NCBI GenBank assembly: GCA_963823665.1
Contig: CAWGMQ010000007.1
Location: 768,001-832,000, forward strand
Reading direction: 5' to 3'
DNA: 64,000 nt
From: an uncultured Planctomycetota bacterium
GTDB taxonomy: Bacteria > Planctomycetota > Planctomycetia > Isosphaerales > Isosphaeraceae
Position numbers and translations under genes: made by a program. Numbering within the stretch: position 1 is the stretch's first letter; the number at the start of each line of letters is the position of its first letter. This document shows positions 1 through 64,000 of this stretch, one piece after another. The notes under the pieces were generated by a model, which saw only the letters and a list, made by a program, of their open reading frames with translations, had not been told where the DNA came from and made no database searches.

Positions 1-1
1 A

Positions 2-205
2 CTCACTGCGAATGCCTGCGAAATTCCGCGAGAGCTCCTTCCCCTGGCACTGGCTCCCTGGAAGACTCCGGATATCGCGGAGTCCGCATCCTGGCTCTCC
101 ACGGTGATTCCCAGGGAGATCGCGAAGTTCACGAACGTCATCGAAATACGACAGCGCTTCCTGCAAGAGCTTGACGCACAAGATCAACTTCCTCCGGAGC
201 TGTAA
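2..205 (+). CDS. 3' end of upstream gene, possibly DUF5691-type partner of the MoxR operon (partial)
   Basis: Open frame from the window edge to TAA at 203-205, ending ...VIEIRQRFLQELDAQDQLPPEL, 2 bp before the MoxR GTG. Family inferred from context and C-terminal resemblance only. Confidence 0.4.
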   Translation, partial: LTANACEIPRELLPLALAPWKTPDIAESASWLSTVIPREIAKFTNVIEIRQRFLQELDAQDQLPPEL

Positions 206-207
206 CC

Positions 208-1340
208 GTGGCCAAACCGCAAGACGCCCCGCCGCCGTCATCCCCGGCTCCTTCCTCATCCGGAGACAACAAGCTCCGCCTGCATGCCGAGCAGGAGTTT
301 GCCGCCGAGCTCGCGGCACTCGCGGAAGTCGACAACAAACAGCGTCCCCCGCGCTGGAATCTCTCACCCTGGGCCGTCAAGACCTACATCCTGGGCGGCA
401 AGCTCGAGAGCGGCTTCGAGATCACGCCCAAGTACATCGGCAACGAGCGGCTGATCGAGATTGCGATTGCCACGCTCGCCACGGATCGAGCGCTCCTACT
501 CTTTGGCCTGCCGGGTACTGCCAAGAGCTGGGTCAGCGAACATCTTTCTGCGGCGATCTCGGGCACGTCTTCCCTGCTCATCCAGGGAACCGCGGGAACC
601 GACGAGTCCGCAATACGCTATGGGTGGAATTACGCCCGCCTGCTCGCTGAGGGGCCGTCGCGCAACGCACTCGTGGAAAGCCCGATGCTTCGCGCTATGG
701 AAACCGGCCGGATTTGCCGCGTCGAGGAGCTCACTCGCATCTCCGGCGAAGTTCAGGACGCGCTCATCACCATCCTTTCTGAGAAAACGCTCCCTGTCCC
801 CGAGCTGAACGTGGAGGTGCAAGCGGTCAAGGGATTCAACGTCATTGCGACCGCCAACAACCGCGATAAGGGCGTCAACGAGCTTTCGAGCGCACTCTTG
901 CGTCGGTTCAACACGGTGGTCTTGCCCGTGCCGGACTCGCTCGAAGACGAAGTGACGATCGTGAACCAGCGCAGCGCCCAGCTCGGCGCGCGCTCGAATT
1001 GCCCGCGGAAAAGCCCGCCCTCGAAGAGATTCGCCGCGTGGTCACGATTCTCCGCGAGCTGCGCAGCGGCGTCACCGAAGACGGCAAGACCAAGCTCAAA
1101 TCGCCCAGCGGCACGCTTTCGCCGGCGGAGGCCATCTCGGTGGTCACCGGCGGCATGGCCATCGCGGCCTTCTACGGCGACGGCCGCCTCCGCGCCGGCG
1201 ACATTATCTCGGGCCTGATCGGAGCGGTCGTCAAAGACCCCTTGCAAGATCAATTGATCTGGCAAGAATACGTGCAGACGGTGATCAAGGAGCGCGACAA
1301 CTGGAAAGACCTCTATCGCGCGACCCGTGATTTTTCCTGA
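208..1340 (+). CDS. MoxR-type AAA+ ATPase (YehL-like), one apparent frameshift near 985-1000
   Basis: Walker A GLPGTAKS, Walker B-like RVEELTR, FNVIATANNRDKGVNELSSALLRRF. The C-terminus continues in the 999..1340 frame (ELRSGVTEDGKTKLKSPSGTLS). Confidence 0.9.
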
Positions 1341-1361
1341 ATCGGGAGAATCGACCGAGCG

Positions 1362-3654
1362 ATGGGAGTTACTGTTTTCGGTATCCGCCATCATGGCCCA
1401 GGTTGTGCGCGCAGCCTGCGCAAGGCGCTGGACGAATTGCGCCCGGACGCGATCGTGCTCGAAGGCCCGCCCGACGCTCAGGACCTCCTCTCGTGGGTAG
1501 CGCATCATGAGGTGAAGCCGCCGGTGGCCATCCTGGTCTATCCGGCTGACGAGCCCCGGCGCGGCGTCTACTTTCCCCTGGCCGTTTTTTCACCCGAATG
1601 GCAGACGCTCGCGTGGGCCGCGGCAAATGGGGTGCCAGTACGGTTCATGGACTTGCCGCAATCGCATCAGCTCGCGCTTGAGAAGACTGACGAGTCGCAA
1701 GAGCCGAAGCCGGAAGAACAAGCTGACGATCAAGTCGAGACGGAGGAGCCAAGGTCCGCCGACGCCCCCCGCTGGCGAGTCGACCCGCTCGCGATCATGG
1801 CCGAGGCCGCCGGCTACCAGGATCACGAGCTCTGGTGGGAAGACCAGATCGAGCGCCGCACCGACGCCTCACAGCTCTTCGCCGCGATCCGCGAAGCCAT
1901 GACTGCCGTCCGGGCCGAGTTTCCGGACGTGCAGCCTCGAGATGTGCTGCGCGAAGCACACATGCGCAAGACATTGCGGGCAGTGATCAAAGAGGGCTTC
2001 CAGAACGTCGCTGTGGTCTGCGGCGCCTGGCATGCACCGGTCCTTGACGCCGAGTCCCTGGCCGGTAAACGCGCCGGATGCAAGATCAAGGACGACACCG
2101 AGCGCTTGAGCGGCCTGCCGAAGCTCAAGACAACCGCGACACTCATTCCCTGGACATATTCGCGGCTCACCTATCGCAGTGGATATGGCGCCGGCGTCCA
2201 GTCACCGGGCTGGTACGCGCACATCTGGAATTCAAACGACGAGGCGCCCACGCGCTGGCTGGCGACCGCAGCCCGCCTGCTGCGCGCTAAGGACCTCGAT
2301 GCCTCCTCCGCCAGCGTGATCGAAGCTCGCCGGTTGGCCGAGGCACTGGCGGCCATGCGTGAAATTCGCTCGCCGGGGCTACCCGAGCTGGGCGAGGCGA
2401 TCCTCACCGTCTTCTGTCACGGTGAAACGGCCCCGCTGCGACTGATCCGCTCCGGTCTCGAGATCGGCGATGTGATCGGCGAGGTTCCGCACGATGCGCC
2501 CACGGTCCCGCTGGCTCAGGACCTGGCCAGACAGCAAACGTCGCTACGAATGAAGCCCAGCACTGAGATCAAGCGTCTGGACCTGGACGTGCGCAAGGAA
2601 GGCGACCTGGCCCGCAGCAGGCTTCTGCATCGCTTGGGCGTGCTCGGCATCAACTGGGGAACCCACGAGCAGAGCGGCGGCAAGGTCTCCACGTTCCACG
2701 AGCTCTGGGTGCTCGAGTGGCGGCCCGAGTTCGCCGTTGGGGTAATCGAGGCCAATATCTGGGGCAACACGGTCGAATCGGCGGCGACGGCCAAGGTCGT
2801 GAACGCCGCGGGAACAGGCACCGACCTGGCGGACGTCACGAAGTTGCTCGAGTCGTCGATCCAGGCTGGGCTCCCCGCGGCGGTTGATCCGCTGCTCGCG
2901 CGCATTCAGGAAATGGCCGCACTCGGGGCCGATGTCCGCCACTTGCTCGACGCCATCCTGCCGATGGCCAGGGTCATCCGCTACGGCGACGTCCGCGGCA
3001 CCTCCGCGGCCCACGTCGAGCCAATCCTCGAGGGAATGCTCGAACGCGCACTCGTAGGCATCGCCGCCGCATGCTCGTCGCTCGATGACGACGCAGCCGG
3101 GCGAATGGTCGAGAGCATGGGGCACGCGGCCGAGGCGCTTCAAGTCCTCAATCGCGATGACCTTCAAGAGGAATGGCGCGCTTGCCTCGAGCGGCTCATT
3201 CATAAGGGTGTTCACCCGCTGGTGGCCGGATGGTCGTGCCGTCTGCTGCTCGATGCGCGGCGTCCTGCCCGCGGAAGAACTGCACCGGCTGGCGCGGCTC
3301 GCCTTGTCGCCGGTAAACCCCCCGGCGCAATCCGCGGCCTGGGCCACCGGCCTCTTGCGCGGCAGCGGCATGGCCCTCCTCCACCAGGACGCCCTCTGGC
3401 TAGTATTCGACCGCTGGCTCTCCGAATTGAGCGCCCAGGTCTTCCTCGAAATGCTGCCGCTGGTCAGGCGCGCATTCGCCGACTTCACCGGTCCCGAGCG
3501 CCGGCAGATGGGCGAGAAGCTCAAGCATCTCGGCTCGAAGAAGGAATTCGGCCCCGTCGCGTCGCGCAGCGGGGCGGGCAGTTCGCCCGAAATTGACGCG
3601 GAGCGGGCGAGCCGGGTATTACCGATCCTCTCCCACATTTTCGGCTCGAAATGA
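1362..3654 (+). CDS. DUF5682 family protein (YehM-like), frameshift near 3260
   Basis: N-terminal FGIRHHGPGCA, VVCGAWHAP, SGYGAGVQSPGWY. The C-terminus is in the 3085..3654 frame (FLEMLPLVRRAFADF). Confidence 0.85.
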
Positions 3655-3675
3655 CTCTCAATATTGGTGTCGCCC

Positions 3676-4846
3676 ATGGCTGATCAGACTGAGGAAGAAC
3701 GCTTGCGACGCTGGCGCCTCGTGCTCGGCAAGGAGTCTCAGCAGTCGCGCACCGGCTCGGCGATTGACGAGGGCCTCGGCGTGACCCTGATGGACGATGA
3801 CGCCCAGATGGACAAGGTGCTCGAGGCACTCTACGACTCGGATCGCTCCGGTGGTCTGGGAAGCTCGTGCCCGAACGTCAATCGCTGGCTGGGTGATATC
3901 CGAACGTATTTTCCCAAGTCGGTCGTGCAGGTCATGCAAAAGGATGCTCTCGAGCGTTTGAATCTCCAGAAGATGCTGCTCGAGCCCGAAACCCTCGAGA
4001 CGATGGAAGCCGACGTTCACCTGGTGGGCACGCTGCTCTCGCTCAATAACGTGATTCCCAAGAAGACGCGCGAAACGGCGCGGCGGGTTGTGCGCAAGGT
4101 TGTGGAAGACCTGGAGCGCAGGCTGCGCAATCCCATGACCGAGGCAGTCCGCGGGGCCTTGTCGAAAGCGACCCGCACCTCGCGCCCGCGCCGGCGAGAT
4201 CGACTGGCACCGCACGATCCGCAAGAATCTGCATAATTACCTCCCCGATCGTGGCACGATGATCGTTGACCGTCTCGTTGGTTACGGCCGCAAGCGATCT
4301 TCTCTACGCGACGTCGTGCTCTGCATCGATCAGAGCGGATCCATGGCCGCTTCGATCGTCTATTCCAGCATCTTCGGGGCCGTGCTGGCTTCGCTTCGCG
4401 CCGTCACGACGCGGCTGGTTGTCTTCGATACGTCAGTCGCCGATTTGACCGATCAGCTTCACGACCCGGTCGACCTTCTGTTCGGTACGCAGTTGGGTGG
4501 AGGAACCGACATCAACCGCGCCGTGACGTACTGCCGCCAGCACATCACCCGCCCCGCGCAAACAATCTTCATTCTGATTTCAGACCTTTACGAAGGCGGC
4601 GTCGCCGAGAACCTGTTACGCCAGACCGCCGAGCTGATTGGAAGCGGCGTGACAATGATCTGCCTGCTCGCGCTGTCGGACCAGGGATCTCCCTGCTACG
4701 ACGAGAAGCTGGCATCTCAGATGACCGCGCTGGGCGCCCCGAGCTTCGCCTGCACGCCCGACCTCTTCCCGAGCCTGATGGCCGCAGCGATCAGAAAAGA
4801 CGACATCGCATCCTGGGCCGCGAGGAACGAGATCGTGACGCGCTGA
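3676..4846 (+). CDS. VWA domain protein (YehP/CoxE-like), frameshift near 4195
   Basis: ERLRRWRLVLG start; after the shift EIDWHRTIRKNL, then MIDAS DQSGSM, LGGGTDI, ISDLYEGG. Confidence 0.88.
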
Positions 4847-4849
4847 GCG

Positions 4850-7800
4850 TCATCGCGCCTTCTGCTCACGTTCGTTCCCTCTCCTCAGCAGAAACGCGCA
4901 AAGGTCCTGAATCTCCCCCTCCGTCAAGCTGTTCAGCAACCCCGCGGGCATTGGTGAAACATCCGACAGCTTCATCTCATCGATGTCCCCACGCCTCACA
5001 TCCGTGGTCGCGCCCGGGTCGAACATATCCTCGATCACGCTCAGCGTGTCGCCGTGCATGTTCCCAATCCGCCCGGTCACAACCTGGCCATCCTTCTTGG
5101 CAATCGACACCGCGGCGTACTGGTCGCTGATCACCTTGTTCGGCTCGACAATCGCGTCGAGCAGATCGCGAACGCCGAACCGGCCTCCGACAGCGGTCAA
5201 CTCGGGTCCGACACCGCCGCCTTCGCTACCAAACCGGTGGCATGCCGCGCACGCCACAGCGCCATAGAGCTTGCGGCCGCGCTCGAGATCACGCGGCTGC
5301 ACCAGCCCGCGCTCGACGACCGGCAATAACTCGGCGACCGTCCATTCCCGGACGGGCTTCCGGGCCGCCAGCAGATCGCGAGGCGACACCCTCGCAGGCT
5401 GCGCGGTCAGAATCGGCAGAAGCGCTGCCCGCTCCTGACCGCTCAGCGAATCAATCGCTCGAGCCTTGATCGTCCGTTTCGCGTTCGCGAACGTATTGCC
5501 CCCTCGGTAAGCCGCGGCCTTTGTTACAAACCAGCGGAAGTACTCCTCACGCAGCGCCTGAGTCCAGCCCGCTTTGAGAACTCGGAGCACGAGTGCATAG
5601 TGGATCTGCTCCTCCTGCGTCGTTGCCGCGCGCATGGCCGCCATGATCTTGGCTGCGGCCGTCGGCGCTTGAAGATACGCCAGGATTTCCGCGAGCAGGA
5701 AATCAGCTTCGATCGCGTGCGCGGGGAACAACTCGTCGAGCCTGGTGGCCAGCCGCCGGCACGTCTCGTCGTCCGGCCGCCCCAGGCGCAGGAGCGCCAG
5801 CGTGTAAGCGCGCAACAGATCGACGCGATCCTCCGGCGCCAGATGCGACCAGTCCATGGAGTCGAGGGCCGCCAGAATGCGCCCCGCAGCGCGGGATCAG
5901 GCGCCGGGTCGCTCGGCTTGCGATGATACTCATCACGCCCACTCACGCGCGCAGCGCCACGAGCGCGGCGATCGCCTTGCGGGGATCAGTTTCGCTGAGA
6001 GCCTTTCGCTCCCACTGCGCCGGATCCTGCCACTCTAGCGCAACGCGGGCCGCGTAGCGAATCGCCCGATCGTGGTCTGCCAGGTATGGCCACACCGCGT
6101 CCACCGCGCCTGAGTCAGCGTGTCCGTGATACGCTTCGATCTTTCGCCGCAGCTCCCGCTGCGCCCGGGCGCCGGGGTTCTCGGGCCGCGCCGGGCGAAT
6201 CTTCTTCGCCACCTACGTAGGTGACTCGATAAAGCGCCGACTGCGCCCCGCGGCCGCCCACGGCCAAGTACATCGCGCCGTCCATCGGGTTGATCACCAC
6301 GTCGGTCACCGGTAGCGGCTGGCCGCTCAGAAAGTCTTCCACCTCCGCGGTGTAGCTCGCCCCCTGGGGCTTCAAATGAACGGCTCGGAGCTTTCCGAAG
6401 CTCCAGTCGCTGATGAACAGCGCATCGCGGTACTTCTCCGGGAACTTCGCCCGGTAGCCAAACGTGATCCCGGTGGGCGATCCCGGCCCGACGTCCGCCA
6501 CCGCCCCGAAGCTGTCGATGTAATACGCCGGCCACTTGCCCGATCCGTTACGAAAGCCGAACTCGGCGCCGCTGATAATGTGGTTCACCCGCGTGGGCCG
6601 ATACCACGGCTCGCCGATATCCCACTCCATGTCCGCGTCATAAGTGAACAGCTCGCCGTCGTGGTTGAAGGCGATGTCGAACGGGTTTCGCATGCCCGCG
6701 GCGATCAGCTCCCATTCCTTACCGTCGGGGTCCGTGCGGGCGATCCAGCCCTGAGGCGCCAGCGAGTTGTCCATGAATCCGGTCGGGATGCGGGTCGCCA
6801 GGTTGTCCTCGCTCCAGTTGAGCGGAACCCGCGAGCGATCGACTTTCGTCAGCTCGGTCGAATTGCCGCAGACCACGTAGAGCGACTTGCCGTCGGGCGA
6901 AAGCACGATCGAGTGCATGCCGTGCTCGCCGCCGCCACGGATCTCGCGCAGGAGCTTGACTTCGTCGTACCGGTCGTCGCCGTTGGTATCGCGCACGCGA
7001 TAGAGCCCGTGGGTTCCCCGCTCGTTCACCATCACGTAGAGACTGTCGAAGGCGTAGAGCAGCCCGTGCGCCCCGGCGAGATTCACACCGATCGCTTCGG
7101 GCGCGATCGAGCCGCTTCGGTTGGCGTCCGGCAATGTCATGCGGTAGAGCTTGCCGCTCTGATCGGCGGCGATCAGGCGGCCTTTCGGGTCGGTGCAGAG
7201 CGCGACCCACGAGCCCTGAGTCTGCTTGGGCACCGTGTAGAGCAGGTCGAGCTTGAACCCTTTGGCGATCCGCACGTTCCCGACCGCCGACTCGGCGGCC
7301 GAGCGCAGCGACTTGATGCGGATGTCCTTGAACCGGATTGTCATCGGCTCGCCGGCGTGAAGCTGGAGCGCGAGAATGCCCGCGTCCAGCCGTTTGGCCT
7401 CGACGTCGTCGAAAACATCCACGGTCGCGACGCCGTTGATGAAGTGCTGAAGATGGTTGCCGCGTGCGATGACGACATATTCGTTCCAGTCGTCCTTCTT
7501 GATCTTCGCCTGGATCTCCTGCGAGCTTCGCGAGCCGCCCCGTGATCTCCTTCTTGCCGCTCGAGCGTCCAGGTGACCATCTGGCCGCGACTAGCCATGA
7601 TCCCGCGTCCGCCGGCGCCGCCGGCCTCGTCATAAAGAATGCCCGAGTGCTGCGAGCCGGCTTCGATGTCGGCCTGGTAACCGGCCGCGACGAAGTTGCC
7701 CCGGTTCTGGCTGCGGTACTGGATTCCGGAGTTGGCGAAGCCCTTGTCGTTGTCAGCGGTGATCCGGTAGGACAGGCGAAGCTCGAAGTCGTCGACGATC

Positions 7801-8754
7801 AGGTCCTTGCCGCCCGCTTTCGCGAACAAGAATGTATTTCCCGTGAGCGGATTCTCCTTCGTGGTCCGCCCGATGATGGCTTTGTCCTCCACCGACCAGA
7901 ATCCGGGTCGACCCTCCCAGCCCGCGAGGGTGCGGCCGTCGAAAAGCGCGTGGAAGCCCGGCTCGGGAACGAAGACATCCGGCCGGCGCCCGGCGATCAG
8001 TGCGTCCACAATCTCCTTCGCATCCTCGGGCACATCAACCCGCGTCGTCCCCAGGCCGGTGATGCTGGTCGTGATCGTTCGATCCAGCTTCAGGGTCCGG
8101 CCGAACCCCGCGGCGCGAGACCCGTTCAGCTTTACCGTGAAGCCAGCGAGCACACCATTCGTGATCCGGAAGACGACAGACCCCTTGGCATCCTCGATCG
8201 GCCCGCCACCGCGCCGCCGCCCGAACACCGGCAGCCCGCCGGCAGCCAGTAGCTCGTTCACAGTCTGCGGGCTCAGCTCTGCGGTGACCGCGTCTCCCTC
8301 GCGCGTGAACGTCACCCCTTTCCCGATGTATTCCTCCGCTTCCAGCCCAGGCGGTTTGAATTCCGTGACAAACCGCCGGTTGAACCCGAGAGCAAAGCCG
8401 GCATTCCGCGCGGTGGCTTGCTCGAGCGTCTGCCAGGCGCCTTCGAGCAACACGGCCGCCTTGCCGGCCCGCATCACGAACTCCTCGCCGCCTCCGGCGG
8501 CCGGCAGCGCGACGCGAGTGAAACCGCCCCGTTCGGTCGATCCGGTCAATGTTACTGCGCGCCCATCGCCAGGACCTGTCCCGTCAGCCATGACCGCTGG
8601 CAGTCGACCAGGCGAAGCCCGGCTGATCGGCGAGATTCCTTGCGGCCGCCAAGGCGACCGCCTTCGGATCGTCGACCCAGGCGTGCACGGAGCGTCCCAG
8701 AATGCCAATGACGACGAGCCCCGTAGCCCACGAGACAACTGACGCAATCCTCAT
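4850..8754 (-). CDS. Large secreted PVC-type protein: signal peptide, DUF1080 domain, dehydrogenase-like beta-propeller, HEAT-like region, C-terminal c-type heme domain; at least 6 apparent frameshifts
   Basis: ATG at 8754 after GAGG gives MRIASVVSWATGLVVIGILGRSVHA. DUF1080 motifs LFDGRTLAGWEG, NSGIQYRS, GYQADI, DWNEYVV. Propeller GMRNPFDIAFN..GELFTYDADMEWD. Heme motif CAACH with GPELT and SPMPAGLLN. Confidence 0.8.
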
Positions 8755-8990
8755 AGTTCACCTCTGCAAGAAGCCCGCTACGTCGGGAGGGGATCCCGAA
8801 GCAACACAGCAAACGGCGGTAGGCCACGCGGTGGGTCTCGGCATATCGCCAGCACCGGGGAGGTCTTCCACGTTAAACGCAACGAGTGATGTTCGTCCAG
8901 CGTATTGACGGCGATCACCGCTTCGATCGTGTCGTGCGCGATCGCGGGATCATTCGGCGTGCCTGGCTGCCACTCCAGGTGCGCGTCAGT

Positions 8991-9020
8991 GCAGCGGGCA
9001 CACTCCGTGTGCCGTCCGCC
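8991..9020 (+). repeat. REP-like palindrome, copy A1
   Basis: GCAGCGGGCACACTCCGTGTGCCGTCCGCC with a GGCACA/TGTGCC stem; 26/30 identical to 14571-14600. Confidence 0.65.
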
Positions 9021-9052
9021 CATCAATTTTCCACGCTGTTTGAAGCGTTTGA

Positions 9053-9663
9053 TCAGATCGTGCTCAAAGCGCTCAGACCCATCCACGCCGCCATCGCCGC
9101 CGCCTTTTCATCGGCCCGCCAGGGGCGACCAACAGCCTGGCCAAAGTCCGCGAGCCGCGCCCGAAGCGCATCCACATTCACGCCCAGCCGTGCCGCGGCA
9201 AAGTCCTCGATGCCCTTTTCGGCGAACGCCATTGAGGGCACACCGACAGCCCGCGCCGCGAGCTGCCAGACCTGCCTGAAGAGCACGCCCTCGGCCGCAT
9301 GCGCCCGAATGTGCGGATTGCCGATCGACGCAAGCTTACGGTCCGGTGCCCCGACAACTGCAACGCATGCCGGGTCGAGGCCCTGATTGCGTAGGTCGAT
9401 CAGTAGACTTTCCAGCCTGCGCGCGGCCGCAGCCGCAATGGCCCGCTCCGATTCTCTGGCAGCTACAACGGCGTCATCCCAGGAAAGGCTCATGACCGCG
9501 TGAAAAGGCTGGAAGAGTTCTGGTGTGGCGTGCGTGCCGAGAATGATCTCGTCGCGGCGCACGCGCGCACCGAGCCTTCGCTGCTCGCAACAACAACACC
9601 GATCGCCCGCCCCGTCTTGGCCCGAAGCCCGATGCACGCGATCTCGGAGCGCCGTTCGTTCAT
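9053..9663 (-). CDS. Conserved-looking hypothetical protein, frameshift near 9570
   Basis: MNERRSEIACIGLRAKTGRAIGVVVA joins the 9053..9637 frame (FQPFHA, HIRAHAAEGVLFR, GRPWRADEKAAAMAAW). Confidence 0.6.
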
Positions 9664-9896
9664 CGGTCGCACCGCCCGGTGGATAAGCTCAGCGCCCCGG
9701 CCGCCGAGCAAAGAATGGGGGGCAGCCGTGATCGCCTTGAAATAATAGCCAGATCACGACTCAGTTTGTCCCGTTCGCGGTCCGGATACCATAGCTGGCC
9801 GAAAATGGACGTTCCTGGATACAATCGCTCGATGGATACAACGACATCCAGATGACTTCGTGTCGGTGGTTGTGTGGACTGGTGAGGCTTGCAATC

Positions 9897-10154
9897 ATGA
9901 TTCGCGCCGTCGTGCAAAATGGGGTGATTCGTCCCCTTGACCCGATTCCATCCAACTGGGTGGAGGGCTATCAGGTCATCGTCGAGGATGCGAGCTCTCC
10001 TCCCGACGAAGACTTGGACGCATGGTACGCCGAGTTGCAGAAACTAGGCCCGGCGGAATATGAACCCGGCGAATGGGAGCGCGTGCAGGCGATCATGATC
10101 GAAGCCGATGAGCAAGCGAAAGCAGACGTTCGCCGGCAAATGGGTTTGCCGTGA
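9897..10154 (+). CDS. Antitoxin, AF2212/DUF104-like
   Basis: MIRAVVQNGVIRPLDP motif, acidic C-terminus, overlaps the start of the downstream PIN toxin. Confidence 0.7.
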   Translation: MIRAVVQNGVIRPLDPIPSNWVEGYQVIVEDASSPPDEDLDAWYAELQKLGPAEYEPGEWERVQAIMIEADEQAKADVRRQMGLP

Positions 10155-10558
10155 TGGCGAGGTACCTCCTCGATACGAACCACCTGAGCGCCGCGCTGGA
10201 TGCCAGGTCGGATGTTCGCGAACGGGTATATCGATCGCGCCAGGCCGGCCATCGATTCGGCACTTGCACGCCCGTCCTCTGCGAGTTGGAGACCGGGCTC
10301 TATCACACGAGCCGTCGCGATAATAACCAGCGAATCCTCGCGGTGATCCTTCGACACGTCCGCGTTTGGCCTCTGGAACCGACAATCGCTCCGCTCTATG
10401 CGGAAATCTTCCATTACCTCCGTTCCACCGGACGGGTGCTATCTCAGGTCGACATGCTTCTCGCAGCGATGTCCCGTTCGATGAACGCAACTCTGTTGAC
10501 GGCCGACCGCGACTTTGACGCATTACCTGACGTTTGTACGGAAAACTGGTTGGACTGA
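10151..10558 (+). CDS. vapC: VapC-family PIN domain toxin
   Basis: YLLDTNHLS, LCELETG, VDMLLAA, LLTADRDF: the PIN acidic motifs. Confidence 0.9.
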   Translation: MMARYLLDTNHLSAALDARSDVRERVYRSRQAGHRFGTCTPVLCELETGLYHTSRRDNNQRILAVILRHVRVWPLEPTIAPLYAEIFHYLRSTGRVLSQVDMLLAAMSRSMNATLLTADRDFDALPDVCTENWLD

Positions 10559-10603
10559 TCGTTCCCACAAGGGCCGCCCGGTGAGGAATCAGCGGGCAGG
10601 TGA

Positions 10604-13600
10604 TCATCCCGCCTCTCGCCGATCGAGAATCTCGAGCATCCGCTTGATAGATTCCTTGCGGTCAGGCCGCGTCGGCGGCGTGGTGAAGTCTAGCTCCAGG
10701 TTCCGTTCTTGAGCGTAGCGAACGAACGCCCAGTGATTGCTGAAACGTCGGCCGTAGCGGTTGCCGAGCTGATCGAGCACAACCCGGCGAGCCTGGCCGA
10801 AGCACGTCGGCATCTTGAGCAGCTCAACGAGCTCCTGCGTCGTGAGCGGGCATGGCACGGGTTCAGCGGCGACACGTTGCGCGATGATCGGTCCCACGGG
10901 AAATGGGGCGAACGCGAGCGCGGTCCTCGTTGCGGTTCGAAGGGCGACCCCGGTCCCATCTGCGTCTGCAAGCATTCGGGGTAGTGTTGGACGCCAGTCG
11001 TAGTCCGTCCGTCCAGGATCGTCATTCGCATCCGGCCCCGAGCAAAACTGCGCGGCGATTTCCCAAGCCAATCGATGAGCCACGCCACGACCGAGATGCG
11101 GCAGTAATGCTGGGACGAGATCGTACAGCTTATCAGCATCGCTCGGCTCTAGTCGGGTCAGCGAGACGCGTCGCGCCTTCGTCGCGAGGTTCTTTGGTGA
11201 TATCGACTTCAGAGCTGACCGGGCGAGGTCTGTGCTCATCCGCCTAGCCCCCGCCGAGTCCGACATCCTCATAACGCGCGGAATGCCATCCGCCAATTCC
11301 AAACAGACAGCACGATTCGTCTCTCGCTCAAGTGCGCTCGCGAGGAAGCGCAGACTTTCAGCCGGATCCAGGATCTTGGCCGTCTTCGCCACAAGGCGCG
11401 CGATCGTCCAGCCGTCTCCACGGCCAGTTGCGGCATTTAGCTCGTCCGTGATTAACCGAGCGAGTCGGCCGTAGAACACCGATTGATCGCTTGGGGAAGT
11501 GTGGTCGGCGGCCGCCAGCACGATCAACAGTAAAGCACGGCGTTTGATTGGATCCTTTTCGCGGTCCAGTGCATTCAGCCAAACCACGGCCGCTTGATTC
11601 GCAAACGCGTGGCTAGTCTTCGGCGCAAGCTTTGAGACAACTTCGACCCAATCGCACCAATCCAACCCAAGCAAGACTTCCGCGACTTCCCTTGCATACG
11701 GGCCGCACACCTCAGTCCAGTCGGCGGGTTCCATGTTCTTACCAACCACGCCCAGGGCCGCCATTAACCACCAGCGCACTTCGGCGTCTGTTTCCCGCCG
11801 GATGCCAGCCGCGATGATCCGCGCCGCACGAGCGGAATCCTTGGAGTCAAGTCCCCCGGCAACATTGCAAACACCTCCGGCAGTTAGAGAAGTCCAATCC
11901 CTGTCCATGCCTCGCTTTCGGCGTGTTTCCTTACTCTGCTGTTTGGCACGAAGGCCGAGTGCGCGAGCGATATCAACGCCTTGGTCGTGAGGAGCTCGAA
12001 TTGCCATCGCGGCGAGTCCGCGCGCGAGTGGGAACTCCGCGTTCTGATCGACCTGTTTCTCGATTGCCGCGGTTAACTTCTTGGCGACTGCGCCACACGT
12101 CCGCGCAGACTCGTCAACACCGACGAGGTCGATCACGGCGCCGAGGCTGGCCGCAAGCTCCCCGAGAATTACCGGGTCTTTTTCCTTTTCGATCAGCTTC
12201 ATCAATGTCCTCGCCACCGGCGCCCATGCCTTGGCGACGACGAACTGATTACTCTGCCTTTTCAGCGAGCGAAATAGGGAGCGGAGGATGTACGAATTCA
12301 CCCGTTTGTCATCATCCGCATAGTCCTTCTCGATTTTCGCCGCGAACATTCGAGCAAGCTCGGTGTGAATCGAGGCGGCATCGCTCGCCTGCCGCCGATC
12401 CACGACGGACAGAATGATCTCGGCGTATTTCATGGCCGTGAAAGGATTTTCAGATCTTAAGGCGAGTAGGCCGTCTGCGATGCGGGCGGCGGCGGCAGCA
12501 TCGGCGCGACTTACCGTCTCCGCAAGGAGTTGGGTAACCTCGACCTTGGAGTTCCATGTCGCGTTGTTTTCGGCAAGGAACTCGAAGATCACTCTAGCGG
12601 TCACATCGGGCCCTTGTCGGAACAACGGTTCTTTCAGATAACTCACAAAAGCGGGCTGCGGCAGGTCATCAATTAGGGCCCTGCCGTACAGGAAATCGAG
12701 GACTTTTAACGCTCGCCCGCAATGTCCCCTGGTCCTGCCCTGCACGGTAGCGGCGTCGCCCAACGAGTCTGTTTTCAGTGCCACGCCCGGGTTCGCTTCC
12801 CGAAGGACTACCGCGTCGAGCAATGGAATTGCGACTTCCTGGTCCAATCGCGAATAAAGCTTCCATGTGTGCGTCGACCAAGCCCCATCTGATTCTTTGA
12901 ACTCTTCTCCTCCAATCGCCTTGAAGATGCAGTTAGAGTAGTTCTGCGTACGGGGGTTAGCCTGGGCCTGGAGCTCTATCGCGACAAGCGCTAGATCGCA
13001 CTTCTGCTCGACGGTGGCCTCCGAGTTCAGGATGCGACTGTCCAAGAGCTTTTCCCCGAGTTCACGATTCCGCGGGTTCAGGCCAATCGCCGCGATGAGT
13101 GCTGGCTCCGATCTAGCTCGGAGCTCGCGGCGCGAACGGGATCGCGAGTAGCCTGGTCGAGAAAGCGAAGGCCCATGTCGGTATTTCCTAACTCCGCGAG
13201 CTCCCACAGTGCCTCGCTCTCTGGCACCGATAACCACGGTTTGCCCTCTCCATCCGGGTCCAGCGACTGAACGAAACTTCGCGCCAGCAACTCCTCAGCC
13301 CGCGCCCGCTCTCGACTCTCCGCTACGGCTCGCCGCGACGCCTGCACCGCGAAATACATCGATACCACTATCCCCACCAGCAACGAAGCAGCCACCGCCG
13401 TGATCAATCCGCTCACAACAGGGTTCCGCCGGCACCATAACGAAAATCGTTCGAGCCGCCCCACGGGCCGCGCGTGAATCGGCTCCCCGTTCAGCCACCT
13501 CTCCAAATCCTCCCCGAGCGCTTCCGCCGACGCATACCTTCTCCCCGGCTCCTTCTCCAAACACTTAAGGACCACCGTCTCCAAATCACAATCAAGCCCC

Positions 13601-14546
13601 GGCCGAATCGTCGACGGCCGCGGCGGCGCGGATTCCCGGCCTGCCTCATGAGCGTCAGCGGATTCTCGCCCATAAACGGCGTTCGACCTGTCAGTCTCTC
13701 GTAAAGAATGACACCCAGGCTGTAGATGTCTGCTGCAACGGTCAGCCCCCTCTCGCCGGCGGCCTGCTCCGGAGCCATATATCTCGGCGTGCCCAATACC
13801 TGGCCGGTCTCGGTAAGCGATTGGTCACCGCCGGCGAGCCGCTTCGCCAGTCCAAAGTCGGCAACGAGCCGAGCTCCCTGCGAATCCACCAGTACGTTGG
13901 AGGGCTTCAAGTCGCGGTGCAACACGCCACGCTGGTGCGCAAAATGCACGGCGCGTATCACGTCGACCATTCCCTGGACCTCCGCGCGCACGTCGCCCCG
14001 CGGAAGTTTCGCGAGCGATGTTCCGTCCACGAACTTCATCGCGTAGTACTGCTGCCCTTCGTGCTCACCCACCTCGTAGATCGGCACGATGTGAGGGTGG
14101 TCGAGTGCTGCGGCTGCTTCGGCCTCCGCCCGGAAGCGAGCCACAGGCTTGTCGTCGGCGAATGTGCCTTGGAGGATCGTCTTGATCGCGACTAGACGGT
14201 TCAGCGAAACTTGCCGCGCCCTGAATACGATCCCCATCCCACCGCGCGCGATCTCCTCGAGCAACTCGTAATCCCCGAAATACCGCACGGTCGGGAACGC
14301 CGCAGAGTCTTGAGCGTCGACCGCGCTCGTCGCATCTAGCAGGCCGGCGATGCGCAACGGCGAAGCGACCCTGTCCATACGGTCGAGGTCTGCGAAAAAT
14401 GCGCAAAGCGCGTCGGCGTGTGCCGGGTGCCGATCCACCAGAACTTCGCGGTTCGGAGCACCTCCGGTCTCTACGGCCACCATGTACGCGGCAATCACCG
14501 CATCGAGCGAGTCATGCGACATCGTCGGATCGTTGGGTGCGCCCAC
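10604..14546 (-). CDS. Planctomycete Ser/Thr protein kinase with TM helix and long helical-repeat C-terminus; frameshifts near 13637 and 13130
   Basis: IARGGMGIVF, VAIK, HRDLKPSN, DFGLAK, GTPRYMAPE, DLETVVLKCLEKEP, TM (LITAVAASLLVGIVVSMYFA), then the 10604..13237 frame. Confidence 0.85.
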
Positions 14547-14570
14547 GTTTCACTCCCAAAGTCTTGCGGT

Positions 14571-14600
14571 GTAGCAGGCACGCGCCGTGTGCCGTCCGCC
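14571..14600 (+). repeat. GTAG-type REP-like palindrome, copy A2
   Basis: GTAGCAGGCACGCGCCGTGTGCCGTCCGCC: GTAG tetranucleotide followed by a GGCAC/GTGCC hairpin. Confidence 0.7.
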
Positions 14601-14981
14601 GCCCTTACCGGCACGGTACGCCGGCATGGGTTTGCGTCGAGCCCATACCGTGAAAGTGCGCGAATAATGTCCCGTCCGGTTAAGCGACCGCCCAGAGGCT
14701 CACACAGATCGTTACGCCTCTTTCGAATAAGACGACGTTCTCTTGCCGTCGAACCACGATTTTTCCACTAATTATCAGATTCGGCAACGATTGATCACCG
14801 CATCGCTGCCGGTCATGCACTCGCATCCTCGCAGTCGTTGAACGGCAAGTCCGCAACTGGCCGCCCGCAAACCGGACGAGTAATTCGGCGCGAGTTGCTA
14901 TCGGCGCAACACGTGATGCGCCCCGCCCGCATCACGCCCTTGGGCAGTAAGATCTCCGAGAAGCCCCTCGGTCCGGATCCG

Positions 14982-15212
14982 TCAATCCCGCAATGGGTAG
15001 GCGTGGACCTGCTTAAGCGTTTCCGCGGCATAGTAGAGTGCGGCCTGAACGTCGTCCCCGGTCAGGTGTGGGTAATTCAAGAGAATCTGCTCGCGCGACC
15101 ACCCGTTTGCCATGAGCTCCACGAGGAACTCCGCAGCAATCCGCGTCCCTTTGATCACCGGCTTGCCGACAAGCATTTTCGGGTCAACGCTGATTCGGTC
15201 CTGCCAGTCCAT
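14982..15212 (-). CDS. DUF433 domain protein (antitoxin-like)
   Basis: RISVDPKMLVGKPVIKGTRI...ILLNYPHLTGDDVQAAL; GGAGG RBS. Confidence 0.9.
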   Translation of the reverse strand: MDWQDRISVDPKMLVGKPVIKGTRIAAEFLVELMANGWSREQILLNYPHLTGDDVQAALYYAAETLKQVHAYPLRD

Positions 15213-15309
15213 CGTCTTGGACCTCCTCCACGTGCCACTTGATCACGACGCTCTCGTCGACGAACAGCGATGAGACCGTGGTCACCCGCGATCCCCCGCC
15301 GCCGCTCAT
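15184..15309 (-). pseudogene. Truncated VapC/PIN toxin N-terminus (41 aa)
   Basis: Its ATG overlaps the antitoxin stop (ATGA). Translation MSGGGGSRVTTVSSLFVDESVVIKWHVEEVQDD... matches the PIN start motif VDASVxIKW, then runs into the DUF433 gene. Confidence 0.65.
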
Positions 15310-15551
15310 CGCGCTCGATCCTCGGCCAGCAGCGCGGTGCTGTCAGTCTGACGCCTGTCCCCGAGGGTGGCGCGGACTTTCTCTGCTAAAACGCGGTAGG
15401 TCGACCGAGAACACCGCGACGACCGCGCGAGCGCTGCCTGCTCCAAGCGGAGCTTCAACTCGGCCTGCAAGGTTCGACCACTTTCACGAGCACGGGCCTC
15501 GAGTTGCTCGACAGTGATCTGGTCCAGGTCGCTGGCCAAGATCTCGGACAT
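15306..15551 (-). CDS. FitA-like ribbon-helix-helix antitoxin
   Basis: MSEILASDLDQITVEQLEARARESGRTLQAELKLRLEQAA...TDSTALLAEDRAR. Confidence 0.8.
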   Translation of the reverse strand: MSEILASDLDQITVEQLEARARESGRTLQAELKLRLEQAALARSSRCSRSTYRVLAEKVRATLGDRRQTDSTALLAEDRAR

Positions 15552-15626
15552 GGCAACTTCCAACCCCGCATTTCCTGAATCCTTACGTGATGTTATCACA
15601 CGCTCGAGATTCGTTCCAGCGCCACA

Positions 15627-17027
15627 TCACCCATGCCCGCCGCCTCCCGTCAGCTCGCGCACGATATCTCCTACAAACGAGCGGGCATCACCAAAGAGCA
15701 TTAGCGTCTGATCGAGGTAATACAGCGGATTGTCAATGCCCGCAAACCCCGGGCTCATCCCGCGCTTGATCACCATCACGGTGCGCGCCTTGTCGACATC
15801 CAGGATCGGCATGCCGTAAATTGGGCTCGAGGTGTCGTTTCTGGCGGCCGGGTTCGTCACGTCGTTGGCGCCGATCACGAGCGCCACATCGGTTTGCGGG
15901 AAATCGCCGTTGATCTGGTCCATATCGAGCAATTTGTCGTAGGGGATATCGGCCTCGGCCAGCAACACGTTCATGTGCCCGGGCATCCGGCCGGCAACCG
16001 GATGGATGCCGAAACTGACATCCACCCCGCGCTTCGTGAGCGAGTCATACAGCTCCCGCACCTTGTGCTGGGCCTGCGCCACGGCCATACCATAGCCGGG
16101 AACGATGATCACCTTGCTGGCCGCCGAAAGAATTGCAGCCGCTTCTTCCGGCGTCGCGCTCTTCACCGGCTTGGCGTCGCCCCCACCGGCTGCCGCGGCT
16201 TGCTCCTGCCCGAATGCCCCGAAGAGCACATTCGTGAACGAGCGATTCATCGCCTTCGACATGTTGACCGACAGAATGAAGCCCGATGCACCGTCGAGCG
16301 CGCCGGCAACGATCAACAGCTTGTTGTCGAGGACAAATCCCATCGCCGCCGCCGAAAGACCCGCGTACGAATTCAGCAGCGAGATCACCGTCGGCATATC
16401 CGCGCCGCCGATGGGCACGATCATCAGCACGCCGAAGATCAAGGGAATGATAATGATCAGCGGGAATAGCCAGCTTGTCCCGGGATGGAACGTCAGGTAC
16501 GCGGCGATCAGCAGGGAAACGCCCAGGACCGAAAGATTGGCGATATTCTGGCCCTTGAACGTGATGGGACGCTGGGGCAGGATCTCCTGCAGCTTGCCCG
16601 CCGCCATGAGACTGCCCGTGAACGTCAGCGAACCCAGTATCACCTCAAGCCCCAGCACGCCCATCGTGAACCGTTCGATCTTCGGGGTGTTGAGGTAGAA
16701 CTCGGCGGTGCCGACTAAGGTCACGCAGAGCGCACCGAAGGCATGGGAAAGCGCCGTTCGCTGCGGAACGGCGGTCATCTTCACCAGTCCCAGCCAGTAG
16801 CCGATGATCGAGCCCACGATCAGCCCGGCCGCGATGCCCCGGTAGTCGACGATTTCATGGTGAAAAAGAGTTCCCACGATCGCCAGGAGCATGCCCAGCT
16901 CGCCAGCCCAGACACCGCGGCGAGCGGTCGTCGGTGAGCTCATCCACTTGAGCGAGAGGATGAACAGGCCCGTGGCAATCAGGTAGGCGATCTCGATGAT
17001 ATGTTCGCGGCCGATCATGGCGATCAC
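15627..17027 (-). CDS. pntB: NAD(P) transhydrogenase subunit beta
   Basis: GGADMPTVISLLNSYAG, KAMNRS, PGYGMAVAQAQH, HPVAGRMPGHMNVLLAEA. Confidence 0.97.
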   Translation of the reverse strand: MIAMIGREHIIEIAYLIATGLFILSLKWMSSPTTARRGVWAGELGMLLAIVGTLFHHEIVDYRGIAAGLIVGSIIGYWLGLVKMTAVPQRTALSHAFGALCVTLVGTAEFYLNTPKIERFTMGVLGLEVILGSLTFTGSLMAAGKLQEILPQRPITFKGQNIANLSVLGVSLLIAAYLTFHPGTSWLFPLIIIIPLIFGVLMIVPIGGADMPTVISLLNSYAGLSAAAMGFVLDNKLLIVAGALDGASGFILSVNMSKAMNRSFTNVLFGAFGQEQAAAAGGGDAKPVKSATPEEAAAILSAASKVIIVPGYGMAVAQAQHKVRELYDSLTKRGVDVSFGIHPVAGRMPGHMNVLLAEADIPYDKLLDMDQINGDFPQTDVALVIGANDVTNPAARNDTSSPIYGMPILDVDKARTVMVIKRGMSPGFAGIDNPLYYLDQTLMLFGDARSFVGDIVRELTGGGGHG

Positions 17028-17326
17028 TTTTTCCTGGGGCCGCTGGATTTGAACATCTTGAGCATTCGGTCCGTGATCACGAACCCGCCCACCACGTTGC
17101 TCGTTGCGGCTATGATCGCAATCGTGCCGAGAAGTGTCGTGAAGGGATTTTGCCGCGATCCCGCCAGAATAATCGCACCCACGACCGCGATCGCATCCAG
17201 CGCGTTCGTCAGCGACATGAGAGGCGTGTGGAGCAGGGGGGAGACCCGCCTGATCACTTCAAATCCAATAAACCCTGCCAGCATGAAAACGTACAAACTC
17301 GTGACAAGGTCGAGCTTCACTTCCAC
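17024..17326 (-). CDS. pntA: NAD(P) transhydrogenase subunit alpha, membrane part (split alpha 2)
   Basis: LHTPLMSLTNAL, NVVGGFVITDRMLKMF. Confidence 0.95.
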   Translation of the reverse strand: MEVKLDLVTSLYVFMLAGFIGFEVIRRVSPLLHTPLMSLTNALDAIAVVGAIILAGSRQNPFTTLLGTIAIIAATSNVVGGFVITDRMLKMFKSSGPRKK

Positions 17327-17328
17327 TT

Positions 17329-18492
17329 TCAGACCTCCTTCGGAGCCGAGAAGAACTCGAGCACGCGCGTGTTGACGACCTGGCCACCCTCGGTCAATAA
17401 AGTCTCGCGGATGATCTCGTCAGCTCGATTGAGCACGAGCTTGCCGTCCTTCACGAGATGGAGCAGAAAGGCACTCAAGTTTTTTGCATACATCTGGCTG
17501 GCGTGATAGGGCACGGTGCTGGCGAGGTTGAACCAGCCGATCACCGTCACGCCGTACTCGACGATCATCTCGCCGGGTTTGGTCACCTCGCAGTTTCCTC
17601 CACGCTCGGCGGCCATGTCGATCACAACCGACCCTGGCGCCATCCGGGAGACCGCCTTGCGCGTGACCAGCACCGGCGATTTCTTGCCGGGAATCACGGC
17701 GGCGCTGATCACCACGTCACTCTGCGAAACGACCTGCCCCAGAAGCTCGCGCTGGCGGTCGTAGAACGTCTCATCCTGGGCCTTGCCGTAGCCGCGGGCG
17801 TCCTGGGCGTCGGTGGCCTCGATCGCCAGCTCGACAAAACGGCCTCCGAGGCTTTGGACCTGCTCCTTGGATGCAGCCCGCATGTCATACGCCGAGACTA
17901 CTGCGCCCAGTCGCTTCGCCGTCGCGATGGCCTGCAACCCCGCCACGCCGGCGCCGATCACGAGCACCCGGGCCGGCGTGATCGTGCCGGCCGCGGTCGT
18001 CATCATCGGGAAGAGCCGCGGCAGCAGATCGGCGGCCACCACGACGGACTTGTACCCGGAGATGGTGGCCATCGACGACAGGGCATCCATACTTTGCGCG
18101 CGAGTCGTGCGCGGCATCAGCTCGACCGAGAACGACGTGACGCCGCGCTCGGCGATGTCCCGCGCCGTCTGGAGCGTCCCCAGCGGCCTCTGGAATCCGA
18201 TCAAGATCTGATCGCGACGCAGGAGCGGCAGGTCTTCATGGCCCGTCGCGTCGTTCGAGCCGTGACAGAGCACCTGCAAAATGATCTCGGCCGTCCCGAA
18301 GATGTCCGCACGTGCCGGCAGAATCTTGGCACCCCGCGCGGTGTATTCGGAATCGGGAAATCCCGCACTCGCGCCCGCCCCGGCTTCCACGACGACCTCG
18401 AGTCCGGCCTTGGTCAGAAGGGGCACGACCGCAGGAACCATCGCCACCCGCCGCTCGCCGGGAAAGATCTCTCGAGGGATTCCAACGATCAT
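17329..18492 (-). CDS. pntA: NAD(P) transhydrogenase subunit alpha, NAD(H)-binding part (split alpha 1)
   Basis: GERRVAMVP, RAQSMDALSS, GAGVAGLQAIATAKRLGA, ERGGNCE. Confidence 0.95.
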   Translation of the reverse strand: MIVGIPREIFPGERRVAMVPAVVPLLTKAGLEVVVEAGAGASAGFPDSEYTARGAKILPARADIFGTAEIILQVLCHGSNDATGHEDLPLLRRDQILIGFQRPLGTLQTARDIAERGVTSFSVELMPRTTRAQSMDALSSMATISGYKSVVVAADLLPRLFPMMTTAAGTITPARVLVIGAGVAGLQAIATAKRLGAVVSAYDMRAASKEQVQSLGGRFVELAIEATDAQDARGYGKAQDETFYDRQRELLGQVVSQSDVVISAAVIPGKKSPVLVTRKAVSRMAPGSVVIDMAAERGGNCEVTKPGEMIVEYGVTVIGWFNLASTVPYHASQMYAKNLSAFLLHLVKDGKLVLNRADEIIRETLLTEGGQVVNTRVLEFFSAPKEV

Positions 18493-18653
18493 GAAAAAGG
18501 CTCCGACCGATGAATTCCCGGATGCAAAGTCGCACGCGGCGCACCCCGCCGCACCGGGACGCGGTGAAAAGAGAGCGTGTAGGATAACGGATAGGTTGGA
18601 AGGGAGAAAGCCTGTATCGCCGCCGGGCCAGTCGCTCGCTCGAGAGATTCTGC

Positions 18654-19364
18654 CTATTCGTGAGTCTTCTCGTGGGTCACAGCCCGGAGCTTGATATATT
18701 CTTCAAGTGAAAACTGGTCGGAACGGCAACTCTCGAGCAGCGGCCGCTCGCGCCGCTCGACTTCCGCGCACGCTTCGGCCAGCCGCGGTGCGATCGCGTG
18801 CGGAATCAAGCACACTCCGTGCTTGTCGGCGTGGATCAAGTCGCCACTACGGATTTCCGTGCCCAGCATATTCACGGGCGTTCCAAAGGCGACGAGTCGA
18901 ACGTAGGCGTGGCTCACGCACGGATTGAGTCCGAAGAGCTGGAAACCCAGTGCGCGAACCTCGTCGAGGTCGCGCGGGCAACCGCTGGTGATGTGGCCGA
19001 CGCAGCCGAGCTTTTGATGAATGGTCGCCGTCACCTCGCCGAACTGAGCCCCCAGGCCCGGCGGTTCGTCGCGATCCCAGCCCACCGCGATCTTGGGCCC
19101 GGCCATCCCCGCCACGTACCGCAGGTAGTCACCCAGCAAATCGGTTTTGGGCTCTCCAGGCTCGGGCACCGCCGCGCGGGTCTGTGAGGTCACCGCGTAA
19201 CCGACGATCGGCCCCAGCTCAGGAAGCAGGCAGCGGATCTGATGCGGAAGGAAGCCGGCGTGCCGCGGACGCACGTCAAACAGCTCGATCGCGTTCGAGA
19301 TCGTCGGCGTGTTATACCGGCGCAACTGGTCCAGGTCTGCGGCAGTGAGCACCGAGGTCGCCAT
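18654..19364 (-). CDS. RraA/HMG aldolase family protein
   Basis: TPTISNAIE, FGEV, GCPRDLDE, GDLIHADKHGV. Confidence 0.88.
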   Translation of the reverse strand: MATSVLTAADLDQLRRYNTPTISNAIELFDVRPRHAGFLPHQIRCLLPELGPIVGYAVTSQTRAAVPEPGEPKTDLLGDYLRYVAGMAGPKIAVGWDRDEPPGLGAQFGEVTATIHQKLGCVGHITSGCPRDLDEVRALGFQLFGLNPCVSHAYVRLVAFGTPVNMLGTEIRSGDLIHADKHGVCLIPHAIAPRLAEACAEVERRERPLLESCRSDQFSLEEYIKLRAVTHEKTHE

Positions 19365-19510
19365 GCGGGATTCCTGTCAAAGAGTTCAAAGAGAATCCCG
19401 GCCCTCAGGCTGCGGAATTCGTGAGGTGTGCCCAGGCTGCGCTTGGCCGTCGCCGCGCGAATCGCTAGGCTGGATTGATAATCGACCCTCCACCTTCTGG
19501 ATTTGATCCC

Positions 19511-20923
19511 ATGACTGATACCGAAGTCAATCCGCCTGCCCAGGGAACCGCGGAATCCGCGAAACCCGCACCCGCGAAGACCGCGTCTGCCTTGGATGCC
19601 GCCATCGACGCCGCGCTGGGCGGGGTGATGGGCCGAGCAAGCGGTGATATCGAGATCCTCGACCTGCCGCTCAAGCGTCAGTGGGACAGGGGTCTCGAAG
19701 CCGAGCTCGAGGCCGCAATGGCCGGGTTTGATGCCGCCGCCGTCGGCGGGCCGCCGCCAGGTGCCGCCCAGTCCGCCAAGCCCGCCCGCGATAGTCAAGA
19801 GCGGGGCCAGGAAATCAGCCCGGGCCTCCGCACCGGCAAGGTCATCGGCGTGCGCGGCAAGAGCATTTTCGTGGATCTGGGCGGAAAGAGCGAAGGCGTT
19901 CTCCCCGTCGCGGACTACGAGGGTGATCTGCCGCAGCCCGGTGCGTCGATCGAGGTCATGGTCGAACGCTTCGACCCGGAAGAAGGCCTGCTCATCCTGC
20001 GGCGCAAAGGTTCAGCGATCGACGCCGACTGGGAGACACTCCGTAAAGGCGTGATCGTCGAGGCACGTGTGACCAAGGCCGTCAAGGGCGGCCTCGAGGT
20101 CGACGTCGACGGCATCCGCGGCTTCTTGCCCATAAGCCAGCTCGACCTATCGCGCGTTGAGGATACAGCGTCCTACATCAATCAAAAGTTCAAGGCCCTG
20201 GTCACCGAGGCCAATCAGCGCGAGAAGAATCTCGTCGTCTCGCGCCGCGAGCTGCTGGAGCAGGAGCGCGCCGAGCAGCGCGAAAAAACCTGGGCCTCGC
20301 TCGAGGAAGGGCAGGTTCACGATGCCGTGGTCCGTTCGATCAAGGGCTTCGGCGCCTTTGTCGACATCGGCGGCGTCGATGGCCTCTTGCCCATCGGCGA
20401 GATGAGCTGGGGGCGCGTCTCCAAGGTCGACGAATTGCTCAAGACGGGCGATCAGGTGAAGGTGAAGGTCCTCAAGATCGACCGCACGACCCGCAAGCTC
20501 ACGCTCGGGCTGAAACAACTCTCTCCCAGCCCATGGGAAATGGTCGAGGCGAAATTCCCTCGCGGCGCGACAGTCAAGGGAAAGGTCACCCGGATCATGG
20601 AGTTCGGCGCCTTCGTCGAGCTCGAGCCCGGAATCGAAGGCCTGATCCACGTCTCGGAGCTCTCGCCCAACCGCGTGCGGCGAGTTTCGGATATCGTCAA
20701 ACCGGAGCAGGAGGTCGAGGTGCGCATCCTCAAAGTCGAGCCCGAAGCCCGCCGGATCGGCCTCTCACTTCGCCCCTCGCCCAAGGCACCCATCGCTCCG
20801 GCCGAGGAAGAGGAAGACGCCGAATCCGAAGTCGGCGCCGAAGCACCGCCTCCGCCCCGTCCCGAGCCGAAGGTCCCTCTCAAAGGCGGCCTCGGCGACC
20901 GCGACCGGCGGCAGAAGTCGTAG
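19511..20923 (+). CDS. S1 RNA-binding domain protein (ribosomal protein S1-like, four S1 domains)
   Basis: Repeats VDLGGKSEG, GFLPISQL, FGAFVDIGGVDGLL, FGAFVELEPGIEGLIHVSEL. It has a long N-terminal extension, so may be a paralogue rather than the main rpsA. Confidence 0.88.
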   Translation: MTDTEVNPPAQGTAESAKPAPAKTASALDAAIDAALGGVMGRASGDIEILDLPLKRQWDRGLEAELEAAMAGFDAAAVGGPPPGAAQSAKPARDSQERGQEISPGLRTGKVIGVRGKSIFVDLGGKSEGVLPVADYEGDLPQPGASIEVMVERFDPEEGLLILRRKGSAIDADWETLRKGVIVEARVTKAVKGGLEVDVDGIRGFLPISQLDLSRVEDTASYINQKFKALVTEANQREKNLVVSRRELLEQERAEQREKTWASLEEGQVHDAVVRSIKGFGAFVDIGGVDGLLPIGEMSWGRVSKVDELLKTGDQVKVKVLKIDRTTRKLTLGLKQLSPSPWEMVEAKFPRGATVKGKVTRIMEFGAFVELEPGIEGLIHVSELSPNRVRRVSDIVKPEQEVEVRILKVEPEARRIGLSLRPSPKAPIAPAEEEEDAESEVGAEAPPPPRPEPKVPLKGGLGDRDRRQKS

Positions 20924-20941
20924 GTGAGGCTTCAGCCTGAC
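20920..20941 (+). repeat. GTAG-type REP-like palindrome, copy B1
   Basis: GTAGGTGAGGCTTCAGCCTGAC overlapping the S1 stop codon; 19/22 identical to 24120-24141. Confidence 0.6.
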
Positions 20942-21001
20942 GATTTCCTCCAATAAAGTGCGTATGGTTGCGCCGCAGAAAAGCCGAATGAGGGCCGGAA
21001 G

Positions 21002-21069
21002 ATGTCGCGTTTCTCGAAGATCGCTCCCCGGCTCCGCGTAAACGACCTGGCGAGCGCGATTTGTCGGCG
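21002..21069 (+). pseudogene. Possible N-terminal stub of a VOC/glyoxalase-family gene
   Basis: MSRFSKIAPRLRVNDLASAI resembles the VOC first strand-helix; it breaks off at the convergent kinase stop. Confidence 0.4.
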
Positions 21070-23343
21070 TCACTCATGCGTCACATGCGACCCGCCCGTG
21101 CGCTTCCCGTCGACATGCGCAGGATTTCCCTTATACGTCAAATGCGAGACCGACGAGACGTCGTATTCAAGCGACTCGCTCACGGCGACTTTCGCGTGCG
21201 ATGCGCCCGAAACGGTGATGTTCATCGTTTCGGTTTTGACCCCGTCGAGTTGAAGATGACTCGCACCGGACACCGAGACCTTGGCACGTTTGGCACTTCC
21301 GTCCAGATTCACGTGGCAGGCTCCCTCCGACTTCAGCGCCAGCTCGCTGGTTTCCAGCTTGCCGCGAAGCTTGCTCGCACCGGACATCGTGGCTGCAAAC
21401 GGAGACGTTGACCTTACGACGATATCCGCTGTCGAGGCTCCACTCAGATCGAGCTTGCCTTGCTTGAGAGGGAACTCGCTCAGCAGGAGGTGGCTCGCGC
21501 CGCTGGCCGTTACTTCGGCCTCTTGCGCTCCGCCCGTCAAGGTCAACGAGCTGGCGCCGCTTGTGTCGATCTTCGCTTTCACCGAGCTCAGCGCCCCGTC
21601 TAGCTTGGTCGCGCCCGAGAGATGAACCACCACGTCTTTCTCGGAATCGAATCCTTCAAGATGACCCTTGGCAGCTCCGGACAATTCAATTCGCGCGAGT
21701 GCAGGCAGCACGATCTCCGCCTCGGGCGATTTCTCGAGTTTGTAGCTCTGGTCTTTCTTCAGGCCGATCTTCAGCAAGTCTCCGTCTTTTTCCACTTCGA
21801 CATAGGGCAGGACGTTATCGTCGGCAGTCGTGGTGACTTTGAATGCCTTTCCCTTGGAGATCTTTGCGTGGAAGGTTGAGCCGATCTGCAACCGGTTGAA
21901 ACCCGTGATATCCCAGGTCTTGGTGGCCATCTTGCCCGAGCCTACGATGGTTTTCGAATCTGATGACTCATTGATCGTGACCCGCGCCTGGCCCGTACCC
22001 TGTCCTGCTCCGGCGCCCTGGCCATCGCCGAGGGCGGCGGGGAATATCGTCCGGATCGGCGTGAAGACCCCGGTCTTTCGCTCATAGGCAGCCGCGGCCA
22101 GCACACATGCCGAGATCGAGAGCACGGCGATCGCCATACGCCGGCGGGTGCGGCCGGCAGTCACCTTTGCCGTTTTTCTTGGCGCGGGTGCCATGCCCGC
22201 CAGTCCGCGCTGAACCGCCGCCAGGTTTTGTTCGAGCACCAGTGCAACCTCTCGGGCCGATCCGAAACGTGCCGCTGGGTCCTTGGCGTGCAGGCGCTCG
22301 ATGATCTCAGCCAGCCACACCGGCACATCGGGGTTGCTCTCGCGTACGGAGCGCGGCTCTTCGTCCGACACTCGCCGCAGGACGGCCGGCGTCGAGCTGG
22401 CTCGAAACGGGGCGTGACCCGTGCACATGAAGTAGATCACGCTGCCCAGGCTGAAGAGGTCCGATCGATGATCGACGGCCTCGCCGCGGGCTTGCTCGGG
22501 CGACATGTACTGAGGTGTTCCGGCGACGACGCCGCTCTGCGTGAGACTCGCGTCGTCAACCGCGCGTGCGAGTCCGAAATCGGTCAGCTTGACTCGCTCC
22601 ACGCCGTTTTCGAGCAGGATGTTCGAAGGCTTGACGTCGCGATGAACCAGTCCCTGCGCATGCGCCGAGGCCAGGCCCTGAGCCGTTTGGATGCCGACGC
22701 GCAGGATCGCCTTCAAATCCATCGGCCCGCCTCGATCGACCCGCTCTTGTAGCGATTGACCGGCGATATACGGCATGACGAGATAGGGCAAGTTCTTCCA
22801 AGAATCCACCGCGTGAATCGCCACGACGTTTTCGTGCACGACCGCGGCGGCCGCTCGCGCTTCGCGGGCGAAACGGCCTCGCGCAGCGGCACTGGTGGCA
22901 AGCTGTGGAGCCAGCACCTTGATCGCCACCGCGCGGCCGAGTGCCGCGTCAAACGCCTTGAGCACCACGCCGAAGCCGCCGTGGCCGAGAACCTCCGACA
23001 CCTCGTAGGCACCCAGCCGCCCCAGCGACCCGGGCTCGTCCGAAGTCGAGAGGAAGCCGAGGAGATCGTGCCCAGCGGGCCGCTCCGACCTTTCTGCCGA
23101 TTCGTACACTGCCGTTCCAGGCGCTGAGCAGCCGGGGCCGGCTTGATTGCCGAGCCGCGGAGTGAGCTGTCGCAGATCGGCCCAGAGCTCGCTTCCGGCG
23201 GCGAGCCGTTCCAGCATCCGCTGACAGTCCGAACACGATTCGAGGTGATCGCTGAACCGGGCTTGCTCGTGATCGGGAAGGTCGTCGTCAAGGAAAGACT
23301 TGAGACGTCCCGCATCACAACACTGGGATGTTCGTGCAACCAT
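21070..23343 (-). CDS. Membrane Ser/Thr kinase: zinc-finger-like N-terminus, kinase, TM, C-terminal GIN (DUF2807) beta-solenoid
   Basis: HLESCSDCQ; LGHGGFGVV, HRDVKPSN, DFGLAR, GTPQYMSPE; TM MAIAVLSISACVLAAAAY; GIN motifs (TADDNVLPYVEV, repeated LSGAS, HLTYKGNP). Confidence 0.9.
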   Translation of the reverse strand: MVARTSQCCDAGRLKSFLDDDLPDHEQARFSDHLESCSDCQRMLERLAAGSELWADLRQLTPRLGNQAGPGCSAPGTAVYESAERSERPAGHDLLGFLSTSDEPGSLGRLGAYEVSEVLGHGGFGVVLKAFDAALGRAVAIKVLAPQLATSAAARGRFAREARAAAAVVHENVVAIHAVDSWKNLPYLVMPYIAGQSLQERVDRGGPMDLKAILRVGIQTAQGLASAHAQGLVHRDVKPSNILLENGVERVKLTDFGLARAVDDASLTQSGVVAGTPQYMSPEQARGEAVDHRSDLFSLGSVIYFMCTGHAPFRASSTPAVLRRVSDEEPRSVRESNPDVPVWLAEIIERLHAKDPAARFGSAREVALVLEQNLAAVQRGLAGMAPAPRKTAKVTAGRTRRRMAIAVLSISACVLAAAAYERKTGVFTPIRTIFPAALGDGQGAGAGQGTGQARVTINESSDSKTIVGSGKMATKTWDITGFNRLQIGSTFHAKISKGKAFKVTTTADDNVLPYVEVEKDGDLLKIGLKKDQSYKLEKSPEAEIVLPALARIELSGAAKGHLEGFDSEKDVVVHLSGATKLDGALSSVKAKIDTSGASSLTLTGGAQEAEVTASGASHLLLSEFPLKQGKLDLSGASTADIVVRSTSPFAATMSGASKLRGKLETSELALKSEGACHVNLDGSAKRAKVSVSGASHLQLDGVKTETMNITVSGASHAKVAVSESLEYDVSSVSHLTYKGNPAHVDGKRTGGSHVTHE

Positions 23344-23347
23344 CAGA

Positions 23348-23968
23348 TCAGCTCCTGGTTTCAAAAGGTATTCCGGAGTCGTCGACTTGCTCGATCTCGC
23401 GACGAATCCGGGCAACGACCCGGCTCTTGTATTGATAAACTGTGCCCACGGTCATTCCGAGGTCCTGGGCGACGACCTTGGGCGGCGTGCCTTCCACGCT
23501 AGTCAGCCAGAACGCCTTCCACGCCGGCTCGGAGAACGACGGTCGCACACGCTCGGCCGCCCACACGAGCAGACCCCGTCGATATTCATCTTCGAAGAGC
23601 GCTGACTCTTCACAGCCAGGGTCGGGTTGCTCCTCGATCAGCTTCTGGATGTCGGTTTCGCCACTGCCTCGCGGATGCCTGCGCTGCGCGACCAGGAGGT
23701 TCACGATCAGGTTGCTCGCGATGCGGGAGAGCCACCCGCGAAACGACCCTCGGCTCCGGTCCGTATCGAATCGGTCAATCGCCCGGGCGACCGAGCGAAA
23801 GACGTCTTGAACGAGGTCCTGAGCGTCGGCTTCCTGCAGCCCTCGCCGTTTCGCAAGTCGATACGCGAGAGGACCATAGATCTCGGTGAACTCGCACCAC
23901 GCTTGCTCGTCATTGCGGTCGCGCAGGCGAACTAGCAAGCTCGGATGAGTCAAAGGTGCGTCGTTCAT
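23348..23968 (-). CDS. ECF sigma-70 factor, complete, directly upstream of the kinase
   Basis: THPSLLVRLRD..AWCEF, DAQDLVQDVF, GSFRGWLSRI, region-4 HTH VAQDLGMTVGTVYQYKSRV. Confidence 0.93.
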   Translation of the reverse strand: MNDAPLTHPSLLVRLRDRNDEQAWCEFTEIYGPLAYRLAKRRGLQEADAQDLVQDVFRSVARAIDRFDTDRSRGSFRGWLSRIASNLIVNLLVAQRRHPRGSGETDIQKLIEEQPDPGCEESALFEDEYRRGLLVWAAERVRPSFSEPAWKAFWLTSVEGTPPKVVAQDLGMTVGTVYQYKSRVVARIRREIEQVDDSGIPFETRS

Positions 23969-24035
23969 CCACTGATCTCCTCCCTCTCTATTCACAACCC
24001 GGCGGCGAAGATTTGAACGCGAACGCGAAGAATTC
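23522..24035. repeat. Direct repeat, left copy (ECF 5' three quarters plus upstream region)
   Basis: Collinear with 53012-53525 at a constant offset of 29,490 bp; about 22 mismatches in 448 coding bp by manual alignment. Confidence 0.95.
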
Positions 24036-24119
24036 TCGATTCGGCCATCTCGCCGTTCAGAAAATCCAGAGTGATGATTCGGAACGCAACGATCAGCGCG
24101 ATCGCCGCTCCGCAATTTC

Positions 24120-24141
24120 GTCGCTCAGGCTTCAGCCTGAC
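24120..24141 (+). repeat. REP-like palindrome, copy B2
   Basis: GTCGCTCAGGCTTCAGCCTGAC with a TCAGGCT/AGCCTGA stem. Confidence 0.6.
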
Positions 24142-24197
24142 ATCCCCTTCAGTCGCGTAACAGCCTGCCCAGCCTCTACCGCCAGCCCCCGAGCCCC

Positions 24198-24572
24198 TTC
24201 ACCCGCGGCCTCGACTTCGTGGGCCGGTTCGCCTTCGTCGGGCTCTCGCAGGTCCGCGAGTCGGCGATCTTCAGCGGCATCCCGGTCACCGAGCGCCTGA
24301 CCGAGCGCACCTGCGGTGTGTGGGTGATCGATACATTGACCGGCCTGACCGTCGCGTTCCTGCGATTCGAGGCTGACGCGCAGGAGATCTTCGCTGTCCA
24401 GGTCGTACCCGGGCGCCGGTTTCCGGACCTCGTGAACGACGATAGGGCGCTGCTCGCCGGCTCATTCGTCCTCCCTGGCGACGCCCTGGCCGACGTGCCG
24501 ACCCCGTTCCGCCACCCATCGCGACCAACCGGGTTGTGCGAGGGTGCTCCGCCGCCCGACTCCCGGGTCTAG
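24198..24572 (+). pseudogene. C-terminal remnant of a TIGR03032/DUF4915 family gene
   Basis: FTRGLDFVGRFAFVGLSQVRESAIFSGIP..CGVWVID..VAFLRFE..QEIFAVQV; the N-terminal part is absent. Confidence 0.75.
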
Positions 24573-24608
24573 CCATCTGGCGGCTGATTGTCTGATTGTC
24601 TTCTAATG

Positions 24609-24658
24609 CGAAAAAATTTCTTTTTTTTGTTGCGAACTGACGAAACTCGCTTTACATT
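24609..24658 (+). promoter_or_regulatory. Candidate sigma70 promoter with UP-like A/T tract for the giant gene
   Basis: TTGCGA (24630) -17 bp- TACATT (24653), preceded by AAAAAATTTCTTTTTTTT in otherwise GC-rich DNA. Confidence 0.45.
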
Positions 24659-25031
24659 GTCCGCCTTAGTAATTCTTTCAACTTTTCACTCGCTCGCTCG
24701 AGCATCCAAGAATGGAATGGGACGGGAACTCCGTCCACGACTCGATCGGTTTCTCGCGATCAGCGTCACACGCGAGTTACCAGGGGCCACGACAACTTTC
24801 ACGCGGGCTTGAAAGAAAGCCGTCGACGTGATTGGCGCGGCATTCCGCAGATAAACCGAACCTTCGATTGCTCGGATCGCCGTCCGCCCCAAGCGGGGTT
24901 GTCACGGGTTCCGAGCCTGGAGAAGGTGCGCGCCAGCGGCGCCTCAGTCGCACCGCCAAGTATTCGCACATTGTTGACGGCTACCACAGAGGAGACCCGC
25001 CATGCGTGCCAGGCCCGAAGTTAGAAAGCCG

Positions 25032-28000
25032 ATGATTCACCGGAAAGTAGTCAAGACCTTAGCTCGCCGCCACGTCGCGCGCAGAACCCGGCGCCTGCTC
25101 TTTGAGCCGCTCGAAGACCGGACCTTGCTGGCGATCACAGCGACGATTCCACCCAGTAACGCCGCCCCGGTGTGGGCGGATGAGGGACCGAGCCCGATCA
25201 TCAACGGGGGCGTCACGGGCATGCCGCTCCAGTTGAATCCGGGCGCGGGGGCGGTCGTGGCGTTTGCAGTGAAGTCCGGCCCCGTCGTCGGGACGACAGT
25301 GGCATTCGCGGCCACCGCCAGTGGCGGGGTCTGGGAAACGGACGACCTGAATGCCACGACGATGGTCGACATCAATCAGGTGAATGACACCTCGTTGCTA
25401 CCCTCGCCACCCACTGCCAGCATCACGGGGGGCCCGATGGGAGGCGGGGCGGGCGCGACATTTCCGTATACCTACGTGGTGACCTACCTCGAGGCGGGGG
25501 GGCGCGAGAGCAACGCAAGCGCGCCCATCACGCTGGAGGGCAACGCGGCCGGCATGATCCAGATCAACGTCGGGCCGTTCGGTAACGGTAATGGCCTCCT
25601 CGGCGACAACATCTATCGGGCCGTTAGAAATGCCAATGGCACGACGACCTACTATCTCGTCGGGATGATCAACACCAACGGCGGAACTTTCGTCGACAAC
25701 ACCACTGTCAACACCCCCGTCGCCATCTCGACGGCTCACGGGGTATTTATTCCCCATGCTCGGCTTGCGCCTGAGCCGTCGCCGGAGTGGCAGCCGTTGA
25801 CCGATGAATTCCCCTCGCTCTCGATGGAATCGATCGCGATTGCCGCCGACAACCCCTACATCGCCTTCGCCGGCACCGGCCAGGCGAGCGCGTCGAACAC
25901 AGGCTCCACGGGCCAGGGCGTCATCATGATGACGGTCAATCCCGCCAATGCGGCGCTCAACACAGCCACCCTGCTCGGAGCCAACACCCTGGCGGGCCTC
26001 GACATCTCGGCCATCGTCGCGCTCCCGAACCACACCATCGTGGTCGCAACCGACGACCCGGACCAGGGCGGGGTCTTCGTGAGCAGCGACTACACGATGC
26101 CGAATGTGACGTTTTTCCGGATCCCCAGCAATCTGCTGCCGGCGGGCCCAGTCACGGACCTGGCCTACATCCCCGCAGGCGCCACCACGGGGGGGGCCCT
26201 GGTCCTCGCGGCCATCGCCGGCACATCCGGCGTCACCGGTAAAATCCTGTCGAACGCTGGTATTTACGTCCACACCGCCGCCAGTCTTGGCGTGGGCTCT
26301 TGGAACGTGACGACCAGCAACGTCCCCAAAGCCGGGCCTGGCTCGGGGAATTACAACTTTGCCAATGCGACCGATATCCACTTAAGTGTCTATCAGGGCG
26401 CGGCCACCAACACGGTCTACGCCGATACCGTCGAGCAGACAAGTTCTTCGAGTTACGCGGTCACGGAGGTGTTTCGGATCAGCAATGTTTTAAATCCCGC
26501 GAACACGGCATGGAGCCCGGTACTGGCCAACAACACCGCCGGAACGACGGTGCCGCTGGCCGCCGCCATCCCCGGCGGCATCAATCCCGGCGGACAGGGT
26601 GAGTTCAATTCACCGATCACCGCCGACCCGAACAACCCCGACGGCTTCTATATCGCGGGCGACCATATCAACAACGGCGTGTCCGCCTCTGTATTCAAGG
26701 TCACGATCAACGGTGGCCTCGCAACCTGGACTCCCGTCGTCGGCCCCAATGCACCCGGTCCCGGCCCAATCTCGGCTCCCCTCGTGATGCCGGGCACCGC
26801 CAACCCCTTTCCCGCCAACGGTGGGCTGGTGGCCGGTATGACCTACCAGTATGCCTACACGCTCGTCGACTCGAACGGAGTCGAGAGCGCGCTCAGCCCC
26901 TCCACGACGACGATGCCGCTCATGGTGGGTCAAGACCAGGTCACGATCACGATTCCGCTCCCGTTGCCCGCGGGATTCGCCAACGCGCGCGGCTTCAGAG
27001 TCTACCGCAATTTCCCGAATTCACTGGCTTACTACCTGGTCGGCGGTGGCTTGTTCGGAGGCGCGCCACCGCGGCGAACAATTTCTTCCCTGACACCCTG
27101 ACCGAGGCGCAGGTGAGGATGGTAAACAATCTTTCCAGGTCGTTGGTCAACACCGCGGGGACTTCGCCGCACGCGGATGCGCGCGCGATGGCTTTCCTGC
27201 CCGGAAACAACGGCACCTTGTTCGAGTCGGACGACGGCGGGCTCTACGAGTTAAACGGCTTGGGCGTGACCAGCGGAACGTCCTACTGGCAGTCGCTCGA
27301 CGGCAACCTCGGCGATGTCGAGACCTACTCGGTCGCCTATGACCCGCTCGCCAACGTCGCGATCGCGGGCAACCAGGACAACGGCTCGATCGTCCAGACA
27401 GCGCCCGGCTCGACCACGTGGACGCAGACCAATTCGGGAGACGGCGGAACCCAGGTCGTCGACGTCGTGAATCCCAATACGAACTCACAAGCCGTCTACC
27501 AAATCGCAGTGGCCAACAATTTCGGGATGTTGGTCGGCAACACCCTGGTATCTTCCATCAATATTTCGCGGGATAATGCCAATGGCACCCTGGGGAACAC
27601 CGCCCCGGTGATGCTTGCCGCTATGCCCGGCGGCGCCGCCCTGAGCGGGCTCGCCCCCAAAGATCAGAATGCGACGGGTTTTCAGCGCGTCCAGGTCGCA
27701 GCCAATGCAGTCAACGGCCAGCTGCTCTTCGGGCTCTACGGGGTTTACACCACCACGGGCGTCGGTACCCCCGCGGGCCCCGGTGCCGTCGTTTCGCAGA
27801 CCATCAATGCGCCGACTCTGCCGTCCAACGCCGACGCGGCGGGCCAGTCTCTTTTACTCGACGGGAACGGCGTCGCGAAATCCTCGGCACTGCTCGTGAC
27901 AGCCGTGACGTACGGCGGATTCTACATCACCTCTACTGCATACCTCCCCAACCCGAACGTCATCTACGCCGCTCGGTCCAACGTCATTTACGTTCGGACC

Positions 28001-31000
28001 GGCGCGGGTGGCTCGTTCAACTACTCGGCGGCGGTCCCGCTGAATGTGACGATCACTTCGATCGTGCTCGACCCCACGAACTGGAAGGTGGCCTACGCTG
28101 CCGGCGGCTCGAGCGTCTTCGCCACCGTCGACGCCGGCAAGCACTGGGCCGACATCACCGGGCAGCTCGCGCCGTTCAATTCCAAGCTGGATGCCGTCCA
28201 GATCATCAAGCTGGCCGGTCAGGATGTGCTCTTGGTCGGCGGAGCCGACGGCGTTTTCGTGACGTACAACCCGGTCGGGACCCCGAACGCCGACAATACG
28301 TACGCGACGCTGCCCAGCAGCTCGCGGGGCCTGGTCTGGACGGCGCTGAACGCCGGGCTGCCGCACGCCCAGGTCACCCAGATCAGCTACACGACGTCGA
28401 TGAGTATCAGGGTGAATGGCAACACTCTGACCAGAGGCGACGTGCTCTTGGTCAGCACCCTCGGCCGCGGGGTCTTTCAGATCAACAAGGCGTCGACCCA
28501 GTTCAACAAGACCAACACGCTGACCATCAGCGGGCCGCAGGCCAACTCCACTGTATTGATCGCGCCGGACGCGCTCAACTCGCAATTGATCGACGTCACG
28601 CTGACCCAGCTCGGCGTCCCCATCACCCAGGATTTCCCGATCCAGTCGATCAGCGGCATCAACGCCTTTAACCTTGGCCCCGGCACGATCCTGACAGTCG
28701 ACACCGGCGTGGCGCTGCTCAACCCCGGCATCACGTTTAACGCCCAGGACGGCGCTAGTCTGGCGTTCGCGTCGCCGGGCAATGCCACGCTTCAGAAGTA
28801 CAGCACGACGGGCAACACGCGCACGCTGGTCATCAGCGGGCCGAACGGCCCGTTGACCGTCACTTACATCGCCGGCAGTCTGGCTCCGCAGAACCTGCCC
28901 AACCAACCGGTTCTCAAGGCGGTTGGCCAGGGACTCAAGAATTTGTTCGCTTCGTCGGTCGCCGGGGCGCTCGATCAGGCGGACGTCCCGGGCCTCCCGA
29001 TCTCGCTAGGCGATGTGGTCGACGGGGTCGAGAACGTCGCGGCCCTGAGCGACCCCGATGCGGACCCCGACGCGGGCGGCTCGGCCGGCGGCACGGCGGC
29101 CGACAATGGCTCGGGCGGCCCGGGGATCTTTGAAAGGCTCTTCCAGGAAGACACCGGCGGCTTCGACGTCACGACGATCGGCGGCCCGACGATTCCCGAC
29201 TATCCCACGCTCGTGCATGATTTGGTCGACCTGAGCGATACACCCAACCCCAACCTGGTCTCATACACGCTCGATTCCTCGGGCGACCCCCAGTTCAACG
29301 TCACGATCAACAAGACGTTGGACGGTACGGCCAACCTCAACCTCGAGGCCTTGGGCGGCACGATCTCGCTCACCGGCGATGTCGACATCAGCATGATGGT
29401 GCACGTTCACCTGGTCTTCGGCATCGACTCAAACGGCTTCTACGTTGACACGGCCGCCGTGGTCAACACTCTTGGGCAGACCGTGCCCATGCTCAGCGTC
29501 GACAACATCCAGCTCGACGCCGACCCAAACCTGACCGCGTCCGGCGATTTCGGGCTCTTCGACATCAGCGCCACCAACATCTCGCTGACCGTCGACCCGG
29601 CGATCGGGGCATCCGTGACGCTGCCGCCCGAGTCGCCGGACGCGCTCACCGGCGAGACAACCAACCTGCTGCGCCCGCAAGATTTCGCCGCGATGGCCGA
29701 GTACGCCACGACCACGCTCATCTCGGCGCCCGGACAAGCGATCGCGATCTCGGCCACGATCAACGTCGACAGCGGGCTGCTCAGCTCGCTGATCCCCAGC
29801 TCGCTACAGGACCTGGACTTGACATTCACCTGGAACGACGCGAGCAAACCGACCAGCGTGGCCATCTCGGGCCCCGGTTATGACAGGCTGAACACCGTGA
29901 TCACCGAGTCCGAAAAGGACATCGTCATGGGCTTGCAGCAGCTCACGGCGCTGGGAAACCAGATCGACGCCTCGTCGGTCATGGCGGTGCAAATTCCAGT
30001 GATCGACCGGTCGCTCGGCAGCTTCGTTCAGCTCGGCAACCTTTTCGGCAACAGCCTTTACCAGCCGGTGCAGACCTACTTCGCCACGCTGCCGACGTTG
30101 CCTGACGGCACCCGCGAGCTCCCAACGGTTTCCGGCTTTGTCGGGGCGCTCATCGGCGCTTCGGCGCCGAGCGGCGATCTGAGTTTGTCGCTGGCCCCGG
30201 GCCTGAGCCTCACGGTGCAAGGTGGGGCGCTCTTGCTCAACTATGACTTCACCGCCACCCGGATCGATCCCATCGCGCTCGACCTCGGCCTGGGGGGCGA
30301 GTCGCCGCTGTCATTGAGCGCCAACCTCGCGGTGGACCTCCAGACCCAGTTCACTTTCGACGCGTCGATCGGCGTCGACCTGGGCGCACTCGCGAGCGCC
30401 ATCGTGAACAACACGACCGCAAACCTGGGGAACGCCTTCTTCGTCCAGCTCGCAACCCCGCCGACGATCAGCGCGAGTCTTCTCGACTCTGGTCAGGGGC
30501 TGACTGTAGCCGCGACGATCGGCCCGCTCAACGTCACGGGCCAGGTGCTGGGCCTGCTCTCCAACCCCGCCGACCCCACGAGCGATCGTCTGCCGCTCTT
30601 GCAGGCGGCAGTGAGCATCGGCCTGGCGGCCGACAGCAACGGACGGACCACGCTCAGCACGATCATGAATCTGCTCAAGACCAACCCCTTGCAACTGATC
30701 ACCACCCCGCAGTTCTCAGGCTCACTCGGCCTCGACATTCTCATCACTCCCTCGTTGATGACAAGTCGGGGCGCGTACAGCTTTACCCCCGCCGGCCAGC
30801 CCGGGCCCGAGCTGATCATCTCAACCCCGAACATCTTCTCCGGGGAGCTGCCAACGATCGACCCCGAGAACTTCGGCACGCTGCTCAACTTCAAGAACGT
30901 CTCCGCCGCGGCCCTGCTCGTGGCGCTTCAGCAGTTCTCCTCATACCTGGGCGAGTTCGCCAGCTCCCCCGCCTTCAACACCACGATCCCGTTCACCCAG

Positions 31001-34000
31001 GGGACGACTCTGGGGAGCTTGGTCAACGTTGCCGCCACCTACGCCAACCAGTTGGCCGGGCTCACTGCTCCCTCCGGCGGCACGGATTTCAACAGCATTG
31101 GCGGGCTCCAGAGCGCCAATGCGGCCAACACGGCCGCCGCCAACACCCCGATCTCTTTCAACTACGTGCCGAACTTCCAGTCGACCGGGTACCCTGCGCT
31201 CACGATGACGCTCAATCTCCAGCAGTCCTTCGGCGGCACGTTCAGCGGACAGATCGTTGGCGACAGCTTGAACCCGGTGGTCGACGACTCGACGCTGCTC
31301 TCCGACTTGAACGGCGGCCAGGGCGTCCAGTTCGCCATGGACCCCGTAAACGGGGTCGGACCTGGCACCAACGGCCCAGGGCCCGACCTGAGCATCGAGC
31401 TCTCCGACGGGACGATTCTTCCCATCACGTTCGCCCCGAGCAAGGGTGAAACCCTGGGCGACGTCATCTCCCAGATCAACGACGCCCCGGGGAACCGCGA
31501 CCAGCTCGTGGCCGCGATCAACCCCGACCAGGACGGCCTGATGCTGACCGACATGACGCTCGGAACCAACCTGTTCAACGTGATCGGCCAGCAGGGCTCA
31601 AACGCGGCGGCCAACCTGGGCATCGTCGGCATCGCGTTCCGCAACCCGACGCTCGACCCGACGACGCCCGTGTTACACCTGAACAACGGGGCCGGCGTCT
31701 CGTTCTCGACCACCGGCGGCGCCGATCTCATGGTGACGCTGTCGAACGGAGTCGTCTTCCCGATCACATTCTCGAACCCCGTGACCGTTGCCGACTTGAT
31801 CAATCAGGTCGCAAGCGCCAGGGACAGCCAGGGCCAGCCCAATAACGGCAGGCTAGCGCTGGGGATCAACTCCACTCGCACCGGCTTGGTGCTGTACGAC
31901 GGCACGACCGGCAACGGCACCCTCTCAGTCGCGGCCGTCCCCGGCTCGCTGGCGGCCGTCGGGTTGGGCCTGATCTCGACCAGCACCGCTCAGGTCGGGC
32001 CCGCCATCCCCCCCACGCCGATCACCACCAGCACTCTGCTCTCGCAGTTGGGCGGCGGCCAGGGCGTCAACTTCTCGACCACGGGCGCGCCCGACCTCAC
32101 CGTGACGTTCGCCGACAACAGCTCGCTCGACATCAGCTTGAGCGCCGCCTTGACCGTGGGCGACGTCATCAACCAGATCAATAGCGCTGCGATGCTCACG
32201 CCGACCACCCCCATCTCGCAACTCAACGACGGCCGGGGCGTCGCGTTACCAAGCGGGACCGACCTCACCATCAACTTCGCCGACGGCAGCTCGCTCCCGA
32301 TCGCGATCACCAGTACCACCTCCCTGACACTTGGCGGACTCATCAACCAGATGAACGACGACGCCGGCGGCAAGATCACTGCGGCGCTCGCCGGCAATGC
32401 CCTGGTCCTCACCGCCGCGCAGTCGTTCTCGGTGGTCGCCTCGCAGACGGCCACAGACCTGGGTATTACCGGCTCGAGCACCGTGAACGTTCCCGCCGGC
32501 ACCGGGTATACCTTGAACGGCAAGAACATCCAGACCACTCTGACGGCGGCGCTCAACTCGGCTGGGAACGCCCTGGTGCTCACTTCCACGCAGCCGTTCT
32601 CCGTGGTGTCTGAGGGCGGGGGCACGACCGCCGCCAACCTGGGCATAGCGGGCGCCAGTATAGGGAACACCCTGACCGGCAAGAACATCAACCCGGCGGT
32701 GCTGAACGGTCAGAACCTGAACGCGCTCGTGCTCGTGCTGGACGGGCAGAACGTCAACCGGATTGCCGACCTGACCACCCCGCTGTCGGACCTGGATGGA
32801 GGTGCCGGCGTCTCGTTCCAGGGCGACACGGGCAACGACCTTCAGATTCAGGGCGGCGATGGCACAACCGTGATCAACGTCGGCCTGGGCTCGGCCACCA
32901 CGGTCGGCGACGTGATCAATCTGATCAACGCCGCCGCAAAGCAGGTCGCGGGAGCCAACCCGCCCAAGATCGTGGCCAGCCTGGACACGACCGGGCACCT
33001 GGTCCTGACCGACACGAGCGGCACCAAGTTTCCGTTCACCGTACAGTCGCTGAACGGCTCGAGCGCCGCTGACGACCTCGGGATCGACGAAGCCCCGATC
33101 TCGGCGAGCCTCGACCTCAATTTCAATCCGGGCGGCCTGGCGTCGCTGGCGATTACCAATAGTAACGTCTTCGTCCAGGCAAACGTGAGCGCAAGCTTCA
33201 CCCTGGGGATCCTGCTGCGTCCCTTCAGCCAGGCCACGGCGCTATCGCCCGATACGTTGCTATCCACCCTCCAGTCCGGCGAGGGCATCCAGTTCGCCCC
33301 GGGCGGAAAGCCCGACATCAATGTGACGCTGCACAATGGCACCAGCGTGGACGTGGTCTTGAGCGGCTGCACCACGATCGGCGGCGTGCTCGCCCAGTTG
33401 AACGCCGCGGCGCCGAAAAACTTCATCGCGACCATCAGCTCCGACGGCCTCGGAATCGTCCTGACCGACACGACGACCGGCCCTTCGGCCTTCACCGTCA
33501 CGGCCCTCAACTCGTCCACGGCGGGCGCCGAACTGGGGCTGCTGGGCACCGGCGACGGCACCGGGACGATCCAGCGAACCGACTCAGACAGCGTTTCCTT
33601 CGGCGACAACATCTTCGTCCAGACCAACACTCCGCTCACGGCAAAGATCACTCTCGGAGCGTCCCTGAGTGCCATTGCCTCACTCGGGTTCTTCACCGTC
33701 CAGGTGAATGGCGGCACGGCCGTGGCCAGCGCAACCGCGAGCTTCGGCCTGGGCAACCTTGAGGGCACGCCTCAATCGGGCTACTCCACCTTGAGCGACC
33801 TGACGACCGCGCTCGGGGGGAACGTCGGTCTGTCGGTCATCGGGGCCAACCCCGGCCCGGCCAATGGGAGCACCGGGATCAACTTTGGGACCAGCACCTT
33901 CGGGCTCCAGCTCGGCTCCGGGCCCGTGTACACGATCCCGATCCTGAACACGGCCGTGCCCAACCCCAAGACCCTCGCCGACTTGATCACGAACTTGAAC

Positions 34001-37000
34001 GCCTCGCTGAGTGCCGTCAACGATTCGAGCGGGGTGTCCCTGGGCACTCAGGTGCGGGCCCTGGCCAGCGGGACGAGCGTCGCGTTCACGACTCTGGGAG
34101 GGCTCGCCCAGACGCTGACCATCCAGAACGCCCAGGTCCTGGGGTTCAACCAGGACGGCTCCGCGACGTCGGCGTACGTGATCCGGCCATCCGTGAACCT
34201 CACCGCCGACGTGAACTTGCCGATCTCGGCTGGGAACACCTTCAGCGGCGTGAGCACCACCAGCACAAGCAAGATCGAGTTCCACACCCGCCTGGCGGCA
34301 TCCCCTTCGACCTTGACCCCAGCATCCTGGCGGCGGCCTTCACCAACGGCAACAACTACACCATCGTTCTCCCCCCCAGCTCCAGAATCTCACCGGGTTC
34401 AACTTCACAACATTCGTCAATGCGCTCAGTCTGGGCCTCAACTTCCTTACCGATACGGTGGCCGGCGCCACCAACTCCGGCAGCACGAGCCTCGCGTTCC
34501 TCAACCAAAATCTGCCGCTGGTGAACGTGAGCCTCAAGGACATTCTGGGCTACGCCACCTCCTTCAGCAACTTCCTGGCCCGGCTCGTGAACGACCCGTC
34601 CTCGAGCCTCCAGGCCCTCGCCAATCAGATCGCCGGCCTGCTGGACGACAACTCGGTGACCGGCACCACGCTGGCCCCGGCAAACGGCGTCCTCTCGAGC
34701 GCGGCCCACTTCCAGGTCGTGCTCAACGGCGGCACCGGAGTACAGGTCACCGTGCCGCCGGACCCGAGCAATACGAGCGTGGCCGGCCTGGTGAACGACA
34801 TCAATACAGCCCTCGCGACCGCCGGGTTGGGGGGCTCGGTCGTGGCGACTTCAAGCGGCGGCTACATCACCTTGACCACGACCGGCCCCAACCCGGCATC
34901 CTCGATCGTGATCCAAGGCATTGCCTCAGGCGACCCCGCGTCCACCCAGTTGGGGTTCTCCAACACGATCGGCCTGGGGATTGTCACCTCGCTGACTGCC
35001 GCCAGCCCGGCCGCGCTCCTGACCAGTGCGGCGAACTTCCAGCTCGTCTTGAACGGTGGGACGGCGGTCCCCGTCACCGTGCCGGTTAACCCGAACTCGA
35101 AGAACCTGGCAGGCCTGGTCGCCGACTTGAATGCAGCGCTCCTGACCGCGGGGTTAGGTAGCGCGGTCGTGGCTTCTGCCAGCGGCGCCTACATCACCTT
35201 GACGGCGGCGGGCCCGGCCCCGGCTTCCTCGATCATGGTCCAAGGCATTGGTGCCGGAGCGGCCAACCTGGGGTTCACGAACGGTCAGACCTCAGGCGAG
35301 GCCCTGCGGCTCGACCTCGATTACGAGATCGCCAAATACAGCGGCATGTTCAACCCCGCGCTCAACATCCCGGGAAGCGATTCCTTGGCGGCGAGCGCCT
35401 CGACGACGCTCGAGCTGTCGGCCTGGGCGACCTTCCAGCTTTCCCTGGGAATCTCCTTGACCGGCAACGACAGTTTCACGCCATTCCTCTATGACTTTAA
35501 CCCGGCGACCGGGCAGGGGACCGGGCTCATTCTGGACGCGATGGCCTCGGCGAACCCGCTCGATGCCAAAGCCGACCTGGGCCCACTTTCGGTGTCCGTG
35601 ACAAACGGCTTCGCCGTGATCAATAGCGACGGCAAGAACGACTCGACGGCCCCTGCGCAGCTTGTGATCGGGCTCCAGTCTCCGGCCACCGGCACCCCGC
35701 CCTCCAACCTCCCCGGCCGCCATACCCTGACCGACCCGATACTGCCCGATCTCGGGGTCGTGCAGGCGACCGCGTTTGTCGGCGCCGACCTGCCGATCTA
35801 TTACGCGATCGGTAATGGCACGCCCAAGGAGATCTACGACCTCCGGCTCACGGCCAATCTGACCCAGCCCTTGAGCTCCCTCGAATTCACCAACGGCCTG
35901 CCGGGCGGCGGTTCGCTAGAGGACGCAATCAATAACGCGCTCAATGGCGCTTCTGTCAGTGATCTGCTGAGAGGCTTATCGGCCGGGGTCGACGCCGTCT
36001 TCGGGCCGCTGTTCAACGGCATCGATGGCCAGGTCTTGGGCAGCAACCTCCCGCTGATCGGCTCAGGGATCGCCACGGCGGCGAGCTTCCTGGGAAAGTT
36101 GGAGAGCAGCCTGGTCACCGCGCTCAACACCGCGGCGGACACGCTGGATCAGATCGAGACGCAGATCTACAACATTTTCGGCCCCGGCCCCTTTGGAGGC
36201 CCCGCGGGGCTCAACTGGCTACAGCCGATTCCGGGCAATACCAAGACCGGCCCTGCCCATTACATCGTCGACCAAGCGTCCTTGAGCGGCGGCGTCCAGT
36301 TCTACATCCACCTGAAGAACGCCAGCCAGCTCACCCTGCCGCTGGCCGCTGGCCTGGGCATCCCCGGGCTCGGGCTCAACCTTGCCGGCAATGCCAATCT
36401 GAACCTCGGCTGGGACTTTCAGCTCGGCTTCGGGCTGAATAAAACAGACGGATTCTACATCAACTCGTCGCAGTACAATGCCACGACCAACCCCTACCCG
36501 ACGAGCTTCAACATCTCGACCGACGTGACGCTCCCTGGGCTGGCGGCCACCGGGACCCTGGGCTACCTCCAGATCAAGGCAGCCGACGACGATAAGCAGC
36601 CGACCAATTTCCAGGGCGCGTTCGCGATCACTCTGACCGACCCGGGCGAAAGCGGGGTGGTCGACCAGCACTTGACGTTTTCAAAGATCGCCGCCGCGGG
36701 CTTCTCGAACGTGGTCAACGTGGGGTTCACTGCCAATGCTGCGGTCAACCTCGATCTGTCAACCAACTTCGTCGACGCGTCTGGCAATCCCGACTCGGGC
36801 TTGCCCTCGCTCAGCACGATCTTCCGGCTCGACTGGCCGTTCAGCGCCACCACAATGGCCGGGATCTCGACCTCGGTGCCATCGATCACGTTCGACCAGG
36901 TCCAGATCAACCTCGGTTCATTCCTCAACGAGTTCGCGCGGCCGATCCTCACCGACGCCCAGCAGGTTTTGGCCCCGATCCAGCCGGTGATCAACGTGCT

Positions 37001-40000
37001 GATGAAGCCGATCCCGGCGCTCTCTGAGCTCGCCGGCCATGACGTTACCCTGGCTACGCTGGCCAGCCAGTTCGGTAATAACAACACCGCCAACTTCATC
37101 AACGCCGTCGTCAGCCTGAACAACCTCATCAACAGCTTGCCCGCCCCCGGCAGCGATATGGGGATCATGATCGACCTGGGCTCGTTCACCGTCAGCGGCT
37201 CGGCGGCCAAGGACCCGACCCAGGCAAACAAGATGACGCCCCAGCCCCTCTCGGCGGCGGCGCTCGCGGCGATCCAGGCGAAAATGAATCAAGAGGTCTC
37301 GAGCGCGGTCCCAGGTTTCTCAAGCATTGTCAACCAAAGCGCCACGACGACGGGAGGCGGCTTCGAGTTTCCGATCCTCAAGAATCCGCTCCAAGCCTTC
37401 CAGCTTCTCCTGGGCAACGACGACGGCGCCACCCCGCTGTCGCTCTTCCAGTGGAACCTGCCGACGCTCACCCTGAACCTGAGCTACACCCAGACCTTCC
37501 GCGTCCCCTCGCTGCCGGTGCTGGCCGCCCAGCTCTCAGGCCAGGTGGGCGCGCAGTTCTCGTTCGCCTTCGGCTTCGACACCGAGAGGCTTTCCGAGTA
37601 CCGCTCCAACCCCGGGGGCGGGATCATCCAGATCCTGGACGGGTTCTACGTCGACGACCCGCCGACGGCCAACCAGATCGTCCTGACGGCCGGGGTTGCC
37701 GCCACGGCGTTGCTCGACCTCTACTGGATCTCCGGCGGGGTAACCGGCGGGCTGTACGCCACCATCAACTTCCACCTGGCTAACGACAGCGACGACCCCC
37801 ACCTCCGCTTCAGCACGATCGCGAGCGAGCTCTTTACCAACCCGCTCTCGATTTTTGACGTCAGCGGCGACCTGACGGCGAGGCTGTCTGCATTCGTCCA
37901 GATCTATTACGTCTTCAGCAGTTCCCGCTGGGATTTCAACATCGCCAGCGCCACCCTGCTGTCATTCAACACCAATCCCAACGCCGGCCTGGCGCGCGAC
38001 GTCACGAGCTTGAGCGTCTCGCCCACTCCGACCACGTATGGACAGCCCGAGACGCTGACTGCAACCGTCAGCCCGACCTCGAGCGCCTCGAACGCACCGG
38101 TGCCCCAGGGCACGGTCCAGTTCGTCGACATGACGACCCATACCACCCTGGGCACCGCGGGCGTCGGGACGAATGGAGTGGCCATGCTCCCCGTCCCGTT
38201 TTTGAATCCCGGCAACCACGTGATCCAGGCGAGCTATACGCCCACGAACGCGTATCGAGCCAGCCAGACGACGCTGACCCAGGTCATCACGGCCGCACCG
38301 ACGACAACGACCGTGGGCGCGACTCCGGCCGCGCCGGTGAGCGGCCAGGCCGTGAGCTTCACGGCCACCGTGTCGGCGGGGGCCGGGCCTCCCCCGACCG
38401 GTTCGGTCGACTTCATGGACACGACGACCGGCACCGACCTCGGGTCGGTCAATCTGGTCAACGGCACCGCGAGCCTGCCCCCGATATCCACTCTCGGAAT
38501 CGGCTCGCACCAGATCACCGCCACGTATTCCAGTAGTGACGTCACCCGGTTCCAGAACAGCAGCACGGCCCAGCCGCTTGCGGTGACGATTATCGCCGCC
38601 AAGACCACGACGACACTGGCCCCCGGCTCGCCCAACCCATCGGTGTACGGCCAACCCTTGGTCGTCCAGGTGCGTGCGGCCGCGCCGGGCGTCGGGGTCC
38701 CGACCGGGGTGGTTGCCTTTACGACCTCGACCGGAGCCAGCCTGGGGTCGGCCGACCTGGTGAACGGCCTGGCGACCATGCCGATCACCGCGCTGGCGGT
38801 GGGCTCTTACCAGATCACGGCCAGCTACCAGGGCGACGGCAATTTCGCCTTGAGCTCGACGGCCCAGCCCATAGCGCAGGTTGTCCAGGCCGCATCGACC
38901 AGCACGTCGGTTTCCGCATCCGCCACCACAGAGGTGACCGGCAACGCGATTACCTTCACGGCGGTTGTCATGGTGATGTCGCCGAGCCAGGCCATGCCGG
39001 CCGGCACCGTGCAGTTCATGGATAACGGCACCGCCTTGGGCACCCCGCAGCCGATCGACCAGACCGGCACCGCGACCTATACGACTGGGGCGCTCGCCGT
39101 CGGCACTCACACGATCACTGCCGTCTATACCGACATGTTCGGCAACTTCTCGACCAGCACCGGAACGCTCGGCAATCTTCAGATCATCACCCCGATCGCG
39201 ACCAGCGTCACCTTCGCGACGACCTCACCGGTGAAGTTCGGCTTTTCGACCACGCTCACCGCCACCCTCGCGTACCAGCCGCTGATCGCCACGGCGCCTG
39301 TGGGGGCGATTGACTTCTTCGACACGACGACCAACACCGATCTCGGCTCGGCCGTGCCGGTCAATGGGGTGGCCACGCTGAACTACACAGTGGCTCTGGA
39401 GCCCGGTCCCCACGCGATCGTGGCCATGTTCGCCGGCGATTCAAGGTACCTGCCGAGCGGAAGCGCCGCCACGACCCTGAACGTCCGCAGCCTGACCGAG
39501 GTCACCTGGACCCAGGACATTTCGACCGACCCGAGCGAGGTCAGTCTGAGAGAGGCGATCACTTATGCGGACAGCAATCCCGGCCAAACGATCACCTTCC
39601 TGCCGTCGCTGGCGGGCCAGGCCATCACCCTGACGATGGGTCCTTTGCCCGATCTGACCCAGAATGTCGTCATTGATGGCCTGGGCGCTTCTCTACTCAC
39701 GGTTAACGAGGGGGGGTCGGGATCGGGTTTCTTCGTCGATGCCGGAGTGACCGCGGCCATCAGCGCGCTGACCATCACGGGCGGTAACACCTTGATGGGT
39801 GGCGGCATCTATAACGCCGGGACGCTCACCGTCACCGACTGCGCGATCACGAGCAATATGGCGAACTGGGGCGCGGGGATCGCCAACTTCGGAACCCTGG
39901 ACGTCGAGCACAGCACGTTCTCTGGCAACACGGCCTACGGATACAACGGCACGGATGGTCAGTCCGCCGGCGGTGGTGGCGGCGGCGGGGCGGCACTGGG

Positions 40001-43000
40001 CGGCGGCCTGTTCAACAGCGGCACGGCGACGCTGGTTGACAGCACGATTTCCGGCAACACCGCGCGAGGGGGAAACGGCGGGAATTCCGCATACCCCTAC
40101 GGAATATTCAACGGCGGCGGCGGCCCTGGCGGGACCGCCGGTAGCGGCTCCACGGCGTTTAACGGCGCGGCGGGCAGCTTTGGTGGTGGTGGCGCGGGGG
40201 GCGGAGCCTCATCTTTGACGGGGGCACCCGGCGGCGCCGGCGGGTTCGGCGCCGGCGGCGGCGGGGGTGGTGGCAGGACCTCCGGCAACTCCGGTGGCAG
40301 CGGCGGGGCCGGTGGTTACGACGGCGGCGCCGGCGGAAACGCCATCTTCTCGGGTGGCGGCGGTGGCGGCGGCGGGGCCGGGATCGGCGCCGGCGTGTTC
40401 AACAACGGCGGCACGATCACCATCACCGCCAGCACCATCGCCTACAACTCGTCCTTGGCGGGCGCCGCGGGGAACCACCGCGCGGCCGCCGGAGAAGGCC
40501 AGGCCGGCGGTGTCTTCTCTCTGGGCGGGACCGTACGGCTCGACAGCACCATCATTGCCAGCAACAGCGCGTCTACCCTCGATCCCGATGTCGCGGGCAC
40601 ATTCTCAAGCGCGGGCTACAACCTCGTCGGCAACACCGCCGGCGGCAGCGGGTTTGTGTCGACCGACCTCCTGAACATGAATCCGATGCTGGGGCCGTTG
40701 CAGTCAAACGGCGGACAGACCCAGACGATCGCACTGCTCGCCGGGAGTCCGGCACTGGGCGCAGGCGACGACTCCGACGGCGTCCTCTCCGACCAGCGCG
40801 GCGCCCAGCGCGGCTCGGCGGGCGTCAGTGCCGGCACAAACTCCGACATCGGCGCGTACCAGGCCAGCTCGTCGTACCTCGTCACGACCACCGATGACAC
40901 GATGGACGACGGCAGCCTCCGGGCGGCGATCGCCTGGGCCAACACGAGCACGAACTTCGTTCGGACTTTCGACATCGACAACTTCATCCGGTTCGATACC
41001 GGCGGCGCCTTCGCCACTCCTCAGACAATCGATCTCACAACGATCGGCGACACGACGGTCGGGCCGACGGCCCTCGCGATCACCGGGTACGTCGAGATCG
41101 ACGGTCCGGTGCTCTCTGGCGGCGGCGTGACGCTCTCGCCGGCCGCCTCTGGCCCGGACATGCGGCTGTTCTACGTGGCGCCCGGCGGCGACCTGACGCT
41201 AAGCGACCTGACGCTTGAGGGGGGCGTGGCGGAGGGGTTTGCCGGCGGGACCGGTAGTGGCGCCGGCGGCGCTGGTGGCGGCGGGGGCGGCGCCGCCGGG
41301 ATGGGTGGAGCAATCTTCAACCGCGGCATCGTCAGCATTCTCGACAGCACCTTGACCGGCAACCTGGCCCAGGGCGGCGCCGGCGGAAACGGCTCGAACG
41401 GCTCTCTCGGCGGTGGTGGCGGCGGGTTGGATGGGCCCAGCGGAGCCGGCAATGTCGGCGGCCCAGGCGGCGGAGGGAATGGTGGATTCTCCCCCACGGC
41501 CGGCGCGTTCGGCGGCGGTGGCGGTGGCGGCGGGTCCAGCGGCACGACCGGCGCGAGCGGCGGGTTCGGCGGTGGTGGTGGTGACTTCGGCATCCGACTC
41601 GCGAACGGCGGCACGGGCGGCTATGGCGCGGGCTACGGCGGCACCGGCCACGAAACCCTGGGTGCCGGCGGCGGCGGTGGTGCCGGCCTGGGCGGCGCTC
41701 TCTTCAACGATGGCGGCAACGTCTTGATCATCAACAGCACCTTGGCCGGAAACACCGCCGCCGGAGGAGCCGGCGGGACGTCTCCGAGCACCGGCTTGGG
41801 CCCCGGCGCACCCGGCGGCAACGGCCGTGGCGTGGGCGGCGCCGTCTTCGATCGCGGCGGACAGATCATCGTCATTAACTCCACGCTTGCCGGCAACACG
41901 GCGAGCTCCGCGGCGCGCTCTTCATCCTCGGCGACGGTACCTCGGGCAACGGCACGGCCACGCTGCAATTGACCAACACGATCCTCGCGGGAACTCAGGG
42001 GTCGCGAAGCGACTTCGAGTCCGGAACAACCAGCGGCGGCTCGATCGTCTTCAGCGGAAGCAATGATCTGATCCAAACGAACAGCTCCCCAGACGGCTTC
42101 CCGCCGTCTTCGACCATCATCACCGGCCAGGATCCGATGCTCGGGCCGCTGGCCTATAACGGCGGGGCGACGGACACCATGGCGCTGCTCCCAGGCAGCC
42201 CGGCCCTGGACGCGGCCTCAAACATTGCCGCGCCGGCGGCCGACCAGCGCGGCGCCCAGCGCGGGCCGGCCGCTCAGGGCGCCGGTCCGAATGCCGATAT
42301 CGGGGCATTCGAAGACACGTCCTCCTACCTGGTGACGAGCACTGACGACAGCATGAGCGACGGCACGCTCCGCGCCGCCGTGGCCTGGGCCAACGAAAGC
42401 GTGAACCCGCTGCTATCTGTCGCGACAGCCAACGTCGTACGGTTCGACACCTCGGGCGCCTTCGCCGCGGGCGGAGTCATCGATTTGTCGACCGTCGGCG
42501 ACACGACGGTTGGTCCGACGGCGCTTCTGATCACAGGTGACGTCGAGATCGATGGGCCGGTGCCCTCCAGTGGCGGCCTCACGCTTTCGCCGGCCGCTTC
42601 TGCGCCCTTGATGCGGCTGTTCTACGTCGCGCCCGACGCGATCCTTACCCTCCAGGATCTGACGCTTGAGGGGGGCGTGGCGCAGGGCTTTGTGGGCGCG
42701 GCCGGCGAGGGCGCCGGCGGCGGCGCGGCCGGGCTGGGCGGGGCCGTGTTCAACCGCGGGACCCTGACGCTCGCTGACAGCACGCTCACGGGCAATCAGG
42801 CGATTGGCGGCAGCGGCGGGGCTGGTGGCGGCGGTGGAGTCGGCGGTGGTGGTGGCGGCCTGGACGGGGCCGGCGGCACGCCCGCCGCGGGTGCCGGCGG
42901 TGGCGGGGCCGGCGGCAACGAAGTCGCGGGCAATGCCGGTGGCTTCGGCGGCGGCGGCGGCGGCGGTGGCTTTAATGGCAGTTTCGGCTTGTACGGCGGC

Positions 43001-46000
43001 GCTGGCGGCTTAGGCGGCGGCGGCGGGGGCGCGGGCGGTTATGCCCCGACGGGCTTCCCAGGTGGCTCCGCAGGCTATGGCGCAGGCGCAGGCGGCAACG
43101 GGGGGACAGCACTCGGTGGCGGTGGTGGTGGTGGGGCAGGCTTGGGCGGCGCCGTCTTCAACGACGGCGGCTCGGTCATCATCACCGACAGCACGCTCGC
43201 CGCCAATTTGGCGATCGGCGGGGCCGGCGGGGCGGCCACGGGCTCCGGCCAGGGGGGCACGGCCGGTACTGGTCTTGGAGGCGCCGTCTTCAATCGCGGC
43301 GGATCCATCACCCTCGTCAACGCAACCCTCGCCGACAACACCGCCAATGCCGGCGGCGCCCTCTTCGTCCTCGGTGACGGCGCATCTGGCGACGGCACGG
43401 CCACGCTGCAATTGACCAATACGATCCTCGCCGGGACTGCGGCGTCGGCAACCGACTTCCAGTCCGCGACGTCCAGCGGCGGCTCAGTCATCGCCACCGG
43501 AAGTAACGACCTGATCCAGAACAATCCGTCGACGGGGGGATTCTCGGGCCCGGCCACGATCACCGGAGTCGCCCCGGGTCTCGGCGTCCTGGGCAACTAC
43601 GGCGGCCCGACCCCGACTCTCCCCTTGCTTCTCGGCAGCCCCGGGTTCGCCGCCGGGCTGGTCAACCCAGCCGGACAATCGACCGATCAGCGCGGCCTGG
43701 CCGGGCTCCTCGACCGCGGCAGCGGGGTGCCCAGCGTCGACATCGGTGCGTTCGAGATCCAGAATTACGTCGTCACGACCACCCTCGACGACCCGTCGGC
43801 GCCCTCCGGCTCGACCACTCTTCGCGACGCGGTGAATGAGGCGACTGCAGGCGGCAGCGGCTTCGTCACATTCGCACCGGGAGTCACCGGGACGTTCTCC
43901 CTCTCGGTCGTGGGCGACACCACAGTCGGCCCCACCGCCTTGCTGGTCACCGGCAGCATCGAGATCGACGGCCCCTCCGGCGAGGCCCAAGGGGTGACGA
44001 TCGCCCGGGCGGCGTCGGTCAGCGACCTGCGGTTGTTTTACGTGGCGCCCGGCGCGAGCCTGACGCTCAAGGACCTGACGCTCAGCGGTGGCGTGGCGCA
44101 GGGCTTCGCCGGCGGCGGCGGCGATGGCGGCGGCGGCGGCGCGGCCGGACTGGGCGGCGCCATATTCAACCGTGGGAACTTGACGCTGGAGAATAGCACG
44201 TTGTTCGGCAACGAGGCGCAGGGCGGTGCCGGCGGCACTGGCGGCACTGGCCACGCCGAGCCGATCGGCGGCGGCGGCGGCGGGCTGCTTGGGGCAGCCG
44301 GACTGCCCCCCATCCCCGGTGCAGGCGGCGGCGGCAAGGGTGGTGGGTCGATCTTCTCTCCAGGCAGCGGCGGCTTCGGCGGCGGTGGGGGCGGCGGGGG
44401 CCTCTTCGGCGTTGTCGGCCTGGCCGGCGGAAGCGGCGGTTTCGCAGGAGGGGGAGGAGGAGGAGGAGGAGGAGGCAACCCAATTCTGCCCGGCGCCGGC
44501 GGCGGCGCCGCCGGCTACGGTGCCGGAATCGGCGGAGTCGGCGCGCCGACTGGCGACGGAGGCGGAGGCGGCGGAGGCGCCGGGCTGGGGGGCGCCGTCT
44601 TCAACGACGGCGGATCGGTCATCGTCACCAACAGCACACTGGCAGACAATAGCGCTATCGGTGGCTCTGGCGGCGCGTCGCTCCTCAGCGGGCATGCGGG
44701 CACCTCCGGAAGCGGGCTGGGCGGCGCCATCTTCAACCGGGGCGGATCGATCACCGTACTCAACTCCACTCTCGCCGACAACACGGCCAATGCCGGCGGC
44801 GCTCTCTTCGTCCTGGGCGACGGCACGTCCGGGAACGGCGCGGCCACGGTGCAAGTGATCAACACGATCCTGGCCGGCACTGGGGCCTCGGCAACCGACT
44901 ACCAGTCTGCAACGACCAGCGGCGGCTCGGTCGTCGCCAGCGGAGGCTATGACCTGATCCAGAATAACCCGGCCTCGGGCGGCTTCCCGCTCTCCTCGAC
45001 CTTGATCATCGGCCAGGATCCGATGCTCGGGACGCTGGCGCAAAACGGCGGGCCCACGCCGACGATGGCGTTGCTTCCCGGTAGCCCGGCGCTGGACACG
45101 GCCTCAGACAGTGCCGCGCCGGCGGCCGACCAGCGCGGCGGCCAGCGTGGGCCCGCCGGCCTCTACGCCGGTGCGCACGCCGATATCGGGGCGTTCGAGG
45201 ACACGTCTTCATACCTGGTTACGACCACTCTCGATAGCTTTACCGACGGCACGCTCCGCGCCGCCGTGGCGTGGGCCAACACCAGCGTCAACCCGCTAAA
45301 GGCAGGCAGCTACTCGAGCCCGTTCGTGCCGGGCGCGGCCAACATCGTGCGGTTCGACACCTCCGGGGCCTTTGCCACGGGGGGAGTCGTTGCGTTGTCG
45401 ACCATCGGCGACACGACGTACGGTCCGACAGCGTTCTCGATCACCGGGGACGTGGAGATCGATGGCCCGTCCGGAACCGGCCAGGGGGTGACGATCTCCC
45501 CGTCGAGCTTGGTGTCCAACCTGCGGTTCTTTTACGTGACGGACGCCGGGTCGTTGACCTTGCAAGACTTGACGCTTGAGGGCGGGGTGGCGCAGGGCTT
45601 TGGCGGCGGCGCCGGCGACGCGGGCGGTGGCGGCGGCGCGGCCGGACTGGGCGGGGCTGTGCTTAACCTGGGCAGGCTGGCTCTGCGGGACAGCACGCTG
45701 ACGGACAACCAGGCGATCGGCGGGTCCGGCGGCGAAGGCGGCGAGGGGCCGGCCGGGCTCGGAGGAGGTGGAGGCGGGCTGGCCGGGCCAGGCGGCACGC
45801 CCCAAGGCGGCCAGGGCGGCGGCGGAACGGGCGGCGACATCGCCGGCGGAACCGGCGGCGGCTTCGGCGGCGGTGGTGGCGGCGGCTACGGCTTCTCTCA
45901 AGGCATTCCGGGTAATCCGGGCGGGATGTTCGGCGGCGGCGGCGGGGGCAGCGGCGATAACGCGCTCGGCAACGGCCTCGGCGGCGCCGCCGGCGGCTAT

Positions 46001-49000
46001 GGCGCAGGTGCCGGCGGCGGCGGCGGAACCGCCGTTGTCGGTGGCGGCGGTGGTGGTGGCGGCGGCGCCGGGTTGGGCGGTGCCATCTACAGCAACGGGT
46101 ACATCGAGGTCGTCGACAGCACATTCACGGCCAATGCGGCCGTCGGTGGGACCGGCGGGGCCGCGGCGGGCAACGGTCAAGCTGGTTCAGCCGGAAGCGG
46201 ACTCGGCGGAGCCATCTTCATCCTGGGCGGGACTGCGAATTTGAACGCCGCCACGATCGCCGGTAATAGCGCCGACTCGGGAGGTGGCCTCTTTGAGCAG
46301 GGCACCTTCTTCGGCGGCTTGTTGCTGATGTACAATACGATCCTCGCCGATTCGACTGGCGGCACCGACGATTTCGATTCGGCCGGCACAGGTCTTGATC
46401 TGAACGGCAGCAACGACCTGATCCAGACCAACCCGACGTCGAATGGCTTCCCGGTCGACTCGACTTTCATTACCGGCCAGGACCCGATGCTGGGACCGCT
46501 GGCCGACAACGGTGGCCCGACCGCGACCATGGCCCTTCTCCCTGGTAGTCCGGCCATCGACGCAGGGGCCAACAACGAAGCGTACAATGGTTTTTCCATA
46601 CCAGTATCAACCGACCAGCGCGGGCAGCCGCGAATCGCCGACGGCGGCTCGGGCCAGGCGATTGTCGACATCGGGGCCTACGAGCTCAACCTCGTGCCCA
46701 CGACGATCACCTTGTCTCCTTCCGACCCGGCCCCGAGCCCCGGCGAGGCAGTGACGTTCACGGCCATCGTCTCGAGCGCTACCGGGGCGACGCCGACCGG
46801 GACGGTCCAGTTCTTCATCGACGGCAAACCCTTCGACGACCCGGTGCCGCTGGTTGGCGCCGCGGCCACGAGCGATCCCGATTCCATGCTCAGTCTGGGG
46901 CCTCACACGGTCACCGCGATGTATGTGAACGACGCTGATTTCGCCTCGGGTACCGGCACGCTGCCAGGCCCCTTCGCGGTACAGGCCGCGACCAGCACCA
47001 CGGTGGCCGCCAGCGAGGCGTCGGTCCAGTACGGCCAGGCCGTGACGTTCACGGCCACCGTCTTCGACCAGACTTTGGACGCCGGCACGCCCGACGGCAT
47101 GGTCGACTTCACCGACGCGATTACCGGGTTCGATTTCGGGACGGCCCGCCTGGTCAATGGTACGGCCGTGCTGACGGCCACACTTCCGATCGCCATCGAG
47201 CCGTACCAGATCGTCGCCAGTTACCTGGGCACCTCGCAGTTCTTGGCCAGCGCGTCGTCGCCGCCGGCCCCATTGGTATCTGTAGTTCCGGCCCAGACCG
47301 CGACCGTGGCCAGCGCCTCGACGGTCAGCTCGGTCTATGGCCAGCCCGTGGTCTTTTCGGCCACCGTGACCTCCGCTCTCGGCAGCCCCGGCGGATCGGT
47401 CGAGTTCGTCGACACGACGACCGGCACCGATCTCGGGTCGGCCCCGCTCGTAGATGGCACGGCGACCCTCCCCCCCATCGCCACGCTCAGCGTGGTCATG
47501 CAGGGCGACATGGCCGTGCCGCAAACGATCGCCACGACGTACCTGGGCGGCGGCAACTTCGCGGTCAGCTTCGCCACAACGAGCGTGACCGTCATGCCGA
47601 GCGCGAACGCAACCACGATTGTCGCCGCGCCCGCCAAGCCGGAGTACGGCCAGCCGATCGTGCTCTCGGCCACAGTCGCGGCCGTGTCGCCGGGGGCTGG
47701 GGTCCCGACCGGCACGATCAACTTCGTGGACACGACGACCGGAACCCTTCTCGGGTCAGCCCTCCTGGTAAACGGCGCGGCCAGCCTCGCCCCGATCTCG
47801 ACGCTCGGCGTCGGGTCGCACGCGATCACCGCCACTTACTCCGGAGATAACAACTTCTCGTCCGGCCCCGGCATGCTGAGTGTCACCGTCGTGCAGGCCG
47901 CGACGACCACCGTGGTCGTTGCCACGCCCGATCCCGCGGTCTACGGGCAAACCGTTTTCGTCCAGGCTACGGTCACCACCGACGCCGCCAGCACGGCCAC
48001 GCCGGCCGGCACGGTGCAGTTTGAGATCGATGGCGTCAACTACGGCAGCCCCGTCTCCCTGGTCGGCGGCAGCGCCGGCATTCCGGTCAGTTCGCTCACA
48101 TTGGGTCGTCACACGGTCGCCGCAAGCTTCGTTGGAAACGGCGGATTCGTCTCCAGTTCGGGCGCGATCGCCGGCGGCTTGCCCGTCCGGGCCAGCACCA
48201 CGACCACGATCACCGCATCGGCGGCCACGATCGCGGCAGGCCGGCCGCTAACCTTCACAGCCCACGTGACGACCAACCCAACGGGCGTCGACACGCCGGG
48301 CGGCACGGTCAGCTTCATCGATACCTCGGTCGGCCTGACCACTCTGGGGGTCGCGACCTTGTTCAATGGTGTTGCCACGTTCATTCCGGCGACCCCGCTC
48401 GGGATCGGCGTGCACACCATCGTTGCGGTCTACAGCGGAGATTCGACCGATCTGGGCAGCACAAGCTCCTCGCTCGGGGCGATCTCACCCATCACCACCG
48501 TCGCCGGTGACGGCGCGTTGGATACACTCGGGGATGGCGGCCCGGCGACCACGGCGGCGATCGCCGGGCCGGGCGGGGTGGCGGTGGACCCCTCGGGCGA
48601 CCTGTTCATCGCCGATACGGGCAACAACCGGGTGCGGATGGTCAGCCCCCAGGGTGTGATCACGATCGTGACGGCCAACGTGAACGGGCCGACGGGTCTG
48701 GCGGTCGACGCCCGAGGCGACCTGTTCATCGCCGACACCGGCGATAACCGGGTCCTGGAGGTGTATATCGACCCCGCCACCGGCGCGATCTCCCCGGCGA
48801 GCGTGATCGGTGTCGTGGCCGGCACCGGGACGCCCGGCTATTCCGGGGATGGCGGCCCGGCCACCGCCGCCGCGCTCAACCGGCCAACGGGAGTGGCTGT
48901 CGATGCAGAGGGCGATCTGTTCATCGCTGATAATGGCAACAACGCGATTCGAGAGGTCAGCCCTTCGGGCGTCATCACCACAGTCCAGGCCGGCATCGCT

Positions 49001-52000
49001 TCCCCGTCCGGCATCGCGGTCGACGCCCTGGGTAATCTTTATCTGACCCAGTCTGGCGGCGGTGTGGTCACCGAGGTGACCGCCGCAGGTACGCGCTCGA
49101 CGTTCGCATCCGGATTCAGCTCAACGGGGGGCGTTGCGGTCGACGCCCTGGGAAACGTCTACGTCGCCGATTCCGGCAGCAACCGGGTCTTCGAGGTCAG
49201 CCCCCGGGCGCGATCACGACCGCGGCCGGGACCGGGACCGGGACGGCGAGCTTCGCGGGGGACGGCGGCCCGGCCACCGCCGCGGCGCTCGACGGGCCGT
49301 CGGCCGTCGCCGTCGACTCGTTCGGCAAGCTGTTCATCGCCGACGCCGGCAACAACCGGGTCCGCGTGGTGGGAACAGACATAAACCACACGATCCAAAG
49401 CGTGGCCGGCAGCGGCAGCGCCAGTTACGCCGGCGACGGCGGCCAGGCGACTGACGCCAGCCTGGATCAGCCATACGGTTCCGCAGTCGACGCCCGGGGC
49501 GACCTGTTTATCGTCGACGCCGGCGACAATGTGATCCGCGAGGTCAGCCCAAGTGGCGTGATCACCACGGTCGCCGGCGACGGCGTCGCGGGCTTCTCCG
49601 GCGACGGCGGCCCGGCCACTCGCGCCGAGTTGTCCGATCCCACGGCGGTCGCCGTCGACTCAGCCGGCGACCTGTACATCGCCGACTTCGGCAACAACCG
49701 CGTGCGCATGGTCAGCCCTTCGGGTGTGATCACCACCATCGCCGGCAACGGCACGTTTGGCGACAGCGGTGACAATGGCCCGGCCACGGCCGCAGCGATC
49801 TCCGGCCCGGCCGGCATCGCGGTGGACGCCGCCGGGGACGTCTTCCTCACCGACCCGTTCCATGGCCTGGTCCGCAAGGTCAGCCCCTCGGGCGTGATCA
49901 CCACCGTCGCCGGCGGCGGAGAACCTGGCGTCCTGGGCGACGGCGGCCCGGCAACTGACGCGACCCTCACAGACCCCGAAGGCATCGCGGTGGACGCCTT
50001 CGGCGATCTGTTCATCGCGGATTTCGGCGCCAGCCGGATTCGCGAGGTCAACAACGTTGGGATCATCACCACCGTGGCCGGAAGCGGCATCGCCGGTTAT
50101 GCCGGCGACGGCGGCCCGGCAGCGGCCGGATCCGCCCAGCTCAACTTGCCGTCTGGCGTCGCGGTCGACGCGGCGGGCAACTTGTTCATCGCCGACACCT
50201 TTAATCGCGTCATCCGCGGCGTCGCCCCGGACGGCGCAATCTCAACGGTCGCCGGCAACGGCGCCCCCATTTACTTCGGCGACGGCGGCCCGGCGCTCGA
50301 CGCCTCGTTCGACAGCCCGGCGAGCGTCGCGACCGACTCCGCCGGCGACCTGTTCATCGCCGACCCGGCCGAAGGTCGCATCCGAAGGGTCGCCAACGGC
50401 ATCACTGTGACGATCGCGGGCATGGCGCCTTCGAGCGTGTACGTCGCCCCCGCCTACGCCAGCGACGCGCCTTTGACGCCGGTCGTCTGGAGCGACGGCA
50501 GCACGCATTACGTGGGCGTCGACGCTTTTGGAACGATCCAGGATGCGATCAACGCCGTCGCCTCAAGCGGTACGGTGAATGTCGCCAGCGGCACCTATAC
50601 CGAGCAGCTCAAAATCAACGAGAGCTTGAGCATTCTGGGCGCGGGCGCGTCCTCCACCACGATCCAGACGCCCGCCAGCGCAAGTGGCAACGAGATCGAG
50701 ATCAAAAGCGGCGTCACCGTCACGATGTCCGGCTTGAGCATGGACGGCGCCGGCAGCTCGACCGCGATCGACTCAAACGGTGCCGATCTCGTGGCCATCG
50801 GCATCGCCATCACCGGGTACAACGTCGGCGTTTCCGTCGAGAACGGCGGTGCCGCCACCATCACTGCCAGCACAATCAGCAACGCGAACACCGCCATCCT
50901 GGCCGGCTCGGGATCAAACGATACCGCGACCCTCGCGGCCAACAACGACAGCTTCGCGGGCGACCCGGTCGGCATCCAGAACAACCAGACAACGGGGCTG
51001 CTCACCGCCATGTCGGACTGGTGGGGCACCAGCACGGGCCCAACTAATGCCAGCAACCCCGAGGGCACCGGCGCGAAAGTAGTCGGCAGCGTCAACTTCA
51101 GCCCCTGGCTGGGCGACGCCAAGATCGTCGCACCCGATTACCTGGTTTTCCTCGCAACGGCTGGAAATGCCTTCGTCGTGACGCCAAGCGCCAGCGACAC
51201 GCTCCTGGGTGTCAGCCTGAGCGGCAGGCCTGTCGGCACGATCACGGGCGGCGGCACGATTTCGTTCGACGGCACAGCCGCAACCGTCACCATCAACGGC
51301 GAGTCCGAGCCCGGCAGCACAAACGTATTCACCATCCAGAATACGTCGGTCCAGTATAGCGCCGCTTATGCCCTGACGGGCACGACGATCAACTTCCTCG
51401 GAACCGGCATGAGTCGATACGTCGATGCCGGTGGAACCACCAACACGTTCAACATCCGGGGTTCCGGCGCCAGCGGACCATCCGGAAGTCTGATCGGCGA
51501 CTCGGGCGCAAATGCGTTCGTCTTCAGCGGCTCCTCGAAGCTCAACGGCGGCATTCAAGGCGCTGGCGCAAGCACGCTGAATTTCGCGTCCTACTCGAGC
51601 GCGGTGAAGGTGAACCTCGGGAATGGCACGAACGGAACGGCCACAGGCGTCAGCGGCAAAGTCGCGGGCATCAACGCCCTCGTCGGTAGCAACTTCAACG
51701 ACACATTGAATGCGGGCGCCGTGCCCAGTGTCGCGCTCACCGGAGGATTGGGCACCAACACTTTGAGCGGCACAGGCACCGGCGACAGCGTCGTCGAATC
51801 GCTCGCGTCGACCTACACGCTGACCAACACCAAGTTGACCGGGACCGGCGCCGGGTTCACCGACAATCTAACCGGCATCACGATCGCACATCTGACCGGC
51901 GCCAGCACCACCAGCAATGCCTTCACTGTCAGCGGCTGGACCGGGAGCGGGACATTGTCGGCTCCGGCGGGCACCGGTACGGTCACCGCGAGCAAGATCG

Positions 52001-53010
52001 CCGGCTACACTCTCTTGAGCACGTCCCTGTCCTCCACCGATAAAATGACGCTCGGCTTGAGCGGAATCACGACCGCCAACCTCACCGACACCGGCAAAAC
52101 CCACACATTCACCATCACCGGCTGGACCGGGAGCGGAACGCTAAAGGGTGCCACAGAAAACCTGGTTGATAGCGTAGCGACCAGCGTCGTGCTCGCCAGC
52201 ACGTCCCTGGCAGTGACAGGTCTGCCGAAGTTGACCCTTAGCGGGTTCACGACGGCCAACCTGGCTGACACCGCGGGTGGAAACACCTTCACCGTCAGCG
52301 GCTGGACCGGCAGAGGTTCGCTCACGGACAGTGCAGCCACCGCCGACACCGTGACAGCCAGCAAGCGCGCCGGGTACACCCTGACCAACTCTCTCCTGTC
52401 CTCCACCGATGGCATGACGCTCAGCTTGAGCGGGATCACGACCGGCAACCTCACGGTCACGGCCACAACGGGCAGCCCCTCATACATCGTCGACGCCAGT
52501 GCGTTCACGGGCGTCACCAACCTGACCGCGGGCGGGACCGTGAACGCAGTTCTATTTGGAGGTTCTGCCAATGGCGGCACTCTGAGCGCAACCGGTTCGG
52601 GCAATGACGTGCTGATCGGTGGGGCGGGTAAGTCCACGCTCACCGACAAGGGGACAGGTTACAATATCCTGATCGGTGGGCCAGGTGCCGACACCCTCAC
52701 GGGCAACGGCAACGACATCCTGATCGGCGGGACCACCAGCTATGACAGCAATACAGTCGCGAACATCGCGGCGCTCGACGCCATCCTGGCCGAATGGTCT
52801 TCGAGCGATTCCTATTCGCTGCGAATCAGCAAGATCATGAACGGAGTTGCCCCCGGCGGCACGGACGCCCTCAATTCGTCGACGTGCCAGTCAGACGGCG
52901 TTGCCAACACGGTGAGCGATGGGGCTGCATCGATGCAGAACAACTGGTTCATCGTGACTTTGAAGGACAAGTTGACAAAGAAGACCAACGAAACAGTCAC
53001 CATCGTCTGA
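25032..53010 (+). CDS. Giant (~9,300 aa) multidomain surface/adhesin-like protein; apparent frameshifts near 27065, 34287, 34375, 41910, 49205
   Basis: N-terminal RRLLFEPLEDRTLLA; BNR/VPS10-like propeller; flagellar-hook-like repeats; 11 Ig-like repeats; 5 Gly-rich beta-helix modules; 12 NHL repeats; beta-helix; C-terminal GNDVLIGGAG RTX-like repeats. At 41910 and 49205 the shifted frame restores the internal repeat consensus. Confidence 0.85.
31247..33600 (+). repeat. Six flagellar-hook/FliD-like repeat domains within the giant gene
   Basis: Consensus T(L/P)LSxLxGGxGV..DLxxxxxDG..T(V/L)GDVIxxIN..LVLTD..F.V..AAxxLG(I/L). Confidence 0.75.
38000..39485 (+). repeat. Five tandem bacterial Ig-like (group 3 type) domains
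   Basis: TTT..YGQxVTFTATV..PTGxVxF.D..LG..H.ITAxYxGD pattern. Confidence 0.85.
39490..46690 (+). repeat. Five ~480-aa beta-helix/choice-of-anchor-Q-like modules with polyglycine inserts
   Basis: Each begins xLR(E/A/D)A, contains GGGGGAGLGGA blocks, and ends LGxLxxNGGxTxTxxLLxGSP..DQRG..DIGA(F/Y)(E/Q); period about 1.44 kb. Confidence 0.85.
46691..48480 (+). repeat. Six tandem bacterial Ig-like domains
   Basis: Same consensus as 38000-39485. Confidence 0.85.
48490..50400 (+). repeat. Twelve NHL repeats (two predicted 6-bladed propellers)
   Basis: ITTVAG.G..GDGGPAT.A.L..P.GVAVD..GDLFIAD..NNR(V/I)R, counted 12 times. Confidence 0.9.
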
Positions 53011-53458
53011 TCGCGGGCTCGGAGAACGACGGCCGCACGCGCTCGGCCGCCCACGCAAGCAGACCCCGTCGATATTCATCTTCGAAGAGCGCCGACTCTT
53101 CACAGCCAGGGTCCGGTTGCTCCTCGATCAGCTTCTGGATATCGGTTTCGCCAGTGCCTCGCGGATGCCTGCGCTGGGCGACCAGGAGGTTCACGATCAG
53201 GTTGCTCGCGATGCGGGAGAGCCACCCGCGAAACGACCCCCGGCTCCGGTCCGTGTCGAATCGGTCAATCGCCCGAGCGACGGAGCGAAAGACGTCTTGA
53301 ACGAGGTCCTGAGCGTCGGCTTCCTGCAGCCCTCGCCGTTTCGCAAGTCGATACGCCAGAGGACCATAGATCTCGGTGAACTCGCACCACGCTTGCTCGT
53401 CATTGCGGTCGCGCAGGCGAACGAGCAAGCTCGGATGCGTCGCGGGTGCGTCGGTCAT
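52997..53458 (-). pseudogene. 3'-truncated duplicate of the ECF sigma factor (region 2 kept, region 4 lost)
   Basis: MTDAPATHPSLLVRLRD...RVRPSFSEPA then IRRW*; 4 aa differences from 23348..23968 over ~148 aa; own GGAGG RBS. Confidence 0.9.
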
Positions 53459-53525
53459 TCGATGATCTCCTCCTCCTGCATTCACAGTCGGAGGGCGAAG
53501 ATTTGAACGGGAAATCCGAGAATTC
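53012..53525. repeat. Direct repeat, right copy
   Basis: About 95% identical to 23522-24035 in the coding part; begins 1-2 bp after the giant gene's TGA. Confidence 0.95.
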
Positions 53526-53874
53526 GCCCCGGCGAGTGCCTGCGTTGCCCAATGGCGACCAACGTACCGCCGCCGATGCCGCGACAGTTTGGACGCGAGG
53601 TACTGCCAAACCGCCATCGTCGAATACACCGGCCGCCTCTTCCGTGACGGCAATGCAGTCACCTCGGCCGAGCGCACGGCCCAAAAAGGCGCCCATTTGC
53701 CGCATTGACGCTTTTTGAAGTTTCGGCAAAGATCCCCGCCTCTCTTGCTCGCTCGGAAATTGATCCGGTGCGGCATCGACGAGAGAGTGGGGACAAGGAT
53801 CGTCTCCACCGCGGCTGCGACCGTCGCCTGCTCCCCCGACCGGAGCTGGCATCGACAAGACAGGGGGGACAACG

Positions 53875-54927
53875 ATGTCCAATGATTCGTGCCACAGGTC
53901 ACGCCATCGCAGGCTCATCCAGGTCGAGCTGCTCGAGAGCCGCGCGCTTCTGAGCGCGAACTCGGCGTCCTCTACGGAAAGGTATCTGCTCATCACCCCA
54001 TCGAGCCAGTATGTGAACCAGCAGCAGGGTTCGTTCACGGTTACCCTGACTCTGACGCAAGCGCAGCTCGTAGGGCACGTGGTGGCCGCAGGGGGGCACA
54101 CGCCTGCTGCGCTCGATGAGCCGGTGACCGTCGACTTCAGTGCGTCGCTCGAAGGGACCAGCGCCGGGCCCACGCCGGCCGCGAGTCCATTTTTCGCGCC
54201 CTTTAACGAGCCGGTCACATTCCCGGCGGGCGTATCGACCGAAACGGTCACCGTCCCGATCATATCGACCGCGGCCACGACTGGCTCGGAGACGATCTCG
54301 CTCTCGGCGACGACGACCTCCTCGTCTGTAACAACCATCGTGCCGGCGAATTCTAGAGGCGGCTTGCCGACGGCACTCCTGACTTGGGTAGATCTCTACA
54401 GCACCCCGGACGCTGTCCCACCGACGATCACAGGCGTTCAATTGGTGACACATGGCCAGCGTGCGTCAGCCGTCGTGCTCGACTTCAGCAAACCGATGGA
54501 CCCGGCGACTGTCGAGAATATCCACAATTATCGGATTCTGTCGCCGCCCACTACGATCCAACATGGCGGCGGTTTTGAATTCTCGTTTCAGGACGGGCCG
54601 GGTTCGTACCAGTCGACAACCACAGAATACCGATCCTTTCCCATTGCGGCGGCGACGTACGATCCCTCGACAAACGCGGTCACCTTGACGCTGAAGCGTC
54701 CCGTCACGGCGTCGAAGCTGTACCAAGTCTCCAGCGCGTACCCACTCAGAGGACATATCCTTCTCGATCTGCAAGGGCAGCCGCTTCTTCAAGGGTCGTC
54801 CACCGCCACGACGAAGTTTACCGGGGGATTTTCCGTCGGAGTCCGCGGAGTGATCGCCCCGACCCCGTGGGCTCCCGGCGCGCTCAAGTCCACCACGGGA
54901 GGTGTTCAAAACTGGTTTTCCGGTTAA
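53875..54927 (+). CDS. Planctomycete extracellular protein with Calx-beta-like and Ig-like domains
   Basis: RRLIQVELLESRALLS motif; VTFPAGVSTETVTVPI; PPTITGV..VLDFSKPMDPATVENIHNY. Confidence 0.75.
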   Translation: MSNDSCHRSRHRRLIQVELLESRALLSANSASSTERYLLITPSSQYVNQQQGSFTVTLTLTQAQLVGHVVAAGGHTPAALDEPVTVDFSASLEGTSAGPTPAASPFFAPFNEPVTFPAGVSTETVTVPIISTAATTGSETISLSATTTSSSVTTIVPANSRGGLPTALLTWVDLYSTPDAVPPTITGVQLVTHGQRASAVVLDFSKPMDPATVENIHNYRILSPPTTIQHGGGFEFSFQDGPGSYQSTTTEYRSFPIAAATYDPSTNAVTLTLKRPVTASKLYQVSSAYPLRGHILLDLQGQPLLQGSSTATTKFTGGFSVGVRGVIAPTPWAPGALKSTTGGVQNWFSG

Positions 54928-55085
54928 CCGCCAAGTTGCGCAGTCCGCGGCAGCCGCTCCGCGCCAACCAGATCCGCCAACGCCGACCCCGAATCACGAC
55001 GGATGTCGCATGCTTCGTCGAGCCTTCTTCCGCGAGGTTGCGTTCGATTGCCCCCTTTCAACCAAACGGAATCTCGGCCTTCGCG

Positions 55086-55200
55086 GAAAGAGGGGACATA
55101 GCGATTATTGCTTGATGCGAGCAGTCAACTGCATGATTTATCGCAGGTGAGGACCGCAGCCACGTGCGGCTCATGCGAAAAAGGGGACATACCGAATATT
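55086..55200 (+). repeat. Two REP-like AGGGGACATA motifs left of the RAYT gene
   Basis: GAAAGAGGGGACATAGCGATTATT (55086) and GAAAAAGGGGACATACCGAATATT (55177); these are reverse complements of the motifs right of the transposase. Confidence 0.75.
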
Positions 55201-55234
55201 GCGAGTCCTTCCGAGCGGATGATAGGATTTATGA

Positions 55235-55900
55235 ATGAATCGAACCGCACGAGCATCTGTGGCTGATACGTGGTACCACGTTCTGAATCGTGGAAATCGC
55301 CGAGAAGCCGTGTTCCACAAGGCGGCTGATTACGATGCGTTAGTACAGACCGTGGTTGACGGTCAATCGCGCTTCGCAGTGGACATTCTGGGCTATTGTC
55401 TGATGCCAAATCACTTTCATCTGATACTTCGAACTCACGCTGATGGTGACCTTGGGCGCTGGATGCAGTGGCTGCTCACTGCGCATGCTCGCCGATATCA
55501 TAGCCATTAATATACGTCCGGCCATGTACGGGAGGGGCGATTCAAGGCGTCCCCAATCCAAGACGATGAACACTTGGTGTCTGTGCTGCGGTACGTCGAG
55601 CGCAATGCACTTCGGGCAGAGTTAGTTCAGCGCGCGGAGGATTGGAAGTGGTCGAGCGCGGGCGGCTGGTTGCGTGATGAGACGCTTCTATGGGGCGGCT
55701 TACCGCCAATCCGGGATGAAGAGTGGCTCGATCGAGTGAACGAGTCGCTGTCTGCAAGTGATCTAAAGCGGCTTCGGCTCTCTGTCGAGCGCGGGCGTCC
55801 ATACGGCGATGACACGTGGACCGCCGCGACCGTCGCGCGCCTGGGGCTCGAATCCACGCCCCGTTCGAGAGGCCGACCGCCAAAAAGGGGATGCTGGTGA
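55235..55900 (+). pseudogene. REP-associated tyrosine transposase (RAYT, Y1 HUH) with in-frame TAA at 55508-55510
   Basis: YHVLNRGNRR, YCLMPNHFHL (HUH), then after the stop and in the same frame SGHVREGRFK, LRYVERNALRA..AEDWKWSS, PRSRGRP. Confidence 0.88.
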
Positions 55901-55917
55901 CAGTGGCCGTCTCTCCT

Positions 55918-56241
55918 AAAGAGGATCATTCGCGAACTGCGTTTCTCGGATCCCAGATTTCAACGTTATCGCCGTATACCCGATTCAAAGTTCGAGAACG
56001 GCGAGTAATCTGCTATGTCCCCTTTTTCAAAGACGATCATTCGCGAACGGTATTTCTCTGATCCTAGGTATAAACGTCATCGCCGTAACACTCCATTGCT
56101 CAGAGTTCGAGAACGGCGAGTAATGTGCTATGACCCTTTTATGCGGGCTGCCTTTCACCGACCCAGCGGTTAGAGGCCATAGACTCAAAGGCGACTGATT
56201 ATCATTCGAGAGCGACGAATAATTCGCTATGTCCCATTTTC
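55918..56241 (+). repeat. Degenerate tandem repeat (~111-115 bp, two full units plus a partial), each ending in a GCTATGTCCCCTTTT-like motif
   Basis: 55918-56028 and 56029-56143 align over their length; third motif at 56226-56241. Confidence 0.8.
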
Positions 56242-56367
56242 TGGCCTTTCTCGGATCACCCTGAATCCAGAAGTCGGCAACGGCAGGACAGCTGCCGGAC
56301 CGTCGGCGTTCCAGCGTCCGTCGGGCTGCACTTGGACCGCTCCCCAACTAGCTGTGAGTGGGTGCCT

Positions 56368-56539
56368 ATGCGTCAGGTAAAGCTCGAGAAAGGCAGTAGT
56401 GACTCGACACACAGAAATCTTTTAACGCGACCCTGCGGGTTAACGAGCCCCGCCCGGCCAAAGCTTGGCCGGCAGCCGGAAGCGAGGCTTCTGTAAGGAG
56501 GGGTGATAGCCGGGGAACCACTCCAGGTGACTTCTCGAC
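56368..56539 (+). mobile_element. Probable internally deleted group II intron remnant (5' domain I joined to the domain V/VI end)
   Basis: Starts ATGCGTCAGGTAAAGCTCGAGAAAGG (GTGCG-like), contains ACCCTGCGGGT..CCCGCCCGG..CAGCCGGAAGCGAG, then jumps to TTCTGTAAGGAGG...CTTCTCGAC, like intron 3' ends. No RT ORF. Recognised by resemblance only. Confidence 0.55.
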
Positions 56540-56911
56540 AGCAAGCTAAGAGGATGGGTGTCGGGCTCCTCCACGAACTGACCTCGATGGAAACTGCGCT
56601 CAACTGCTTGGTCCGAACACGTACTGATGTCGGTACATATTGCTTCGGGCGGCCGCGCACGTCGGTCATGTCGACCACCGAGGCCAAGGGCGCGGGTCCG
56701 AAGTCGGGAAAGTGCAATGAGCACGGTCAGTCCATTGATCGGCTGAGAACGCTCGTGTATTCTGGCCCTTCTACCGGTCGACCACGATTGCCAGCGACCG
56801 GGGGCTCCTCTGAATCGTCATTTCGCGGCCGGGTCGCTCCGCGTGGACTTCGCTGCCAAGACGCGCGTGACCGAGGTTTGACGCGGCAGCTCGGGCCGCT
56901 GGGAGCGAGGC

Positions 56912-58316
56912 ATGGCAACTCCGGACCCCGATCGTGCCCCCTCCCACCGCGTTCATCTCGTACTCGTGGGACAACGACGCGCACAACGACTGGGTCAAGC
57001 GCCTGGCCGCCCGACTCCGCAGCCAAGGGATTAAGTCGATCCTCGACCGCTGGCACGTCGTGCCTGGTGACCCCCTCCCGGCGTTCATGGAAACGTCCAT
57101 CCGGGAGAGCGACTTCGTCATCGCCGTCTGCACGCCCAAATACAAGGAGAAGATGGACAATCGCACCGGCGGCGCGGGTTACGAAGGCGAGATGATGTCG
57201 GCGGAGGCCTCGACGCTCCGGAACAACCGGAAGTTTATCGCCGTCCTTCGCAGCGGGACTCCAGAGACCGCCTTGCCCTCGTGGCGCACGGCCTCATATT
57301 GGATCGACCTCCGCGGCGACCCGTACTCCGAGTTGCACTACCTCGACTTGTTGCAGACGCTCCACGGCGCCCGTGAGACGGCCCCAGACATCGGGTCGGA
57401 CTTCCCGGACTGGAGTGCGCGGAAGGCGAGCCCGTATCCGCTACAACCAGACAGAGCGCCGCCCCCTACGGAGGCACAGCTTCCGCCCGTTCTGAAGGCG
57501 TCTGAACTTCCCCCCGCGGTCCATTTTGATCAGGCCGTGTCCGGTGAAACCGCGACCCCGGACACGGGCTCGCACCCGAGCGAAGCCATCGCTGTCGTAA
57601 GCACCCCCGAGCGCCCCGAGGAACCAGCCCGCCCGCCTTTGTCGAAGACGCGGGGCCTCCGACGGTGGTGGAGGCTCACCTGGCGTCGGGCGGCGGTCGC
57701 CGCCGTCCTGCTTGCCGTGATCGCTTCAGGCTACCTTTTCTTCGAGTCACCCCGCGGGCAGATCATTTTCAACCGTCTGCGCCTCGTTCTCAACCCGGCG
57801 TCGGCTGTGACATGGGGAAACTTGGCATGGAGCTATCGAGCGATAGATGACTTTACGGAGGCGGAAAGGTGCTTCGATAAGGCGGTCCGGCTGGAGCCGG
57901 AGGACGGCGAGCGCCACAGCAGCCGGGCAATTCTCCTTATGAATATGGCAGATTCGCAGGAACCTGAGCTGAAAAGTGCAGAAAGAATCCGGCTCGGGGA
58001 GAAGGCGATCGCGGACTTCGACCGGGCATTCGCCCTCGGGTACGACATGATTTATGGCCACATGGAGAAGGCCACACTCCTGATAAAAACAGGGCACCCA
58101 GAGCTGGCCATACCCGAACTGAACGGGGCGGTCAAGTCGTACGAGGAAGTCGTCCAGAAAACCCGGAGGGATTTGTCCTGGATGCGGGGCGAGGCGTACT
58201 TTCTGCGGGGCGTGGCTTATCTACGGAAGGGCGAGGGCGAAAAGGCGGACGCGGATTTCCGGAAAGCCCAAGAATTCAAATACTGGCGGAATGTAGAAAC
58301 GTTTCATGATTATTAA
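56912..58316 (+). CDS. TIR/SEFIR - Pro-rich linker - TM - TPR protein
   Basis: AFISYSWD..WVKRLAARL..LDRW..ESDFVIAVCTPKY..GGAGYE; TM AAVAAVLLAVIASGYLFF after RRWWR; TPRs. Likely start is ATG 56912 with an indel in the C-run near 56940; otherwise GTG 56934. Confidence 0.85.
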
Positions 58317-58605
58317 GTGGGTAGCCGCAAGGGCAGGGCGGCGGGCGCGCACCTCGTCCGTTGATACGGCGAGGCGCCGGACCAGGCGGTTGGATGTGGT
58401 TTGTTTGGACGTCATTTTTCGAAACTGGAAGCGCTGACTGCCACGATCGGAACCAAGAAGTCCGCACCAGTTTTGGGCTTGGTCTCCGGCGTCTTCTGAT
58501 ACCCGTCGGCAAAGTCGATCGGCCGTTCAGGCCCTCCGCTCGTGCCCAGCACACCGAGACTTTGGCCTAATGGCAGTTTCTACTTCTCAATGCCTCAAAC
58601 CCGCC

Positions 58606-59430
58606 TCATCCAAACGCAATCCCCGCGTTCTTTAGAATCCCTTTGAGCGCATTCGCCGCATCGGCAAACCGGTCGGGCCCTGTAAACCCGAACGATTTCT
58701 CGGCTACAACGAGGTGCGGTTCGAGCGTGCAAAATCCGTCGTAGCCCCAGCCTGCTGCTTCCGCGAGCAGCCGCGGAATCTGGCCGTCGCCGGCGCCGGC
58801 GGGGACATTGCGGTGCAGCTTCGTGTCGTAATCCTTGACGTGGAAGTGCTTCACATGCGGGCGCAGCAGCGACCATGCTTCGTCGATCGACTGCCCGACC
58901 TCGAGGTAGTTGGCCGGGTCGAAGGCGTGGATCAAGAAGGGTGAGCTCACAGATTCGAGCACGTCCGCCACTCGCGCTGCGGTGTCTCCGTAGATTCCCT
59001 TTTCGTTCTCGAGGATCAGCGTGATGCCACGATGCGCCGCGAGGCTGGCAAGCTCGGTAATCCGGGCCACAACCGCTTCGCGGTGGATGGCTGGGTCATC
59101 TCCCGGCGGCATGTAAAAGCTGAAAATCCGGATCCGGGGTGCCTCGTAGTAGTCGGCGAGCTGCATGGCGATCTCGAACCGCGTGAGGTGCTCCTCGAAC
59201 TTCTCCGTTATCATGACTTTGCCGATTGGCGAGCCGATGGCGCTCAGTCCGAAACCACGAGATCGCAGAAGGTTGCGATACTCTGCGTGCTGGCTCTCGG
59301 AAAGGTCGAGGACGTTCGTTCCGTGAATCGCGCGGAACTCGATAAACTTGATGCCGTGCCGGGCCAGCACGTCAACTTGCTCGACGGGGTTCTGGGAGAT
59401 CTCGTCGGCAAACGCACTCAGGCGGATCAT
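58606..59430 (-). CDS. Sugar phosphate isomerase/epimerase (xylose isomerase-like TIM barrel)
   Basis: LSAFADEI, IGSPIGK, LENEKGIYGD, FDPANY, HVKD, LEPHL. Confidence 0.9.
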   Translation of the reverse strand: MIRLSAFADEISQNPVEQVDVLARHGIKFIEFRAIHGTNVLDLSESQHAEYRNLLRSRGFGLSAIGSPIGKVMITEKFEEHLTRFEIAMQLADYYEAPRIRIFSFYMPPGDDPAIHREAVVARITELASLAAHRGITLILENEKGIYGDTAARVADVLESVSSPFLIHAFDPANYLEVGQSIDEAWSLLRPHVKHFHVKDYDTKLHRNVPAGAGDGQIPRLLAEAAGWGYDGFCTLEPHLVVAEKSFGFTGPDRFADAANALKGILKNAGIAFG

Positions 59431-59610
59431 CAGTTGTCTCCCGGCGGTTTTCCAGGTGGCGGCTGCTGCTCGAATCGCTACGATGGATCATATTCGACGG
59501 CTGGCCGAAAGAGCCAGGCACTGGTGGCTTGCCGCACAGGTCTCGGGTAGGATAGGAATTGCCACGGGTTGCTGGCTTCTGGACCCTCGCGGGAACACGG
59601 TTTCATTTCG

Positions 59611-60108
59611 ATGATGACGATCGTTTGGCCTCTGCTGATTTACTGGCTTGTGTTGTTCGTCGTGTGCTTCGTGCTGGTGGAGATCGGGCACGACCAGCTT
59701 TACGACGAAGCTCCCAAACACGCGGGTTTGAGGGTCGCCGGGGGGTCGCTCGTGTTGGCCGCTTTGTTGGCGGGCCTGCGCGCCTGCGGCTTTCCTTCTT
59801 CGTTCGAATTCATGTTCACCACCAACATCGGCTGGACGTTGCTTCAAGGCGTGGTCTGGTTCCTCGTCTTCATGTTCATTTTTCAATTTCATCCGTGGCA
59901 TGCCCTCGGACTGGGTGTCGCCGCGATGCTGCTGGTTTCGGGGCTGGCCACGATGGGTGTCGATAGCCTGCTTGCCAAGTCGCGTGATGTGTCGGCCGCA
60001 ACCCGGCCGTTAATCACGAACGACCCGGTGCGGCAGTCGCTCGGAGCCGGACCCGGTGCCGCAGCCCCTTCGGCCCCTCCGGCCAAAGAGACGGAAAAAG
60101 CGAAATAG
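59611..60108 (+). CDS. Hypothetical membrane protein (about 4 TM)
   Basis: Four hydrophobic stretches and an Ala/Pro-rich tail. Confidence 0.7.
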   Translation: MMTIVWPLLIYWLVLFVVCFVLVEIGHDQLYDEAPKHAGLRVAGGSLVLAALLAGLRACGFPSSFEFMFTTNIGWTLLQGVVWFLVFMFIFQFHPWHALGLGVAAMLLVSGLATMGVDSLLAKSRDVSAATRPLITNDPVRQSLGAGPGAAAPSAPPAKETEKAK

Positions 60109-60181
60109 TCGAATCGGGTCTTTCGCCGGCGAGCGACAGGCCGGTCATGTTTCAATAGAGACAATGTGGAGGATCAAGATC

Positions 60182-60577
60182 GTGGGATACGTGACTCGTG
60201 AATTCGCCCATGCGGAAACGCTGGAACGAGCAAAGCGCTGGTTGATCGAAGTGGGTTTCCTTCCCAGCCGGATCGAAGTGCATGCGCATGGCACTTACCG
60301 GATCACGGTCTCCGTCGAATCGGGCCAGGCAGATGAAGTTGAACGCATACTCGATGCCGTTGCCACCGCCGAGCCGGATGGGCCCCCAAGCTTCTGGGAC
60401 CACACCCACCATCATCACAGCGGCCCGAAGCAAGGCGTGCCCGCCGCGCCCGAGGCGGGTCCGCTCCAAGCGGAAACGTTCGACATCACCTGGCGCCCCG
60501 TCGACCCGTCGAGCGAAGTGACACAAACGTCGACTGAAATCGAGAAACAAAAGGCGTACCGGGAAGACCGTGAGTAG
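60182..60577 (+). CDS. Hypothetical protein with His-rich patch
   Basis: GGAGG RBS before GTG 60182; MGYVTREFAHAETLERAKRWLIEVGF...WDHTHHHHS. Confidence 0.65.
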   Translation: MGYVTREFAHAETLERAKRWLIEVGFLPSRIEVHAHGTYRITVSVESGQADEVERILDAVATAEPDGPPSFWDHTHHHHSGPKQGVPAAPEAGPLQAETFDITWRPVDPSSEVTQTSTEIEKQKAYREDRE

Positions 60578-60797
60578 TGGGCGGTCGACTGGACGCTACG
60601 GCTCTTTGGCCGACGAAATGGCCGTCCCGGGTCTGGTCGATTCGATTAGCACCCGAACGGTGTGGCAGACGCTAAAGAAAACGACATCCAGCCCAAAGTC
60701 TTGAGGCGCCATTCCGCATTCACGGTCTCGTCGTGCTGGCGTGATTGGGCGCGCGTTCGCAGCGCCGTCAGAGCTCGTCGTCGAAATGGAAAGTCGG

Positions 60798-63700
60798 TCA
60801 ATCCGGATTGCCCGCCAGAACGAACGCAGCCCAATAGTGGGGCGACGCATACGGCCGCTCGGTGTCGCCGCCGGGCGGAATCGCCGCCGCGGGCGTGCGG
60901 GCCTTGCTCCCTTTGCCACGCTCGACGCCTCCTCCTGATAGCTCCGCGGTCAGCGCGAGCGCCTCATCGCGGCGCAGACCACGCAACCACGTCTTCGCCT
61001 CTCGCAGCGCCTCGGCCTTCGGCATCGGAGCATCGAGCCCCTTCCTCTTTCCCAGCAAATTGGCATAGAAACGCTGCATGAGCAAGGCCGTAGCCGTGTC
61101 GTCCACCTTCCAGAGCGACAAACACACGCTCCGCGCGCAGAGATCAACAGCGCCTGCGTGAATCCTACGAACCCCTCTCCGCCGAGATCGCGTCCCAGCG
61201 CCGTCTCGCACGCCGAAAGCGTGACCATTTCGGCCTTCAAGTCCCAATCATGCTGAATTTCGCGCACCAACAGCCGGCCGTCGAACACCGGCTTGTTGGC
61301 CAGAGCCTGCTCGAGTGGGTCAGGCAGGCCCGTTTGAGCCAGGATTATAGCGGAACGAGTGGGCCTATCTTCATCGATCACGCCGTGAGTTGCCAGATGG
61401 ATGAAGCCGTATCTCTCCAGCTCGCCGGAGGTGGCGAGGCGGTCCAGCTCGGGCTCGCTCGCCTCTGTTTCGAGGAGGGTCCGGACTGGCCGATCATCCA
61501 ACTTGAAGAGTCGCGCAAGTGCTTCGATCTCGTATCGCGTCCCCGGAAGCGGGGCGAAATCCTCGTCGCCACTCCGTGCTGCGACGAGCACCTTCTTCAT
61601 CGAGCGGTTCGCGGCGATCGCTTCGGGTGCAGGCCGCGCGTCGATCAACACGCCGAGCTTGCCAGGCGGCAGGCCTCGCTTGGAAGATCGTCCGTCTCGC
61701 CATACTTCCACGACGATCGGTTCTCCGCCTCCGTCGATGACTTTGAGATCCTCGATCTTGTTCAATTTCAGGCCGTTGTAGGCCAGCAAGACATCACCGG
61801 CCTTGAAGCCGTTTTTCGCAGCGCTGGACCCTGGCGCCACGACATTGACGAGGAGGCCATGATCCGGAACCGGCCCCGGATCGCTCGACTTCTCTGGTCG
61901 CTCGTAGACCGGGTCGCCCAGAGCCAACAGGCCCGCACGGCGGACTGGCCGCGTTTGCTCGCGCAGATACTTGAACACCGTCCCCGACGGGGCGTAACTC
62001 ACTACCCGCGTGTCACCGCGGTCGAGCAGCGCCTCGACCGGAATGCCCCTCATCGAATGCGAAGGAAGGACAATCACCGTGCGAGTTGTCGCTCCCAGGG
62101 CTTGCGCGAGCGGCTCGAGTCGCTGAACACGGAGCTTCTCGAGCAGCGGTAGCAAGTCGGAAGAGGTACCTCCTGGCGTCTTGCGCAGCTCTGCCCGAAC
62201 GCGATCCGCGAGCGCGTTATCACCCTTGGTCCAGAGCCCGTTCGGACCAGTCCCGACGATTGGCACCCATGCAGGAACTCCTTCCGGTCGGACGACCACA
62301 CCCCAATGATCGCCGTCGGGATCAGCCGCATTCGGGCCGCGTGGCGCATTATCGACCCAGGAGATCAGGGCAGCATCGGCAGGCAGCGCGGATTGGATCT
62401 TGCTCAGCCTGGCAACCTCGCCCGCGAGCGCACCGTGATCTTTGGCTAGCTTCGTCTGGAACTCACCCAGAGCAATGCTGGCCAGCTCGCGCTCGCGCTT
62501 CAAGTCTTCAAATCGCTTTGCTCTCTCGGTCTGATCAAGGCCTTTGGGCGTTGCTTCCACCAGCCGATCGAGCCGTTCCAGCTCGGTCGTCAGTGCGCGT
62601 AGACGGAGGCGCTCCTCGGGGTTGAGACGGCTGTCATCGCGGGCGGCCAAATCGTCGAGCAACCCGCGGCCGAGTTCTTCTTCAAGCGCCTGCCAGGCCT
62701 CGGCGGGCTGACCGAGCCTGGCAAGCACCGCCGCGAGGGCACGACCCACGGAGCACCGAGCCCCCGCGCGTTCTAGTCCGGTGAACGCAACAAGCCGCCG
62801 CGCCGCGTCCAGGCTCGTCACGGCGCGAATCCAATGCTCGCGCGCTTCAGTGTATTTCCCCTGCGCAGCGAGATTCAATGCCAGCAGGCCCAAGCCAGTG
62901 CCAGTATCCGGGTGGTCGTCTCCCAGCAACTGGAGCTGAATACTCAGCGCCTTCTCGTATAACGGCTGGGCCTGCGCGTACCGCCCTTGGGTGTCGTGGA
63001 TTGACGCCAGATTCTTATAGCTTAGCGCGGTTTCCGGGTGGTCATCGGTAAGCAGCCGGCGACGGATCTGAAGCGCCTTCTCGTAAAGCGGCTGGGCCTG
63101 CGTGTACTTCCCCTGGGCGTCGAGGTTCGCCGCCAGATTGTTGTAGCTTCGTGCGGTGTCAGGATGGTCATCAGTGAAAAGTTGACGGTATATTTCCAGC
63201 GACTTCTCTAACAGGGGCTGGGACTGGATGTACTTCCTCTGGTCGTTGAGAGTTATCGCCAGGTTGTTGAGGCTCAGGGCGGTGTCGGGGTGCGCGTCGG
63301 TAAGTAGACGGCGACGGATTTCCAGCGCCTTCTCATACAGCGCCTGGGCCTGGGCGTACGTCCCCTGGGCATTCAAGTTACGCGCCAGGTTGTTGTAGCC
63401 CGTTGCGACGGTGGGGTGGGCCTCGGTGAGAAGACGACGGTTGATCTCCAACGCCTTCTCGCAAAGCGGCTGGGCCTGGGCATACCTGCCCTGAGAATTC
63501 AGATTGTATGCCACGTTGTTAAAGCTCAGCGCGGTGTCGGGGTGGGCGTCGGTGAGAAGACGGCGACGAATCTCGAGCGCCTTCTCAAGCAGCGGCTGAG
63601 CCTGGGCAAGTTTACCCTGTTGACTGAGGTTCATCCCGACGTTGTTAAAGCTGGCCGCGGTGAAGCGGTGGTTGTCGGTAAGCAAACGTCGGAGGATCTC

Positions 63701-64000
63701 CAGCCCCTTCTCGTAGAACGGCTGAGCCTCGGCGTATTTTCCCTGCGCGTTGAGGTTGACCGCCACATTGTTATAGCTTTCTGCGGTGGCGAAATGTTCG
63801 TCCGTGAGCAGGCGGCGGCGAATCTCAAGCGCTTGCTCGAGGAGTCGCGCGGCCTGGGCGTACTTCCCTTGCGCATGAAGGTTGGTTCCGATGCTGTTGT
63901 AAGTTTCGGCGGTGTCCGGGTGATTCTCGGTAAGCAAGTGGCGGCGGATTTCCAGCGCCTTCTCGTACAGGGCCTCAGCCTCGGTGTACCTCGCCTGGGC
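60798..64000 (-). CDS. TPR-repeat CHAT (caspase-like) protease with PDZ insert; 5' partial, frameshift near 61138
   Basis: 42-aa repeats (HPDTAxSxNNLA..QGKYxxAQPLYEKALxIRRRLL); IHLATHG and VTLSACETALG dyad; SLWKVDD and PHYWAAFVLAG after the shift. Confidence 0.92.

Follow-up and report, generated by a model that had tools for sequence, protein, structure and literature searches.

Nesting of FliD-D3-like domains and stacked closing strands in a giant surface-type protein gene of a planctomycete

Domains inserted into other domains have been described in several protein systems. In the cyanobacterial RNA polymerase beta' subunit, the Si3 insertion contains the discontinuous SBHM 2-5 and is 150 Å long in the crystal structure (PMC10895346), and its nest of SBHM/hybrid motifs is presented as a six-level recursion (PMC13114784). 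The flagellin of Geovibrio thiophilus (PDB 9AU6) has a D5 domain that is a duplicate inserted within D4 (PMC11532411). The contractile tail sheath is built from 'Russian doll' domains inserted one in another (PMC6088184), and in the RTX adhesins domains bud sideways from a giant surface fibre via an interrupted host domain (PMC12077191). The domains of FliD, FlgL and FlgK, to which the locus studied here is related, have been described as a five-stranded beta-grasp (PMC1949818). Here we analyze a segment (31247-33097) of the window, which is the whole 64,000-nucleotide stretch of DNA under study, that encodes five domain bodies and exactly five closing strands which do not follow each other in tandem order.

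The reading frame that holds the segment, 27113-35089, is the central part of a broken giant gene (Table 1). An intact homologue (P0002, 4565 aa) aligns over all three host reading frames, which are therefore one gene with two frameshifts, both outside the nest. The N-terminus of the host is matched weakly by PF07595 (17.1 bits against a cut-off of 25.5) and carries a LEPR-type motif (LLFEPLEDRTLLA), while Big_3_5 repeats (206 bits, in the next reading frame) and a choice-of-anchor Q domain are found downstream. Judged from these sequence features, the host is probably a planctomycete-type secreted surface protein. In the reading frames of 25002-53010, neither FliD_N/FliD_C nor the helical D0/D1 domains of flagellin were detected by Pfam scans up to an E-value of 0.1 or by NCBIfam, in contrast to P0006 and P0007, where FliD_N/FliD_C or flagellin helical domains are clearly detected by the Pfam scan. 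The domain was thus borrowed, and the host is not a flagellar protein.

The forward strand at 25002-53010 contains five long reading frames that overlap or abut, the first three being the single frameshifted gene by homology. The other two (41969-49384 and 49366-53010) carry Big_3_5, choice-of-anchor Q and NHL repeats and may continue the giant gene to a total of about 9,300 aa. Upstream on the reverse strand (21070-24115), divergent from the giant gene, lie an ECF sigma factor and then a Ser/Thr kinase. A second type of Flagellin_IN-like insert, which lacks the LNGG segment, is seen on the forward strand around 33860-34170 and 34650-35300; one precedes the frameshift and two are in the reading frame starting at 34458, and this pair may be nested or tandem.

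The elements of the segment are arranged in the order S0-R1-R2-R3a-[R4-c4]-R3b-c1-c2-c3-R5, and a complete single unit, R6, follows in another loop. The scaffold picks up again after R5 at PISASLDLNF, which, together with the host strand before S0, may represent one interrupted host strand. S0 is kept in P0001-P0003, P0005, P0008, P0009, P0128 and P0130, and the preferred reading is that it has been displaced from a circularly permuted R5. Every motif listed in a first-pass annotation of this DNA was found at its position in the frame 27113-35089. The absence of a closing strand from repeats 1, 2 and 5, the presence of GQIVGDSLN before repeat 1 and the stacking of three strands, all described there, were also seen, and the statement that the region is unlike normal tandem repeats holds. 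Separately, R1 contains an 11-residue Gly/Pro-rich loop insert (31325-31360, forward strand) that occurs elsewhere only in P0001 among the aligned relatives.

Table 1 Elements of the nested segment and of its host gene in the window.
Element	Position	Strand	Remarks
Giant surface-type protein gene	25002..41972	+	Frameshifts near 27050 and 34290-34370 give reading frames 25002-27101, 27113-35089 and 34458-41972
Host scaffold strand ALTMTLNLQQSFGGTFS	31196..31246	+	Leads into the insertion; conserved before S0 in homologues
S0, closing-type strand GQIVGDSLN ahead of R1	31247..31273	+	Profile score 8.7, rank 4
R1 body, open	31274..31645	+	LGI at 31616; ends LGIVGIAFRN without closing strand; R2 starts directly
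R2 body, open	31646..32014	+	LGL at 31964, without closing strand; R3 starts directly
R3a, initial half of R3, up to the helix end	32015..32191	+	Cut after VINQINSAA (32191) by R4
R4, complete unit	32192..32533	+	Closing strand c4 TLNGKNIQ at 32510-32533; inserted after the R3 helix
R3b and closing strand c1	32534..32692	+	c1 TLTGKNIN at 32669-32692
c2, second stacked closing strand VLNGQNLN	32699..32722	+	Conserved; probably belongs to R2
Hydrophobic lead (ALVL) and c3 VLDGQNVN	32723..32758	+	c3 at 32735-32758; probably belongs to R1
R5 body, open	32759..33097	+	Ends LGIDEAP without strand; basal, and circularly permuted if S0 completes R5
R6, single complete unit	33233..33592	+	Other scaffold loop; closes with GTIQRTDSD at 33563

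The repeated domain belongs to a flagellar family. PF07196 (Flagellin_IN) matches the segment at 30.1 bits (cut-off 22.7, E 5.5e-7) in three stretches, the best of them in R5; against the whole 2658-aa reading frame the score is 20.6 bits, under the cut-off. In both AlphaFold models each body consists of a hairpin, a helix, three strands and a short helix. The structure search returned FliD D3, FlgK and the outer domains of Vibrio flagellin with Z 7.0-8.0 and rmsd of 2.6-3.5 Å over 83-99 aligned residues; these Z-scores are middling, yet the top rows are almost all flagellar. The R5 model matches FliD D3, FlgK and the Vibrio flagellin outer domain at Z 7-8, and the unit corresponds to FliD D3 residues ~112-224. 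Insert domains of tail sheaths are weak fold matches to the unit (Z 4-6.4). A Foldseek search with the 647-aa model gave nothing at an E-value of 0.001 or better, its best rows being flagellar, a sequence search of the PDB with R6 gave no significant match, and the ESM Atlas returned only unnamed or Flagellin_IN clusters. To its FliD-D3/FlgK-type beta-grasp-like core the unit adds a T.L..LN.G.GV segment at the N-terminus and a single closing strand, and the open bodies retain the core residues seen in the other bodies. Its relatives occur as arrays in FliD- and FlgL-like proteins and as inserts in other giant proteins.

The closing strands are distinguished clearly from their surroundings by a nine-position profile made from 258 distinct windows at 303 tandem junctions of non-nest proteins (mostly FliD/FlgL), each window being chosen by a Gly located 10-12 residues ahead of the next unit. 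The top five windows of the 647-aa segment are c1 (17.0), c2 (9.6), c3 (8.9), S0 (8.7) and c4 (6.7), and the sixth-best reaches only 3.9. With the same profile no strand was found after R1, R2 and R5, where the best windows in the following 30 aa score -7.2, -0.1 and -6.1, respectively. When the score of the weakest of the three stacked strands was set as the threshold, none of 2000 shuffled segments contained three such strands inside 35 aa. Across sequences that are 61-71% identical, S0, c2 and c3 conserve the Gly as well as the hydrophobic residues at positions 105 and 110. The c3 strand scores 2.6-8.1 in homologues (2.6 in P0002, 5.3 in P0003) and ranks lower than sixth in P0128 and P0004.

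Covariation revealed to which body a closing strand belongs. A mean-field coupling analysis of 860 units out of 1275 profile matches (effective number 744) gave the pairs 69-106, 68-110, 42-110, 80-105, 98-108 and 100-105, by which the closing strand is linked with strand 4, with the beginning of the helix and with the residues immediately after the LG motif. Among 433 adjacent tandem pairs, 68-110, 42-110, 80-105, 98-108 and 66-109 reached z 4.5-4.8 when the strand was taken with the body before it, and no more than 1.7 when it was taken with the body after it. No coupling pattern between the strand and the next body was present in these 433 pairs (best z 3.3), and the couplings 69-106 and 67-108 were not reproduced in this smaller set. 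The closing strand is therefore part of its own preceding unit. The couplings 98-108, 98-105 and 100-105 place the start points of R2 and R3 at the turn of the exit hairpin, and 6-111 and 4-108 bring the strand's C-terminal end near the N-terminal end of the unit.

Homologues provided a second view of the arrangement. The same order of elements is found in P0001, P0002 (= L002), P0003, P0128 and the fragment P0131, all on other contigs, so the nest is not an assembly artefact. R3[R4] is present in P0001 and in P0131; in P0002, P0003 and P0128 both R4 and c4 are missing, R3a is joined to R3b and the three stacked strands are kept. In P0004, R3 is duplicated together with c1, followed by c2 and c3. 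This gain or loss of R4 with c4 and the duplication of R3 with c1 assign c4 to R4 and c1 to R3. At the DNA level R4 is 75% identical to R3a (152 nt) and 79% to R3b (131 nt), the best local scores for both halves, which identifies R4 as a self-insertion. Bodies equal strands in 6/6 assessable nests (5/5 in the window, P0001 and P0005+P0004; 4/4 in P0002, P0003 and P0128), as counted by eye with profile scores, with R5 of P0128 cut short and P0005+P0004 treated as one gene in two pieces because their contigs are equally long. The first-pass annotation had expected the number of stacked closing strands to equal that of open repeats in homologues; this is borne out for R4/c4 and R3/c1, and the number of R1/R2-type open repeats is constant in all homologues.

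The site of R6 is more variable. P0208 has one unit with one strand there, P0268 two complete units in tandem, and P0226 one open and one complete unit plus a second strand that scores weakly (3.6). At an R6-type site in L004 (1190-1960) two bodies come with one strand and a frameshift lies between them; this goes against the counting rule and is either a counter-example or an assembly error. As a separate observation, an unrelated small beta domain apparently splits R2 ahead of its helix, over the protein break between the end of P0005 and the start of P0004. The nest was found in 2/121 genomes of the order (its own and G032), and three more have single or double units at another site. Among 400 further genomes of the phylum, the full-length nest was found only in its own genome, with single-unit matches in 12, and a homologue search among shorter proteins found nothing. 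The protein P0136, named as from the cyanobacterium Gloeothece verrucosa, has the same scaffold with LNGG-type units, which indicates that the module is not limited to planctomycetes.

Two AlphaFold models were obtained, that of the window's nest from alignment A6 (12 sequences of ~21 nest relatives) and that of the L002 nest from alignment A7 (15 of ~21). P0004 (register shift), P0131, P0133, P0138, P0199 and P0213 were left out of both alignments, and P0009, P0010, P0134 and P0142 additionally of A6. Deep alignments with FliD arrays (A3) or single units were rejected because MAFFT misassigned FliD strands to linkers or split units, and misplaced fragments led to the removal of A4 and A5. The window model has a mean pLDDT of 64 and a pTM of 0.33, with S0, c4, c2 and c3 below 50 and c1 around 66 with a strand at 492-494; the L002 model has a mean pLDDT of 72 and a pTM of 0.39, with S0 and 339-372 (c1 to c3) below 50 and c2 predicted as a helix. 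The bodies fold at pLDDT 65-90 without a placed strand (in the window model, the R1 core at ~65-83 and R2 at 65-86). R3a and R3b (with c1) form one domain in the window model, as indicated by the aligned ranges 286..500, 292..500 and 282..491 with 77-104 residues, and R4 (333..432) matches FliD D3 independently. In both models the R1 exit and c3 are strands by DSSP, c3 with low confidence; S0 is not a strand, and the R5 exit has at most one bridge residue. The strand pattern of the R1 exit and c3 would fit pairing of c3 with R1 in the register of the couplings, and equally well a hairpin of c3 with itself. The first-pass annotation had expected reverse-order pairing of the late strands in such models. 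The aligned ranges show R3[R4]; for c2-R2, c3-R1 and S0-R5, whose strands have pLDDT below 50, the models neither contradict the pairing nor bear it out.

We favour, with modest confidence, a five-level nest, S0[R1[R2[R3[R4 c4]c1]c2]c3]R5, that would form a side arm off a scaffold strand of the giant protein. R4 lies inside R3 and c1 belongs to R3, as the homologues and the model ranges demonstrate; these parts of the scheme 1[2[3[4]]] first proposed for the repeats therefore stand, and its reverse-order pairings, here c2-R2, c3-R1 and S0-R5, appear to be the best reading of the remaining strands. As the covariation shows, the closing strand and the strand that follows the LG motif make up a hairpin, and the closing strand puts two hydrophobic residues into the core. 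If R2 and R3 were inserted at the turn of this exit hairpin, one strand per domain would be left for the return of the chain, and these strands would be stacked in reverse. R4 is a copy of R3, as its DNA indicates, and sits in R3's own post-helix loop. R5 with S0 would be a circularly permuted unit cut at the hairpin turn, which may bring the two ends of the whole insert next to each other within the host strand. A plausible history starts from S0[R1 c3]R5, to which R2 and then R3 may have been added at hairpin turns, and finally R4. The arm is likely to be a passive spacer or an adhesive element projecting from the fibre, because flagellar caps, junctions and filaments have exposed outer domains of the same fold.

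Coupling energies were also used to compare the pairings, with a cross-validated accuracy of 1079 and 986 of 1181 pairs that is inflated by orthologous unit positions. The five-level nest came first of six in only 2/8 runs (1/4 with all couplings and 1/4 with contacts only). A shallower arrangement with closed permuted units, [S0 R1][R2[R3[R4]c1]c2][c3 R5], scored below it in 3/3 complete nests with all couplings and in 2/3 with contacts only, and came first in 1/8 runs and tied first in another. Here S0 would complete R1 and c3 would complete R5 via short loops, giving three arms at one hub, only one strand swap away from the five-level nest. Such an arrangement seems unlikely to us, even though several features agree with it. 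The G-to-T spacing is 11 residues in both S0-R1 and c3-R5, the closeness of the strand C-end to the unit N-end (6-111, 4-108) makes a closed permutation look possible, and the pair of R1 V69 and S0 T106 in P0005, P0008, P0009 and P0130 fits too. However, tandem arrays have an equal junction length (10-12) with the strand uncoupled from the next body, S0 is not a strand in either model, four chains would have to converge at one hub, and no isolated strand-first single unit is established, four 'cAB' segments of a noisy parse aside. Two residue preferences were counted for the five-level nest, namely that G at column 98 of R1 disfavours D/N at 108 of S0 and that M/L at 69 of R1 favours D/N at 106 of c3.

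In another alternative, the strands are crossed (c2-R1, c3-R2) or complement a neighbouring molecule, which would generate an element that is knot-like or polymerises. Being homologous, the strands could change places, the score of the crossed order R1:c2/R2:c3 is close to that of the five-level nest, and R1:c2/R2:c3/R5:S0 came first in 3/8 runs; but c2 and c3 are too similar for the coupling test to order them. The gaps of two residues between c1 and c2 and of four between c2 and c3 would rather fit a chain that steps back domain by domain, and no sign of an oligomer appeared in any analysis run, so that we hold this alternative to be highly improbable. It is also very unlikely, in our view, that R1, R2 and R5 are complete on their own, with c2, c3 and S0 as relics, linkers or a motif of their own and only R3[R4] nested. 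The bodies do fold well without c2, c3 and S0 in the models, the solved FliD D3 matches the body alone and shows no such strand over the aligned range, an open unit in L004 lacks its strand, and c3 drifts from the profile in homologues. Against this, the counts of bodies and strands balance in 6/6 nests, S0, c2 and c3 retain the Gly and the hydrophobic residues 105 and 110 (61-71% identity), and the closing strand is coupled to the core residues 42, 68 and 80, which the open bodies keep as well.

Simpler forms of nesting exist in flagellar proteins. An automatic census of A/B/c grammar over 299 sequences was noisy, mis-split R1 of the window and was used as a lead only. It is common in FliD-like proteins for one unit to be split ahead of its helix by another, complete unit ('AA' in 32/299, with examples checked), and three stacked strands were called only in the nest family (5/299 sequences, of which two are the protein of the window itself). 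The 'BA' pattern in 193/299 sequences reflects mostly missed degenerate strands and was rejected. FlgL-like proteins have a strand, a complete unit and an open unit, which is a two-level version of the nest layout; the coupling test supported it in 6, 3, 6 and 5 of 8 cases, varying with register and mode. In L017, L025, L038, P0113, P0082, P0158 and other FlgL-like proteins a strand is followed by a complete, an open and a complete unit, and these are candidates for holding a circularly permuted unit. Two FliD-like proteins of 1550-1685 aa (L018:4343-7150 and L023:780-3210) resemble an independent deep nest, with a pair of open units, one unit that a complete unit divides after its helix, and then several strand-like motifs; the stacked strands seen there by eye score only 2-4 and were not counted as evidence.

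A broader picture, on which our judgement is evenly balanced, is that of a five-deep flagellar-derived arm with one short strand per level and a permuted base, which would be locked only from the tip inward. It would include at least four insertion points of the domain (before the helix, after the helix, at the exit-hairpin turn and at the strand-body junction), independent arms in FliD, FlgL and giant surface proteins, and a bracket grammar usable for branched protein fibres. If the five-level nest is true, it would rank with the deepest nests built from one repeat family and would be very clean, with one strand per level and legible from sequence. It would then provide a test case for nested folding during N-to-C secretion, in which four domains await their strands in reverse order, would show how a giant surface protein gains side arms with its backbone unchanged, and would name tolerant insertion sites of the FliD-D3 fold. 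It would also be a warning that repeat finding and AlphaFold with shallow alignments misread such nested regions.

In the literature search, which left most subscription journals outside, no account of a nest of the FliD-D3-like domain was found. R3[R4] is a case of a domain split by a whole member of the same family, according to the homologues, the DNA and the model. Proteins with PF07196 share the LNGG-type unit with the nest, there as arrays in FliD- and FlgL-like proteins that are mostly tandem or two-level, whereas the nest is located in a non-flagellar giant and belongs to a subfamily that adds the N-terminal segment and the closing strand. The other systems differ in further respects. 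In the RTX adhesins the split domains are Ig-like hosts with unrelated ligand-binding guests, while host and guest are of one family in the nest (PMC12077191), and the tail sheath nests domains of differing folds rather than copies of one repeat (PMC6088184). The Geovibrio D4/D5 pair is like R4 in R3 in being a duplicate of an outer domain in its own loop, but it has two levels only, and D4 is related to FliD D2 (a beta-sandwich) whereas the nest unit matches FliD D3 (PMC11532411). Si3 is like the nest in that copies of one small domain are mutually inserted and the chain doubles back into a long arm, although it has another fold and is part of a cytoplasmic enzyme, in contrast to a FliD-D3-like fold in a probably extracellular giant, with one short return strand per open domain. 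The recursion of Si3 is already deeper, so no new principle is involved, and the nesting grammar itself is not new, as Si3, the tail sheaths and the Geovibrio flagellin nest too. What is new here is the domain family, the closure by one strand that leads to stacked strands and, if S0 completes R5, the permuted basal unit.
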